Shown in pieces: positions 1-64,000 of a stretch of 64,000 bases of DNA (positions within the stretch are counted from its first letter, which is position 1; each line of letters opens with the position of its first letter). The position numbers and the translations under genes were made by a program. Below the pieces are notes generated by a model, which was not told the DNA's origin, searched no databases, and saw only the letters and a program-made list of their open reading frames with translations. The DNA lies in NCBI GenBank assembly GCA_963750165.1, contig CAVVPN010000011.1, forward strand, positions 1,536,001 through 1,600,000, given 5' to 3'. The DNA is from an uncultured Gemmataceae bacterium (lineage in GTDB: Bacteria; Planctomycetota; Planctomycetia; Gemmatales; Gemmataceae).

Positions 1-711
1 CAGCGCCCCCACCTCGATGTTCCGAGTCTGGGCCGCCTCGGTGAAGTTAGCGGAGGTCACGAGCGCGACCCGACGGTCCACCACCACGCACTTGGCGTGC
101 AGGCTCGACCGCTTCACCGCCTCGGCGTCCAGTGACCGGGGATCGTAGTACTGTTCCGGCAGACGGCCGCCAGGCCATTCCTGCGTGCGAAACCGGTGGG
201 CGAAGCGGCGCAGCAATTCCCAGTCTGGGGCATAATCACCTGGGGACCGCTGCACGTCGAGGAACAACCGCACTCGCAGGTCGGGCACTTCAGCCATGCG
301 CTCTGCCAGGGGGCGGAACACCTCCCGTCCCTGGTAGACCGCGAATCCGGCGACCAGTACCTCCGACTCAGCACAGCCAAACAAGTCGCGAACAACGACC
401 CCGGTGTCGCGGTTGCTGATGCCGAGCGTTTCCGGCCCGGTCCAAACGAGGTCAATCACATCTGCCGGTTGGGGGTGCTGAACCCGCGTCGTCAGCACCG
501 CCTCGGCGAGATGTGCCAGGTGCCGCGGTTGCATACCCTCCCCGTCGAGGTGGGCCAGGTACTGTGTGACTGCCGCGGCATGCCCCGTGTCGCAGAAGCG
601 GCCGACCGCTACCGCTTTGTACGGCGGTTGCAGCCGGCCTGACCGCAGCGCTGATGCCAGTGCCATCAGGTCAACGTCAGTGAGAAGTTGCAGGGCGTCC
701 ACGGGGTTCAC
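1..711 (-). CDS. drmC: DISARM phospholipase D-family nuclease DrmC (3' end runs off the window)
   Basis: Hand translation from GTG at 711 (GTGA overlap with the drmB stop): MNPVDALQ...DLVWTGPE...SLHAKCVVVDRRVALVTSANFTEAAQTRNIEVG. HxK(x4)D PLD motif; directly downstream of drmB. Absent from the ORF track because no stop falls inside the window. Confidence 0.9.
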   Translation of the reverse strand, partial: MNPVDALQLLTDVDLMALASALRSGRLQPPYKAVAVGRFCDTGHAAAVTQYLAHLDGEGMQPRHLAHLAEAVLTTRVQHPQPADVIDLVWTGPETLGISNRDTGVVVRDLFGCAESEVLVAGFAVYQGREVFRPLAERMAEVPDLRVRLFLDVQRSPGDYAPDWELLRRFAHRFRTQEWPGGRLPEQYYDPRSLDAEAVKRSSLHAKCVVVDRRVALVTSANFTEAAQTRNIEVGAL

Positions 712-2519
712 TCCGCCTGGAAAAACTCCGCCCCCGAATCCGCGACGGTCGGGACCACCAAGGCCCGGTCCAGGAAGTCGTTGAATTGCTCACAGGACGT
801 TTCCGCGACCAGCAGGCAGCCGTGACAGGCCGCCCCGTGCAGGTAGCGGCTCTCGTGTGGGTTCGGCGGCTCATGCTGGGCACAGACAGGGTCGTTGGAG
901 CACAACCGGCCCAACTCCAGCGCCGACCGCAGGTGCCGGTCGATCCTCCGTCCCTCTTCCACCAGCCCGCCCAGGGTTCCCTCGGCGTCCGGGGAGCCGG
1001 TGTAGAGCAGGATGCCGTAGCCGGCCTCCGTGGCGTACACGCGCTCCCGGATCGAACTCGCCGGGTAGCCGCACTCCAGGGCCACCGAAGTCAGCAGCAG
1101 GTGCGACAAGGAATGCAGCAGGAAGTACGGCAGTCCGGGAAACTCGCGGCGGCTGTGGGGGTGGGCCGCCTGCCACGCCTCGAAACCAGCGAGGAGTTGC
1201 TTGCCCCGCGCCTGCACCTCAACTTTTTTTACCCACCGATCAATGGCCTCCTGGCGGAACTGCAGGAAGATGCCCTCCCCGCGGTTCTCCACGGCAGGCA
1301 GCCACGACAACTCCCGCGCCAGGGGTGCCGCCTGTGCGCCGAGTTCCAACTCCCCCTGGACGTTCGCGGTATTCGCCTCGAACCGGGTGAAGCCCACCTG
1401 GGCGGTGACTTCCCGCAGCCGGTGTACCAGCACCACCCGTTCCACGATGCCCTTCCATGCTTTGTCCAACGCGGCTGGCGGCAAAGCCCGGGCAAGGAAG
1501 TCGCCGTCGGGCACGTCCTTACCCACTTCTTCCCTGGCGGCGACCAGCGCCTCAAATTCGGCCTGTTTGACCGACTTCATTGGGCTGCCACCGCCGGCAC
1601 CCTTGCGGGCCTGGATCTCCTGGAACACCTCCTCGTCGCTGAAGCCCTCCAGCGCCCCCTTGACGGGCGGCCTCTTGCGGCGCTCTGAGCGAAGGTCGTC
1701 CAGGTCCTCGACGTACTGCAGGTGATGCTGCCAGACCGCGTTGACCGCTTTCTCCAGCGACTCGTTGCGGTCCGGCAGCGAGATCACGCTCATGACTCGT
1801 GGGAAGTAGGCGTTACTGGCCGAGCGCACCAGCAGCCGGTTGGGCTCGTCGCAGCCTTCCTTCGAGTCGCGCCCCAGCCAGGGGCGGTTGCCGTCGCAGT
1901 GGCCGAGCAACCGCCGCTCCGGCAGCGTGGCGTCGGCCAACCGCCGGTGCTGCCCGCATTCGCAGCGCAGCACAATCTCGGCCAGGTCGCCGCTGGTGCC
2001 GCGCTCGTCCACCCAGAGCTGGCGCCGGCACTCGGTCACCGCGCGGTGGGTGAAGGTGTACCAGTCGATGTCGCCGATGTGCCCCTTCCGGCAGGCGCGA
2101 ACGAAGCGGATCGGCACCACCGGGTGCTTCTTCTTGTCCTGGTCGATGAACTTGCCGCGCGTCAGACCCCGCCGGTGGATCAGCAGACGCGACCGCGTGG
2201 CGCGGTCGCCGCGCTCGACATCCTGGGTGATGAACCATTCAGGGAATTGCCAGGCGGTGATGCCGGTCCTTGGCCCCGTGGGAGCTTCGCTGTCGGGGGG
2301 AGGGCCGTACAGGCGCAGGTCGGGCGCCTCCAGGAGGCGCTTGAGTTTTTCGACCAGGCGGGGTTCGTGGACCTCCTCGCCGACGCCGAACCAGTGGTCC
2401 AGGCCGCCGACGATCACGGAGTGGTTGGGCAGGTCCAGCAAGGCGCCGGGGCCGAACGTGGTGACGACCTGGCTGTGACGCACCTGCCCCTGCGGCCGGG
2501 CGTTGGGGTTCTTGCTCAT
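708..2519 (-). CDS. drmB: DISARM DUF1998-domain protein DrmB
   Basis: MSKNPN...VRHSQVVTTFGPGALLDLP; C-terminal LHSLSHLL, CSNDPVC...GAACHGC...ETSCE (DUF1998 Cys cluster). ATG overlaps the drmA stop (ATGA). Confidence 0.92.
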   Translation of the reverse strand: MSKNPNARPQGQVRHSQVVTTFGPGALLDLPNHSVIVGGLDHWFGVGEEVHEPRLVEKLKRLLEAPDLRLYGPPPDSEAPTGPRTGITAWQFPEWFITQDVERGDRATRSRLLIHRRGLTRGKFIDQDKKKHPVVPIRFVRACRKGHIGDIDWYTFTHRAVTECRRQLWVDERGTSGDLAEIVLRCECGQHRRLADATLPERRLLGHCDGNRPWLGRDSKEGCDEPNRLLVRSASNAYFPRVMSVISLPDRNESLEKAVNAVWQHHLQYVEDLDDLRSERRKRPPVKGALEGFSDEEVFQEIQARKGAGGGSPMKSVKQAEFEALVAAREEVGKDVPDGDFLARALPPAALDKAWKGIVERVVLVHRLREVTAQVGFTRFEANTANVQGELELGAQAAPLARELSWLPAVENRGEGIFLQFRQEAIDRWVKKVEVQARGKQLLAGFEAWQAAHPHSRREFPGLPYFLLHSLSHLLLTSVALECGYPASSIRERVYATEAGYGILLYTGSPDAEGTLGGLVEEGRRIDRHLRSALELGRLCSNDPVCAQHEPPNPHESRYLHGAACHGCLLVAETSCEQFNDFLDRALVVPTVADSGAEFFQAE

Positions 2520-5500
2520 GCGTCGTCCTCCACCACGTCGATGTTGTCCAGCGTCTTGACCCAGAGGTTGGCGCTCGGCTCCACGTCGCGCATGGAGCGG
2601 TTCGCCCGGAACTTGCGGTGCCGCATGGGCAGCGTCTTCAGCTCCGGGTTCAGGAACTCGTACAGCAAGCGCCGCGGCGAACCCTCCTCCTTCTGGTACT
2701 GGAGTTGCACCCCCAGGTCCTGGTACTCCTTGGCGATCTTGTCCCACTCGTCCAGCAAATCCCTGGACCGTTCCAGCAGCCGGTTCTTCAGTTCTTCCGC
2801 CTGCTCAGGCGTTTCGCCGAAGTCCTCGGCACGCCGGGCCAGCGCCCTGGCAACCCAGTCCAGTTTGCCCCGCTCCTTGAGAATCTCCATGGCGCCCCGG
2901 GCCGGCGTCAGTCCCGGGTGCCCCTGGCGGGCGAGTGCCACCAGGGTGCCGGCCAGGCCGCGGTCCAGCGCCCGCGGCGAAAACGGCGTCACGCTGGTCG
3001 CCTCGACGTTGCGGTAGAACGACTGGTGGTAGAAGGCGAAGCGCTCGAAGTGCGAGCGGTCGCGCGGCCGGTGGATGTTCAGGATGGTGACCACCAGGCC
3101 CGGCCGGTTCGGGTTGCGGCCGACGCGGCTGGTGGCCTGGATGTACTCGGCGCTGGTCTTGGGCTGGCCGAGCACCACCATCAGGCCCAGGCGGGTGATG
3201 TCCAGGCCGACGGAGATCATGTTCGTGGCGATGGCCACGTCCACCCGGTCCTTCTCCCAGAACGGCAGCGCCAGGCGGCGCTTGGCCTCGGCCACCCGGT
3301 CCGTGCTGACGCGCGAGGTCAACTCCAGCACCTCGTAGGCGATCTGCCGGGTGGCGAACAAGCCTTCCGCCTCCCCCTCGCGCTTGCGGCTGGCGTAGCC
3401 AGTCAGCCGCGTGCTCACCTCGTCCTCGACGATGCGGCGGCTGCCGCCCAGCTCGCGCAGGCTGTTGAAGTAGCCCAGCAGCGTCAGGTACGGGTCCGCC
3501 GGGTTGTCCTTGACCTTCTTGCCCCCGACGGCCTCGTACCACTTCTGGGCCGCGCCGAGCAGGGCCAGGTACACGCGCAGCAGGACGACCTTGGGGCTGC
3601 GGCCCTGGGCGGCGATGCCCAGGTAAAGCCTGGCGTGGCTCTCGGCGGTGGTGTGCGTGAGCGCGAAGAAGGAGTCGCGGCGGTTCGGGCCGGGGGGCGG
3701 GAAAATGTCCACGGTCCGGCGGCTGAACAGCGCCCGAATCTGCCGCTCCGCCCGCCGCACCGTCGCCGTCGAGGCCACGATCTTCGGCCGGATCTTCTTG
3801 CCGCCCTGCTCGCGCACGCACAGTTCGTCGAGGGCGGACTCGTACAGCCCGACCATCGTGCCCATCGGGCCGGAGATCAGGTGCAGTTCGTCCTGGATGA
3901 CCAGGTCGGGCGGCGGCAGCTGCTGGCCGGGCAGCGGCTGCCCGGCGTTGGGCTGGCACGGCCCGTAGAAGCCGTGCTTGTCGTAGCGGTCCACGCGGCC
4001 GAAGAAGCCGCCGACCGGGCCGGTCCACGGCAGGGCCGCGAACTTGTCCACCGTGGCGATCAGGAAGCAAGGCAGTCGCCGGTAGATCGGATCATCCACC
4101 GCCAGGATCGGCAGCGCCTGGTTGCGGGTGAAGGCGCACTTGCGGTTCACGCAGGTGATGCGCAGGTCGGTCGGGTAATCGGCGTTGGGCACCAGGTTGA
4201 ACGAGTCGGGCGTGAACTTCTCGCCGCACCAGGGGCACGCCTCCAGTGGGACCGGCGGGGCGTTGCTCTTGCCGCTCTTGTAATGGATGGTACGAGTACG
4301 GGCCGAGTGCTCGTTGCCGTCGCCCTTGTGACCCATCTCGTTCGGCGTGGCGGCGCGGCCGACCCACAGGCCGATCTCAAACGGCCAGTCCCCCAGCCGG
4401 TCGGCGTGCTGCTGCCGCTCCAGTTCCAGGGCGCAGATGAGGGTCGCGGCGCGGCCGAGCTGGTCCAGCGTCAGCAGCCGGAGTGTGTAGCGCATGAGCA
4501 CGCTCAGCCCCGCGCCGGCCACGCCGGGGTGCCGCAGGCGCCGCAGCACCAGGGTGAACGCCGCCAGGCCCAGGTACGCCTCGGTCTTGCCGCCGCCGGT
4601 CGGGAAGAACAGCAGGTCCACCACCGCCCGGTCGTCGCACGTCGGCTCGGCGACGCCCTGCAGGTTCATCAGCAGAAACGCGAGCTGGAACGGCCGCCAC
4701 CGCGGCGCCGCCACGCTTCCCGCGTCCTGGCCGCTCGCCATCCCGGCCCGCCGCCGGGCGGCGACCGCCATGACGCGGTTGGCGGTACGGAACGCCTCCA
4801 GGATCTGCGGATCCTCCAGCAGCTGGATGCCCGCCTCGATCCGGTTGGCGGCAACCTGGGCGCGGCTGAGCAACTCGGCCCCCGTCTCGGCCCGACATTT
4901 GGGGCGGGTGGGGATGACCGTTTTCTGTACCTCGATCCAGGCCCGGTACCGGGTAACCAGGGCCGACAGCTTCGCCCGCGCCGCCGCTCCGTCGGCCAGG
5001 TCCGCCAGCTGCTCCATCCCCAGTTCCGCGCCGGGAATATCCGCCGGGGCCACGCGCTCCACCTCGGCGGAGGGAATCCAGCGGGTGTGTACCTCGCGAC
5101 AATCATCCGCGCCATCGAGGACGGCCCGGGTGGCGACGCCGTGGCCCACGGCGAACTCGCAGGCGTCGCGGTACTGCAGGTCGGCGACGCGCTCGTCCCA
5201 GTCGGTGGACTCCAGGCCGCGCAGGTTGGGCCGCGGCACGAACGGCTCGGCACAGCGCACCTCCAGTGCCGCCTGGAAGGCGAAGGCGCTGTCGCGCTGC
5301 TCGTCCGGGGCGGGGACGCGCCGGTTCACCAGGAACACCGAGACGGAGCGCGTCCCCTTCGGCACCAGGCCGTCGAAGGCGGGGATGTCCTTGACCGGGC
5401 GGACCGCCAGGGCCACCTTCAGGGTTCCGCCTTTGGGACCGGCACTCCCGGGCACGTCCCACTCGGCCGGCTTCTGGGACGGGGAGAGCTTCAACGTCAC

Positions 5501-5976
5501 CTGTTCGACCCGCTCCCTGCGCTGCTACCCCTCGACTTCCCCCGGGTCAAAGAGTTGCCCTTGAATCGGTGGGGGTTGGCCGGGTCGAACAGGGTGGGCT
5601 GCGCGGTGCCTGGGTTGGGGGTGCGCGGCCGATAATCGCCCCAGCGGACGGTGACGTGCAATTCCCTGGCCCCCTTCGGCACCAGCAGGCTGAGGCCCAG
5701 CGACGACGGGAAAAAGGCACGGCGGGCCGCGGCCGGTTCAGGGGTGTTGTCGTCGTCGGTGCCCCCGCCGGTGTCCAGGGCGTCCACGCCCTCGCCGGCC
5801 GTCTCGTCGGCTTTCTGATCCTCATCGGCGTCGATGGGCACCAGGAAGCCGGTCAGGTACCAGCGGGACGGGGACTGCGGCAGTACCTCGTTGAGCAGTT
5901 CGGAACCGCGATCCGGGCCGATCAGGTCCAGGCCGAGGGTGCCGACCAGATGCGACCGGACTTCCGCCGAGGTCAT
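2516..5976 (-). CDS. drmA: DISARM helicase DrmA, split near 5500-5575 by a frameshift plus an in-frame TAG
   Basis: N-part MTSAEVRSHL...PSRWYLTGFL (5976-5497). C-part 5500-2516 has FPTGGGKTEAY, IQDELH, STAT, ATNMISVGLD and QATSRVGR helicase motifs. Confidence 0.9.
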
Positions 5977-6011
5977 AATGGCCTTCCTCCGAATTTCCGG
6001 GGCCGGTGTTG

Positions 6012-6896
6012 TCATTCCGCGGCCTGTTTCGCGCCAAACTCCGGCCATTGTCTGTCTTCCGCGCGGCAGACGACTTCCTCTTTCGTCGGGTCAACCGGTT
6101 GCACAATCATCGTCTGCCCGAGCACCCTGCAAAAATGTTGCGATTCGGTACTGTTCAGCGTGAGAAAATGAGAAATCCCCGCGGACTCCAACGCGATCAG
6201 CAGGTCACCGACCGTCAGGCACGGGTCCTCCCTGGCTACTTTCGCAGAATTGGCCACCATCTTTGCCAGGAACTTTTCGGCCTTCCGAATCTCGGCCGAT
6301 TTCTTTTCCAGCGGAAGCGAGCGGAAATGCTGAAGGACCTTGTTTGTCAGGCCCGTGCGTTGATCGAGAAACGCACGAATGCCGCACACGCCCGGCTTGA
6401 CCTGGCTGCACCGGTCTCCCCCCAGTTCGTAGCGCCGCAAGGCGACCTTCTCAACGACGGGCTGAAGTGCGCACGCGCACTGGGAGTCGTCTCGAACCTC
6501 ATCCACCGCCTGGTCGAAACGCCGAAGCCCTGTGACCAGCAAACTCCGCAGGTAGAGCCGGAGCCGTTCCGCCCGTTCGGCGTCGCTGCCGCGATGCACC
6601 TGGAGCAAGGTTTGTAAACAGATGGTGCGCTTCCGTTGGTGCCACGGACCGAACAGGCGAATGACGTGCTGGAACACTTCCTCGAAGGAGTCGTACCGGT
6701 GCAGCAAGCCCAGGAGGTAGACCGCCTCCTTCATGAGGCGGCGCTTGAATTCCTGGCGAACAACCAGGCCGGTGACGTGCCTGGAATGTTGCGACAGGCG
6801 CTGCTTGATCGCCGCCTTCGTTTGAGGACCGTGGACTTGCCGTGCAATCTGGATCGAGGTGTCCAGGAACAGGTCCGGTTTCGGGGCGCTGGTCAT
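6012..6896 (-). CDS. PIN-domain-like protein (putative RNase/toxin)
   Basis: N-terminal LFLDTS, mid VVRQEF, C-terminal VGDLLIALE...FLTLN match the acidic-residue spacing of PIN domains. Alternative TTG start at 6923 overlaps the upstream stop. Confidence 0.6.
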   Translation of the reverse strand: MTSAPKPDLFLDTSIQIARQVHGPQTKAAIKQRLSQHSRHVTGLVVRQEFKRRLMKEAVYLLGLLHRYDSFEEVFQHVIRLFGPWHQRKRTICLQTLLQVHRGSDAERAERLRLYLRSLLVTGLRRFDQAVDEVRDDSQCACALQPVVEKVALRRYELGGDRCSQVKPGVCGIRAFLDQRTGLTNKVLQHFRSLPLEKKSAEIRKAEKFLAKMVANSAKVAREDPCLTVGDLLIALESAGISHFLTLNSTESQHFCRVLGQTMIVQPVDPTKEEVVCRAEDRQWPEFGAKQAAE

Positions 6897-6919
6897 GTAG
6901 GGCTCGATTCCACCGCGGT

Positions 6920-7543
6920 TCAATCCGACTCATCCGCCGCCGAGTCGCCGGAGATGGCGGCGAACGGGTCGAAGCCGGCGTCCTCGATCAGGCGCAAGGC
7001 TTCCGTCAGGTCGTCCACCGTCTTCGTCGCCGGCCCCAGGTAGTCCTTGACCAGGTCCACGATCTTCTTGCACTGGTCCGCGGTCAGCGTTTCCGCCCGC
7101 CTCTCCAGGAAGAAGCACCGCATCATGCCCTGCACGTGGTTGAGGATCGTCTGCCAGTCCACGTCGCGGCCTTCCCGCAACTTCCACAGTTCGGCCAAAC
7201 TCTGGTCCAGCCGGTCGGCCGCGACCCCGAGGCCCATCAGGTCGTTCGCCTTGGCCGCCCGGTGCATGGCTTCGGCGGCCTCCTGCGCCTCGTTCCAGTG
7301 CTTACGGAAGGCGCGGCGGACGTCGGTCGCGGGCAACGGCCGTTCTTGCCCCCTCTGCCCCCTTCCGGGCGGGCGCCGCTGCAAACTGGGGCCGCGCTGG
7401 ACGACGGCCCGACCGACCCAGACGCCTTCCCCGGTTGCCGTCCCATAATAGGATTCGGAAGTTGACCCGCCCGTCTTTTCAGGAAAGTCCAGCCGACGGT
7501 TCTCGTCGGCAACGGTGACAGGCCGTTCCAGGTCCAAGGGCAT
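6920..7543 (-). CDS. hypothetical protein (low-complexity N-terminus, helical C-terminus)
   Basis: 207-aa ORF with an AGGGAG-like RBS, tightly packed between two co-oriented genes. Confidence 0.75.
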   Translation of the reverse strand: MPLDLERPVTVADENRRLDFPEKTGGSTSESYYGTATGEGVWVGRAVVQRGPSLQRRPPGRGQRGQERPLPATDVRRAFRKHWNEAQEAAEAMHRAAKANDLMGLGVAADRLDQSLAELWKLREGRDVDWQTILNHVQGMMRCFFLERRAETLTADQCKKIVDLVKDYLGPATKTVDDLTEALRLIEDAGFDPFAAISGDSAADESD

Positions 7544-7546
7544 GGC

Positions 7547-8380
7547 TCATCTCCCTTTCTTGCCGTTCCCAGGCGGGATCGCGCTGCGGAACCGTTCCAG
7601 GTTGTGGCTGGTGCAATCCCGAATGAACTCGGCCACGTCCAGCTCAACAGGATTTATCCGAAAGGCGTCAATGTCCAGTACCGTCGCGAAGGCCGAGTTG
7701 ATTTGCCGCTGGCGTTGCTTTTTGAGAGTCTGGGCGAGCGTCTCCTGCTGATGCTTCGGCAAACCGCTTGAGCGAATCGTCAGGTTGACATCCCCAAACG
7801 GCACCTGGGCGGAGCGCTCCATGCCGTTCACCGCGATCCGGTAAGAGCAATCCTCGCCTTCCATCAGTGCGGAAAAGCCGACGGCGTCGAGCGTGCAGCT
7901 GAACGCCTCGGCCAACGTCGAGGACACCGAGTGGATGCTCAGATCCTTCAGCCAGCGCTCCGCGTCGGCCTTGCTCTCACAGGGAAAATAGTAGAGTTCG
8001 CGGACGCCGATGCGGGACCACTGCTGCACTTCCAGTTCGTCGAACACCAGGCCCAGGGTGTCCTCCGCCAGTTGAGCAAAACGCTGTGCCTCGTCCGTGT
8101 CGATGAACTCATCCGTACCGGTCTTGTTGAGGTCCAGGCTGGCGCCGTGCATCGAAAAGCTGAGCGTCACGCCCGCCACCAGGTGAAAGACCGCCGTGCC
8201 CTTGGGGGTCGGGTCCGCCCCAAAAATCCACTCCGGCGACGACTGGATCAGTTTTCTGAGCAGACGCCCGCAGTGGTCGAGGTACAGGTGCCCGTCCAGG
8301 TAGCGCACCTCGCAGACCATCTGCCGCAGCAGGGCTTCCTTCCCCTTGAACAGGCGAGTTGTCGTGAACCCCTTGGCCAT
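7547..8380 (-). CDS. TIGR04255-like protein
   Basis: Motifs VCEVRY, SRIGVR and VLDIDAF resemble the ExRF / RIGLRY / LDID hallmarks of TIGR04255-type proteins. Confidence 0.6.
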   Translation of the reverse strand: MAKGFTTTRLFKGKEALLRQMVCEVRYLDGHLYLDHCGRLLRKLIQSSPEWIFGADPTPKGTAVFHLVAGVTLSFSMHGASLDLNKTGTDEFIDTDEAQRFAQLAEDTLGLVFDELEVQQWSRIGVRELYYFPCESKADAERWLKDLSIHSVSSTLAEAFSCTLDAVGFSALMEGEDCSYRIAVNGMERSAQVPFGDVNLTIRSSGLPKHQQETLAQTLKKQRQRQINSAFATVLDIDAFRINPVELDVAEFIRDCTSHNLERFRSAIPPGNGKKGR

Positions 8381-8452
8381 GACGCGGCACCACCCCGTAT
8401 GAATCCCTGGACTGTCATTCTCCGGGACGCTATCTGTACAAACAAGCGCAAT

Positions 8453-11400
8453 TTAGTACAGCGAGGTGCCACTGCCATCATCCGCGGACGGCCGCGCCTT
8501 TCGGCCGCGTTTGGGCCTTGATGCCTTCTCCTTCACCGCGGGGCCGGCGAGCTTTTCCTGCTCGGCGCGCTGCTTGTTCAGCTCCAGCAGCAGGGCCAGC
8601 ACCTCGTCGCGGAAGGCGTCCGGCCAGCGGTAGCGCCACGGCTTCTTCCGCTGCCGGCCCGTCGGCGCCTCGTCCTCGTCCGCCTCGTCCTCGTAGTCGA
8701 GCAGAAATGCGCACGGCGGCACCGTCAGCCGCGCCAGGGCGCCGCCGTAGGCGTCGAGCACCGCCCGGTCCATCGCCGCGTGCAGCTCCCGCAGCTTGTG
8801 GATGTCGGCGGACGGCTCGTGCGGGTCGTGGAAGCGGTTGTAGGTCTTCGTCAGCCCCTCGCTGTGGCGGACCATCAGGGCGGCCCGGAAGTCGTAGTAC
8901 GCCTGCCCCGCCGCCTCCAAAGCCGGGTGCGACTCGAAGTTCTCGGGGAACGGGAATGTCTCGAAGCAGTCGGATGGGGTGTAGCGGAGGTCGTCCTTCA
9001 TTGAGGAGGCAAAGAATCGCGCCCAAATTTCATGGACGCGAGACTGGAGAGCGCAGAAGGTCGCCCGAGTGCTGATCGGGAACAGGTTGATTGTGTGAGC
9101 AGCCACGATGCCAGTCGGCAGACAAGTTATTGCGAGATGACTGCTCACGTTGGAGTTTGCAAGCACCGTCTCCTTTTCGCGAATGGCCGCGAACATTTCT
9201 GTCCGGGGCCTTTCATACTGCCACCAGGGCACGCGAACCGAAGAGTCGCGGTATGGCTTTACCTTCTGCTCCACGATCCGCATCAAATCCGGCCACTGTC
9301 GAGCCTGATCCTCGGACATCACTCCGAAATTGATGACAAATCGGTGGTGGGCGTGGGTAGGGCCATCGTTCAGTTCTTCACCACCGATGTATGGGAATAT
9401 ACGTTCGGCATTTCGCTTGTCCTTGGCAACGACTTCTTCCATAAGGCTGATCGGGTTCGCTACACCTGTCTTGTCCGTGTCGTCGAACGTAAAGCCTCCT
9501 CCGTAAATCTTTGCACCAGTAAAACTCTTGCCCGCGTTGGCCCGCAGCGTGGCCGGGTTTTCATGGCCGCCAGCGTGGAACAGGTATGCGGTGATGAGCG
9601 GCACCTCCTTGCCGTCCAGAAGGTACGGCCCCGGGATCGGCCCTTTGTGAACGTGAACCACGCTGACCACCACCGCCGCCTGGCCCGGCCACTTGTAGCG
9701 GCGGCGGGCGGTGTAGATGGTGCCGCCGTGCGTGCAAATCCAGCGCAGGCCGGTGGTGCGCGTGTCGCCCTGGGCAATGGTGTTGGTGGTGATCAGGCCG
9801 AAGGTGCCGCCGGGCCGCAGCAGGTTGAACGCGCGGCGGAAGAAGTGGGATACCAGATCGGCGTTGCCGTGCGACTCGGGATGGATTGCCTTCAACCAGT
9901 CGAGATAGCCTGCCGCGTGGCCGTCTATGATGGTGTTCTTGCCCGCGAAGGGCGGATTGCCCACGATCACGTCGAAGCCGGGGTTGTCGCGGCCGAACAC
10001 TTCGGGAAACTCGATCTCCCAGTGGAACGGCCGGATCGGGTGTTCGCCCGCGCGCAACCGGGCCTCGGCCTTGCCCAGTGGTTCGCGCAGTTTCATGTCC
10101 TTGCTGACCCAGTACGCATCCACCTGCCCAAAGAGTTCGTTGCGCTGGTCCACGCGCTGATTGGCCCTGTCCCGAGAGAAAAACGCAGCGACGACCAGAT
10201 TGCCAAGGAAACGCGGCAAACCCAGGGCTTCTTCGGCGTCATTCAATTTCTGCCGCTTGAGCAGGTCCGGCACGTCGTCGCCGGACTCGATGATCTGCCG
10301 CCGGTACTCCGTGACCTGCTTGATGCGCTGGGTGATGTCCGCCTGCACGAAGGTCTGGCGGTCGGTGGGCAGCCAGTGAAAGCCGTTGATCTGCTGGCGC
10401 GTCAGGCCGACCAGCGAGTCGCCGGCCTTGAGGGCGTGGTCGAGGAAGGTGAAGGGGTGGTCCTTCGCCAGCGTCACCAACCACAGCGACAGCTTGGCCA
10501 GGTCGGCGGCCAGCGGGTTCCTGTCCACGCCGTACAGGCAGCGCTGGGCGACGGTGCGCTGCGCCAGCAGTTCGGGCGTCTCGTCGTCGGGCACACGCGG
10601 CATGTCGCCGTGGGTGGTCCACGCCGCCAGCAGCGCCGCCCCCAGTTGGCGGCACGCCTCCACCAGGAACGCGCCCGAGCCCATCGCCGGGTCGCAGACC
10701 TTCAGCCCCAGGAGTTGTTCCGACGTGGGCGTTCCCCTCACCCCCGACCCCTCTCCCCCACCGGGGCGAGGGGAGACGAGCGCGTTCAGCACCGGCTCCA
10801 GCGCCTTGCGGACGATGGGCTCGGTGAGGCTGCGCGGTGTGTAGTGCGAACCGGAGCGGCGGCGCTCGTCGCTGGGCTGCAGGACCATCGCCCCGGCCGG
10901 CACCAGGTTCGGCGTCAGCTCCCGGGCGACCTTGCGCTCCAGGGCCGCGACCGCGTCCTCCGCCGTCGCCGCCGCCTTCAGCGCGGTCAGCGCCGCCCAG
11001 GTGACGGCCTGGTCCGTGTGCTCCTTCAGCCATTTGGCCCGGTCCTTGCCCGGCACCCGCAGCAGTTCCTCCAGGTTGACGGTCACGGGCGCGCCGTGCG
11101 CCTTGGCCGGCCGCACCGCGATGGACCGCCCGGCCGCCTGGGTCAGGCGGAAGCCCATGCTCGCCTCGTACACCGAGCCGATCTGCTCCACGTCGAGGCT
11201 GCGGTACGAAATCCGCTCGCCGTCCAGCACCATCAGGTTGTGCAGCACCCGGAAGACGACGCCGTCCGGCACCAGCGGCACGGCCACGCGCTCGCCCGGC
11301 TGGCGGCGGGCGCGGTGGCCGCGGCCTTCGAGGAACGGGTAGCGGTCGGGGTCGAACAGGTAGCCGCGGCGGGCCGGCAGGCGGAAGGCGCCGTGGCCGC

Positions 11401-12478
11401 CGCCGTCGTAGACCAGGCGGAACAGGGCCAGCAGCTGCCCCCAGGCGCCGTAGCGCTGGTCCATCGTGTCGGGGTGGCGGCCGGCGTCGGTGCGCAGCCG
11501 GTCGAACAGCCCGGTGACGGCGTAGTGCTTGACGTAGACCTCGGCGGCGGACATCAGGCCGCGGTCCTCGGCGTAGAGCACGAACACCAGCCGCAGCAGC
11601 ACCGTCAGCAGGCCGGCGTAGATCGTATCCGGCTCCAGGGTCAGCACCTCGCGGAGCAGCTCGCCCTTGCGCTGGTCGTCGGCCGCCTGGAAGCCGCGCA
11701 GCAGCTCGAACAGGGCGGCCAGCACCTGCTTGGCCAGTTCGTTGGAGACGGTGTTCTGATAGCGGCGGCTGTCGGCGAGGATGGCGGGCAAGCGTTGTTT
11801 ATCCGGCAGGCTGAACAGGCGCTCGGCGGACAGGAGCATGCGCAGGGCGGCGAAGACGGGCCGGCCGGCGGTCTCGGCCAGGGCACGCACCGGGAAGGTG
11901 AGGTGGCCGACGCTCTCGCCGCGCGGCGCGTACACCAGGCGCAGGTGAGTGCCGTTGCACAGGAGGCCGATGGGCACGCGCGTCTCGCGCAGCAGCCGCT
12001 CGAAGCGGACCTGCGGCGTGGCCAGCCAGTGCCGGGTGTCGCCGGATGCGACGGCGTCGAGGTCGGTGACGACCGGCAGGGACTGGATGAGTAGGAGCCA
12101 GGGCGGGCCGTCCGCGGGGGGCGGGTCGGCGGGCACGGCCCAGGTCGGCCGCAGCGTCTCATGGTAGTCGGTCAGGACGACTTCCAGCGCCGCGGCCCGC
12201 GGGTCGGCGGCCGCGACCAGGTCGCCGGGCTGCCAGCCGAGGACTTCGCGGCACAGGCCGGGCAGGTCGGTGACGGCCGCGACCGGCTCGGGCCGGCCCA
12301 TGATATGCACGTCCTTGACGAACGTGAGGAAGTGCTGGTGCTCGGCGGCGCAGTTGAGGTTGACGTGGGCCTGGGCCTGCAGCAGTGCCGGCGCCGAAAC
12401 GACGAGGCCGACCGGCTGCAGGTAGCCGAGCCATTGCTGGTGCGCCAGGAGTTCTGGGTCTTTGGCCATCGCGATCAC
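8453..12478 (-). CDS. drmMI: DISARM adenine methyltransferase DrmMI (Eco57I-like)
   Basis: GSHYTP, DPAMGSGAF (SAM binding) and FDVIVGNPPF (catalytic) motifs. GTG overlaps the drmD stop. Confidence 0.9.
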   Translation of the reverse strand: MIAMAKDPELLAHQQWLGYLQPVGLVVSAPALLQAQAHVNLNCAAEHQHFLTFVKDVHIMGRPEPVAAVTDLPGLCREVLGWQPGDLVAAADPRAAALEVVLTDYHETLRPTWAVPADPPPADGPPWLLLIQSLPVVTDLDAVASGDTRHWLATPQVRFERLLRETRVPIGLLCNGTHLRLVYAPRGESVGHLTFPVRALAETAGRPVFAALRMLLSAERLFSLPDKQRLPAILADSRRYQNTVSNELAKQVLAALFELLRGFQAADDQRKGELLREVLTLEPDTIYAGLLTVLLRLVFVLYAEDRGLMSAAEVYVKHYAVTGLFDRLRTDAGRHPDTMDQRYGAWGQLLALFRLVYDGGGHGAFRLPARRGYLFDPDRYPFLEGRGHRARRQPGERVAVPLVPDGVVFRVLHNLMVLDGERISYRSLDVEQIGSVYEASMGFRLTQAAGRSIAVRPAKAHGAPVTVNLEELLRVPGKDRAKWLKEHTDQAVTWAALTALKAAATAEDAVAALERKVARELTPNLVPAGAMVLQPSDERRRSGSHYTPRSLTEPIVRKALEPVLNALVSPRPGGGEGSGVRGTPTSEQLLGLKVCDPAMGSGAFLVEACRQLGAALLAAWTTHGDMPRVPDDETPELLAQRTVAQRCLYGVDRNPLAADLAKLSLWLVTLAKDHPFTFLDHALKAGDSLVGLTRQQINGFHWLPTDRQTFVQADITQRIKQVTEYRRQIIESGDDVPDLLKRQKLNDAEEALGLPRFLGNLVVAAFFSRDRANQRVDQRNELFGQVDAYWVSKDMKLREPLGKAEARLRAGEHPIRPFHWEIEFPEVFGRDNPGFDVIVGNPPFAGKNTIIDGHAAGYLDWLKAIHPESHGNADLVSHFFRRAFNLLRPGGTFGLITTNTIAQGDTRTTGLRWICTHGGTIYTARRRYKWPGQAAVVVSVVHVHKGPIPGPYLLDGKEVPLITAYLFHAGGHENPATLRANAGKSFTGAKIYGGGFTFDDTDKTGVANPISLMEEVVAKDKRNAERIFPYIGGEELNDGPTHAHHRFVINFGVMSEDQARQWPDLMRIVEQKVKPYRDSSVRVPWWQYERPRTEMFAAIREKETVLANSNVSSHLAITCLPTGIVAAHTINLFPISTRATFCALQSRVHEIWARFFASSMKDDLRYTPSDCFETFPFPENFESHPALEAAGQAYYDFRAALMVRHSEGLTKTYNRFHDPHEPSADIHKLRELHAAMDRAVLDAYGGALARLTVPPCAFLLDYEDEADEDEAPTGRQRKKPWRYRWPDAFRDEVLALLLELNKQRAEQEKLAGPAVKEKASRPKRGRKARPSADDGSGTSLY

Positions 12479-15400
12479 CCTGTCACCGGCCAGAGGTACG
12501 CCAGCCCGACTGGCTCAACGCGCTGGGCCTTGACTACATACAGCCTACGGATACGCTCGGGCTCCTCCGCCAACTCGCGGTCCAGTTCCGCCAGACGGCG
12601 GCCCCAGTGGCGGCGATCGGCGTCCAGCTGGCGCATCTCCTCCTGGTTGAACAAGTCCAGGGTGATCTCGCGTGCCTTCGCTTCCGTGGCAGTGATGCGC
12701 TTCCGCTGATCTTCCAGGATGCCGCGCATGGCCTGCGCTTCCTTCTCGCCGCGCTCGCGAAGCAGACGGGCGGCCCCCTCCGCCACCTCCCGGCCGCGCT
12801 TCTCCAGTTCGGGCAGCAACTCGGCCAGGTCGCGCGGCCCGGCCGCCTTCAGCTGGTTGCCGACGACCTCGTTCAGCGGCTGGCCGGGCTTGAGCAGGGC
12901 CGCCTCAAGCAGCTGAAGCGTGTTGGCCTCGGCCTCGCGCGCGTAGGGCGTCAGCGGTCCCTTGCGCTTGTCCGGGTAGCTCCAGCGAGCGGTGACCGGG
13001 ATCAGTTCCTCGTGCAGGCGGGCGGCCCCGGCGCCGTACAGGCACAGCCTGCCCAGCAGGACAACGCGCGGCACCGCGTCGGCGGTCTGCGTCAGGCAGG
13101 CGCGCGACAGGTCGTGGTGGACGAAGCCCTGGGCGGTGAAGCGGCCGAGCAGGCGGCGCACGACGGGGTGCTCCAGGTGCAGGTGTACCACCTCGTCGGT
13201 CATCTTGCCGGGGTCCGCGAAGACCACGGGCCGGATGTCCGAGTCCCGACGCCAGTCCCAAAAGGTTTGCTCGCGCTGCCGCGGCGAGCGCAGGGCGTCG
13301 AGGGAGTCGGCCCAGGACGGGTCGGCCCCGCGCCGCCGGTCCAGGTCGGGGAAGGTGTAGCGGTCGGGCTCGCCGGGCAATTCCTTGAGTGGTTCGGCGT
13401 CCATCAGTTCCAGCCCGCAGGAGACGGCGGCGCGGAAGTGGTTCCCGTCAAAGCCGATCTTCTTCTCAGAGTCCCTCAGTTGGCCCCGCAACTCCTCTAA
13501 CTGGTCCTTCAGTTCGTCCTGGCGGGCGCGGGCGGCTTCCAGTTCCTCGGCGACGACGCGCTTGTAGTCGGCGTCGAGATCGGCCCGGTCGATGTCGTGT
13601 TCCAGGCGGGCCACGTCGGCGTGGCGGATGCCCTGGCCCAGCGCCTCGGTCAGCTTGCCCTCGATCACCTGCGCCAGGCTGCCCAGTTCCTTCTTGATCG
13701 TCTCGGTCTTGCGAACCAGGGCACGCAGGACGCGGTCCTCGGCCCGCTGGCGGTAGACGAAGTAGTGGCAGTTCACCACCGGCTGCGGCTGCAGTTTACG
13801 GTCGATGCGGCCGTTGCGCTGCTCCAGGCGGCTGGGGTTCCAGGGCACGTCGAAGTGGAACAGGTCGGCGCAGTGCGTCTGCAGGTTGATGCCCTCGCGG
13901 GCGGCGTCGGTCGCCAGCAGGATGCGGATAGGGTACTTGGCCGGGTCGCCGTTGAAGGCCCGCTTGATCTCCTCGCGCTGGGCCTGTGGCGTCGGGCCGT
14001 GATAGACGGCGAGCCGCTCGGCACCACGGTCGGTTCGCTCCAGGGCCGCCTCCAGTTGCTGGCGGAGGTAGCGCAGCGTGTCCTCGTATTCGGTGAAGAT
14101 CAGGACGCGGGTGTCGTTCCAGTGCGGCGGCTGGCCGCGCGGGGGCGACGCGCCGGGGCGCGGCAGGCCGGGGCACTGGTGCTCGCGCACCCAGTCGAGC
14201 AGGCGGAGGACACGCGCGTCGGGCCGGCCACGGGCTTCCTCGGCAACCCTGGTCATCTCGTCGAGCAGCGTCAACTCATCTGCGACAGGGGCCGACGGGG
14301 ACGCGGCGGTGGCGGCTTCGACCTGGGCCTCTTCTTCCCGCTCCAACTCCTCGACGGCACGTTCGGCACGGTCGTCGTCGCCGTCGATGCCGCCGCCGAG
14401 CAGATCGAAGAGGCCGGTTTGCTGTTCGGCTCGGGCCGCCTGCCGCTGGCGTTCCAGCGTGCGGCGGTGGACGCGCAGGGTGCGGGCGAACGCCTCGACG
14501 GAGGACAGCAGCCGCTGCTGCAAGCCGGAGACGAGCAGGGCGGCGATGGTCTGCTGACGCTTCGTTGCGTCGGTCAGCCGCGCCTCGCGCAACCGGCGGT
14601 AGCGGTCGAGCAAGTCGGACAGGCGCAGCTCCGGCGCGTCGGCCGGCAGGCCGTCGAGGTCGATCTGCAGGACGTTCCGCTGCGGGAAGCCGCCCTGGAT
14701 GGCGCGGACATCCTCCTTGAGGCGGCGCACCATGACATCATCGAGGAGCTTGCGGCTCTTGACCGGCACGCCGCGGCAGAAGCGCTGCGGGTCGAGGATC
14801 TCCAGCAGGGCGGAGAAGCTGTTGGAGTGGCCGTTGTGGGGTGTGGCGGACAGGAACAGGCGGTGCTCGAACCTCGGGGCCAGGTCGCGCACGGACCGGG
14901 TGATGCGCGAGTCGATGGCGTACCGCGAACCGCTGGCCGGTGCAGCGTGGTGGGCCTCGTCGAGGATGAGCAGGGCGCCGGGCCGGAAGTCCCCAAGCCA
15001 GTCACGCAGTGGGCCTGCGTAGGCTTCGTCGATGAGCAGGCGATGCGAAATGAGGAAGCGGCTGTGCGTGGTCCAGGGGTTGGTGGCGTAGCCGCGCTCG
15101 CGGCGGACGCGGATGACGTAGTCGCGGTCGAGCACCTCGAAACTCAGTCCGAAGCGGTTCTCCAACTCACTTTGCCACTGCGGCAGCACCGACGGCGGGC
15201 AGCAGACGACCACGTCCTTGACCTTCTTGCGGAGTAAGAGTTCACGGGCGATCAGGCCCGCCTCGATGGTCTTGCCCAGGCCCACGTCATCCGCGATGAA
15301 CAGGTTGACGCGCGGCAGCAGCAGGGCCTTGCGCAGCGGCTCCAGTTGGTAGGCGTCGATGTGGATGCCAGCGCGGAACGGCGCCTGAAACAGCCGCGGG

Positions 15401-15699
15401 TTGGTGGCGGTGACGCAATTCCAGCGCAACGTGTGCAGGTAGGCGGAGAACAGCCGCGGCGGGTCGAAGCCGCGCCTGGCCAGGTGCTCCCAGCCGGCGC
15501 TGCCTAGAACTTCGGAGTCTAACTCCGTCTCCCACAGGGCCTCCAGGGGCTGGCCCTGGGCGTCGTCGTCGAGGCAGGCGAGGCGGACCAGGGTGGCGTC
15601 GTTGGGGTGCGGCGGGGCGACCACATCCTCCACCAGGTACTGCCGCTGGCGAACGCGGACGACTTCACCGAGTTTGGGGAGGCGGGTGTCGTTTTGCAT
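12475..15699 (-). CDS. drmD: DISARM SNF2-like helicase DrmD
   Basis: IADDVGLGKT, LDEAHH, LSATPHNG, TDAAREGINL and EQRNGRIDR motifs. N-terminal GEVVRVRQRQYLVE. Confidence 0.92.
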   Translation of the reverse strand: MQNDTRLPKLGEVVRVRQRQYLVEDVVAPPHPNDATLVRLACLDDDAQGQPLEALWETELDSEVLGSAGWEHLARRGFDPPRLFSAYLHTLRWNCVTATNPRLFQAPFRAGIHIDAYQLEPLRKALLLPRVNLFIADDVGLGKTIEAGLIARELLLRKKVKDVVVCCPPSVLPQWQSELENRFGLSFEVLDRDYVIRVRRERGYATNPWTTHSRFLISHRLLIDEAYAGPLRDWLGDFRPGALLILDEAHHAAPASGSRYAIDSRITRSVRDLAPRFEHRLFLSATPHNGHSNSFSALLEILDPQRFCRGVPVKSRKLLDDVMVRRLKEDVRAIQGGFPQRNVLQIDLDGLPADAPELRLSDLLDRYRRLREARLTDATKRQQTIAALLVSGLQQRLLSSVEAFARTLRVHRRTLERQRQAARAEQQTGLFDLLGGGIDGDDDRAERAVEELEREEEAQVEAATAASPSAPVADELTLLDEMTRVAEEARGRPDARVLRLLDWVREHQCPGLPRPGASPPRGQPPHWNDTRVLIFTEYEDTLRYLRQQLEAALERTDRGAERLAVYHGPTPQAQREEIKRAFNGDPAKYPIRILLATDAAREGINLQTHCADLFHFDVPWNPSRLEQRNGRIDRKLQPQPVVNCHYFVYRQRAEDRVLRALVRKTETIKKELGSLAQVIEGKLTEALGQGIRHADVARLEHDIDRADLDADYKRVVAEELEAARARQDELKDQLEELRGQLRDSEKKIGFDGNHFRAAVSCGLELMDAEPLKELPGEPDRYTFPDLDRRRGADPSWADSLDALRSPRQREQTFWDWRRDSDIRPVVFADPGKMTDEVVHLHLEHPVVRRLLGRFTAQGFVHHDLSRACLTQTADAVPRVVLLGRLCLYGAGAARLHEELIPVTARWSYPDKRKGPLTPYAREAEANTLQLLEAALLKPGQPLNEVVGNQLKAAGPRDLAELLPELEKRGREVAEGAARLLRERGEKEAQAMRGILEDQRKRITATEAKAREITLDLFNQEEMRQLDADRRHWGRRLAELDRELAEEPERIRRLYVVKAQRVEPVGLAYLWPVTG

Positions 15700-16094
15700 G
15701 AGGCGCCCCACCTGATCCTTGGGAACGAAAGCGATTTCCAACCGGGTGTGAAGGTCGTTTCCGTTAGGTATCAAGCGGCTGACCCGGTTGGTGTATTGAA
15801 AGGGGCAGGCCGAGGTGCGTCAACGAAAATCGAGACAACCCTTCATCTGCGGTCAAAGAAGAGGACGCCCCTCCCCCCGGTCTGGCCCCACCAGCCCTCG
15901 CCGCTTTTTCGCGGTCCTGGCCAGCCAGCGGGTCGATGGCGTGGTTGCCCCATCGGGCATCTGGTGGTGGCTCAGGGTCAGGGCGTCCGCGTCGTCCGGG
16001 GAGCAACCTGGCCTGGCCGGTGCAGCCAGGTCTGCGCGGTCGAGGCGTCATCCGGCGGTACGGCCCGGCCCGCTGGGCATCGCAGGCGCTGGTG

Positions 16095-16706
16095 TCACTT
16101 CAGGGCAGTTCGCCCCCCCGATCCCCACCGCGGCTCCGGCCCGACGTAGCCGTCCAACCCCATCCAGGGGTAGCGCCCCTCCAGCACCAGATGTGCCCAG
16201 GTGCCGCGCAGCGTGTCCGCCCCGCAGTGCGGGCAGGAGGGGAAGAAGCACGGCAGGTCGTACCACGGCGGCTGGCCCACCATCGGCACTTTACCTGGCA
16301 GGATCTTCCACTCGCTCAGCGGCGGCGTGCGGCGTTGGGGGTAGCACAGGCCGCAGCCCAGGCACACCCAGTCGTAGTCGTCGCACTCCGGCGACAGCCG
16401 CGTCAGCAGCAGCGCCTTCATCACCGCGGGCGACACCTCCGGCAACCGCCAGCGGCCCTCGAAGAGTTCGTCCAGCCAGCGCCGGTACGGCCCGCCATCG
16501 GTGTCCAGGGCCGTCATGGCCGCCTCGACCTGCTTGACCTCGCCCGGGTCCATCAGCGCCACCGCCGCGCCGCACAGTCGCATCACCCGGTCGGTCACTT
16601 GCTTCGCCCGCTTTTCCCTGGCGGGGTCAGGGGGAGGCGGCAGGGGGAAGCGAGTGTCGCAGCCCTGCTCGGCTTTCTTCAGACGGTGCTTCAGGGATGA
16701 GGACAT
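16095..16706 (-). CDS. hypothetical protein with two CxxC pairs
   Basis: 203-aa ORF with CLGC and CPHC; co-oriented with the element genes. Confidence 0.7.
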   Translation of the reverse strand: MSSSLKHRLKKAEQGCDTRFPLPPPPDPAREKRAKQVTDRVMRLCGAAVALMDPGEVKQVEAAMTALDTDGGPYRRWLDELFEGRWRLPEVSPAVMKALLLTRLSPECDDYDWVCLGCGLCYPQRRTPPLSEWKILPGKVPMVGQPPWYDLPCFFPSCPHCGADTLRGTWAHLVLEGRYPWMGLDGYVGPEPRWGSGGRTALK

Positions 16707-16728
16707 GGGTGTGCTCCGCGGCGCCGAC

Positions 16729-17127
16729 TCAGACGGCCCGGGGGTAGGACTCCTGCGTCTCGGCCCCCAGTCGCCCCTCCAGGGCGGCCAGGCGGCCCTC
16801 CAGTTCGCTGGCCTCGCGCAACTTGACCCCCAACTCCAGGACCGCCTTGGCCGCCCCTAGCCGCACCGCCGGCGGCTGGCCCTCCCGCTGCAGCGCCAGC
16901 AGCGTCTTGATCGACTTGGTGGCCGCCACCGTCAGCGCCCCGGCGGCCCGCTGCACCATGTCGGCGCGGGCCTGCTGCACCTGCTGGCGGAAGGCGGGGT
17001 CGGCCAGGCGGCGCTTGACGGTGCGGGCGCTGACGCCGGCCTGGCGGGCGGCGGCCTCGGCCGTGGCTCCACAGGCCAGGGCCAAAACGAGTCGGACGTC
17101 CGCCTTGGTCCGTGCCTGGTTATTCAT
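16729..17127 (-). CDS. small HTH protein (terminase-small-subunit-like, typical of satellites)
   Basis: AEAAARQAGVSARTVKRRL HTH, followed by helical VRLGAAKAVLE...LEGRLAALE. Confidence 0.65.
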   Translation of the reverse strand: MNNQARTKADVRLVLALACGATAEAAARQAGVSARTVKRRLADPAFRQQVQQARADMVQRAAGALTVAATKSIKTLLALQREGQPPAVRLGAAKAVLELGVKLREASELEGRLAALEGRLGAETQESYPRAV

Positions 17128-17424
17128 GGTGGGCTTGCTCCGTCGGCGTGCCGCCGGGCCTGTGGGGCCGGAATGGCCCTTTTTGTCCAATTTCTGTCAC
17201 TCTGCCGGGGGCAACTCCGTGGGTCGTCGTTATCCCGGCTCATGGCCCCCGACTACCGTTGTGCCGCTTCCTGGCGCGGCCTCGCCTTTTTCGCCCCGGC
17301 CGCCCTGGCATTCTAACACCGGCCCGCCGTTCCGTCGCCCAGGATGGCCCTGGGGCGTTGGCGCGCTGACCGGGGCTTTTTGTTGGTGCCCGCCGTCAAC
17401 GAGACGGCGACCCTTCCGGTTCAG

Positions 17425-17541
17425 GAACATCATCATCGCGTCGGCAGTCCCCCCTAAAGGGGGGGGACTGCCGCGATGATGATGTTCATGATTCCTCGAA
17501 CATCGCGACGCGATGATGTTCTTCCTCAAACGATGATGTTC
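17425..17541. repeat. palindrome plus iterons, putative replication origin
   Basis: Nested inverted repeat 17425-17487 around CCCCCC-TAAA-GGGGGGGG. CGATGATGTTC direct repeats at 17511 and 17531. Confidence 0.6.
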
Positions 17542-19066
17542 GCTGGATGCCCGTAGCCTCCCGTTTCGCATTGTTTCCTATGGTCACCTGTACAGTAACC
17601 CGCTTGACGATGCGATCGGCAATCAAGCGCTCGAAGGCCAAGCTCATGCGCTTGTCCGAAAGCGGCGGGTCGGTCCTGGCCTGGACGATCTTGTAGCCCA
17701 CGGCCTCGCCGCCCGGCGCCAGTTTGTCCAGGGCGGCGAGCAGGGCGCCGTCGTCGGCCTTGGCCTGTCGCCGGGCGGCCTCGGCTTTCGCGTCCTGCTT
17801 GTTTTCCTTGTCATCTGCCCTGGCCTCGTGCCCAGGCTTGACGGCCACCTCCCACTTGCGCCCGCCGAAGTCCTCGGACAGCTCGCCTTCGACCACATCG
17901 ACGGCGTACAGCCCGCCGTGGCCCATGCTGCCGCCCACGACCATCCAGAGGTTGTGCCGGCCGCTTCCCGGTTCGTAGGCTTCGCGGCGCGAAAGCAAAA
18001 TCCACTGCCGGCTGAACTCGGCGATGCCGGAAAACGCCAGGTCGGTCAGCTCCAGCGGTTCCAGTTTCCGGGCGGCCGGCTTGGTCGTGTGGTGCAGCAG
18101 GATCGGCGTCGCCCCCACACTCTGGCACACCTGGGCGACGCGCAACAGCAACGGGCCGGTGTCGAACAGGTTTTCCGCCTTGATCCCCTCAGAGCCCGCG
18201 AGCAGGGACAGGTAAAGCGGGTCAACAATCACCACCTCGATCCTGTCCTTCTCCAGCCCCGCCCGCATGGCGTCCAGCTGCTCCAGAACCGCCAGCTGCG
18301 GCAGGCGGAACTGCCAGTGCAGGAAGTCGCCCAGGCCGGCCGGCTCGACGGCCTTGGCCCGGCAGATACGCAGCGCCGTCTCCTGGAGCGTGAACGGACC
18401 CGACTCCCCGGACAGCACGGCGACGCGCCGCCGGGCCGGGCAGGCGAACTCCCCCAGCCAGGGAGTCGCCGTCGCGAGCGAGATCGCCATGTCAACGGCC
18501 AGCGAGGTCTTGAGAGTCTTCTGCGGCGCCCCGATGACCAGCGGTTGCCCTTCGACCACGGCCCGCTTGACCAGCCACTTCGGGCGGTAGTCCGCCGCGA
18601 AGAAGGTCGGCGAGTCGATGGCTTCCCAGCGGAACAACAACGTGTCTGGCCCGCTCTGGTTGTCCGCCCCGGCCTTCTGTCCCGGTGGCGGCAGCGGCGG
18701 GTCGTAGTGGTGCGGCTCCGGCTTGCCGATCTTGTCCCGGAAGTCCGCCCACTTCCTGCCGGCGCAGGAGCTGTGAAAGCACTTCGCCCCCAACTTGCCG
18801 CTGCGGTACTGCAGGACGGCACAGTCGGTCCCCGCGTGGTCGGCGTTGAACGGACAGGGGATGTCGTAGGCGTCGCCGTCCGCCAGCTTCCGCACGCGCA
18901 GCAACTTCACGCTGCGGTCCTTCAGCCAGTCTTCCACCTTGAGGCGGTGGTTGGTGCCGTTGCCGCCGGCGATCAGGCACAGGCCGCTCGCCTTGCCGCT
19001 CGCCTCCGGCTTCGTCTCGGCTGGCCCCACCAGCGCTTCCAGCATGCCCTGCGTGACGCGGTTCAC
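17486..19066 (-). CDS. AAA_25/RepA-like replicative helicase with N-terminal Zn-binding domain
   Basis: CPF...H...CFHSSC; Walker A GAPQKTLKT; VVIVDPLY; ILLHHT. Confidence 0.85.
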   Translation of the reverse strand: MNRVTQGMLEALVGPAETKPEASGKASGLCLIAGGNGTNHRLKVEDWLKDRSVKLLRVRKLADGDAYDIPCPFNADHAGTDCAVLQYRSGKLGAKCFHSSCAGRKWADFRDKIGKPEPHHYDPPLPPPGQKAGADNQSGPDTLLFRWEAIDSPTFFAADYRPKWLVKRAVVEGQPLVIGAPQKTLKTSLAVDMAISLATATPWLGEFACPARRRVAVLSGESGPFTLQETALRICRAKAVEPAGLGDFLHWQFRLPQLAVLEQLDAMRAGLEKDRIEVVIVDPLYLSLLAGSEGIKAENLFDTGPLLLRVAQVCQSVGATPILLHHTTKPAARKLEPLELTDLAFSGIAEFSRQWILLSRREAYEPGSGRHNLWMVVGGSMGHGGLYAVDVVEGELSEDFGGRKWEVAVKPGHEARADDKENKQDAKAEAARRQAKADDGALLAALDKLAPGGEAVGYKIVQARTDPPLSDKRMSLAFERLIADRIVKRVTVQVTIGNNAKREATGIQRTSSFEEEHHRVAMFEES

Positions 19067-19817
19067 TGCTCGCCGTCCTCCGGGATGCTCAGGACGGCGC
19101 TGCGCCGGTGGGGGCGGCCGCGCCGGGCACGTCGTCCCCTTTTCGCCCCACGGTGCCGTACAGTTTTGTGATGCGTGACGGGTTGTAGACGGTGCGGTCG
19201 ATCTTCACGGCGTCGGTGTCAAACTGGTCCGCCAGGCGGTTCAGGAACCGCTCCACCAGGCCGACGTCGTCGGCCGGCAGGTCGCCGGGGTAGAGCAGGT
19301 GGTAGCCGTTGGCGCTGTCCGCGACGATTGGTTTTGGCCACTCCTCGTCCGTCAGGTGCTCCCGGACGCGCTGGGCGACCTTCCACGCCTCGGCCTTCTC
19401 GGCATCCGTGCTGGGGATGCCGGCGATACGCTTCGGGTCGGCGTCGATGAGCAGCCAGCGCCGCCGCCGGACGTGCTGGTCGTTGGTCAGTTTGCCGGTT
19501 TCAGCCCAGTCCACGCGGTTGCACCGCCGGCAGATGATGTCCGGGAGCAGCGGGTTGAGGGTGTAGTAGACCCCGACGGCGTACCGCTCGATCTCCAGGG
19601 CGGTTTGGGCCATCAAGTCGAAGTGGTCGTAATCGAAGTAGCCCGACTCGATGTGGGGCCGCTCCTGCGTTCGACGGCGCACGTCCACCGCCCGCAGTTC
19701 GACCACGTCACCGGGCTCGAAGAGGACGCGCAGCCAACCGGCAATCCGGGCGGCGCTGATGACGCCGGGTTTGCCCACGCCATTGGCGTGGACGCCGCTG
19801 ACGGTGGCCGTGCTCAT
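19063..19817 (-). CDS. AEP-superfamily primase/polymerase (frameshift near 19120)
   Basis: WLLIDADP, DSANGYHL and KIDRTVYNPSRI motifs. Alternate frame continues GRPHRRSAVLSIPEDGEQ to a TGA overlapping the helicase GTG. Confidence 0.75.
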
Positions 19818-21307
19818 GTGCCCCCCCGCTGCGCGCGCGCCGTCCGGACGATGTCCGCCAGGGCGTCGTCCCAGGGCTTATCTGTACCTTCGACGGCCCG
19901 GGCGACCTCCGCCGCCAGGTCCGGCGGTGCCGGCGGTGCCGGTCTGGCGCTGACCCGCGCCACCGCCTCGTCCACCGCCTTCTGGATCTCCGCCGCAGCC
20001 CAGGCGCAGCGGTAGGCTGCCTCCAGGGTCTCCCCGTTGGGGACCACTTTCGCCACGCCTACCTCCCTGAACTTGTGCTCGATGAATTCGATCAGCCGGG
20101 GGGACGAGAAGGCGTTCAGTTCGACGCGCCGGCCCGACCAGCGGCCGCCGGTGGTCCGGTCCCCCACCAGGAAGCAGCACTCCTCCTCGGTTGCGCCCGC
20201 GGCACGGAGCGCCACCCGGGGGTTTCGATTCGCATTCCGGTAGTCCACCGGCTCCGCCAGGGGCAGTAGGCCCCACTCCCGGGCGTCCTCCAGGCGGAGC
20301 CCGAGGTCGATGACGTTGGGCTGCGCGGAACCGGTAGCGGGGCGAGTCGGTGCGGAGGGTGTGGGTGATGCTGAAGCCCGACTTGTCGAAGTCCCGCAGT
20401 ACCAGCACCGTCACGCCCAGGGCGGACAACTCATCCACCAGTGCGCGGGCGGCCGTCACGCTCATGCCCTTGGTGGACATGACGGCCACGCCGTGGCGGT
20501 CGGCAAGCTTGTGCCGCTCCAGCAGCGGGTAGAAGCCCTCCTTCTCCACGAACAGGGCGAAGCGGTAGCGGTTCGCCGGCCCGTCGGCGCCGACGGCGAC
20601 CACTTCCGCCACGACGAGTCGGACGGTGGGATGCGCAGCGGCCCCTCCGCTGACTCCAAGTCAAAGGCCGCCTGGGGGTTAAACGTGGCGTAGGCGTCCA
20701 GGAGCCGGGCGGTGTTGTAAAAATCGTGACCCTCGGAGCCATCGAGCAAAGCTATCCCCGGCCAGTGCATCCGCACCGAGGTGCCAGTTTTTACAAGATC
20801 ATCAGCGGGGGACCGCTGGTGCTGCAGTTGCGGCACCTGCGCGATCCGGTCCAGGGTCACGTCGATGACGTGTCGTTCACCCCGTGCGACGACCTCCACC
20901 CTGCCCTGCTCGCCGTCGGTGACGTAGGCCGCAGCCCAGACGCACTTGAGGGCGTTGCCGAGTTGCCCCCGGGACGGGCTGACGTAGTGGGCCTTGTCCG
21001 AGATGCGGACGGAGTAGTCGAGGGACCGCTCCAGCACCGCCGGCGGCAGGCCGGGGCCGCGGTCCGCGATGGTCACGGCGTCCGGTTCCACCTCGACGCG
21101 GACGGCGGGCGGCAGCCCCGCGCCCTCGCAGGCGTCCAGGGCGTTGTCGATCAACTCCCGCACCAGGGCCAGCGGCCACAGGTGCGGCGGGTGGCCGATC
21201 TGAATGGTGAGTTCCTTCTGCGTGAAGAACTCCAACAGCCGGCTGGTGGTGAACTGGGTGCGGTCGAGGTGTGCGGCCGCCCTGCCGTTGGCGGTGACGG
21301 TGTTCAT
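19814..21307 (-). pseudogene. Topoisomerase VI-like GHKL ATPase + Toprim gene, frameshifted and probably internally deleted
   Basis: RELIDNALDA, IADRGPG and SRGQLGNA (Bergerat fold), then in other frames FVEKEG, STKG, LRDFDKSG and RVELNA (Topo VI-A/JetD-type Toprim). Confidence 0.7.
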
Positions 21308-21512
21308 GTCCGCGCCCTCATGCCTTTCGGGGCGGGCGCCGTCACGCCAGCGTGCCGACCGGCGCCTGAACACCGGACTTGTTCACCGCACAGCACGCGC
21401 TCCAGCCACTGCCGGACGGCAGGGCCGACGGCCTCAGCCTGTCTGGTGGCGCGTTCAAGCGGGGTGGGCGTTCCTATCCCGTTCATCGCATCCGCAGTTT
21501 CTGGCGGCGTCT

Positions 21513-21716
21513 TCAATTGCCACCCCCTTTGCGACGGCTGTCACGTTCCATCAGCGCGGACTGGATGCGCGGCAACAATTCCGCTGGAATCAGGCGGCGC
21601 CCGCCGACAATGGGGCACTCGGCGTCCGGGATGTCCCGGTGGTAGAACAGGTCCGAAATATCGCGGGGGCGGCGATCCAATTTCCTTGCCACCTCGCTGA
21701 CCGTGAAATGATTCAT
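21513..21716 (-). CDS. small MerR/excisionase-like DNA-binding protein
   Basis: MNHFTVSEVARKL...CPIVGGRRLIP; homologous to 28139-28372. Confidence 0.7.
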   Translation of the reverse strand: MNHFTVSEVARKLDRRPRDISDLFYHRDIPDAECPIVGGRRLIPAELLPRIQSALMERDSRRKGGGN

Positions 21717-21973
21717 GCGTGCCTCGTTCTGCGTCCCATGAGGATGACGCTCATCCTCATTCCGGACTGATGCTACACTCGTGGTGCGTCCGGGCGGCGT
21801 CGTCCGTTGTGCGTCTGGCGTGATCGGGGGCAACTTATCTGTACCGGAAGGCCGCTGGGCAGACACTCGGGTGGTTGTCTATTAGCGTGGCGGTGCTCAC
21901 GGCGTCAACCAGTTGCTTTCCCGGTAGCGGTTCACCCGTCGCGAGGGTGTTTGCACAACGGTCTGGCTCAGGC

Positions 21974-22306
21974 TCAGATGCCGATCTCTTCCAACTTCTC
22001 GGCGGCGCGCTCGCTGGCCCGCTGGCGTTTACCCGGCGTCCGCGGCAGGGCCCTGGCGGGGGCGGAATCCCCCAGCCAGCCGGATTGGCGTTCGGCGAAG
22101 CGCTGCAGGGCCTGCTCGCTGGTCAGCAGCCGGCCGCCCACCTTGACCGTTTCCAGTTTGACGACGCCTTGAGGTGTCTTGACGCCCTTGAGCGCCCAGC
22201 GCCAGACGGCGCTGAAAGTCAGTGGTTTGCCCGAACGGCCGGGGGGAAGGCGGGAAGGGACTTCGCCAAGGGGGATGATCGTCTCGGAAGCCAGGTCGAT
22301 TGGCAT
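21974..22306 (-). CDS. DUF1580 domain protein (HTH, excisionase-like)
   Basis: VWRWALKGV...KLETVKVGGRLLTSEQALQRF. Confidence 0.85.
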   Translation of the reverse strand: MPIDLASETIIPLGEVPSRLPPGRSGKPLTFSAVWRWALKGVKTPQGVVKLETVKVGGRLLTSEQALQRFAERQSGWLGDSAPARALPRTPGKRQRASERAAEKLEEIGI

Positions 22307-22465
22307 TGCGGAAACCCTCGCATCCAGGTGCCAGCACTAGCAACTGAGTTTGAGGATAAACCACAAGCGCGTCCGGGAGATTTTCCGTGCAACGAGTGTG
22401 CAATGAGATGAAGAGCAGTGGGGGGCAACTGGCGGTAACTGGCGGTAACGGGGCTTAAAAAAATA

Positions 22466-23119
22466 TCAAACCCGCGTGATGACTTGCAGCGCCTTGCTAA
22501 TCAAAGTCAGGGGTGTGCGGGCGAATTTTCTGACCAGTATTCTGGCCCTTATCAGGTTCTGGACCGTCTGCACGAGAGGTTCGATCACCTGGCCGAGGAA
22601 CTCATCGAGCAGCGCGGCGGAGTGCGGCCCGTGCTGAGTTCGTTGCCAACTGTTCGTCATTGCCTGCTTCTTGCGCGTCAGGAGATTCCTGGCCGCTTCC
22701 TCGGTGCCCTGGAGTTCTTCGACCTCCCAAGCCGAAAAGCCGCCCCGGTTGTTGCCCGGGTCGAAGGCCAACGGGGCATTGGCGGCGGCTAACTTATCAA
22801 TCGCCTTCTCGATCTCCTGCCAGGCGGGCCACTCAGTAGCGAGTAGGGCCTCGTTCAGAAGCCGCAACACGACGTGCTGGCGGAACACCCGGAAATTGTT
22901 TTGCCTGCTCCCCCTGGCAATGCAGCGGTCCCGGCGGATCAACCGCGAAGCCTGGGAGGTGCTCTTTCCCCAGGCCAGGGCTACTTCCTCCAGGGTCAGC
23001 CACCAGACCGGGGCGGCGTAGCATTCCTGGAGCAGCTCGGTAAGCACCTGGTGTTTCTGATCGGGGTCGAGGGATCGGCAAACCTTCAGGGCCATCCGCA
23101 CGGTTGGACGTTGAGGCAT
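22466..23119 (-). CDS. hypothetical protein with possible HTH
   Basis: WLTLEEVALAWGKSTSQASRLI; lies downstream of the integrase. Confidence 0.55.
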   Translation of the reverse strand: MPQRPTVRMALKVCRSLDPDQKHQVLTELLQECYAAPVWWLTLEEVALAWGKSTSQASRLIRRDRCIARGSRQNNFRVFRQHVVLRLLNEALLATEWPAWQEIEKAIDKLAAANAPLAFDPGNNRGGFSAWEVEELQGTEEAARNLLTRKKQAMTNSWQRTQHGPHSAALLDEFLGQVIEPLVQTVQNLIRARILVRKFARTPLTLISKALQVITRV

Positions 23120-23265
23120 GTTCTGACTCCGCTGCGGGAAGTGCCTGCCCCCTTGCCGTGGGGAGTCAGCGCCACGGCGAAGGGGGCAAGCCAGCCGTTC
23201 CCAGCAACCATTCTCCCCGGCCAAATGAGAGGAGGCAAGCCCCACAGGGGGCTTGCCTCGACGTA

Positions 23266-24588
23266 TCACCCAAGCCGGCCCATCACCTCGGCGGCCTTAC
23301 CGGCGTCCAGTTCGGCGTAAGTCTCGGTGATCGCCGGCGAGCGGTGGCCGAGCACTGCACGGGCCACGTCGATGCCGAATTCCCGGCGCAGTTCCGTGGC
23401 CCGGGTGTGCCGCAACTGGTGCGGGTGCCAGTGGTGTTCCTTGTGCCAGCGCCGCACTTCCGCGTGTTGCTCCGGGGTCAGACGGGTCTGCCATTCTTTG
23501 CGGCTCTCGTCTTCTCGATGCGCCAAGTCGCCTGGGGGTGAGAATGCTCGGCGGCAGGCGGTTGCGATGGCATGGGCGAAGCTACTGGTGTGGTAGCGCT
23601 CTCCCGGGGCTTTCCGGGGGTTCCGCTTCCGCTGCCTCGCCTTCTGGCTCGGCGTCATCGGGGTTTTCCGCTCCTGGCGGCGGCGGGAGTTGATTTCTTC
23701 CAACGCCCGCCGCGGCGAGAACAGGTACGCCTGCGTGTCCAGAGTCAGGAACGGCCGTAGCACTTCCTGCGCCTTGGGGCCGACGGCGATGACGCGCTGG
23801 TGTCCGTGGTGGGCCGTCTTGTGCAACTGCGGCCGGTAAAGCCAGACAGCGCCGCTCATGTCGAGGTCACAGGAGCGCAGGACACACACCTCGCCGGGCC
23901 GGGCGCCGGTCAGCAGCTGCACGCGCACCATCGCGGCGACGTGACGGTTGAGGTGCGGCAGGGTTTGCTCGACGAGGTCCACGCCCACGGGTTTGACCGG
24001 CTCGGTTTCCCGGGCCGCGGTCCTGCCGCGCTGCAGTCCGCGCACCGCTTGCAGCCCGTGGAAGACGGCAGGCGCCACCAGTTCGTTTTCGACCGCCCAC
24101 TTGAACACCCGCCGGATGCGGCCGATGCGCTGGTTGACCACCCCCCGGGCCAGGCTTCCTTCGGGTCCGTACTTGGGGTGCTCGTATCCGTCCACCATGA
24201 GTTGTCGGATCGCCTTCAGCCCGAGGGGGCCGAAGTCGCGGGCCAGGGTATGGCCGTGGAGGTGCTTGAGCGGGCGCAGGGCGCGGCGGTATTCCTTCAA
24301 CTCGCTGGTGGTTGTGCCGTCGGGCCGGCGGTAGTGCTGCTCGGCGTGCTTCCAGAAAGCCGCCGCCAGTTCGTTCACCGTCAGGTCCGCGCTAGCCGCA
24401 GCTTTCTCAAAGATGCGGCGGCTGTTGGCCTCCCACTCCGCCAGAACGCGGACGTATTGGGCGCGGCTCTCCTTGGTGCCGTGCTTGCCCAGCAGAACGT
24501 CGCGCCGGCCGCGCATCGGGTCGGTCAGGGTGACGACGGCCTGGCCGCTTTGTTTGTGGAGTCGGTACGAAGGGATGCGGTTGGACAT
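23266..24588 (-). CDS. tyrosine recombinase/integrase (element 1)
   Basis: TGARPGE, HKT, HQLRH, LGH and TETY catalytic residues; next to att. Confidence 0.95.
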   Translation of the reverse strand: MSNRIPSYRLHKQSGQAVVTLTDPMRGRRDVLLGKHGTKESRAQYVRVLAEWEANSRRIFEKAAASADLTVNELAAAFWKHAEQHYRRPDGTTTSELKEYRRALRPLKHLHGHTLARDFGPLGLKAIRQLMVDGYEHPKYGPEGSLARGVVNQRIGRIRRVFKWAVENELVAPAVFHGLQAVRGLQRGRTAARETEPVKPVGVDLVEQTLPHLNRHVAAMVRVQLLTGARPGEVCVLRSCDLDMSGAVWLYRPQLHKTAHHGHQRVIAVGPKAQEVLRPFLTLDTQAYLFSPRRALEEINSRRRQERKTPMTPSQKARQRKRNPRKAPGERYHTSSFAHAIATACRRAFSPPGDLAHREDESRKEWQTRLTPEQHAEVRRWHKEHHWHPHQLRHTRATELRREFGIDVARAVLGHRSPAITETYAELDAGKAAEVMGRLG

Positions 24589-24696
24589 GCGGTGAAACCC
24601 TTTCTGCGGAAGTCTTCCGCAAATCCAAGGGTCGCGTGCCGCACTGTCCGACGCGGACAGGTATGCTTAACTTACATTCGGCAAAGGACTTGTTTC

Positions 24697-24742
24697 AGTG
24701 CCCCCTGTAGGACTCGAACCTACAACCCGCTGATTAAGAGTC
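24697..24742 (-). repeat. att site: 46-bp duplication of the tRNA-Lys 3' half
   Basis: AGTGCCCCCTGTAGGACTCGAACCTACAACCCGCTGATTAAGAGTC is identical to 42690-42735. Confidence 0.97.
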
Positions 24743-25122
24743 TTGGGAGGGGGCTATTACGGGCTACGCCGCACGGCGAGCAGGCGCTGAAAACCCAGGT
24801 AATTACCTGGGTTTTCGCGTTTCCGGATCGGGCCGGGTAGCGTGGCATCGTCCTGGGTAATGAGGGACTGATGAGGGACGGGATCAATAATCCTTGGCGA
24901 TCTCACCCAGGCGCTGCAGTCGCTCCTTGATGTACGCATCTAGTTTGAGGTGCCCTTGCGGGGCGCCGGGGTTATTCATCACGGCCTCTACGTCGTCTTA
25001 GGGGGTGTGTAACCGTCCAAAACCCCAGCCTTCCCAGGGGACACGTGTTCGGATGTGTAGCGGGCCTTGCCTGAAAATACGTCCACCAAGCCGTGTTCTG
25101 TTTCTTTTCGGGCGATTTCGTT

Positions 25123-25734
25123 TCATTTGCCATCGCGACTTTGTTGCACGGGCACCTTGGCCGGGAACTCGAACACGAGTTGAAGAAGCATCTCGATGAA
25201 GGTCAGAAGGCTTTCAGCGTCCGCCCGGGTCATGAGTAGAATTTCATGGTTGGCTTCGTTGCCTTTGTTCCGGATGTGGTCAACCCACGCTCGGCCGGTC
25301 GGCGGGACAAAGCCGGCGGTTTGCAGATGATTGACGTAGGCGATGAAATTGCTGCCCTCTGCCGCCCCTTGGCTGACGGCGATGTGCATGAGCAGCTTTC
25401 GGCAAGCCAGAACTGACGCCGTGAAGGCGTTGACCCCCATGCAGTTGCGGGCCTCCGCGTACAGACTGCTCACTTCGGTGGGAAGGCCGCCGATTTCTCG
25501 ACCATATTTCGGGCCGGGCACCTGTGCCTTCGTGGCTTCATTGAGGTAGGTAGGCTTCTCACAAGACGGACAGATCACGATGACTTCGTTGACCAAGTCC
25601 AGGTCCATGCGCGCCTCGCTTTCCGGCGGCAGCTTCGGCCAGCCCATGTTGACACCGACTCGATCGCCGCAGTGGCCGCAGGCGAAGCTCCGTTGGCGAA
25701 TCAGGTGAATGTTGAACCACTGGATGACAGCCAT
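25123..25734 (-). CDS. DUF4145 (HEPN-like) protein with N-terminal zinc ribbon
   Basis: CGHC...CPSC; SLYAEARNC...ASVLACRKLL...IRNKGNEANH. Confidence 0.85.
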   Translation of the reverse strand: MAVIQWFNIHLIRQRSFACGHCGDRVGVNMGWPKLPPESEARMDLDLVNEVIVICPSCEKPTYLNEATKAQVPGPKYGREIGGLPTEVSSLYAEARNCMGVNAFTASVLACRKLLMHIAVSQGAAEGSNFIAYVNHLQTAGFVPPTGRAWVDHIRNKGNEANHEILLMTRADAESLLTFIEMLLQLVFEFPAKVPVQQSRDGK

Positions 25735-25995
25735 TTTCGTTTCGCCGATCTTGTTTCGTGGAAAACCATCAACAGCCATTATACTCGACCCCGGCTGCGC
25801 GCCAGCCTCGTCACCCCGGCCGCCGGAACGCCAGCACGTCGCACGGCCCTTCCGCCGGCATCTTCGGCCGGTTGACCTTGACCCCATAAACAAAGAATGC
25901 GAAAGGGATAGGCAGAGGCTGGGTACTTTCCGCTTCGTTGGCGACTTGGGCGTATGAACTGAACCGAGCCGTTCCACCCTCAAGGACGAGAACGC

Positions 25996-26553
25996 ATGGC
26001 TACACGCCGCCCCCGACGCCCAACCTCAAACCGCCTGCGCGCCACCGCCTCGCTACTGCCGCCGGCGCCAGACGGGTACGTCACCCAGGAACAGCACGAC
26101 CACGTGGTCGGGCAATTGGTCCGGCGGCTTGAACAGTTGGTGCAGCGGATGGCGGCATTGGAGGCGGCGCCGGCGCTGCCGCAAGCATCACCGCCCGAGG
26201 TTGCCCCAGGGCATGACGCGCCGCCGCCCGACTGGAGCACTGTGCCGGAGTGGGCCAGCGCCGACTTTCGGACGGTGCGCTGGTACGGGAAATGGCACAA
26301 CTTTTCGCCAACCCAGGCGGCGGTCGTAAAAAAACTCTGGGAGGCCAGGAAGGACGGCTCGAATTACGTGAAGGATGAGGACCTCATCTCTGCTGCCGAC
26401 TCACACGCGGCACGGCTCCGCGACATATTCAGGCCCAACAACGGCTACCACCCCGCCTGGAAGACGATGATAGTCCGGGACAGGACACCCAAGGGGTACT
26501 ACCGACTCCAGGGGCCGCCCCTCACGCAGCCCGTTAGCCAGCCGTCGAGCTAA
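25996..26553 (+). CDS. hypothetical protein with C-terminal winged-helix-like domain
   Basis: FSPTQAAVVKKLWEA...RLRDIF...KGYYRL; plausible codon usage. Confidence 0.65.
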   Translation: MATRRPRRPTSNRLRATASLLPPAPDGYVTQEQHDHVVGQLVRRLEQLVQRMAALEAAPALPQASPPEVAPGHDAPPPDWSTVPEWASADFRTVRWYGKWHNFSPTQAAVVKKLWEARKDGSNYVKDEDLISAADSHAARLRDIFRPNNGYHPAWKTMIVRDRTPKGYYRLQGPPLTQPVSQPSS

Positions 26554-26838
26554 CGAATCCAGTCCACCGAAAACACCCCCGTCGGCAACTCATCGAGCGC
26601 AACCGCTGTTCCGATAGAGATGGGTAGACTCCGCTGACGTACTACCACACTGGTTCGGCGGCCCGAGCATTTGCGAGGTCCGGGCCGAGAGCCAGCGTGG
26701 CAGCCGTCAGCGGCAACCAAACCAACTCAGGACGGTGTTGCGCCCCGAGTCGGGTGTGGGCACATACCCACGCGCCCCCTGTCTCGGCAAGACCAGTACG
26801 CGCGCCGCCTGGGAAAGCAACGTCCACCGGAGCGCGCC

Positions 26839-27165
26839 ATGGACAGCCCGAACGCCGTCGCCTTGACCATCCCGCCAGAGGCTCTCACCCCCGTCATCGA
26901 GCAGACCGTCGCCGCCGTGCTGGCCCAACTCCGCGATGACGGCGAACTGCTGCCGGCTGGCCCGCTCGCCTGGCCCGAGGCGCAGGCGGCCGCGATGCTG
27001 TCCCTGGCGCCGCACCAATTGAGAGACCTGCGCCTGCGCGAGGAGATCATGGCCTCCTGCGGCCCCGGCCGAAAAATCCTCTACTCCAGAAGCGACTTGC
27101 TCAACTTCCTGGCGGCGCGGCGCTGGTCCCCGAGCGAAGAGCGCCGCGCGAAGAACAGGAAGTGA
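26839..27165 (+). CDS. excisionase-like HTH protein
   Basis: WPEAQAAAMLSLAPHQLRDLR...GRKILYSRSDLLNFL. Confidence 0.7.
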   Translation: MDSPNAVALTIPPEALTPVIEQTVAAVLAQLRDDGELLPAGPLAWPEAQAAAMLSLAPHQLRDLRLREEIMASCGPGRKILYSRSDLLNFLAARRWSPSEERRAKNRK

Positions 27166-27266
27166 TCCACAATCACCAACCCAGGGCCGGCCGCCCCGCG
27201 CTCGCTGTGCGCGCCAACTTGGGTGCCAACCCCGTTCGCCCGAACTTGTGAAGAAGGAGAAAGCTA

Positions 27267-27725
27267 ATGAAGAGGTTCGACCACAACATGGTGTCCGACG
27301 ACGTGGTGGTCCGCCTGCGGCACTCCCAAAGCCGCATGCGACCAAGCCCGCCGGAGAACCCCAGGCACGCCGGTCGCTTTTGGGCCTGCGAAACGGCGAC
27401 GGCCAAGCAGTTAACGGCGCTGAAGAGCTACTCCCTCGCTGTCGCCAATGGTCACATCCCGCTGTTCGACGGGGAGATGACGCTCGGGGCCGTGTTCGCG
27501 GAACTGATCGGCGTGCCGAAGTTACAGGACGAGCCTGAAGGGTACGAGGTCTCCAGGTTCTGGACGCAGGTTGTTCACCACTGGCTGGAAAACGAGGACA
27601 AGGCGGCGGCGGTGCGGGCGTTCCTGATCGGCGCGCTCGAAATCTGGAAGGCGGCTGAAGAGCGCATCCTGTGCGAGGACTGGAACCAGTTGGAGTCGGC
27701 CTTCTGCGACAGCGAGGCGGCCTGA
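27267..27725 (+). CDS. hypothetical protein
   Basis: 152-aa ORF with AGGAG RBS. Confidence 0.7.
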   Translation: MKRFDHNMVSDDVVVRLRHSQSRMRPSPPENPRHAGRFWACETATAKQLTALKSYSLAVANGHIPLFDGEMTLGAVFAELIGVPKLQDEPEGYEVSRFWTQVVHHWLENEDKAAAVRAFLIGALEIWKAAEERILCEDWNQLESAFCDSEAA

Positions 27726-28138
27726 CCCATCGACTCGGGAACGCGCCGGTGGCCCGATGCAGTATCAAATTGGGTCGCCCGCCAGAAGCACGCCGTCGCA
27801 CGCCCTCGGGGGCGTGTCTCTGGTCGCCCCCGCCGTACAAGGCAGTTGCCGCCACAACTTACCAATCACTACGACGCGCCGGCGTGGAGTCTCCGCTCAC
27901 GGATCGCCCTGCCGCCACCTTGTGTCGTCGCCGCGCACCGCCTGGAATCGTCTTCCGGTCGATCGTTGAAAATCCGCGCTGCGAGGTCCGGTAGTGCGGG
28001 CGAAACAACGACCCGGGGGCGGTCCGCGGCGTGCCGAAGGCGGTGGCGGCGGGCTGCATCTGCGACTGCTGTTGTGCTGGAGTTGTAGGCCGTACCGTGG
28101 TCGTCGTCGTTGAAGTCCACGAGGCAGAGGTGTTTGCC

Positions 28139-28372
28139 ATGACACAGACGCACCGCACAGTCGGGGAATTGGCCAGGGAGTGGAACTGCCCGCCGCGCGA
28201 ATTGACCGGCTTGCTCTATGACCGATCCGACCTGGGAAGTGAATGCCCGGTGGTTGCCGGCCGGCGGATGATCCCCGTCGGCCTGGTGCCGCGAATTCTG
28301 CAGGCGCTGGGCGAGCGTGTCGCCCGGCGCAGAGGCCGCAAGCCTACGCGACGGACGGGGACCGCCAGCTGA
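28139..28372 (+). CDS. small DNA-binding protein, homolog of 21513-21716
   Basis: RTVGELAREW...ECPVVAGRRMIP. Confidence 0.7.
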   Translation: MTQTHRTVGELAREWNCPPRELTGLLYDRSDLGSECPVVAGRRMIPVGLVPRILQALGERVARRRGRKPTRRTGTAS

Positions 28373-28438
28373 AAAGGAACGGGGCTTGGTCTCTGGCAAG
28401 ACCAGCCCCTGAAGCACAACATTCCGGACAATTCAACT

Positions 28439-28735
28439 ATGAAAATACCCCTTGCGGCGCCTTACTCCAAGCCCACCCACCCCTCGGCCGCTACCTTGGC
28501 TACCCTCATGCGCCTGCGCAATCCTTACGTCCACAAAGTACGACATCCGGGCGACCCCCAGGCCCTGGGCCCTCGGGTGCTGGTAGTGCCGGCCATTGCC
28601 GGCGAACTGCACGACCTGCCAGCTGCCGAACTCTGGCCGGTCCTGGCGCTATCGGTGCGCTGGGTGATTGGCGCGCCCGTCGGCAGCGACGCGGCGGTCT
28701 CGTGCGGTCTGGAGCAGGAGGGCGCATGCGGATGA
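28439..28735 (+). CDS. hypothetical protein
   Basis: 98-aa ORF whose stop overlaps the primase ATG (ATGA). Confidence 0.45.
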   Translation: MKIPLAAPYSKPTHPSAATLATLMRLRNPYVHKVRHPGDPQALGPRVLVVPAIAGELHDLPAAELWPVLALSVRWVIGAPVGSDAAVSCGLEQEGACG

Positions 28736-30478
28736 CAACCCACAACGGTAAACCCCGCGAGGTGGCGGCCTACGACTACCACGACGAGGGCGGCGAATTG
28801 CTGTTTCAGTCCGTCCGCTTTGAACCCGGCGACGACGGCGCCAGGAAGAAGTTCCGCCAGCGACAACCCGACGGACGCGGCGGCTGGGAGTGGAACCTCA
28901 AAGGGGTTCGGTTAGTCCCGTACCGCCTACCTGACCTGTACGCGGCCTCGGTTGATCGGCCCGTGTACGTCGTGGAAGGGGAAAAGGACGTTGAGAGCCT
29001 GCACGCCATTGGGATGCTGGCCACAACGAACCCGATGGGGGCGGGCAAGTGGAAGTCGGAGTACAACGACTACTTCGCCGGCCGGCACATCATCGTGTTT
29101 CCGGACAACGACGACCCGGGGCGCAAGCACGCCCAGGCCATCGCCAGGTCACTCGCCGGCGTGGCGGCGTCGGTCAAGGTGGTGGAACTGCCCGGCTTGT
29201 CCCTCAAGCAAGACATTACCGACTGGCTGCAAGCCGGCGGCACGAAGGAAGCGCTTTTGAAACTGGTGCTGGCCGCAGCCGCCTGGACCGGGGACGGTTC
29301 GGACGCTCGGCCGCCCGCCGGATCTGCGGGCAAGCGCGGGGCCAAGAAAGGACCGACCCAGGCTGAACAGCTGCTCGCGCTGGCGCGGGGTCCGGATTAC
29401 TTCCACACGGCGGACGGGCGCGGGTATGCCGTCCTCCAGGTGGAGGAGCAGCACCAGCAAGCCCACCAGGAGACGCACCCGATCCGTAGCAGCCAGTTCC
29501 GCAACTGGCTGGCGCGCCGCCTGTACCTAAAAACCGGGAAGGCCGCCTCCGCCGGCGTGCTGCAGGACGTGCTGGGCGTGCTGGAAGCCCAGGCCCGGTT
29601 CGAGGGGGGCGAGCGCGAAGTCTTTTGCCGGGTCGGCCAGGTCGGCAAGCGCGTCTACATCGACCTCGGCGACCCGAACTGGCGGGTGGCCGAGGTGGAC
29701 GCGGCTGGCTGGCGCGTACTGCCCATCTCGCCGGTTCGGTTCCGCCGTCCGCGGGGCCAGCTGGCACTGCCCATGCCGCAGCCGGGCGGCACCCTGGACG
29801 AGTTACGCCCCTTCGTCAACCACAACCGGGACAAGGAGGACTGGAAGCTCGTCGTGGCGTGGCTGGTCCAGGCCCTCTGCCCGTTCGGACCCTACCCGGT
29901 GTTGTGCCTGCACGGCGAGCAGGGCAGCGCCAAGAGCACCGCCTCGAAAATCCTCCGGTCGGTGACCGACCCGAGCGTGGCGCCGCTGCGCACCGCGCCG
30001 CGCGACGAGCGCGACCTCATCATCACGGCGAGCAACTCCTGGTTGGTCACGCTGGACAACCTGAGTTCTCTCGATGGCTGGCTGTCCGACGCCCTGTGCC
30101 GGCTGGCGACGGGGGGCGGCTTCTCGACCCGGCAGCTGTTCAGCGACGACGAGGAGATGATCTTCAACGCCCAGCGGCCCTGCCTGCTCAACGGCATCGA
30201 GGAACTTTCGTCCCGGCCCGACCTGCTGGACCGCGCCATTGTTCTGAACCTGCCTTCGCTCGACGAGCGCGAGCGGAAGGTGGAGCGGGAACTGTGGGAG
30301 CAGTTCGAGGCGATCCGCCCGCGCGGCTTCGGCGCCCTGCTGTCCGCCCTGTCCGGCGCGCTGCGGCACCGCGGCGGGGTGAACCTCAAGGAGTTGCCGC
30401 GGATGGCAGACTTCGCCGTGCTGGCGACCGCCGCCGGGAGGGGACTGAGATGGGAGGACGATGCCTTCATGGCGGCAG
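28732..30478 (+). pseudogene. Toprim primase + P-loop ATPase replication protein, C-terminally truncated
   Basis: VYVVEGEKD, FPDNDDPG and LHGEQGSAKST motifs. Plausible protein ends at WEDDAFMAA and the frame then reads as nonsense. Confidence 0.8.
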
Positions 30479-30685
30479 TCCGACGCCGACGCGCTCGACC
30501 AGGCCGCGGCCATGATGGACCGCTTCAATCGCCTGTTCTTGCGCACGCTGCGGTCGCTGTGCGACCTGCGCCGCCGCGGCGGACCCGTCATCGTCCAGCA
30601 CGGGGGACAGTTGAACGTGGCGCAGCAGCAGGTGAATTTGAACGCTCAGCCGGCGAGCGCTACACCCCCTTCCAACGAACACTAA
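30470..30685 (+). pseudogene. C-terminal fragment of an element gene
   Basis: ALDQAAAMMDRFNRLFLRTLRSL...VIVQHGGQLNVAQQQVN; no proper 5' end. Confidence 0.55.
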
Positions 30686-31140
30686 TACCCGCAGGCATGC
30701 CGCACCATCGCTTGTTTCTCCGTGCAGCGGAACCCGGCGGCCTCGAACGCGGCAACAATCTCATCCCGGTGGGCGGGGTCCAGTTGGAGGAATGGCCCGT
30801 CGTGTACCGAGGATTCGACGGTGGCGTGCGGGATGGTCTTCGGCACCCACCTCGCCATGTCCCCGGCCGGCCAGGCGGGCCAGAGCCCGTCGCAGTAGCC
30901 GCCAAGCTGGCCGGAGTCGAAGGGGGCGTCCTTGCGGGGCGGCCTGTCCACCATGTCCAGCACCTCTTCCCAGGCGTCCCGCGGCAGTGCCTTGTGCAGT
31001 TCGCCCCAGGTTTTTGCCGTCGCCAGGGCTTCGTGGATCGCGAACAGTTTCGTGGCCTGCTTGCGCGGCAGGAACACCAGCGAATCGTCCACCACCCCGA
31101 ACACTAGGTCGCGCCGGTCGTCGTCGCTGAGTTCGGACAT
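30682..31140 (-). CDS. hypothetical protein downstream of mod
   Basis: MSELSDDD..., 152 aa, AAAGGGGA RBS; same strand as the R-M operon. Confidence 0.7.
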   Translation of the reverse strand: MSELSDDDRRDLVFGVVDDSLVFLPRKQATKLFAIHEALATAKTWGELHKALPRDAWEEVLDMVDRPPRKDAPFDSGQLGGYCDGLWPAWPAGDMARWVPKTIPHATVESSVHDGPFLQLDPAHRDEIVAAFEAAGFRCTEKQAMVRHACGY

Positions 31141-31178
31141 CGGTTCCCCTTTCGCTACCGGGCCGCGCGAGTGAAAAA

Positions 31179-33816
31179 CTACCCCCCGCCTTTGGCTGCC
31201 GGCACCGGGTAGACCTTCAGCACCTCGTCGCCGAAATGGTTGATGACCTTCACCGCGATCTTGCCCGTCTTCGGCGGGTCGAACGGCTGGCTCGTCGCGC
31301 TGTACAGCTTCGACCACTCGCCCTCGTCGATCTCCGCCCGCAGCGCCTTCTTCAGCTTGTCATAGGGGCCTTCGGTGTCCTTGCCGCCGTACAGGAAGTA
31401 GGCGTGCCGCACGAAAAAGCTCTGGCCGTCGTAGTCCGTGTCGATGAACCAGCACGCGATGTCGTCGGTGTCGCCGGTGCGCACCGCCCCCGTGCTGGGG
31501 TCGAACACGTCCACGCCGCGGATCGTGACCGTCACCTTGCCGCCCTTCGTCGTCGTCAGTTTCAGGTCCGGCTCGCCGAACACGGTGAACAGGTTGCCGG
31601 CCCCGGTCTTCTTCAGCAGTTCGTCGCCCATCGCCAGGTCCGGGTTCATCCGCACCGGCAGCACGGCCAGCTTGCCGAGTTTGATCTCCTTCGTGAGTTC
31701 CGCGGTCTGCTCGTGGACACTCGCCTCGAACGCGAACGCGCAGCACGAGCAGCAGGTCGCACTTGCTGCCCTTGATCGCCTCCAGCGCCGCCTTCTTGAT
31801 GTCCGCGTCGCCGAGCGTGCCGAACTCCGGGCCGACGCACACGCGGACGGCCGCCCCGGTGTCGGTTTCGCCCTCGGCGTGAATGTGCTCGCCGGGGAAG
31901 TTGTCGAGCCGGGTGAAGGTGATCCGCTGCTTCTTGTCCGTCCCCTTCACGCCGGCTTTGCGGAGGTTGTCGAGGATCATCGGCCCGAAGTTCGCGGTCG
32001 GCGCGGGGGCTGCGGTCGCGTCGGGGGCTGGCGCGGCGGGCAAGCTGCGGTGCGGCGACAGGCTCTCGACGGTGAACGGCCCGGTCAGCCGCACGACGTT
32101 CTTGTCCTCGTAAGGCTGGTCGTACAGCGTTTCGGTGTCGGCGTGTTTGGCAATCGCCTGGTCGATCTGCTCGCGGGTCATCCCGGGCTGGATGTCGGGG
32201 TTGTTGGCGATGCTCTTGAGCGTGACGTGCGGCACGGTGCGGTACACGAACCCCTTGTGCATGTCGCGCTGCGGGGCGGGCGCGTTGGGGTCGGTCGGCG
32301 TGCCGGTCAGCTCGGCCTGCTTCTTGCGGCCTTCGGGCGAGTCGGCGAGCAGGTAGTAGGGGAAGCGGGCGGCCATCAGACGGGAGCGGGCCAGCGCCAG
32401 CGCGACGCGGGACGTGTCGATGGTGATCCAGCGCCGGCCCCACTGCTCCGCGACGTAGGCCGTCGTGCCGCTCCCGCACGTCGGGTCGAGGACAAGGTCG
32501 CCGGGGTCGGTCGCCATCAGGATGCAACGCTCGACAATTTTAGAGGCCGTTTGGACAACATAGGTTTTGTCATCCGTGCCCATTAAGTCGGACCAGATGT
32601 TCGTCAATTCAGTGACGGGAAAATCATCGAGGTAACGAATAAAGCGCGGAGTCGCACCTTGTGTGAAGATGCGCTTCGCCGCCGCCAACTTCATCATGTT
32701 CGGCAGCGTGGTAGACCACTGACGGTTTGGTGGAAGGCGAAATATCTTACCGTCCAACGTAAACTCGTACAGACAGGATTTTACACCGGCGTGCATTGTG
32801 TGAAGTGCCGTCGGCTGAAACAGTCGGTCGCCCTCTTGTAGCTGTTGTCCTCGTTTCAGAGAGCGGAATGTCCCAGACGCATCGCAGACATTACCGTACT
32901 GATCGGCTGTGCCTGAATCGAGTTTGTTCAGGAAGACGGATCGAAACTTTCGTTGTTCGCGGTTCTTGTAATACCACACGATGTAATCACACACAGTCGT
33001 TAAGCCACCCGAACCAAGCCCGCCTGTTTTTCGCACCGAAACGAGAGATGCGAAGTTGTCGCTGCCAAAAACCTCATCCAACAGCGAGCGCACAAGATGC
33101 ACGTTCTCGTCACTGATCTGGACGAAGATGCTGCCGCTCTCGGTGAGCAGGTCGCGGGCGGCGGCGAGGCGATCCCTCAGATAGCTCAGGTAGCTGTGGA
33201 TGCCGAGTTCCCAGGTGTCGCGGAACGCCTTGATCTGCTCGGGCTGGCGGGTCAGGTCCTCGGCCTTGGCGTCCTTCACGTCGCGCTTGCGGGTGCTCAC
33301 CTGCCAGTTGCTGCCGAACCGGATGCCGTAGGGCGGGTCGAAGTAGACGCACTGCACCTGGCCGCGCAGCCGCTCCTTCTCGGCGAGGCTGGCCATCACG
33401 AGCAGGCTGTCGCCGAGGATCAGCCGGTTCGTCCAGTGCTGGTCGTGCTGGTAGAACTCCAGTTTCTTCTGGAAGTCGTCCAGGCCGTTGAAGTCGCTGA
33501 ACAGGTCGGCGAGCGGTGCGCGCCGCTTCGCCCGCGCCTTCACGTCCTCGACGATGGCCCGCGGGTGGACCTTCTCCTGAACGTGCAGGGCCACGGCCGG
33601 CACCTCCAGGGGCTTCGCGTCCTGCTCGTCCTTGCCCTTCCAGACGAGCTGCGGGTCGAGCGAGCGGTCGCGGTGGACGACGAACGACTGCGGGCCGTCG
33701 TCGGCGGCGAACGCGGCGGTTTCGCGCGTGGGGATGTTCGGCCGCTTGTCGGCCGGGTGTTTGTGGGCATCGACCGGGACGGAGGCGGGCTTCGCGGTGG
33801 GATTCTTCTTGGCCAT
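31179..33816 (-). CDS. mod: type III R-M methyltransferase Mod (1-bp frameshift near 31744)
   Basis: NRLILGDSL, YFDPPYG and DPTCGSGTT motifs. C-terminus RMNPDL...IAVKVINHFGDEVLKV is in another frame. Confidence 0.9.
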
Positions 33817-33826
33817 CGGGGCACCT

Positions 33827-35008
33827 TCAGGGGGTAGGGGGTGGGGCCGCCGGCGCGCTGAGCGGGGCGTCCAGGAGGGCCAGCACCTCGTCCGCGCGGT
33901 AAATGCGGTTGCGTTTCTGGCCGGTGATTTCGCGGAGCATGCCGGCGTCGGCAAGCGTCGTCACGGTCTGGGCCGCCGATTTGAACGAAACGTCCATCAC
34001 TTCGGCGGCGTGGTTAACCGTGATGTAGGGAGACGCGAACAACTCCTCGACGAGCCGCTGAGGGGCGGCCGTGCGGATCAGGGCGCCGGTTCGTTCGCGG
34101 TACGATGCCTGCAAATCTTGCAGGCGCTGAACGCGCGTAATCGCGTCGCGGGCCTGCTCCGTGACGCCGCGGGCGAAGAACCCGATCCATTCGTTCCAGG
34201 CCGCCTGCCGGCTGACGTTCAGCAGGTGGTCGTAGTATTCGTCGCGGTGTTGCTCGAAGAACGCCGAGAGGTACAGCAGCGGCAAGGGCAGCACCTGGCG
34301 CTCGCACAGCATCAGGGTAATCAGGAGCCGCCCGACGCGGCCGTTGCCGTCGTTGAACGGGTGGATCGTCTCAAACTGGTAGTGCATCAGGGCGAGCTGG
34401 ACGATGACGGGCAGCGCCCGCTCGTCGCGCAGGAAGCGGACGAAGTCTTGGAGCAATGGTTCCAGGGTCGTGTGGCACGGGGGAACGAAACGGGCCGCAT
34501 CGAAGTCGTAGGTCCGGCCGATGAGCACGGGGCGGTCACGCACCTCCCCAGGCTTTTTTTCGTCGCCGCGCACCCTGGTGAGGAGGATGCGATGCACCTC
34601 GCGCAGCAGGTGGAGGGAGAAGGGATACCCGCTTCGGACGGACTGCAGGCCGTGCTCCAGTGCCAGAACGTAGTTCCGCACCTCATCCGCGTCGGAAGGA
34701 AGTGACAGTTCTTCCGGCTGGGCTTCAAACAGGAAGAGCTGGTCCAGGTTGGTGACCGTCCCCTCGATCCGGCTGGACAGAACGGCCTCGCGGCGGATGA
34801 AAGGCCGGATAAGCAGGTGCGGGTTGACAAGCCGACGCCCGGCCCCGGCCAACTCGCCAAGCGCCTGGTCGGCCGCCGAGAGCTGCGCCATCAACTCCAG
34901 GGTGGGCTGGAGCGCGGGCGGGAGGGGAGCCGGCGCGAAGGTCCAGTGCCCGAGGACAGAACGGACAATCCTCCCTGGCGCCTGCGGCGAGAACTCTTCT
35001 GGACGCAA
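33827..35008 (-). CDS. Fic family protein
   Basis: HPFNDGNGRVGR Fic motif; EAVLSSRIEG; C-terminal wHTH-like region. Confidence 0.93.
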   Translation of the reverse strand: MRPEEFSPQAPGRIVRSVLGHWTFAPAPLPPALQPTLELMAQLSAADQALGELAGAGRRLVNPHLLIRPFIRREAVLSSRIEGTVTNLDQLFLFEAQPEELSLPSDADEVRNYVLALEHGLQSVRSGYPFSLHLLREVHRILLTRVRGDEKKPGEVRDRPVLIGRTYDFDAARFVPPCHTTLEPLLQDFVRFLRDERALPVIVQLALMHYQFETIHPFNDGNGRVGRLLITLMLCERQVLPLPLLYLSAFFEQHRDEYYDHLLNVSRQAAWNEWIGFFARGVTEQARDAITRVQRLQDLQASYRERTGALIRTAAPQRLVEELFASPYITVNHAAEVMDVSFKSAAQTVTTLADAGMLREITGQKRNRIYRADEVLALLDAPLSAPAAPPPTP

Positions 35009-35140
35009 GTCAGCCCCCTATCAAGGGATTGAGCGTGTTTACCTAAACGCCAATAGTCCGGAATCAATTTACCCAAAACCACGCTTTGGGTAAATAGCAT
35101 CGACTGGCTGCGAAAGTTACCCAGTTTGACGAAAGTCCAC

Positions 35141-38100
35141 TTACGCCGCTGACTCGCGCAGTAGTTTGCGGATTTCCTGTTTGGTCTTGTGCAGGTTCGA
35201 GCCGTCGATTTCGAGGAACGCCCAGCGGCCGAACGAGCCGAGGTTGTTCACGCCCGGCACCCACAACGTCTTCACGGTCTGCACCTTCGCGTCCTTCTCC
35301 TTCTTCTTCTGCCCGGACACCTCCAGGATGAGGTTGAGCAGGTCTGTTGTCCCGCGGCCGTCGTCGAGCTTCACGATCAGGTCCGGGTAGTAGTTGCCGG
35401 CCCGGCCGTCACAGGTGTACGGGATGCGGAAACCGATGCCCTGGTTCTTGGCGTAGGCCCGCACCTCTGTCATCTCTTCGAGCTTCTTGCAGACGATGGT
35501 TTCCCAGTCGCTGTCCTGCGGCACCTGGTTGAGGTGGCACTTCGCCGGGTCGGTCGGCCAGCAGTCCTTGATGGTGTCGAAGGACACGCCCGCGGTGGTG
35601 CCGAGGAAATCAGCGGGGGGCAGCTCGGCGCGCAGTCGCTCGGCCCCGCCCGACGAGGCGATGATGGCGCGGGCGATCTTCTCGCAGACGGCGCTTTTCT
35701 TCTGGCCGAACACCAGCAGGCCGGGGAACGTGTCGTCGCCGTAGTCCACGTTCGGGGAGTCGCCGCCCTCCGGGTCGCCGAGCCAGGCGCGGACGATGCC
35801 GAGCAGCTGCGGGAACAGCCAGGCCCGGTCGGGGAAGTGGTGCCGCTGCAGGTGCGTGGCGAGCTGGAAGGCGACCGCCTGCGGGCGCAGCGCCCTGGTT
35901 TCTTCCAGCGTCATCTCCGCCTTCTCGCCGACAATCGGCGCGTCCAGGACGTGGGTCGGGATGTCCTGCGTGGTAACCACTTCGCGGTGGGTTTCGTCGA
36001 ACGTCGCCGTCAGCCGCTCGGCCGGCACGTCGAACCGATAGCCGAGGACGCGCGGGAACGTCACTTCGAGCCAGGGGGCGCCGGTCAGTCGTTCCGGCAT
36101 GGCGCGCACGGCCTTGCCCGGTTTGGGCGTGGCCGGGGCGCGCTCCTCGGGCAGCCCCGCGACCGGGAAGCCGCTGAACGGCACCCCGAAAATGTCCGCA
36201 TACTCCGGCGTCAGCATCCCGTCCGCATCGACGGCGTAACTCCGCCGCCGCAGCCCGCGGCCCATCACCTGCTCGCACAAGAGCCGCGTGCCGAAGGCCC
36301 GCACGCCGAGGATGTGCGTCACGGTCCTGCAGTCCCACCCCTCGGTGAGCATCGAGACGGACACCACGCAGCGGATGTGCTCGCCGAGTTTGCCGTTCTT
36401 GCCGACGGTGTTCAGCACCTCGCGCATCAGGTCTTCCTCGGTCAGCTTGTCCGCGTCGCGGCCGGGGAAGCGCCGCCGGTACTCCGCCTTGAAGTCCTCG
36501 ATCTGGTGCCGGGCGAGCTTCTTGAAGTCGTCGGACAGGCTCTCGCCGGATTCGAGTTGCCGGCTATCGACGAGGATCGTGTTCGGCTGGTGCCGCCAGC
36601 GCTGGCCCTGGGTGTTGTCGAACAGCGGCAGGGCGCCGGGGGCGACCACCGGCGCGCCGTCCGGGTGGAGGTGTTCGGTTTCGTAGCCCGCGATGAAGTC
36701 GAACAGCAATTTGCTGACGTTGGTGTTGTTGCAGACGACGATGAACACGGGCGGGGTGCTGCCGTTGGCCCGGCCTTCCTGGTCGGCTTCCCACTCCTTG
36801 AACTTCCGGTCGTAGTGCCCGTAGAGGCTCTTGAGCGCGGCTTCCAGCAGCCCCGGCAAGAGGGGCGGCTTGTGGGCGTCCTCCGGCCCGCGGCGCACGT
36901 CCTTCAGGCCATCGCGGATTTCGACCCACAGGTTGCGAAACTTCGGGTAGTCGCCGGTCATCGCGTTGTCGGCGATGGGCACGCGGGGGATCTTGACGAT
37001 GCCGCACTCGATGGCGTCCATCAGCGAGAAGTCGGACACGACCCAGGGGAACAGGTCGCCTTCGCGGTAGCCGGACCCCTTCAGATAGAAGGGCGTGGCG
37101 GACAGGTCGAAGACCGCTTTCACGCCGATCTTCTTGTGGACCGCCTCCAGCCCGGTGATCCACAGGCGGGCCTCCTCGGCGCGGGCCTTGGCCTCGGCCG
37201 CCTCCTCCCGGGTCATCTTCTCCTTGGCGGCGTTCGGGTTGCCCCGGTAGCAGTGGTGCGCCTCGTCGTTGATGACGATGATCTCGCGGTGCTTGCCCAG
37301 GTCGTTGCAGACGCGGTTCACCATCTCGTCGGGCGACTCGGTGAAGGCGCCGGGGTGGTTGGCGGTCAGGACACGCTTCGTCAGGCCACCGGCGTCGCCC
37401 TTCTCGCGGAGCCTGAAGGCGTGGAAGTTGGTGACGACGACCCGCGCCGTGCTCAGGTCGTCGCGGTACTCCGCCGGAACGATGTCGAACTCCTTGTAGC
37501 AGCTGTTCGGGTCGGACGGGAGCAGGACGCGGAGCCGGTCGCGGATGGTGATGCCCGGGGCGACGATGAGGAAGGCGTCGGTGAAGCGTTTGTCCTGGGA
37601 CGCGCGGCGCTTGTTGAGCACCTGCCAGGCGATGAGCATGGCCATCACGCCCGTCTTGCCGGTGCCGGTCGCCATCTTGCACGCGACGCGGAGCAGGTCG
37701 GTCCCCGCCTCAGCCGCCTTCTCCCGGAGGTGGTCCTCGATCCAGGCGTGGCCGTACCTGGTCTGCTTCGCCACCTCGGTGATGAAGATGAGGGTTTCCA
37801 CTGCTTCAAGCTGGCAGAAGAACAGCCGGCGGAAGCGGTCCTCCGCGTGCCAGTGTCTGAGCAGGGTGCGGGTGATCTCATTGGCGTCCGGCCAACCGAG
37901 GTCGCGCCACTGCCGGACTACCTGCCGGATGCGGTTGACGTGGCCGCATTCCGTTTCCTGCTCCTCCAGGTGGTCGAACAGTCCCGGGCCGGCCTTCTTC
38001 TTCGGCGCGGCAATGGGGAGGAAATAACTGCTGCCCCGCCGCCCCGGGTCGGTCTTGTTGAGGACCTGGCCGTTGGCGTCGAGCCGGAAGTGCCGGGTCG

Positions 38101-38152
38101 GCTCGCGGTAGGGCGAGTTCAGGATCGGGTTGTCGATGGTGGCTGGGGACAT
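35141..38152 (-). CDS. res: type III restriction endonuclease Res
   Basis: PILNSPY, MATGTGKT, NDEAHH, LSATP, MLTEGWD, QVMGRGLRR; C-terminal YYPD...LEVSG nuclease motif. Confidence 0.92.
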   Translation of the reverse strand: MSPATIDNPILNSPYREPTRHFRLDANGQVLNKTDPGRRGSSYFLPIAAPKKKAGPGLFDHLEEQETECGHVNRIRQVVRQWRDLGWPDANEITRTLLRHWHAEDRFRRLFFCQLEAVETLIFITEVAKQTRYGHAWIEDHLREKAAEAGTDLLRVACKMATGTGKTGVMAMLIAWQVLNKRRASQDKRFTDAFLIVAPGITIRDRLRVLLPSDPNSCYKEFDIVPAEYRDDLSTARVVVTNFHAFRLREKGDAGGLTKRVLTANHPGAFTESPDEMVNRVCNDLGKHREIIVINDEAHHCYRGNPNAAKEKMTREEAAEAKARAEEARLWITGLEAVHKKIGVKAVFDLSATPFYLKGSGYREGDLFPWVVSDFSLMDAIECGIVKIPRVPIADNAMTGDYPKFRNLWVEIRDGLKDVRRGPEDAHKPPLLPGLLEAALKSLYGHYDRKFKEWEADQEGRANGSTPPVFIVVCNNTNVSKLLFDFIAGYETEHLHPDGAPVVAPGALPLFDNTQGQRWRHQPNTILVDSRQLESGESLSDDFKKLARHQIEDFKAEYRRRFPGRDADKLTEEDLMREVLNTVGKNGKLGEHIRCVVSVSMLTEGWDCRTVTHILGVRAFGTRLLCEQVMGRGLRRRSYAVDADGMLTPEYADIFGVPFSGFPVAGLPEERAPATPKPGKAVRAMPERLTGAPWLEVTFPRVLGYRFDVPAERLTATFDETHREVVTTQDIPTHVLDAPIVGEKAEMTLEETRALRPQAVAFQLATHLQRHHFPDRAWLFPQLLGIVRAWLGDPEGGDSPNVDYGDDTFPGLLVFGQKKSAVCEKIARAIIASSGGAERLRAELPPADFLGTTAGVSFDTIKDCWPTDPAKCHLNQVPQDSDWETIVCKKLEEMTEVRAYAKNQGIGFRIPYTCDGRAGNYYPDLIVKLDDGRGTTDLLNLILEVSGQKKKEKDAKVQTVKTLWVPGVNNLGSFGRWAFLEIDGSNLHKTKQEIRKLLRESAA

Positions 38153-38239
38153 CGGCGCGCTCCGTCGGGGTGATGGTTGGATAGTGTAACCAAGCGTGCG
38201 ACGATTACAACAGGTGAGTAGCGAAACCCCAGCAGTATC

Positions 38240-39967
38240 GAGGCCATCAACAGCTTTGCAAGGCAGAATCCTGTGTGTTACAAAGGGGCGAGGAATTACT
38301 CCGCCGCTTCCGCCGCAAGGACAAGGCAGGATTTGCCATGCCGCGCCGTGAACTCTCTCCCGAAGTCCTCCAGGAAATCCGTGACCTCGCCGCCGGCTGG
38401 GGCAAAATCGTCGCCCGCCGCGCCTTCGGCGCCGACGGACCGGGCCTCGACACCGACTTCGACACCCTGGAGCAACTCGCCCGGGCCGCCGCCGCCGGCC
38501 TGACCGAAGGCGCCCTGGCCACGCTGCTCGAACAACAGGCCCAGGCCCTCGGGGAGCGACAGCCCTGTCCCGACTGCGGCACCCCGTGCCCCGTGCGGCG
38601 CGAACCCCGCACCCTGGCCTTCCCCGGCGGCACCCTCCCGCAGCGCGAGCCGGTCTGCCACTGCCCCGCCTGCCGGCGGGACTTTTTCCCCCCAGCGGCC
38701 CCCGCTCCGCCTGGACAGCCACGCCTACAGCCCGGCCGCCCGGCGCCTGATCGCTGAGGCGGCCGCCCGGCTGGGCTCCTTCGCCGACGCCGCCTACGCG
38801 CTGTCGTTGGCCGGCCTGGCCATCTCGCCGCAGCACGTGCGTACGCTCGCCCAAGAGGTGGGCGCCGACCTGGCGCGGCAGCGCGACGCCCGGGCCGCCC
38901 AACCGCGCCGGCGGCGGCCGGTGTGCGTGGCCCAGACCCCGCAGGTGGTGGCGGTCGAGGTCGATGGCGGCCGCCTGCGCACGCGCGCCACCGGCGCGGG
39001 GCCGGGCGTGCGCGGCTTGGAGAACAAGGAGGACAAGATCGCCTGCCTGGTCACGCTGACCGACGCGGCCGCGGACCAGGACCCGCAGCCGGAGCCGCCG
39101 CCGTCCTTCCTGCAACCGCGGCGGGTGGAGCGCCTGGTGCGGCAGATGGCCGGGCAAGCCGGGGACGGCCCGCCGGACTCGGCGGCGGCGCCGGAGACGA
39201 CGGCCGGCGCCGCGGCCGAGCCGGCCGCGGCCGAGCCGTGGGCACCCAAGAAGCGCTTGCGCACCTGCGTGGCCAGCCTGGCGGACAGCCAGACCTTCGG
39301 GCCGCTGGTGGCGGCCGAGGCGCAGGCGCGGGACTTCTACCGGGCGGCACGGCGGGCCTTCGTGGCCGACGGGGCGGCCTACAACTGGGCCCTCCAGCAG
39401 AAGCACTTCGCCGACTTCGTGCCGATCGTGGACTTCCTGCACGTGCTCTGCTACGTCTACGCGGCGGCGTTCGCGGTGGGCGCGGACGCGGCGGGACGGT
39501 GGGGGCAGTACGTGGCCTGGCTGCGGGCCTGCTGGCAGGGGCGGGTCGCGGAGGTGGTGGCGGCACTGCAGCAGTGGCAGGGGCGGGTGGGTCAGCCGCC
39601 GCCGGGGGCGGAGTTGCCGGCGACCGACCCCCGGCGGGCGGTGGCCGAGGCCTTGAGTTATCTGTCGCACAACGCCGCGCGGATGGACTACCCGCGCTAC
39701 CGCCGGGAGGGGTTGCCGATCACGAGCAGTCTGGTGGAGTCGCTGGTGGGGCAGTTCAACGCGCGGGTCAAGAGCCGCCAGAAGTACTGGAACCGCCCGG
39801 AGGGTGCCGAGGCCATCCTGCAACTGCGGGCGGCGCTGCTCAGTGAGGACGGCCGCTGGGAGCGCTACTTCGCCGAGCGGCCCGGGTCGCCGTATCGGCG
39901 CCACTCCAAAAGTGCCTGACCACCGGCGTCATCCCAGCCTTGGTCTCGCAAAGTTGTTGATGGCCTC
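38240..39967 (+). mobile_element. ISKra4-family-like insertion sequence, 1728 bp
   Basis: 20-bp terminal IRs GAGGCCATCAACA(G/A)CTTTGC. 9-bp target duplication AGCAGTATC at 38231-38239 and 39968-39976. Confidence 0.9.
38338..39919 (+). CDS. DDE transposase in two frames (orfA/orfB, TTTTTCCCCCC slippery site at 38683-38693)
   Basis: CPDC/CPAC zinc finger, then VEVDGG, VADGA, VDFLH and SSLVES (Mutator/IS256-like DDE). Confidence 0.85.
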
Positions 39968-40020
39968 AGCAGTATCAGTTGGCAAGGCAGGGGGCGGGCG
40001 CCGCCCCCTGCCGTCCACCA

Positions 40021-40335
40021 CTACCCCGCCAGTGCGCCGGCGACCTCGCCGAACGCCAGGACGCGGCGGGTGCGCTCCGCCGGGATGTCCCGGACGGAGT
40101 ACCACAGCCCCTTGCGGGACCGCCGCAGCCAGCGCCGCGGCACCGAGACTTCCAGCACGACGACCGCCTCGACGCGGCCGCCGTGACGTTTGACGGTGTG
40201 CAGGGCAGCCCAGCTGGTCTTGTTGGGCGTGTGCATCCAGACCACTTTGAGCCGGCCCTTGCTTTTGGAGCAGAGCAAGCCGCCTTTCAGGATGCTGGGC
40301 AAGTTGCGAACCACCGTCGCATGACGTAACCGCAT
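40021..40335 (-). CDS. small ADP-ribosyltransferase-fold-like protein
   Basis: LRHAT...NLPSILKGGL...VWM...VVLEV...IP pattern typical of DarT/KptA/DUF952-like ART folds. Confidence 0.55.
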   Translation of the reverse strand: MRLRHATVVRNLPSILKGGLLCSKSKGRLKVVWMHTPNKTSWAALHTVKRHGGRVEAVVVLEVSVPRRWLRRSRKGLWYSVRDIPAERTRRVLAFGEVAGALAG

Positions 40336-40395
40336 GGGGACCACCTTTCGCGCTGGGTGGCAGGGGGTGGGCGTTCCCCTGCCGTGGTCCCGTGG

Positions 40396-40731
40396 TTACA
40401 CCTGGCCGGCCTTGACCAGCGCCGCCAAGCCGTCCGAGTGACGGCAATGGTGCCACCGGCTGAAGCCCTTGCACTCACACGTCCGGTTGTCGCCGTCGAT
40501 GTTGACGTGGTAAGCGCTCCCTTCGGCGTCGTCGCCCATCTTCTCGACCTTGAAGCCGCGGCCGAAATCGGCCGGAATCTCGGTCAGGAAGTAGTCGGCC
40601 CGGTCCTTGCCGACGGTGATCTGCACCACGCCGGGGTTGCCCCCGAACGGCTGCAGCGCCAGGCGGATTGACCGCGCGGGCTTGGGACGTGGTTTGCGTT
40701 GACGGGCGGCCGCGGTTGCGGTAGCGTTCAT
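40396..40731 (-). CDS. SWIM zinc-finger protein
   Basis: YHVNI...TCECKGF...HCRH; AAAGGA RBS. Confidence 0.8.
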   Translation of the reverse strand: MNATATAAARQRKPRPKPARSIRLALQPFGGNPGVVQITVGKDRADYFLTEIPADFGRGFKVEKMGDDAEGSAYHVNIDGDNRTCECKGFSRWHHCRHSDGLAALVKAGQV

Positions 40732-40938
40732 CTGCGTTCCTTTCGATGGAAGGAAAGCCGCGGGCCGGGGGTGTTGACGCACCCGCCGGCCCAACTTTGT
40801 TTCGGACCCGTTTGCCTCTTCTCTGGTTGGCGCGGCGGGAGCCAGTCCCCCGCGCCCGTGTCCCGCCCTCCCTCCCGGTTGCCCGGTTCCGAGCGGCCGC
40901 TTGTCAAAGAGCACATGCCGTCATAGACGGCAATTTCA

Positions 40939-41037
40939 TTGTAGCCCTTAAGGGCTACAAAACAAGCCCAGCTGGGTTATTTTTCTATTTGAAATACAAT
41001 GGCCGGACATTGTCTTTGTGGTACAGTTGGGCTACAA
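40939..41037. promoter_or_regulatory. divergent promoter region with operator palindromes
   Basis: Perfect 22-bp palindrome TTGTAGCCCTTAAGGGCTACAA (40939-40960) and a degenerate copy at 41016-41037 in an AT-rich spacer. Confidence 0.7.
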
Positions 41038-41070
41038 TAACATTGGCCGGCGCATGTGGAGGATAAGACG

Positions 41071-41388
41071 ATGACAACGGGAATGTTCGCGGAGAAGTTG
41101 AAGCGGCTGCGGGAATCGGCCGGGCTGTCACAACAGCAGCTGGCCGACCGGGCAGGCATGAACCGTTTCGGCGTGGCGAAGCTCGAACAGGGGGTGCGCG
41201 AACCCAGTTGGGCCACGGTGCAAGTGCTGGCGAAGGCACTCGGCGTTGACTGCCTGGCGTTCGCCGACGCCCCTGGGGAGAGCGTTGTTGCGGTTCCCGA
41301 GCCAAAGCGGGGCCGACCGCGCAAGGACCAATCGCCAGCGAAAGCGCCCGCCGCGAAGAAGCCTCGAAGCCGGGGCAAAGCGAAGTGA
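41071..41388 (+). CDS. XRE-family HTH repressor
   Basis: LKRLRESAGLSQQQLADRAGM...LEQGVREPS...LAKALGV. Confidence 0.92.
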   Translation: MTTGMFAEKLKRLRESAGLSQQQLADRAGMNRFGVAKLEQGVREPSWATVQVLAKALGVDCLAFADAPGESVVAVPEPKRGRPRKDQSPAKAPAAKKPRSRGKAK

Positions 41389-41470
41389 CCAAAGCACGGC
41401 AACCGGCGGGGTGCCGCGGCGCCGCCGGCCGTCATCATGATTTCCGTGGCAGGTGTGGAGGGTATCTCCC

Positions 41471-42613
41471 ATGAAAGCCTGGACCTATCAGGACGACAAG
41501 CAGGTGAAGAAGCACGGCGCGGAGAAGGCCAGCTGGTACGTCGGCTGGCTCGACCCCGAGGGCAAGCGCCGCTGCAAGAGCTGCGGGCCCGGCCCCAAGG
41601 GCAAGCGCGACGCCGAAAAGGAGGCCGACAAGATCCACAGCCAGCTGGTCACCAACACGTACCGCGAGCAGGGCAAGAAGACCTGGGAGGAGTTCCGCAA
41701 GGAGTACGAAGAAAAAGTGCTGGCCGGCCTGGCGCCCCGCACGCGCGGGAGCGTGAAGTCCTCGCTCGACGCCTTCGAGAGACACGTCAACCCGGGACGG
41801 GTGTTCTACGTCACCACGGCGACGGTCGATGAGTTCATCAGCAAGCGGCGGAAGGACCCGGGGCTGAAGAAGGGCGACGCCATCAGCCCGCACAGCGTCA
41901 ACCACGACCTGCGCCACCTCAAGGCGGTCCTGGCCGTGGCGGTCGAGTGGGGCTACCTGGCGCACATGCCGAAGTGCCGGATGGAGAAGGCCCCCAAGAA
42001 GCTGCCCACCTACGTCACCGGCGAGCACTTCGCCGCGATCTACGCCGCCGCAGACGCCGCCCGGTTTCCCGCCGGCCTGACGTGCTCCGCAGGCGACTGG
42101 TGGCGGGCGCTTGTGACGTTCGGTTACATGACCGGCTGGCGCATAAGCGACATGATGGGGCTGCGACGTGACGACGTGGACCTGCAGGCGGGCACGGCCA
42201 TCACTCGCGCCGAGGCCAACAAAGGCAAGCGCGACGAGTTGGTGAAACTGCATCCCGTCGTGGTCGAGCACCTGAAGCGGTTGGCCGGGTTCACCCCGAC
42301 CGTGTTCACCTGGCCGCACGACCAGCGGACGCTGCACACCATCTTCGCCGAGGTGCAGGAGGCGGCGAAGATCAAGTTGCCCTGCGCCGGCCGCCACGAG
42401 CACACGCGGTTCTGCCACGTCTACGGGTTCCACGACCTCCGGCGGGCCTTCGCCACCATGAACGCGGACAAGTTGACGCCGGATGCGCTGCAGGCGCTCA
42501 TGCGGCACAAGTCCTACCAGACGACGCAGGTGTACATCAACCTGGCCCGCCAGATGGACGAGGCCGTGGCGAGCCTGCACGTTCCAGAGGTGTTGCGGAA
42601 GGCGGGCGGGTGA
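41471..42613 (+). CDS. tyrosine recombinase/integrase (element 2)
   Basis: TGWRISD, NKGK, FHDLRR, MRH and TTQVY motifs; adjacent to the tRNA. Confidence 0.95.
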   Translation: MKAWTYQDDKQVKKHGAEKASWYVGWLDPEGKRRCKSCGPGPKGKRDAEKEADKIHSQLVTNTYREQGKKTWEEFRKEYEEKVLAGLAPRTRGSVKSSLDAFERHVNPGRVFYVTTATVDEFISKRRKDPGLKKGDAISPHSVNHDLRHLKAVLAVAVEWGYLAHMPKCRMEKAPKKLPTYVTGEHFAAIYAAADAARFPAGLTCSAGDWWRALVTFGYMTGWRISDMMGLRRDDVDLQAGTAITRAEANKGKRDELVKLHPVVVEHLKRLAGFTPTVFTWPHDQRTLHTIFAEVQEAAKIKLPCAGRHEHTRFCHVYGFHDLRRAFATMNADKLTPDALQALMRHKSYQTTQVYINLARQMDEAVASLHVPEVLRKAGG

Positions 42614-42691
42614 ATGGGCTATTGAGGGACTATTGAGGGACGGCCAGAACTGGCCGTCAGTCGATTTGCCGTAAGTCCTTACGTTGCTTAG

Positions 42692-42764
<73 letters not shown>

Positions 42765-43288
42765 AAGTATTTGATCCTATTCGGTTTGCATCACTTCACC
42801 TCGTCTGGCCTACTCACCTTTACCCCTGTTACTCCAGGAAAAGTGGCCAACCGTTCACAGCGGTTGGCCGCGAACACAAGAACACAGATTAGGAGTCTAT
42901 AACCACACCAAGGTTCATTCTACCCCATCCACCTTCCCTGGCAAGTCTACCAAACCGAGCAAGCTCAATCCCGAATTCCCCCCTGTTCCCCCACGCCGGG
43001 TGGTGTCTCCGTTGCGCTGCCAAGTCCGTAAGTCCTTGTATGTAGTTCAAGGGGTGCCGAACAGGCCGATTTTCGGCACCGAGCGTCAACCATCAGCTAC
43101 AGTTGAAGTTACGCTACGCTGGCAATAATCCTGACACACCACCGTTAGAGTCGTCATGCCGCGTTGCGGCACCCAGAGATCATGAAAATGGGGGGGAGTG
43201 GGCCTATGCTAACGAACCGCCACCGGCCCTGGGGGAGGTCGTCTTTGAATCGCTTGGTGCCTTGAGCTCGCGTTAGCGTCGGACCCGC

Positions 43289-43663
43289 ACCAAGGACTGC
43301 CAGTGGCTCGCCCACCTGCTGGCGGGTGGCCTGCTCAAGGCCCGCTTCGTGCCGCCGCCGGTTCGGGAGTTGCGTGACCGGACGCGGCAGCGGGCGAAAG
43401 GGACGTATCTGCAGGCACAGTACCGGCGGCGGGCGCGGCGGCGCGGCGCCAGAAGGCGCTGGTGGCGGTGGGGCACACGTTGTTGGTGATCATTTATCAC
43501 CGGCTCAAGCGCGGCACGACCTATGAGGAAGTGGGCGCGGACTTCCTCGACCGGCTGGAGCCGGAGCGCCTGAGCCGCCAACTGGTCAACCGCCGGGAGA
43601 AGTTGGGACATCGGGTCACCCTCGAACCGGCCCCTGCCGCCTGAGGGGGGATTTTCAGGGCAG
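43289..43663 (+). pseudogene. IS110-family transposase remnant
   Basis: KDCQWLAHLLAGGLLKARFVPP..VRELRDRTR joined directly to GTYLQAQYRR...VAVGHTLLVIIYH...KLGHRVTL; centre deleted. Confidence 0.75.
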
Positions 43664-43890
43664 CATGGCAGGGTCTTGAAACCATTTCTAAGCGACGTGT
43701 TCTCGTTGGTACTGTAGTCGTCATTGATGGCGGTCGGGGTGGTCAGGGTCTGGATGGCAAACACGTCAGAGACTCAAAGGCGGTGCCAGATCCATGTCTG
43801 CACGGCGATCACCGCGCACTGCGCCTTGTGGAAAAAGTCGAATCGCGCGGGATGCCGGGCTGGCTTCCAGATGCCGCCGTACCAGTCGCC

Positions 43891-44367
43891 CTACCGGCGT
43901 GAACCATCGGACAACCCTTCACGGCCCTGAACTGGCAACGTCATTTCCAGCGGCGCCACCTGCGGCCCCGGCGGCGCCGGACACGACACGACGACACGGG
44001 CCTGCGTGGCTGCCGCCGGCACCTCCACCCCCGCACCGGGGGCCGAATACTTGCCGCCTCAGCAGCGGTGGCTGAGCGTCACCGTCACCGGCGGACTCAG
44101 CGGCACCTCGCCCTGGTAAAACGTGATCGTCGCCACGGGATCGTCGGCGCCCAGGAAATCGAGTTGCCGCACGCCGCCGCTCGCCAGCCGGGCCACCAGA
44201 CGCACCTCCAGATCGCCAGTCCGGCCAGCGACCCACTGTGGCCGACTGACCAGCACCGGCGCCACCGTATCCGCCTCGGTCAGCGGCGCCGGCCGCAGCA
44301 GGAACCCCACCAGTATGAACAGCGCCAGCAGCCCCGCCGGCACCAGATAGCCCGCCCAGTTCTTCAT
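43891..44367 (-). CDS. membrane-anchored protein, candidate selenoprotein (in-frame TGA at 44059-44061)
   Basis: N-terminal hydrophobic anchor; ...LSHRC-TGA-GGKYSA... stays open for 55 more codons; hairpin at 44027-44043. Confidence 0.6.
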
Positions 44368-44471
44368 GTGTTCGGCCCAACCGGTTCCGTTGACGAAGCC
44401 CATCGACCCGCTTATTGTAGCCTCCGCCGTGGATGCGACACAAGTTCCCGAACGCTGCAAAGGGGAAAGCG

Positions 44472-44981
44472 ATGGGCGAACTGGGCGAATCGCTGGTGCA
44501 ACTCGTGGTGGTGCTGGGTACGCTGCTCCGCGAGTTGTTCGTCCTGGCGGCGCGAAACGCCCTGGTGCTGGCCTGGCTGGCGTGGTGGCTCGGCGCCGCC
44601 AACTGGAAGAAGATCTGGCCGGTGCTCGGCATCGGCGCCTGGACGGTGCTGCTGCTGCTCTGGGGCATGACCGCCCTGGTCTGGTCGCGCATCGACCCGA
44701 AGCCGTGTGACTGTCTGACCTACGTCGTCGTGCCGAATTTCTGGTGGCAACTGGGGGCGGTCGGCCTGCTGATCGCCTCGGCGTTCGTGTGCGGCTGGCT
44801 CCAGGAACTGTTCCGCTGGACGCCGCCGGAAATCCAGCTGGAGCCGCCGGCCGCTGACCATGCGCATGAGATCGGCCACGGTCACGGCCCGCTGTCGGTG
44901 CAGGGCCCCGACCCCGGCCACGAACCGCCCAGTCCCGATGATCCACACCCGCACGGCACCGCGCACCACCATCCCCATTGA
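44472..44981 (+). CDS. membrane protein with His-rich C-terminal tail
   Basis: Several hydrophobic segments; DHAHEIGHGH...HPHGTAHHHPH. Confidence 0.8.
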   Translation: MGELGESLVQLVVVLGTLLRELFVLAARNALVLAWLAWWLGAANWKKIWPVLGIGAWTVLLLLWGMTALVWSRIDPKPCDCLTYVVVPNFWWQLGAVGLLIASAFVCGWLQELFRWTPPEIQLEPPAADHAHEIGHGHGPLSVQGPDPGHEPPSPDDPHPHGTAHHHPH

Positions 44982-45062
44982 GCCTTCGGACAGTACAGAG
45001 CCCTGTTCACGGTTCGCGCGGCCCGCGCGAACCGTGAACAGGGCTCTGTACTGTCCGAAGGC
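44982..45062. repeat. perfect 40-bp inverted repeat between convergent genes
   Basis: 44982-45021 is the exact reverse complement of 45023-45062. Confidence 0.9.
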
Positions 45063-45073
45063 CAGAAGTCCAG

Positions 45074-45382
45074 TCAATTCTCACTGAAATCGAATTTCTG
45101 GAGCGATTCCTTGGCCAGCGGATTGCGCATGAATTTCTTGTGGCAGTCGGAGCACAGATCAAAGCTGAAGTGCTTGTAGGGTTCGACCAGTTCGGGGCCA
45201 TCGTCGCCGTCCTCGAGGTCGCGCAGCATCTGACCGATGGCCTCAATGGCGTCCTCGTCGAGGTCCGCCTCGGTGAGCTGATGCGGATCGTGGGCGGCGT
45301 ACGCCTCAATTTTGACGACGTACCGCTGATCCTCCTTGGGTCGAAGCGCCTTGCCGCAGTGGTCGCACGTCACGTGGATCAT
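45074..45382 (-). CDS. small zinc-binding protein
   Basis: CDHC...DLCSDC with an acidic middle. Confidence 0.8.
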   Translation of the reverse strand: MIHVTCDHCGKALRPKEDQRYVVKIEAYAAHDPHQLTEADLDEDAIEAIGQMLRDLEDGDDGPELVEPYKHFSFDLCSDCHKKFMRNPLAKESLQKFDFSEN

Positions 45383-45590
45383 GGGACGAGTCACCTTTCA
45401 TTTCCGACCGAGACGGGGCGAGGGCGGACGCTGCTCGGCTGCGTCATGCCTTCCTGAAACCGGGCGAGTCGCCGGCTTGCGAGCAGGAAAGGCCCTCTAT
45501 TCTAGAGGTCGCAGTTTTTCGCTCGGCTGTCAAGCTGAATTCAAAAAAACACCCTTGCTTTTCGCGGTTTCTTCAGGCGACCCGGAGCCC

Positions 45591-45959
45591 TCAATTTACC
45601 GCGTCGCGGTGAACCGTGTCCGGCGAAAACGCCGGCAGGCACACGGCGAGATACTCCGCGCCTTCCGGCTCAGGCGTGCTGTACTGCACCCATTCGCCGC
45701 GGTGCGCCACCACCGCCTGGCCGGCGCGCACGTCGAGCACGCCGCCGCGGTGCGTCACGCGCAGCAGCCCGCGCAGCACGACGGTGAACTCGTCAAAGTC
45801 GGGCGTCTGGCCCGGTTCGATCCAGCCACCGGGGCTGCGCATGTGCGCGACGCTGACGGCCTCGGTGCGCGAGTTGACGCGGCCGACGTACTCGTCGATG
45901 AGCTTGGGTTTGTTGCCGGCGGCCTCGATGCGCGTCGGTTTGGCGATCAGGGTTGGCAT
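45591..45959 (-). CDS. cupin domain protein
   Basis: EPGQTPDFDEFTVVLRG...GEWVQYSTP. Confidence 0.88.
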   Translation of the reverse strand: MPTLIAKPTRIEAAGNKPKLIDEYVGRVNSRTEAVSVAHMRSPGGWIEPGQTPDFDEFTVVLRGLLRVTHRGGVLDVRAGQAVVAHRGEWVQYSTPEPEGAEYLAVCLPAFSPDTVHRDAVN

Positions 45960-46102
45960 GGCGTGGCCTCACGAAACGTAGTTGGGGCGACCGCAGGGTT
46001 ACGATATGGCTGCGGCAGCCGCTTGACGAACCGCCGCGGCGCTGGGATAACTACACTTCACAGGGATTTCAGGAAAAACCCACAGGCGTAGGGAGGCCCC
46101 CA

Positions 46103-46564
46103 ATGAAGACGCTGTTCGGAGTTGTGGCGGTGGCGAAGGTGGTCTGGGCGAGCCTGACGTTCGCCGGGGTGGCCGCGGTCGGCCTGGTCGTGGTCACCGG
46201 CGACGCCAACAAGGGGGGCAAAAAGGTGGACACGCGCGTGTTCGAGCTGCGCACCTATTACGCCAACCCCGGTAAGATGGAGGCCCTGCACGCCCGCTTC
46301 CGCAACCACACCAACGCCCTGTTCAAGAAGCACGGCATGACCATCATCGGCTTCTGGAGCCCGCGCGACCCCAAGGAGGCCGAGCGCAAACTGGTCTACA
46401 TCCTCGCCTACCCCAGCAAGGACGCTGCCGACAAGAGCTGGAAAGCGTTCCGCGACGACCCGGCCTGGAAGAAGGCCAAGGACGACTCGGAGGTCAACGG
46501 TGTGCTCGTGGAGAAAGTGGACTCGCTGTACCTGAACCCGACCGATTACTCGCCGATCAAGTAA
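46103..46564 (+). CDS. NIPSNAP family protein
   Basis: FELRTYYANPGK...LNPTDYSP. Confidence 0.92.
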   Translation: MKTLFGVVAVAKVVWASLTFAGVAAVGLVVVTGDANKGGKKVDTRVFELRTYYANPGKMEALHARFRNHTNALFKKHGMTIIGFWSPRDPKEAERKLVYILAYPSKDAADKSWKAFRDDPAWKKAKDDSEVNGVLVEKVDSLYLNPTDYSPIK

Positions 46565-46699
46565 CGGCGCAACGCTACTGGTCCGCCGCTGGCGGCTTAG
46601 CGCTCTGCGACCCTTCTCACGTGAGATGGGTTACGGTGCGCTGAGCCGCCAGCGCCGGAACAGAAAACACCCTGCCCCAACCCCGCCGAGGAACCCACC

Positions 46700-47977
46700 A
46701 TGACGAAGAAGGCCGCCCGACTGCTGCCGCTGGGCGTGCTCGCCGCCTGGCTCCTGCTCGCCCCGTCGGCGTCGCACGCCGACAACTGGCCGCGCTTCCG
46801 CGGCCCCAACGGCACTGGCGTCGCCAACGACCGCGACGTGCCGGTGCAGTTCGACGACAAGACCAACATGCTCTGGAAGGTATCGCTGCCGGGCACCGGC
46901 CACTCGTCTCCGGTCGTCTGGGGCGACCGCCTGTTCCTGCAAACAGCGCTGGGCAACGCCAAGGCGCGGCAACTGCTGTGCCTGGACGCGGTCACCGGCA
47001 AGCGGCTCTGGGCCAGGGATCTGCCGGGCGTCGCCACCCGGACCAAGATCCACAAGCTCAGCTCCTACGCCTCCTCGACGCCGGCGGTGGACGGGCAGTG
47101 CGTCTACCTGGCGTTCTGGGACGGCATCGACATCCACCTGCGGGCCTTCGACCTAAACGGCAACCAGCTCTGGACGCGCAACCTGGGCTACTTCAAGAGC
47201 CAGCACGGCCCGGGAGCCTCGCCGGTCGTCTATCTGGGCAAGGTGTATTTCGCCAACGACCAGGACGACAGCTCGACGCTGTACTGCCTGGACTGCAAGT
47301 CGGGCAAGACGGTCTGGCAGAAGGATCGGCCTGCTTACCGCGCCTGTTACTCGGCGCCGTTCCTGCTGGAGAAGCCGGGCCGCCCGGCGGAACTGGTCGT
47401 GGTCAGTACCCTGGCGGTGACCGGCTATGAGCCGCACCAGGGTACGGAATTGTGGAACTGGGTCTGGAAGCACAAGTCCAAGATGCCGCTGCGCACGACG
47501 GCGTCGCCGGCTTACGCCAACGGCATGCTGCTCTGCTGCAGCGGCGATGGCGGCGGCGACCGCTACATGATCGGGGTCAAGCTCGGCGACAACGGCGCCA
47601 GCACGGAGCCGAAGCTGGCCTGGGGCAACGACAAAAAGGAATGCCCCTACGTGCCGACGCCGCTGGTGCGCGGTGACCACTTTTACTTCGTCAACGACAA
47701 GGGCTTCGCCGGCTGCTACGAGTTGAAGACCGGCAAGAAAGTCTGGATGCAGCGGCTGCCGAACGTGCGTGACGTGTTCGCCTCACCGGTGCTGATCGAC
47801 GGCAAAATCTACGCGATCAGCGACGCCGGCGACGTGTTCGTGATCGCCGCCGAGCCGACGTACCGGCTGCTGGCGACGAACTCCATGAACGAGACGGTGC
47901 GGGCGACGCCGGCCGTGGCGAACAACCGGCTGTACATCCGCGGCCAGAATCACCTGTTCTGCATTGCGAAAAAATGA
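46700..47977 (+). CDS. PQQ-binding-like beta-propeller protein (BamB-like)
   Basis: Signal peptide, NWPRFRGP, repeated SSPVV / TGK..W blades. Confidence 0.92.
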   Translation: MTKKAARLLPLGVLAAWLLLAPSASHADNWPRFRGPNGTGVANDRDVPVQFDDKTNMLWKVSLPGTGHSSPVVWGDRLFLQTALGNAKARQLLCLDAVTGKRLWARDLPGVATRTKIHKLSSYASSTPAVDGQCVYLAFWDGIDIHLRAFDLNGNQLWTRNLGYFKSQHGPGASPVVYLGKVYFANDQDDSSTLYCLDCKSGKTVWQKDRPAYRACYSAPFLLEKPGRPAELVVVSTLAVTGYEPHQGTELWNWVWKHKSKMPLRTTASPAYANGMLLCCSGDGGGDRYMIGVKLGDNGASTEPKLAWGNDKKECPYVPTPLVRGDHFYFVNDKGFAGCYELKTGKKVWMQRLPNVRDVFASPVLIDGKIYAISDAGDVFVIAAEPTYRLLATNSMNETVRATPAVANNRLYIRGQNHLFCIAKK

Positions 47978-48480
47978 GCGACACTATTCCCATCCTGGAA
48001 GCAGTCCCCGCCCTGGTGGGCATCTACCTCGTCGCGGACAAGGGCGAACGGCTGCGGGGCGTCGCGGAAATTGAGGCGGTCGCCGGTCAGGGCCTGGCCG
48101 GCGACCGCTATTTCTTGAAGCGCGGCGCGTTCTCCGCGAAGGAAGGCGCCGACCGCGAGCTGACGTTGATCGAGAGCGAGGCGCTGGAGGCGCTGGAGCG
48201 CGAGTATCAGATCACGCTGTCGCCGGAGGAGTCGCGGCGCAACCTGCTGACGCGCGGCGTGCGGCTGAACGATCTGGTCGGCAAGGAATTTTGCATCGGC
48301 GGCGTGCGGCTGCGCGGCCTGCGGCTGTGCGAGCCGTGCGGCCGGCTGGAGCGGCTGACCGGCAAGACGCTCATCAAGGGGCTGAGCCGGCGCGGCGGCC
48401 TGCGAGCGCAGATTCTGCACGGTGGAGTGCTGCGCGTCGGCGACCCGTTCACGCAGACCGAGAAGGGCGGGGAGCGCTAA
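47974..48480 (+). CDS. MOSC domain protein
   Basis: GLAGDRY, RRNLLTRG, LCEPC, GGLRA. Confidence 0.9.
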   Translation: MSDTIPILEAVPALVGIYLVADKGERLRGVAEIEAVAGQGLAGDRYFLKRGAFSAKEGADRELTLIESEALEALEREYQITLSPEESRRNLLTRGVRLNDLVGKEFCIGGVRLRGLRLCEPCGRLERLTGKTLIKGLSRRGGLRAQILHGGVLRVGDPFTQTEKGGER

Positions 48481-48652
48481 GCCGCAAGCGGCAGAAAGCG
48501 GGGTTGGATCACTCCACCTTTGCTTTCTGCCGCTTGCGGTTTCTACCAAATCGCCATAAATGTTCGTGGGTGGTCGGAGCCCGAGCGCCAGCGAAGGACA
48601 CGCTGGCCCCTCGCTGGCGCTCGGGCTCCGACCATGGCGCTCGGGCTCCGAC
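48475..48652. repeat. cluster of two REP-like palindrome families
   Basis: IR 48482-48499/48522-48539 (CCGCAAGCGGC type, also at 46585 and 51394) and IR 48571-48594/48611-48634 with an extra partial copy. Confidence 0.75.
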
Positions 48653-48661
48653 GAAGCAATC

Positions 48662-50008
48662 TCACGCCGCCCGCGCCGCCGGCGGCGCCACCGCTACCGC
48701 TTGTCCCCGGCAGGTCCGTCGCCAGAGCACCACGACCGCGATTAGCCAGAACACCAGCGTCGCGTACATCACCACGCCGAGGTCGCGCATCGGCTGCCAG
48801 CCGGGCACGTGCGGCAGCACGCCGACGACCACGTTGGCCAGGAAAAGCGCGTACCAGCCGCGGCCCAGCGGCCGGCCCACCGGCTGCCGCGCCAGCAAAC
48901 CCATCACCAGCGGCAGCAGTAGCGCGAAGTAGTGCAGGTGCGCGATCGGGCTGAGCAGCAGCATGTTCATCAGCAGCGCCCCGACGAACAGGACCGTGCC
49001 GGGGCCGTCCTCCACCGATGTCGCCGCCTGGTCGCGGCGCCAGCCGGCCGCCAGCAGCGTCAGCAGCGTCAGCAGGCCGCCCAGCGCCAGCGCGGCGACG
49101 CGCAGCCCAGGGTCGGCGTGGCGCGGCCGCGTCAACGGGTCACGGTGCTGCGTGTTGTGCAGGACCGCCACGAACGATTGGCTCGCGGTCGCGGTCATGT
49201 CCGTCAGCTCCTGGGCACGGGCCTGGTCGCCGTGGTGCGTCAGGCCGGGCAGCAGCACCACCTCGGCCAACTCCTGGTAGTACGCAACGGTGCGTCCCGG
49301 GCCGAACACCGCCGCGGGCACCACGGCCAGGCCGACGGTCAGCCCCAGCGCACAGCCCGCCAGCATGCGCCAGTCGCGCCGCCACAGCGGATAGAGCAGC
49401 AGGAAGACGGGGATGATCTTGACGCACACTGCCGCCGCCAGCCACAGGCCCGCCGTCAGCCGCCGGCCGTGCAGCAGCGCCGCCAACATGCCGCTGAACA
49501 GGAACAGCAGCAGTAAATTGAGCTGGCCGCGCATGAGCGTGTGCGCGACCGGCGGCAGGCACGCCAGGACCGGCAGCGCGCGCAGCATCCACCAGCGCCG
49601 CCCGCCCACGGGGGTCGTCGATTCGAGGGCGGACGCCAGGCAGTGGACGGCGATGACCAGAAAGACGAGGTTGAGGACGTACCACAGGGCCGCGGACAGG
49701 GCGAAGGGTGGCATGCCGCTGGGGTCGGCGCCGGGGGGCGGACTGGCCAGCGGCGTCAGCACGATCGCCAGCAGCGGCGGGTAATGGTAGTGCCAGCTGT
49801 TGTTGTCGGTCACATGATAAAGGTCCGCCCCGGTGCGCACCGCCCACGCCGCCCGCAGATACACGTCCAGGTCGGTCATGCGCCGCGTCAGCAGGGCGGA
49901 GCGGATTTCCACCAGGACGCCGAACAGCACCGCGGCCACGGCCAGCGCGATCAGGCCGACTTTTTCCCAGCGATTCAGCCCGGCGCACGGGTTGAGGACG
50001 GCGGACAC
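48662..50008 (-). CDS. glycosyltransferase family 87 (DUF2029) membrane protein
   Basis: TDLDVY, YHYPP, RGQLN and VKIIP motifs; many TM segments. Confidence 0.85.
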   Translation of the reverse strand: MSAVLNPCAGLNRWEKVGLIALAVAAVLFGVLVEIRSALLTRRMTDLDVYLRAAWAVRTGADLYHVTDNNSWHYHYPPLLAIVLTPLASPPPGADPSGMPPFALSAALWYVLNLVFLVIAVHCLASALESTTPVGGRRWWMLRALPVLACLPPVAHTLMRGQLNLLLLFLFSGMLAALLHGRRLTAGLWLAAAVCVKIIPVFLLLYPLWRRDWRMLAGCALGLTVGLAVVPAAVFGPGRTVAYYQELAEVVLLPGLTHHGDQARAQELTDMTATASQSFVAVLHNTQHRDPLTRPRHADPGLRVAALALGGLLTLLTLLAAGWRRDQAATSVEDGPGTVLFVGALLMNMLLLSPIAHLHYFALLLPLVMGLLARQPVGRPLGRGWYALFLANVVVGVLPHVPGWQPMRDLGVVMYATLVFWLIAVVVLWRRTCRGQAVAVAPPAARAA

Positions 50009-50188
50009 GGCGGACCTCCTTTTTCCGGCAGCCCAGGGTACGCAATGCGGGCTATTCTCACAAGATCGGTCGGCCGGCGGCGGCGGATTGAGATTGTTTT
50101 CGGGTTTGTCCTCGGCGGGCGCACGGCGACTCTATAATGCACCCCAGGCGCCGGCCACGACGGCCGCGCCGCCACGCAAGGGGGAGCC

Positions 50189-51304
50189 ATGACGGACGAG
50201 CACCGGCCCGCGCTAACCTACCGCGACGCGGGCCTCGACCTGGAGTTGTACCAGCAGAGTTTGACCGCAATGGGGCCGTTCCTGCGGCGGACGCACACGC
50301 CGCGCGTCCTGCCGCCACCGTTCCCCTCCGCGCCGGGCGGCGGCAAAAAAGCGGGCGGCGGCTTCGCCAGCCTGTTCAGCCTCGATTACAACGAACGCCT
50401 GTTCGCCAAGAACTACCGCCACCCCGTCCTCATCAGCTGCACCGATGGCGTCGGCACCAAGCTAAAGGTCGCCGCGCTGATGAACAAGCACGACACTGTG
50501 GGCATCGACCTGGTGGCCATGTCGGTCAACGATGCGCTGTGTACGGGTGGCGAACCGCTGCTGTTCCTGGACTACCTGGCGATGCCGAAGGACGACCCGG
50601 CGTTGACGCGCGACCTCATCAAGGGCATCAGCGACGGCTGCCTGGAGGCGGACTGTGCGCTGGTCGGTGGCGAGACGGCGATCCTGCCGGACGTGTACCA
50701 GCCCGGCGACTACGATCTGGCCGGCTTCTGTGTCGGCGTGGTGGAGCGCGACCGCATTGTCAACGGCCGGGCGGTGCGGCCCGGCGACGCGGTGCTCGGC
50801 CTGGCGAGCAGCGGCTTTCACTCGAACGGCTACAGCCTGGTGCGCAAGGTGGTCTTCGAGCACGCGGGGCTGAAGGTGACGGACTTCGTGCCGGAGCTGG
50901 GCCGCACTGTCGGTGAGGCGCTGCTGGAGCCGACGCGGATTTACGTGCGGCCGGTCAAGGAAATCCTGGAGCACTACCCGGTCAAAAAGCGCGTGGTGCG
51001 CGGCCTGGCGCACATCACCGGCGAGGGGCTGCCAGGCAATGTGCCGCGGGTGCTGCCGCCGGGGCGGCGCGTGGTGCTGTGGCGCGGCAGCTGGCCGGTG
51101 CCGCCGGTGTTCCCGTGGCTGCAGCGGCTTGGTAACATCGCGCAGGGCGAGATGGAGAAGGTCTTCAACCTGGGCATCGGCTTCGTGATGATCGTCAGCC
51201 GCTACTACGCGGACAGTATTCGCAACCGATTGGAGGAACTGCGTGTGCCGACGTACCAGATCGGCGAGGTGCGCGAGGGCGAGCCGGGCGTGGAGTTTGA
51301 GTGA
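50189..51304 (+). CDS. purM: phosphoribosylformylglycinamidine cyclo-ligase
   Basis: TDGVGTK, VAMSVND, GGETA, SSGFHSNG, HITGEG, FNLGIG. Confidence 0.97.
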   Translation: MTDEHRPALTYRDAGLDLELYQQSLTAMGPFLRRTHTPRVLPPPFPSAPGGGKKAGGGFASLFSLDYNERLFAKNYRHPVLISCTDGVGTKLKVAALMNKHDTVGIDLVAMSVNDALCTGGEPLLFLDYLAMPKDDPALTRDLIKGISDGCLEADCALVGGETAILPDVYQPGDYDLAGFCVGVVERDRIVNGRAVRPGDAVLGLASSGFHSNGYSLVRKVVFEHAGLKVTDFVPELGRTVGEALLEPTRIYVRPVKEILEHYPVKKRVVRGLAHITGEGLPGNVPRVLPPGRRVVLWRGSWPVPPVFPWLQRLGNIAQGEMEKVFNLGIGFVMIVSRYYADSIRNRLEELRVPTYQIGEVREGEPGVEFE

Positions 51305-51462
51305 CCGACGAGGAAACGGCTTGTGGTTCTTGAAAGAGGGGGTAATATCTTACGGAATTGCATTGGAAACTTGCCCCGCATGTTTTCCGAACGCGCTAAG
51401 CCGCAAGCGGCAGATTGACGGGTTCGAGCGCAAGGGGAATCAATCCCCGACGGAGGACGCAC

Positions 51463-52638
51463 ATGGCCGTACCGACCGCCCCCCCTGCCCGCACGGGCCG
51501 CCGCGTGCGCCGCGTCGTGCTGGTGTTCGCCACCGGTGCGGCCGTCGGCGCCGTGATCGCCGGCCTGGCGCTGCCCCGGGTCGCCGCCATGGGGGACGTG
51601 GAAGCCCTGGGGACCATTCTGTACTGGGCGGTGGCGTGGACGCTCGGCGTGCTGCTGCTGCGGCCGCTCGTCCGTGTGCGGCCGGGCTGGCTGCGCTGGC
51701 TGCTGACGCTGACCATCGTCCTGCCGGCGTTCTGGCTGACGGCGGACCTGTTCCACGCGCTGCTGCTGCGGCGCTGCTACGCCAACTGGGAGGCGGGCAT
51801 CGAGCGCGACCCGGCGACGGGGGTGCGCGTCGGCTGTGAGGAACGTCAGTACGGCAACGGCGCCACCGCTCTGCTGCTCGTCCACGGCTTCGCCGACTCG
51901 CCCGCCATCTGGACGCGCATGGCCCCGGTGCTGGCGGACCAGAAGGGTTACACCTGCTACACCCTGCGGCTGCCGTACTTCGCCGAGCCCTTCGACCGCT
52001 ATGCCGCGAGCAGTGCCGCCGGCTGGCGGGCGCACCTGGCCGCAGAACTGGAGCGGCTGCACCGGAAACATCCGCGGGTCGTGGTCGTCGCCCATTCGCT
52101 GGGAGGTGCGGTGGCGCTGGATTACCTGACCGACCACCCCGAAGCGGCGGACGGCCTGGTGCTGCTGGCGCCGCTGATCGCGGTGTCGAATCGGCGCAGC
52201 CCACTGCTGGCCGCGGAGACGTGGTTCCACCTCCTGGATCACACGCTGGTCTTCAGCGACCGCGTGGCCATGCTGCTGCCGCCGGACGTGCATGACCCGC
52301 AGGCGGCGGCCGAGATGAAGGAAGACCGCTTCATCCCGCGGACGATCTACCGTGAGATGTTCGGGCTGATCGACCGCAACCGGGCGCGGCCGCAGCAATT
52401 TTCGCTGCCGCTGCTGCTGGTGCTGTCACGCACGGACCAGGTGGTCGATAGCCCGACGGCGGAGCGGTTCTTCCACGACTGCGGCACGCCCGCGGCGGCG
52501 AAACTTTTGCTGTGGAAGGATCAGGCGGGCCACGTGCTGCCGATCGACACCGGCTGGCGGGAGCTGGTCGAGGACATCGACCGTTTCGTGCGCTGGGTCC
52601 CCGAACGGCACGAGATCATCCCGCGCATGAACGACTGA
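51463..52638 (+). CDS. alpha/beta hydrolase with N-terminal TM helices
   Basis: LVHGF, AHSLGG, DQVV, AGH catalytic pattern. Confidence 0.88.
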   Translation: MAVPTAPPARTGRRVRRVVLVFATGAAVGAVIAGLALPRVAAMGDVEALGTILYWAVAWTLGVLLLRPLVRVRPGWLRWLLTLTIVLPAFWLTADLFHALLLRRCYANWEAGIERDPATGVRVGCEERQYGNGATALLLVHGFADSPAIWTRMAPVLADQKGYTCYTLRLPYFAEPFDRYAASSAAGWRAHLAAELERLHRKHPRVVVVAHSLGGAVALDYLTDHPEAADGLVLLAPLIAVSNRRSPLLAAETWFHLLDHTLVFSDRVAMLLPPDVHDPQAAAEMKEDRFIPRTIYREMFGLIDRNRARPQQFSLPLLLVLSRTDQVVDSPTAERFFHDCGTPAAAKLLLWKDQAGHVLPIDTGWRELVEDIDRFVRWVPERHEIIPRMND

Positions 52639-52646
52639 GGGACGCC

Positions 52647-53651
52647 ATGTACCGCCCTGTTCCGCTCCCGGTCGATGACGCCGGCCGTTTTTGCAGCGCC
52701 GCCGGGCTGCCGCCGGTCAGCCCCGAAACGCTGGCCCGGCAGCGGCCCGACGGTCTGTTGCTGCTGGCCGGCGCGACCGACCGCCCCGGCGGTCGCGCAG
52801 CGCTGTGGTGGCACGACACGCCGCCGCTAGAGGGCCAGCGTCTGGGACTGATCGGCCACTACTTCGCCGCCGACGCCGCCGCGGCTGCGGCGCTGCTGCA
52901 GGCGGCGTGCGCACAGTTGGCCGCCCAGGGCTGTACGCTGGCGGTCGGGCCGATGGACGGCAACACCTGGCAGCGCTATCGGCTGGTGACGGCCCGCGGC
53001 AGTGAGCCGCCGTTTTTCCTGGAGCCGGACAACCCCGACGACTGGCCCGCTCACTTCACCGACCACGGCTTCACCGAACTGGCCCACTACCACTCGTCGC
53101 TCAACACGGACCTGGACCGCGCGGATCCGCGCATGGCGGAGGTCACTCGCCGCGTCGCGGCAGCAGGGATCACCCTGCGACCGCTGCGGCTCGACCGCTT
53201 CGAGGAGGAACTGCACCACATCCACGCTCTGTCACTGCTGGCCTTCCGCAACAACTTCCTGTACACGCCGATCAGCCTGGAGGATTTTCTCGCCCAGTAC
53301 AGCCCGGTGCGCCGCCACGTCCGGCCGGAGCTGGCGCTGCTGGCCGAGCAGGACGGCCGGCTCATCGGCTACCTGTTCGCACTGCCCGACCTGCTCAAGT
53401 CCCAGCGCTGCCAGGCGCTCGACACCGTGATCCTGAAGACAGTGGCCGTCCAGCCCGAACACGGCGGCCTCGGCCTCGGCGGTCTGCTGGTGGCGCGCGT
53501 CCAGGAGGTGGCCCGCCGGCTCGGCTTCCGCCGCGCCATCCACGCGTTGATGCACGAGACGAACCGCTCCGGCCGCATCAGCAGCCACACCGCGACGATC
53601 TTCCGCCGCTATGCCCTGTTCGCCCGGCCGCTGGGCCAGGACCGGCCATGA
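52647..53651 (+). CDS. GNAT-family N-acetyltransferase
   Basis: GPMDGNTW...; KTVAVQPEHGGLGLG acyl-CoA motif. Confidence 0.82.
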   Translation: MYRPVPLPVDDAGRFCSAAGLPPVSPETLARQRPDGLLLLAGATDRPGGRAALWWHDTPPLEGQRLGLIGHYFAADAAAAAALLQAACAQLAAQGCTLAVGPMDGNTWQRYRLVTARGSEPPFFLEPDNPDDWPAHFTDHGFTELAHYHSSLNTDLDRADPRMAEVTRRVAAAGITLRPLRLDRFEEELHHIHALSLLAFRNNFLYTPISLEDFLAQYSPVRRHVRPELALLAEQDGRLIGYLFALPDLLKSQRCQALDTVILKTVAVQPEHGGLGLGGLLVARVQEVARRLGFRRAIHALMHETNRSGRISSHTATIFRRYALFARPLGQDRP

Positions 53652-55228
53652 ACCTCGCTCATCTGTTGCGCGACCAGGCGACCGCCCGGCCGCACGCCCC
53701 CGCCATTCTGGACGTCCACGGCGGCCGGCCGCGGCGCACCACCTTCGCCGAGCTGGACCGCGCTGCCGCCCGCGCCGCCGGCCTGCTGTGGCGGCACGGC
53801 CTGCGTCCCGGCGACGCGGTGCTCGTCTTCCACAAAATGTCCGCCGAACTGTACGTCGCCCTGAGCGCGCTGTTCCGCCTACGGCTGGTGGCCATGTTCC
53901 TCGACCCGTCCGCCGGCCGTGCGCACATCGAACGCTGCTGCGCATTGCAGCGGCCGCGGGCGCTGATCGCCGGCACGAAGGCGCACCTGCTGCGGCTGTG
54001 GTCGCCGGCGCTGCGCGACATCCCGACGCACTTCGTCATCGGCTGGCCGGTGCCGGGGGCCGTCCGCTGGGACGCCTGCGCCTGGACGCCGCCGCGCGAC
54101 GCGATTGAGGACTGCGCCGCCGACACGCCCGCCCTGCTGACCTTCACCAGCGGCAGCACCGGTCAGCCCAGGGCGGCGGTGCGGACACACGGTTTCCTGC
54201 GCGCCCAGCACGCGGTGCTGGCGGACAGCCTGCACCTGACGCCCGGCGACGTGGATGTAGCGACGCTGCCGATTGTGCTGCTGGCCAACCTCGCGTCCGG
54301 CGTGACCAGCCTGGTCCCGGCCGGCGACCTGCGGGCGCCCGGCGAGATCGACCCCGGCCCGGTGCTGGCGCAGATTCGGGCACACGCGGCATCCAGTGCC
54401 GTGGCGTCACCGGCGTTCTTCGAGCGCCTGGCCCGCCACGCTGCCGAGCATGGCGTCACGCTGCCGACGCTGCGGAAGCTGTTCACCGGCGGGGCGCCGG
54501 TGTTTTCGCGGCTGCTGGAGCAGGCGCAGCGGCTGGCGCCGCACGCCGAGGTGGTGGCGGTCTACGGTTCGACGGAAGCGGAGCCGATCGCGCACATCGC
54601 TCGGCACGAGCTGCAACCCGAGGACCACCTGGCGATGCTGGCTGGCCGCGGCCTGCTGGCGGGCGTGCCCGTGGCGTCGATCCGGCTGCGCATCCTGCGC
54701 GACCACTGGGGCAAGCCGGTCGGGCCGTGGACGGCTGCCGCGTTCGCCGCCGCCTGTCAGCCCGCGGGTCGGCCGGGCGAAATTATGGTCAGCGGTGCGC
54801 ACGTGCTGCCGGGCTACCTGCACGGCCAGGGCGACGAGGAGACGAAGTTCCGCGTGGACGGCGTCGTGTGGCACCGCACTGGCGACGCGGGCTACCTGGA
54901 CGACGCGGGCCGGTTGTGGTTGCTGGGCCGGTGTGCGGCGCGCATCCACGACGACCGCGGCGAGCTGTACCCATTCGCGGCGGAGACGGCGGTGTATCAG
55001 CACCCAGAAGTGCGGCGGGCGGCGCTGGTGGCACACCGCGGCCGCCGGGTGCTGGTAGTGGAGTGCTACCCGAGCGCTCGGCCGGTGGCGGCCGGCGTGT
55101 TGCAACAGGAGTTGGCGTGGGCGATGTTGGATGAAGTGCGGCTGTGCGCGCGCGTGCCGGTGGATAAGCGGCACAACGCCAAGGTCGATTACCCGGCCCT
55201 GCGGCAGTTGCTGGAAAATACTTCGTAG
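53648..55228 (+). CDS. AMP-dependent ligase (OleC-like)
   Basis: FTSGSTGQPR, YGSTEAEP, HRTGDAG, VDKRHNAKVD. Confidence 0.88.
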   Translation: MNLAHLLRDQATARPHAPAILDVHGGRPRRTTFAELDRAAARAAGLLWRHGLRPGDAVLVFHKMSAELYVALSALFRLRLVAMFLDPSAGRAHIERCCALQRPRALIAGTKAHLLRLWSPALRDIPTHFVIGWPVPGAVRWDACAWTPPRDAIEDCAADTPALLTFTSGSTGQPRAAVRTHGFLRAQHAVLADSLHLTPGDVDVATLPIVLLANLASGVTSLVPAGDLRAPGEIDPGPVLAQIRAHAASSAVASPAFFERLARHAAEHGVTLPTLRKLFTGGAPVFSRLLEQAQRLAPHAEVVAVYGSTEAEPIAHIARHELQPEDHLAMLAGRGLLAGVPVASIRLRILRDHWGKPVGPWTAAAFAAACQPAGRPGEIMVSGAHVLPGYLHGQGDEETKFRVDGVVWHRTGDAGYLDDAGRLWLLGRCAARIHDDRGELYPFAAETAVYQHPEVRRAALVAHRGRRVLVVECYPSARPVAAGVLQQELAWAMLDEVRLCARVPVDKRHNAKVDYPALRQLLENTS

Positions 55229-55394
55229 CCGACACGACGGTTGGCCGCCGCATCCCTCCCCAACCGGTCGAGAAGGTCACCAGTGCGTGCGACCCAGGGC
55301 GACGGGATGGAGCCGACAAAACCCGGTGCGAATGATTGACAGGTTGCGCCGGAGCGTGGATACTCAATTATTCTCTCTGGGAAGATGCTGGGGT

Positions 55395-55636
55395 CCACCC
55401 TGCCAGCGCGGTGCGCAGTGGCGTGGACCACAACCGGCAGGCCAGCGCTGCCAGGGGGCCAAATCTCGACGTCTGAAAAAGTTGGCACCCTTGGCCCCCT
55501 TGGCCCCCTTGCTGTGGCAACCGCCGCCGCTGGTGGTCGCGCCGTGCCACTCCCACGCGGCCAGGGCGCCCAATCTCGACGTATGAAAAAGTTGGCACCC
55601 TTGGCACCCTTGGCACCCTTGCTCTGTCAGCGCAGG
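55395..55636 (+). repeat. dispersed composite repeat, copy A (110-bp period with 9-bp subrepeats)
   Basis: AATCTCGACGT.TGAAAAAGTTGGC followed by (CCCTTGGC.)n at 55462 and 55572. Confidence 0.85.
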
Positions 55637-55781
55637 CCCCTGGTGGTCAGCCCGTGCCCGCCGTCCCACCCCGGCGCGCTCCGCGTGCGAACCGCGCGTA
55701 ATGTTACAGCGAGCGGGGTCGCGTCAGCGGTTTCCTGCCCGGTGCGTCGGCCGCACAGCGCGACACCTTGAGGATGACCTT

Positions 55782-58250
55782 ATGCGTGCGATGACCCTCC
55801 TCCTTGGCTCAGCGTTGGCTCTGGTGCCGGCGTCATCGGCCCGCGGACAACAGCCGTCTGGCAAGGCCAGGGATTTCTTTGAAAGCCACATCCGGCCCGT
55901 GCTGGTGACGCACTGCTACGGCTGTCATTCGAAAGAGGCGGCGAAACCGAAAGGAAACTTTCGCCTCGATCAACTCTCCCTGGATTTCGCCGACCGCGAC
56001 AGCCGGGACGCCTGGCTGGCGGTGGCGAAGCGCATCCAGGCGGGCGAGATGCCCCCGAAAGCGAAGCCGCGCCCGCCCCAGAAGGCGCTCCGGGCCGTGC
56101 TCGACTGGATCGACGCCGGTGTCAAGACGGCGGACGCGCGCCGTGCCGCCGAGGGCCGGGTCGTTCTGCGGCGGCTCAACCGGGTCGAGTACGAGAACAC
56201 CGTGCGCGACCTGCTGGGGGTGCCCGTTGAGCTGAAAGACTTGCTGCCGCTGGACGGCTCGGCAAACGGCTTTGACAACGTCGCCGACGCACTGCACGTC
56301 TCCTCGTTCTTGATGGAGAAGTATCTGGAAGGAGCTGAACGCGCCCTGAACCTGGCCATCGCCAACGGGCCGCAGCCGCCGGTGGTCAAGAAGCGCTACA
56401 GCCTGAAGGACACGCACCACATCAAGACGACCCAGGAGAAGGTCAACCTCAAGCGAGACGACGGCACGGTGGTGCTCTTCAGTTCGTCTGCCTGGCAAGC
56501 GGTGGTCCTGTCGCCGTTTTATCCGCCGCACCGCGGCACGTACCGCTTCCGCATCTCCGCCTCCGGTTTCCAGAGCGCCGGCAAGCCGGTCACCTATCGC
56601 GTGGACGCCGGCACCATGTTGATGGCGGGCAAGAATCATCTGGTGGGCTACTTCGACGCCCCCGCCGACAAGCCGGCCGTGCTGGAATTCCTCGATCACC
56701 TGGAAGCCCGGAGCACCATTCGCCTGCTGCCCTACGGACTGGCGAGCGCCCAGGCCGTCCACAAGATCGGCGCCGACAAGTACACGGGCCAGGGGCTGGC
56801 CGTGCAGTGGGTGGAGGTGGAAGGTCCGCTGCACGACGTCTGGCCGCCCGAGAGCCACCGCCGCATCTTCGGCGACCTGCCGCAAAAACCCGCGCCCGTT
56901 TACAACAACGGCAAACGAGTGGAGGTCGTTTCCAAAAACCCCGAGGCGGACGCCGAACGCATCCTGCGCGGCTTCGCCCGCCGCGCCTTTCGGCGGTCGG
57001 TCACCGACGACGACCTGAAGCCGTTCCTGAAGCTGGTCAAGGGCCGGCTGGCGGAGAAGTACACGTTCGAGCAGGCCGTGCGCGTGGGCCTCATGGCCGT
57101 GATGGTGTCGCCGGAGTTCCTGTTCCTGCGTGAACGACCCCCTCACCCTACCCTCTCCCCCAGGGGTGGGGGAGAGGGTAGGGTGAGGGGGATCGACGAC
57201 TTCGCCCTGGCGAGCCGGCTGTCCTACTTCCTGTGGAGCACCATGCCGGACGACGAGTTGCTCACCCTGGCCGGGCAAGGCAAACTGAGTCCGCCGGCGA
57301 CCCTGCGCCAGCAGGTCGAGCGCATGCTCAAACACCCGAAGGCGGCGGCCTTCACCGAGAACTTCGTCGGCCAGTGGCTCGGGCTGCGCGAGATTGACGC
57401 CACCATCCCGAGCCACATTCTCTACCCGGAATACGACGACATGCTCAAGCACTCGATGCTCCGGGAGACCTACCTGTTCTTTGACGAGGTGTTGAAACAC
57501 GACCTGAGCCTGACCAACTTTGTCCACTCCGATTTCACCATGCTCAACGGCCGGCTGGCGAAGCATTATGGCATCCCCGGCGTGGACGGCTGGGAGTTCA
57601 AGAAGGTAGCGCTGCCGAAAGACAGCCACCGCGGCGGCGTGCTGACGATGGCAAGCGTGCTCAAGGTGACTGCCAACGGCACCTACACCTCGCCGATTCA
57701 GCGCGGGGCGTTCGTGCTGGAACGCATCCTCGGGACGCCACCCCCGCGACCGCCCGAGGGCATCTCGGCCATCGAACCGGACATTCGCGGCGCCAAAACC
57801 ATTCGCCAGCAGTTGGCCAAGCACCGCAACGTGGAGACCTGCGCGAGTTGTCACGCCAAAATCGACCCGCCCGGATTCGCCCTGGAGAGCTTCGACGTGA
57901 TCGGTGGTTGGCGCGACCACTACCGGACCAGCGGCAACGGCAAACCGGTCATCGTGGCCGGCCGCAGGATGCCGTACCTTCAGGGGCCAAAGGTGGACCC
58001 CGCCGACGTGCTGCCGGACGGGCGGAAGTTTGGTAACATCGATGAGTTCAAGCAACTGTTATTGAAGGACAGGAAGCAACTCGCCCGCGCCCTGACCGAA
58101 CGGCTGGTGACCTACGCGACCGGCGCGGCGCCACGGCCGGCGGATCAACCGGCGATCGAGGCGATTGTCCGCGCCACCGGCGAGCGGAACTACGGGCTGC
58201 GGACACTGGTGCAGGAGATTGTGCAGAGTAAACTGTTCCAGAGCAAATAG
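55782..58250 (+). CDS. DUF1592/DUF1588 Planctomycete cytochrome c-domain protein
   Basis: CYGCH, RRLNRVEY, ASRLSYFLWST, TSPIQRG, CASCH. Confidence 0.93.
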   Translation: MRAMTLLLGSALALVPASSARGQQPSGKARDFFESHIRPVLVTHCYGCHSKEAAKPKGNFRLDQLSLDFADRDSRDAWLAVAKRIQAGEMPPKAKPRPPQKALRAVLDWIDAGVKTADARRAAEGRVVLRRLNRVEYENTVRDLLGVPVELKDLLPLDGSANGFDNVADALHVSSFLMEKYLEGAERALNLAIANGPQPPVVKKRYSLKDTHHIKTTQEKVNLKRDDGTVVLFSSSAWQAVVLSPFYPPHRGTYRFRISASGFQSAGKPVTYRVDAGTMLMAGKNHLVGYFDAPADKPAVLEFLDHLEARSTIRLLPYGLASAQAVHKIGADKYTGQGLAVQWVEVEGPLHDVWPPESHRRIFGDLPQKPAPVYNNGKRVEVVSKNPEADAERILRGFARRAFRRSVTDDDLKPFLKLVKGRLAEKYTFEQAVRVGLMAVMVSPEFLFLRERPPHPTLSPRGGGEGRVRGIDDFALASRLSYFLWSTMPDDELLTLAGQGKLSPPATLRQQVERMLKHPKAAAFTENFVGQWLGLREIDATIPSHILYPEYDDMLKHSMLRETYLFFDEVLKHDLSLTNFVHSDFTMLNGRLAKHYGIPGVDGWEFKKVALPKDSHRGGVLTMASVLKVTANGTYTSPIQRGAFVLERILGTPPPRPPEGISAIEPDIRGAKTIRQQLAKHRNVETCASCHAKIDPPGFALESFDVIGGWRDHYRTSGNGKPVIVAGRRMPYLQGPKVDPADVLPDGRKFGNIDEFKQLLLKDRKQLARALTERLVTYATGAAPRPADQPAIEAIVRATGERNYGLRTLVQEIVQSKLFQSK
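57138..57191. repeat. 54-bp perfect palindrome inserted in frame in a CDS
   Basis: CCCCCTCACCCTACCCTCTCCCCCA-GGGG-TGGGGGAGAGGGTAGGGTGAGGGGG. Confidence 0.9.
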
Positions 58251-58391
58251 CCGGCGAAGATCACCCGAGAAGGGACCATGACGCCGACAAGCCATGATTG
58301 AATTTGTTCTGGATACCGATTCAAGCAGGTTCGGAGTTGAAGATCGTGAGTTGGTCGGGTTGTTGAACTAAAACCAGCAACGGGAGCTAAG

Positions 58392-59657
58392 ATGCCGTTC
58401 AAATCTCTCAACCGCCGCACCTTCCTCCGCGCCGCCGGCGTCTCGCTGGCACTGCCCTGGCTCGATGCCCTCGCGCCGGCCCAGAACGCCGCGCCGGTGC
58501 CGCGGCGCATGGTCTGCATCTGCACGCCGCTCGGGTTGCATCCGGCTTACTTCTTCCCCCAGGCTGCGGGCCGCGACTACGCACTCACCCCCTACCTGGA
58601 GGTTCTCCGCGACTTCCGCAACGACTTCACGGTCTGTTCCAACCTGGCGCACCCGGAAGTCGGTCCCAGTCACGATTCCATCTTCAGCTTCCTGACGGCC
58701 GCGCCGCACCCCGAACGGTGCGCGGGCTTCCGCAACCGCGTCTCGCTGGACCAGTTCGCCGCCAGCCACATCGGCAGTGAAACGCGCTTCCCGAGCCTGG
58801 TGCTGTCGTGCGAGGGTTTTAGCCTCTCCTGGACGCGCAGCGGCGCCATCGTGCCGTCGGACAGTTACCCGAGCAGCGTGTTCGCGCGGCTGTTCCTGCA
58901 GGGGCGGCCCGCGGAAGTGGAGGCCCAGGTCCGCCGGCTGCGCGACGGCCGCAGCATTCTCGACGCCGTCAGCGATCAGACCCGGAGCCTGCAACCGCGG
59001 CTCGGCAGCGGCGACCGCGACCGGCTGGACGAGTATTTCAGCAGCGTCCGCGACCTGGAGCGCGGCCTGGCCCGGTCGGAGGCGTGGGCGCGGCGGCCCC
59101 GGCCGACGGTCAACGTGCCGCCGCCGCAGAACATCGCCAACCCGGCGGACGTAGTCGGCAAGGCCCGGCTCATGTTCGACCTCATCCACCTGGCACTGCA
59201 AACCGACTCCACCCGGCTCGTCACGCTGCTGCTGCTGGGCACGAGCCTGGTGCCGCCGATCCCGGGGGTGAGCCTGGGCCATCACGACCTGTCGCACCAC
59301 GGCCAGGACCCGAACAAGATCGCGCAGCTCCGCGCCGTGGAGCTGGAAAAGCTGCGGGCCTTCCGCGCCTTCCTGGTCAAACTCCGGGACACGCGCGAGC
59401 AAGGCGCCCGCTTGCTCGACCGCACCGCGGTGTTCTTCAGCAGCAACCTGGGCAACGCCAGCAGCCATTCCACCCGAAACCTGCCGGTCTTGCTGGCGGG
59501 CGGCGGTTTCCGGCACGGCCAGCACCTGGCCTTCCCGGCGAACAACCCGCCGCCGCTGTCCAACCTGTATGTGAGCATGCTCCGCCGCCTGGGCCTCAAC
59601 GTGGACCGCTTTGGTTCCAGCACGGGGACACTGCCGGGCCTGGAGACGGCCGGCTGA
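58392..59657 (+). CDS. DUF1552 domain protein
   Basis: NRRTFLRAAG Tat-like N-terminus, SLDQFAA, ALQTDSTR, HHDLSHH. Confidence 0.92.
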   Translation: MPFKSLNRRTFLRAAGVSLALPWLDALAPAQNAAPVPRRMVCICTPLGLHPAYFFPQAAGRDYALTPYLEVLRDFRNDFTVCSNLAHPEVGPSHDSIFSFLTAAPHPERCAGFRNRVSLDQFAASHIGSETRFPSLVLSCEGFSLSWTRSGAIVPSDSYPSSVFARLFLQGRPAEVEAQVRRLRDGRSILDAVSDQTRSLQPRLGSGDRDRLDEYFSSVRDLERGLARSEAWARRPRPTVNVPPPQNIANPADVVGKARLMFDLIHLALQTDSTRLVTLLLLGTSLVPPIPGVSLGHHDLSHHGQDPNKIAQLRAVELEKLRAFRAFLVKLRDTREQGARLLDRTAVFFSSNLGNASSHSTRNLPVLLAGGGFRHGQHLAFPANNPPPLSNLYVSMLRRLGLNVDRFGSSTGTLPGLETAG

Positions 59658-59678
59658 AGCACAGCGCCGAGGGCACGC

Positions 59679-60437
59679 ATGAGCAGCGACACGGACATCT
59701 GGGAGGTGCCCGGAGCCCCCTGGCCGCCGCTGCCCGACGACGAGGTTCACGTCTGGCGCGTGTGCGTCTCGCGCACTGAGCCGCGGTTGGCCGAGCTGGA
59801 GCCGCTGCTCGCGCCGGAGGAGGCCACACGGGCGGCGCGCTTCAAGGTGGCGCACGGCCGGCTCACCTTCACGCTCGGCCGCGGTCTGCTGCGCGTGCTC
59901 CTGGGGAACTACGTCGGGCAACCGCCCACGGCCCTGCAATTCACGACCAACGCTCACGGCAAACCGGCGCTCCTTCCCGGGCCGGGTGACGGCGGCCTGC
60001 AATTCAACCTGTCCCACTCCGGCGACTGGCTGGTGTACGCCGTGACCCGTGGCCGCGCCGTGGGCATCGACGTGGAGCGAATGCGGCTGCTAACCACGCT
60101 CACGGACCTGGCCCGCCGCTTCTTCGCACCGCGCGAGGTGGCGCAACTGCTCGCGCTGCCGCAGGGGCAGCGACAGGAGGCGTTCTTTCATTGCTGGGCG
60201 CGCAAGGAAGCGTACATCAAGGCGGTGGGCCGCGGCCTGAACATCCCGCTGGATCAGTTCGAGGTGTCGCTGGTTCCTGGCGAGTCGGCGCGGTTGGTGG
60301 CCGCCAGCGAGGAGGCCGCGGTCCCTGGCCCGTGGGGCATGCAAGCGCTCACCGTGGCCGTGGGCTACGCAGCCGCCATCGCGGTTCAGGGATCAAGTTG
60401 GCGATTGCGCTGCTGGGAAGGGGCATTCGGGCTCTGA
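59679..60437 (+). CDS. Sfp-type 4'-phosphopantetheinyl transferase
   Basis: GKP, FNLSHS, VGIDVE, WARKEAYIKA. Confidence 0.93.
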   Translation: MSSDTDIWEVPGAPWPPLPDDEVHVWRVCVSRTEPRLAELEPLLAPEEATRAARFKVAHGRLTFTLGRGLLRVLLGNYVGQPPTALQFTTNAHGKPALLPGPGDGGLQFNLSHSGDWLVYAVTRGRAVGIDVERMRLLTTLTDLARRFFAPREVAQLLALPQGQRQEAFFHCWARKEAYIKAVGRGLNIPLDQFEVSLVPGESARLVAASEEAAVPGPWGMQALTVAVGYAAAIAVQGSSWRLRCWEGAFGL

Positions 60438-60500
60438 CCAGAAGTGGCGTACCGCGCACAACCGCCCGTCGCACGGCGGCCCGATGGCGGCCAGGTCGGC

Positions 60501-60812
60501 TCAATTGCCGTGGCCAGTTCCACCCTGGTTCGGCAGATCGGGCCACTTACCATTCCGATCCACCCAGCGGATCGCGAGCCAGGACCAGACGGCCCCCGCA
60601 GCGCAGATGCAAGCGCCCGTCAACCCGACTGGCAGCGCGAGCGCACCCAGAAAGGAACTACTCCCCAGTTCGATGGCAACCGCGAGGAGCCCGAGGCACG
60701 TAAGCAGGACGAACAGGCCGGCAAGGGGCAGGGCCGCGGAACGCTTCATGCTTTCGCGCATTACCAGGCGCACCCACTGCGGACGCCGCTCAGGGTTTTC
60801 TTCAGCAGCCAT
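60501..60812 (-). CDS. small membrane protein
   Basis: Two hydrophobic segments; AGGAG RBS. Confidence 0.65.
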   Translation of the reverse strand: MAAEENPERRPQWVRLVMRESMKRSAALPLAGLFVLLTCLGLLAVAIELGSSSFLGALALPVGLTGACICAAGAVWSWLAIRWVDRNGKWPDLPNQGGTGHGN

Positions 60813-61070
60813 ACGCTCCTCCTTCGCACGACGGCCTGGCTCAGCGGGTCAGAGAAAAGCGCGAACGCGGGCCGTCCGCGCGGACGTTTCGGGGTGGTGG
60901 AAGAACAGCCAGGGCGGTCCCGTATTGGCCAAGGTATTCAACCGGGTGCTCTGTAGCAAGCAGGGACACCGGGACTTTGAGCGGTTTGCTCGGACGATCT
61001 GTGGCGCTGGTTGTCGGCCGCGGCGCCCTTACAATGAAGCGGGGAGCCCGAAACCAGAAGTCCTTACCTG

Positions 61071-62068
61071 ATGCCAACCAACTTCGCCATCCTCGGGGCC
61101 GGCGCCTGGGGCACCGCGGTCGCCCTGGTGCTCGCCCAGCAACTCGACCACCACGTCCGCCTGTGGATTCACCGCCCCGAGCACGCCCGCGAATTCCTGG
61201 AGCGCCGCGAGAACGTCCGCCTGCTGCCCGGCGTGCCCATCCCGCCGGAGGTGCTGCTGACCACCGACCTGCAGGCCGCCGTCGCCGGCGCCGACCTGCT
61301 CGTCTTCGCCATCCCCACCGTGTATCTGCGACCCACCCTTGGGCGTGTCGCCGCCGAGCTGCCGCGGCACCTGCCCGTCCTCAGTCTCGCCAAGGGCATC
61401 GAGAACGACACCTTCCTGCGGCCCAGCGAAATCCTGCAACAGCTGCTCGCCGTGGACGCCATCGCGGTGCTGAGCGGCCCGAGCCACGCGGAGGAGGTCG
61501 GTCGTGGTCTGCCCACCACGGTGGTCGTGGCCAGCGGCGACCTGGGCCTGGCGCGCTGGATTCAGCAGCACCTGACGACGGAGCGCTTCCGCGTTTACAC
61601 AAACCTGGACGTGATCGGCGTCGAACTGGCGGGGGCGTTGAAGAACGTCATCGGCATTGCGGCCGGCATCGGCGACGGCCTGGACTGCGGCGATAACGGC
61701 AAGGCGGCGCTGCTGACGCGCGGCCTGGTGGAGATGCGCCGCTTCGGCGTGGCACTCGGGGCGGAGCCACAGACGTTCGCGGGGCTGGCGGGCATGGGCG
61801 ATCTGATCACGACCTGTTACAGCCGACATGGCCGCAACCGCCATGTCGGCGAACTGCTGGGCGCGGCCGGAAGTTACGCGACATCCTCGCTGGCACGCCA
61901 ATGGTGGCCGAGGGCGTGTACACGGCGCGCAGCGTCCATGATCGGGCGCAGCAGATGGGCCTGGCCATGCCGATCACCGCCGAGGTGTACCGCGTCCTGT
62001 ACGAGGACAAGGAACCGCGTGCCGCCGTCAACGACCTGATGCTGCGACAGCCGACGAGCGAACTCTGA
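61071..62068 (+). CDS. gpsA: NAD(P)H-dependent glycerol-3-phosphate dehydrogenase (1-bp deletion near 61862)
   Basis: GAGAWGTA, LSGPSHA, GALKNVI, GDLITTC; C-terminus VAEGVYTA...MPITAEVY is in a shifted frame. Confidence 0.93.
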
Positions 62069-62191
62069 CGCCGCGGCTGAGATGGCAGCCCTGGTCAACG
62101 CCCATCGACCGCGGGGCGCCGCTCCGATCCAGGCGACCGCCATCCCGATCAGACTGGACGACGACGGCACCGGCAACGCCGTGGCCGCGTT

Positions 62192-62422
62192 CCTGCGCTG
62201 TCGCAGCAAGGGGGCCAAGGGGGCCAAGGGGGCCAACTTTTTCACACGTCGAGATTCGGCGCCCTGGCCGCGTGGGAGTGGCACGGCGCGACCACCAGCG
62301 GCGGCGGTTGCCACAGCAAGGACGCCAAGAACGCCAAGAACGCCAACTTTTTCATACGTCGAGATGCGCCGCCTGGCAGCGCCGGCCTGCCGTTTGTGGG
62401 CCCCGCCACTGCGAACCGCGCC
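62192..62422 (-). repeat. dispersed composite repeat, copy B (inverted relative to copy A)
   Basis: Reverse complement of the 55395-55636 unit; 110-bp period (62235/62345). Confidence 0.85.
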
Positions 62423-62443
62423 AGGTAGAACATTCTCCACCTG

Positions 62444-62734
62444 TCAGGGAGTTGCCCTGATGGAGTCGCGGTAGGCGACGACCAGTCCTTCCATTTCGGC
62501 AATAGGGGAGGCCGCAGGCGTGGCCGAAAGGATGTCAGCGATCTGGTTCAGAAGCGGTAACACACCGTTCTTGAACGGGTCGTAAACGGCGGCGGATACG
62601 CCCTGCCGGTCATCCCAGCCACGGCGCTCAAGATCCCTGAAGAGGGATCGAAGAACGAAGGTAGCAATGCTCGGCTCGGCGGTGTACCAGTCGTCGCAAT
62701 GCGCGATGGTTTCCCGGAGCGTATCCGAAACCAT
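62444..62734 (-). CDS. hypothetical protein
   Basis: 96-aa ORF with GGAG RBS; lower GC. Confidence 0.5.
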   Translation of the reverse strand: MVSDTLRETIAHCDDWYTAEPSIATFVLRSLFRDLERRGWDDRQGVSAAVYDPFKNGVLPLLNQIADILSATPAASPIAEMEGLVVAYRDSIRATP

Positions 62735-63015
62735 GCTCCCCTTACCGAGAAGCTATTTCAGTTTGTTCGCTGGCATCGACTCCCACCCCAAAGTCGCGGA
62801 TCGTGAAAACCGACCGAAAGTTCTCGATCCGTTCGGCCTGGAAAAGCTCTTCGGCGCCTTGCAGGCGGTCTACCAGCGCGAGGACCAACTTGGCGGCCTG
62901 ACGATAGTGATTTCGCAGGCGCTCGGATCGCGCGGAGTCTGACCCGCCATTGCGGGCAGGCGCCGGTTTGCTTACGATGCTGTTTTGGTCCCGTAACCCT
63001 GGCGGCAGTCAGCGC

Positions 63016-64000
63016 ATGGACAGCCTCACCTTTCTCGAAAAGCCGATCAAGGGCAAGCCCCTGCCGCTCTACGTCGTCGCCGGCGACGAGGACTTCCTCA
63101 AGCGCCAGGTCCTCGCCAAAATCCGCCGCTGGGTGCTCGGCGACGCGGACGACGACTTCAGCTCCGCCACCTACGCTGGCGACCGGGCCAGCTTCGCGGA
63201 CGTGTTCGACGATCTGCAAACGTTGCCGTTCTTCGGCGAACGGCGGTTGGTGGTCGTCGAGCGTGCCGACCCATTCGTGACGAAAGCGCGGCCGCAGCTG
63301 GAAAAGGCGGTCGCCAAGCTGCCGCCGAGCGGTGTGCTGGTGCTGGAGGTGAAGTCCTGGCCGAAAACGACGAAGCTGGCCAAACTGGTGGACGCCGCCG
63401 CGACCCTTGAGTGCAAGGCACCCGCGGCGCATCGGCTGCCGCCGTGGTGCGTGGCGTGGATGGCGGGCCAGTACGGCAAACAGCTGACCAATCCGGCGGC
63501 GCAGCTGCTGGTCGATCTGGTCGGCGGCGATATGGGGCTGCTCGACCAGGAGCTGGTCAAGTTGAGCATTTATGTCGGCGACCGTAAGCGGGTGGACGTG
63601 GACGACGTGGACCGGCTGGTGGGCCGCAGTCGGGGCGAGAACACCTGGAAGATTTTTGACGCCATCGCGGAGGGCAAGCCGGGCGTGGCGCTGAGCATCG
63701 TGGACCGGCTGTTCGACCAGGGCGAGGAACCGCTGCGGTTGCTGGGGGCGTTCAGCATGCAACTGCGGCGGCTGGCGCAGGCGGCCCGGCTGTATCAGCA
63801 GGGCAAACCGCTCGGCGCGGCACTGGAACTGGCGGGCGTGGCGCCGTTCGCGGCCCGCGGGGCGGAGCAGCAACTCAAGCACCTCGGCCGTCGCCGGCTG
63901 GAAAAGCTCTACGACTGGCTGCTGGAAGTGGACCTCGGCATCAAGGGCAACAGCCAGCTACCGCCGCGAACGCTCATCGAACGCCTGGTGGTCAACCTGG
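63016..64000 (+). CDS. holA: DNA polymerase III delta subunit (runs off the window)
   Basis: Hand translation MDSLTFLEKPIKGKPLPLYVVAGDEDFLK...LQTLPFFGERRLVVV...QELVKLSIY...WLLEVDLGIKG. Confidence 0.88.
   Translation, partial: MDSLTFLEKPIKGKPLPLYVVAGDEDFLKRQVLAKIRRWVLGDADDDFSSATYAGDRASFADVFDDLQTLPFFGERRLVVVERADPFVTKARPQLEKAVAKLPPSGVLVLEVKSWPKTTKLAKLVDAAATLECKAPAAHRLPPWCVAWMAGQYGKQLTNPAAQLLVDLVGGDMGLLDQELVKLSIYVGDRKRVDVDDVDRLVGRSRGENTWKIFDAIAEGKPGVALSIVDRLFDQGEEPLRLLGAFSMQLRRLAQAARLYQQGKPLGAALELAGVAPFAARGAEQQLKHLGRRRLEKLYDWLLEVDLGIKGNSQLPPRTLIERLVVNL

Follow-up and report, generated by a model that had tools for sequence, protein, structure and literature searches.

A conserved three-gene cassette with a predicted split-PIN toxin, lodged in a class I DISARM operon of an uncultured Gemmataceae bacterium

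Genes at the locus

The window, i.e. the whole stretch of DNA analysed here, comprises 64,000 nucleotides of contig CAVVPN010000011.1 (assembly GCA_963750165.1) from an uncultured Gemmataceae bacterium. Near its start three genes, which we call g1, g2 and g3, stand between drmMI and drmA of a DISARM operon. The features are given below, numbered from the first letter of the window.

12475..15774, minus strand: drmD of the host locus, passes the NCBIfam cut-off
8453..12469, minus strand: drmMI of the host locus, PADLOC DrmMI with E 0
8381..8452, no strand: spacer between drmMI and g1, 72 bp, 55.6% GC, without a sigma-70-like match
7547..8380, minus strand: g1, 277 aa, distantly related to TIGR04255, proposed to act as regulator (chaperone or sensor)
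6920..7543, minus strand: g2, 207 aa, predicted antitoxin
7319..7543, minus strand: variable N-terminal part of g2 (residues 1-75), a tail of low complexity with the codon of Tyr32 at 7450-7448
6950..7318, minus strand: conserved domain of g2 (residues 76-198), with a sequence pattern suggestive of helices
6012..6896, minus strand: g3, 294 aa from ATG, split PIN fold in the model, predicted RNase toxin
2516..5976, minus strand: drmA of the host locus, above the NCBIfam cut-off, in two frames with the change at about 5524-5542
708..2519, minus strand: drmB of the host locus, passes the NCBIfam cut-off
1..702, minus strand: drmC of the host locus, PLD domain, runs off the window

The initial annotation had described three co-oriented, tightly packed genes between drmMI and drmA, and open reading frames of 277, 207 and 294 aa are indeed present; for g3 an alternative TTG start at 6923 would give 303 aa and overlap the g2 stop. 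The full order is drmD, drmMI, g1, g2, g3, drmA, drmB, drmC, all on the minus strand, and the drm genes keep the class I arrangement drmD-drmMI-drmA-drmB-drmC. Assignment of the host operon to class I DISARM is borne out by NCBIfam for drmD, drmA and drmB, by PADLOC for drmMI and by the PLD domain for drmC. Compared with an intact paralogue of the same genome, drmA is frameshifted in the assembly (at about 5524-5542), which is either a mutation or an assembly error.

Two remarks on base composition stood in part. The three genes had been called lower in GC. With the drm genes at 0.68-0.70, this is true for g1 (0.613) and g3 (0.605) but not for g2 (0.673), which is similar to the drm genes. Likewise, the spacer at 8381-8452 had been called AT-rich; it is so relative to its surroundings, but not in absolute terms. 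No promoter-like site, in the sense of a sigma-70-like match, was found in this spacer, and terminator-like sites occur at chance level only.

Conservation of the triplet and its relation to DISARM

The g3 alignment yielded 121 loci (41 from genomes and the best 80 of 88 from metagenomes), which form 97 clusters at 90% identity. Within this set, with its best 80 of 88 metagenome loci, the order g1-g2-g3 is seen in 60 of the 65 clusters that have at least 1.5 kb of upstream sequence, and g2 lies upstream of g3 in 81 of the 86 clusters with at least 300 bp. The five exceptions to the full order are L086, L104, L118, L120 and L121. The taxa in the titles of these loci include Planctomycetota, Acidobacteriota, Verrucomicrobiia, Sumerlaeia, Atribacteria and one gammaproteobacterium, so the conserved triplet that the initial annotation proposed to look for does recur in other genomes of several phyla. 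Given the number of homologues (187 for g3, 43 for g1) and the conserved gene order, the triplet is not a chance arrangement.

Within the phylum of the window the distribution is patchy: g3 occurs in 9 and g1 in 8 of 401 genomes. All eight genomes with g1 carry it in an adjacent triplet, one of which spans a contig overlap. The g3 family is also present in 2/251 and 4/251 genomes of two other phyla, and a profile search extends the g1 family to 898 clusters at 50% identity. No g3 relatives were found in viral contigs or plasmids, and none of g1 in phages or plasmids with two queries. Overall, the three genes are a real, widespread and conserved cassette that lies mostly outside DISARM.

Two further observations concern copy number and integrity: one of the eight triplet genomes has an extra, lone g1-like gene, and L104 and L110 appear to be broken copies. 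Tight spacing between g1 and g2 was considered as additional evidence and then dropped, as it arises partly by construction.

The initial annotation had suggested that the triplet backs up DISARM. PrrC guards type I restriction, and a dedicated DISARM accessory could similarly monitor the Drm proteins and kill the cell upon failure of DISARM; such a role would fit the way in which the triplet sits within the operon in this genome, in line with the drm genes, and its place behind drmMI in L034. Nonetheless, L034 is the only one of the 121 loci (including the best 80 of 88 from metagenomes, and many short contigs) in which drmMI adjoins the triplet, and therefore we regard the triplet as a passenger and not as a part of DISARM. 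The two other DISARM loci of the same genome hold different cargo at this site, either a ParE toxin pair or a set of CBS, helicase, QueC and HTH-IrrE genes; the junction between drmMI and drmA serves as a slot for cargo. Moreover, unrelated systems are often embedded in DISARM (10.1101/2024.01.29.577857). With no specific link to DISARM found, the triplet was rejected as a DISARM component or specific backup, and we consider the accessory role highly improbable.

The g3 protein: a split PIN fold

The predicted model of g3 (pLDDT 95) gave no significant match in a Foldseek search against the PDB. A wide structure search returned VapC21 as the best match (VIA Z 9.4, rmsd 3.2, 134 residues aligned, spread over residues 6-272), a score only slightly above the 7-8 that models lacking a clear match usually reach. 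Among the 18 rows with Z of at least 8, 13 name VapC, VapBC, FitAB, PIN or Utp23. Because the 134 aligned residues extend over residues 6-272, the match describes a PIN fold of about 135 residues whose two parts are separated by some 150 inserted residues.

Sequence profiles recover this relationship faintly, with a weak Pfam PIN match in 16 of 96 members and scattered weak NCBIfam matches only in the same 96. The acidic residues are kept throughout the family (D12 in 85/96 rows, E49 in 90/96 and D231 in 89/96) and the misses are nearly all gaps. At the fourth acidic position of PIN domains the triplet family has an asparagine (N248, 86/96), with E251 nearby (85/96); in the six distant rows from two-gene Caldilineaceae loci, discussed below, position 248 is an aspartate in four and a gap in two. 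Judged by the general pattern of PIN domains, we take D12, E49, D231 and N248 to be the active-site positions. Four cysteines (C140, C163, C171 and C226) are found in 89-93 of the 96 rows, none of the six distant rows lacks them, and they would be suited to form a zinc site.

The label PIN-like given to this gene thus holds through the fold of the model, its VapC21 match and the retained D/E/D residues, next to the non-significant Foldseek result. Taken together, g3 appears to represent a large split-PIN family, probably zinc-containing, and is predicted to be an RNase toxin.

The g2 protein: a putative antitoxin with a tail in place of a head

The two parts of g2 differ strongly in conservation, with a mean top-residue frequency of 0.45 for residues 76-200 against 0.23 for residues 1-75. 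The latter are rich in disorder-promoting residues, and Tyr32 is shared by 47 of the 57 relatives in the alignment. ESM Atlas returned nothing for g2 at 0.9.

More can be learned from loci in which the g3 family occurs without g1. Seven such two-gene pairs come from two Caldilineaceae genomes (six of them from one large genome), and their partner proteins carry a Phd/YefM head in four cases and an AF2212 head in two, with one lacking a Pfam match; the AF2212 heads score above the Pfam cut-off, the Phd/YefM heads below it (E 6e-7 to 0.005). In L086 the partner has an HTH_3 head (E 5e-9). No match to the g1 or TIGR04255 profiles was found within 3.7 kb at six of the two-gene loci, or within about 20 kb at L086, L120 and L121; a triplet used as control was matched at 3e-114. 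The C-terminal domain of g2 aligns with those of six Caldilineaceae partners at an hhalign probability of 95.4% (E 1.9e-8), compared with 0.4% for the reversed control and at most 1.9% for 29 shuffles. In the triplets, a variable N-terminal tail of about 75 aa thus stands where the two-gene forms have their antitoxin head.

These results agree with the initial view of the 207-aa protein as antitoxin-like: its C-terminal domain is homologous to that of Phd-, AF2212- and HTH-headed partners of the same PIN family, and g2 and g3 show the type II toxin-antitoxin layout, with the antitoxin-type gene coupled upstream. Judged from these sequence relationships, it is likely that the C-terminal domain of g2 blocks g3.

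The tail is not strictly dependent on g1, since different first genes are found in L118, where a coupled AAA_21 ATPase precedes a g2 with a short head, and in L236, where an unnamed gene of 260 aa precedes a long-tailed g2-like gene and a g3-like gene. Co-variation was also considered. The C-terminal domain of g2 co-varies with both g1 (partial r 0.58) and g3 (0.49). For the tail, a partial r of 0.27 with g1 against 0.06 with g3 over 56 loci was set aside as evidence, because the pairs are non-independent and g1 is maybe just the better phylogenetic marker.

The g1 protein: a remote TIGR04255 relative

Strict membership of g1 in TIGR04255 was rejected, as it has no match to the NCBIfam model (cut-off 30 bits) at E<=1; among its relatives 5 of 42 match weakly, the best with E 0.019. 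Against a profile of 29 TIGR04255 members, g1 nonetheless reaches an hhalign probability of 92.6-93.2% (E 3-5e-7) where controls reach at most 2.8%, and in a small search the first gene of a distant triplet (L235) matches both profiles at about 1e-8, forming a bridge. The initial description as TIGR04255-like can therefore be kept, as a kinship at the level of profile-profile comparison only.

The predicted model of g1 (pLDDT 85) shows a duplicated alpha/beta sheet that is weakly TBP-like. In structure searches it scores best with TBP (Z 6.8), rolling-circle Rep proteins (Z 6.5), the McsB kinase domain and AdoMetDC; all remain under 7, and consequently no fold family can be assigned. A Foldseek search against the PDB gave only low-TM matches to TBP, Rep and AdoMetDC, the best match in a viral structure library was one unnamed protein (E 1.7e-7, TM 0.49/0.64), and ESM Atlas returned unnamed clusters only. 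A SecB-like fold, which had been raised as a possibility, is absent from the matches listed by the fold searches, where TBP-like structures rank best, and g1 has no Pfam match.

These fold matches invite the main rival to the interpretation proposed below: that g2 and g3 are a toxin-antitoxin pair and g1 a nucleic-acid binder, acting either as an operon repressor in place of the lost head or as a sensor of phage DNA or RNA. TBP and Rep head the list of matches, the heads replaced by the tail (Phd, AF2212, HTH) are of DNA-binding types, and in L118 the first gene encodes an AAA_21 ATPase. However, matches with Z under 8 and rmsd above 5 may reflect no more than a common arrangement, equal scores are reached by McsB kinase and AdoMetDC, and a tail with a conserved tyrosine would be left unexplained. 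We consider this explanation unlikely, though it leads the alternatives.

Proposed mechanism and role in defence

The reading that we favour, while giving it slightly less than an even chance, is that the triplet is a three-part switch of the toxin-antitoxin-chaperone kind with a regulator other than SecB, probably directed against phages. In this switch g3 would be the PIN ribonuclease toxin and the C-terminal domain of g2 the antidote that blocks it, while the N-terminal tail of g2, having taken the place of the DNA-binding head, would be held by g1 so that the antidote keeps working. A trigger, probably a phage product, would displace g1 from the tail, upon which g3 would be freed and growth arrested. 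RNase activity and toxicity of g3, binding between g2 and g3 and between g1 and g2, the phage trigger and the arrest are all steps that we infer. The conserved Tyr32 recalls the dependence of ChAD tails on aromatic residues (10.1101/2024.02.24.581848).

It might also be argued that there is no toxin-antitoxin switch and that all three proteins form one complex, each needed to turn the nuclease on. A parallel exists in DS-5, in which deletion of the partner of the PIN protein abolished defence without freeing toxicity, and the large insert of g3 could be autoinhibitory, as proposed for the split-PIN system DS-3 (both PMC13092281); the co-variation of the g2 C-terminal domain with g1 as well as g3 points in the same direction. 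Given that the same domain bears classic antitoxin heads upstream of the same PIN family, we hold such an all-or-none complex to be rather improbable.

Whether the switch serves defence was approached through the genomic neighbourhood, taken as two called genes on either side at 66 loci (which include the non-triplet exceptions), with 40 random stretches as background. Pfam domains of restriction or defence are found in 12 of 170 flanking genes (10/66 loci) against 1 of 117 random genes, and addition of toxin-antitoxin-like and nuclease families raises this to 21 of 170 (17/66 loci) against 1 of 117. Fisher tests give p = 0.017 by gene and 0.049 by locus for the first class, and 0.00016 and 0.0013 for the widened one, values to be read with caution as the classes were set after looking, the background is unmatched by taxon and kin are non-independent. 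The expected enrichment near defence genes is therefore seen, but in 49 of the 66 loci no gene of defence or toxin type lies within this distance, and most neighbours overall are housekeeping or unnamed genes. Overall, the neighbourhood mildly supports a role in defence.

This mostly ordinary neighbourhood would also suit a three-part addiction or stress-dormancy module that drifts among insertion sites and has no role against phages, and the six two-gene copies in one large genome resemble chromosomal vapBC loci. On the other hand, there is the modest enrichment of defence neighbours, the cassette is embedded in DISARM both here and in L034, no relative was found in plasmids, and Tables S3 and S4 of DefensePredictor (PMC13092281) count TIGR04255 proteins among the predicted defence genes. 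A pure addiction or dormancy module thus seems a rather poor bet.

Comparison with known systems

Searches of g1, g2 and g3 against Pfam, NCBIfam and PADLOC gave nothing above cut-off (PADLOC 0/3 at E<=1), and with PADLOC 2.0 none of 70 relatives and TIGR04255-locus proteins matched at E<=0.001. The literature covered yielded no mention of the triplet; PMC11980606 and PMC12458937 describe other systems. With no named system matched in these databases and texts, the proposal of an undescribed module is supported, and the triplet apparently is an undescribed system of the toxin-antitoxin-plus-regulator kind.

Its nearest functional analogues are the TAC systems HigBAC and CmdTAC, in which the antitoxin binds a SecB-like chaperone through an unstructured tail containing key aromatic residues; in HigBAC, a phage tail protein competes for this chaperone binding (10.1101/2024.02.24.581848). 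The triplet shares with them the three genes, an RNA-targeting toxin (here predicted), a long, probably unstructured tail with a conserved aromatic residue and a third protein that is the proposed holder of the tail. It differs in that g1 has no SecB match among those listed, in the order regulator-antitoxin-toxin, in the toxin being a split PIN protein of 294 aa, and in the tail of g2 being N-terminal instead of a C-terminal ChAD, as the conserved domain reaches residue 198 of 207. Strict TAC membership was rejected on the absence of this C-terminal ChAD tail.

With VapBC the triplet has in common the PIN fold with its D/E/D residues, and two-gene relatives with Phd/YefM, AF2212 or HTH heads. 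However, g3 is twice the size of VapC, with its insert of about 150 aa and four invariant cysteines, g2 has a conserved C-terminal domain of about 125 aa and no DNA-binding head, and a third gene is present.

DS-42 (PRO1), found with DefensePredictor, consists of three genes in the same orientation, encoding proteins of 238, 190 and 363 aa (PMC13092281; Tables S6, S7 and S8), and protects weakly against Bas1 (-log EOP 1.1, small plaques). It resembles the triplet in its three-gene shape, in the long low-complexity N-terminus of its middle protein (by eye) and in having a nuclease-type effector last. Since its third gene encodes an MBL hydrolase and g3 has a PIN fold, strict membership was rejected. 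Other PIN-based anti-phage systems are DS-3, with a PIN domain split between N- and C-terminus, and DS-5 (PMC13092281), while HEC-03 combines an ABC ATPase with PIN, as in L118 (10.1101/2024.01.29.577857). These have one or two genes, with no g1 or g2 mentioned in their descriptions, and none of the three families of the triplet has a PADLOC match.

The uncharacterised NCBIfam family TIGR04255, finally, resembles g1 by the remote full-length profile match and by its first position in coupled three-gene operons, and differs in that g1 has no match to its model. No mention of TIGR04255 or its aliases was found in the main text of the literature covered.

TIGR04255 operons in general

TIGR04255 occurs in 41 of 251 genomes sampled of the window's phylum, and a toxin-like pair lies downstream of the TIGR04255 gene in 27 of 30 fetched loci. 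Only four of the 27 toxins score above the Pfam cut-off (three PIN, one PemK); Pfam further gives one weak HicA and one DUF7689. The other 21 have no Pfam support; on visual inspection for characteristic motifs we take them to be PemK-like (16), ADP-ribosyltransferase-like (4) and HEPN-like (1). Many second genes in these loci open with a low-complexity stretch (by eye), with L161 as a case in which the second gene lacks a long tail. Besides being scored as defence genes, TIGR04255 proteins are also neighbours that raise the DefensePredictor score (Tables S3 and S4; PMC13092281).

A broader and more speculative proposal, to which we would give well under an even chance, is that the TIGR04255 fold represents a second, SecB-independent class of plug-in chaperone-sensor, which captures two-gene toxin-antitoxin pairs via an N-terminal addiction tail. 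Grafting of this tail on the antitoxin would turn the pair into a phage-triggered switch. The captured toxins would include PIN, PemK, HicA, HEPN-like and ADP-ribosyltransferase-like proteins, and possibly the MBL protein of DS-42; the present locus would be the split-PIN version and the Caldilineaceae two-gene forms the uncaptured state.

Significance

The triplet adds a family of split-PIN putative toxins and an unnamed antitoxin domain, and suggests a function, open to experiment, for the widespread but uncharacterised family TIGR04255. The natural occurrence of two-gene and three-gene forms permits direct swaps between them. If it is true that g1 controls the antitoxin via its tail, the TAC design would have two origins, each on a fold unrelated to the other, and an explanation would be at hand for many orphan operons of three genes.

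Genomic context of the DISARM locus

Immediately upstream of drmD in the window lies a stretch of integrase, DUF1580, AAA_25 and HATPase genes, followed by further genes and a tRNA:

16095-24588: integrase, DUF1580, AAA_25 and HATPase genes
25123-33954: DUF4145, Toprim and DNA methylase genes
42691-42764: tRNA-Lys

The gene content of the first of these stretches, which adjoins drmD, suggests that the DISARM locus is carried on an integrative element. The frame of drmA shifts at window positions 5524-5542, owing to either a mutation or an assembly error; in a paralogous DISARM locus (contig C11, about 950,000) drmB is split and drmA is intact.

The same genome holds three class I DISARM-like loci, and in the other two (L241:221-802 and L242; C11:953901-954900 and C11:995701-1002400) the slot between drmMI and drmA is taken by a ParE pair, or by CBS, helicase, QueC and HTH-IrrE genes.

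Relatives of the cassette genes

The position of g1, the proposed regulator, can be held by other genes. At L118:4690-7015 an AAA_21 ATPase gene stands ahead of g2-g3 (predicted antitoxin and split-PIN toxin) and overlaps the start of g2. At L236:313-2542 an unnamed 260-aa gene precedes a g2-like gene with a long tail and a g3 relative; its product has no Pfam match, and its C-terminus appears COMM-like by eye. A solitary, shorter g1-like gene, without g2 or g3, lies ahead of a housekeeping gene (L139:1124-1894).

Downstream of canonical TIGR04255 genes (27 of the 30 loci L141-L170) stand varied toxin-like pairs, which in one locus family (16 loci) carry a PemK-like motif and lack a Pfam match. 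One TIGR04255 locus, L160, belongs to the window's own genome (contig C12:306963-307673).

Two-gene pairs of an antitoxin head and a split PIN occur six times in one Caldilineaceae genome and once in another (G401, G402; L171-L176, L229). These pairs are a putative unnamed large-PIN type II family.
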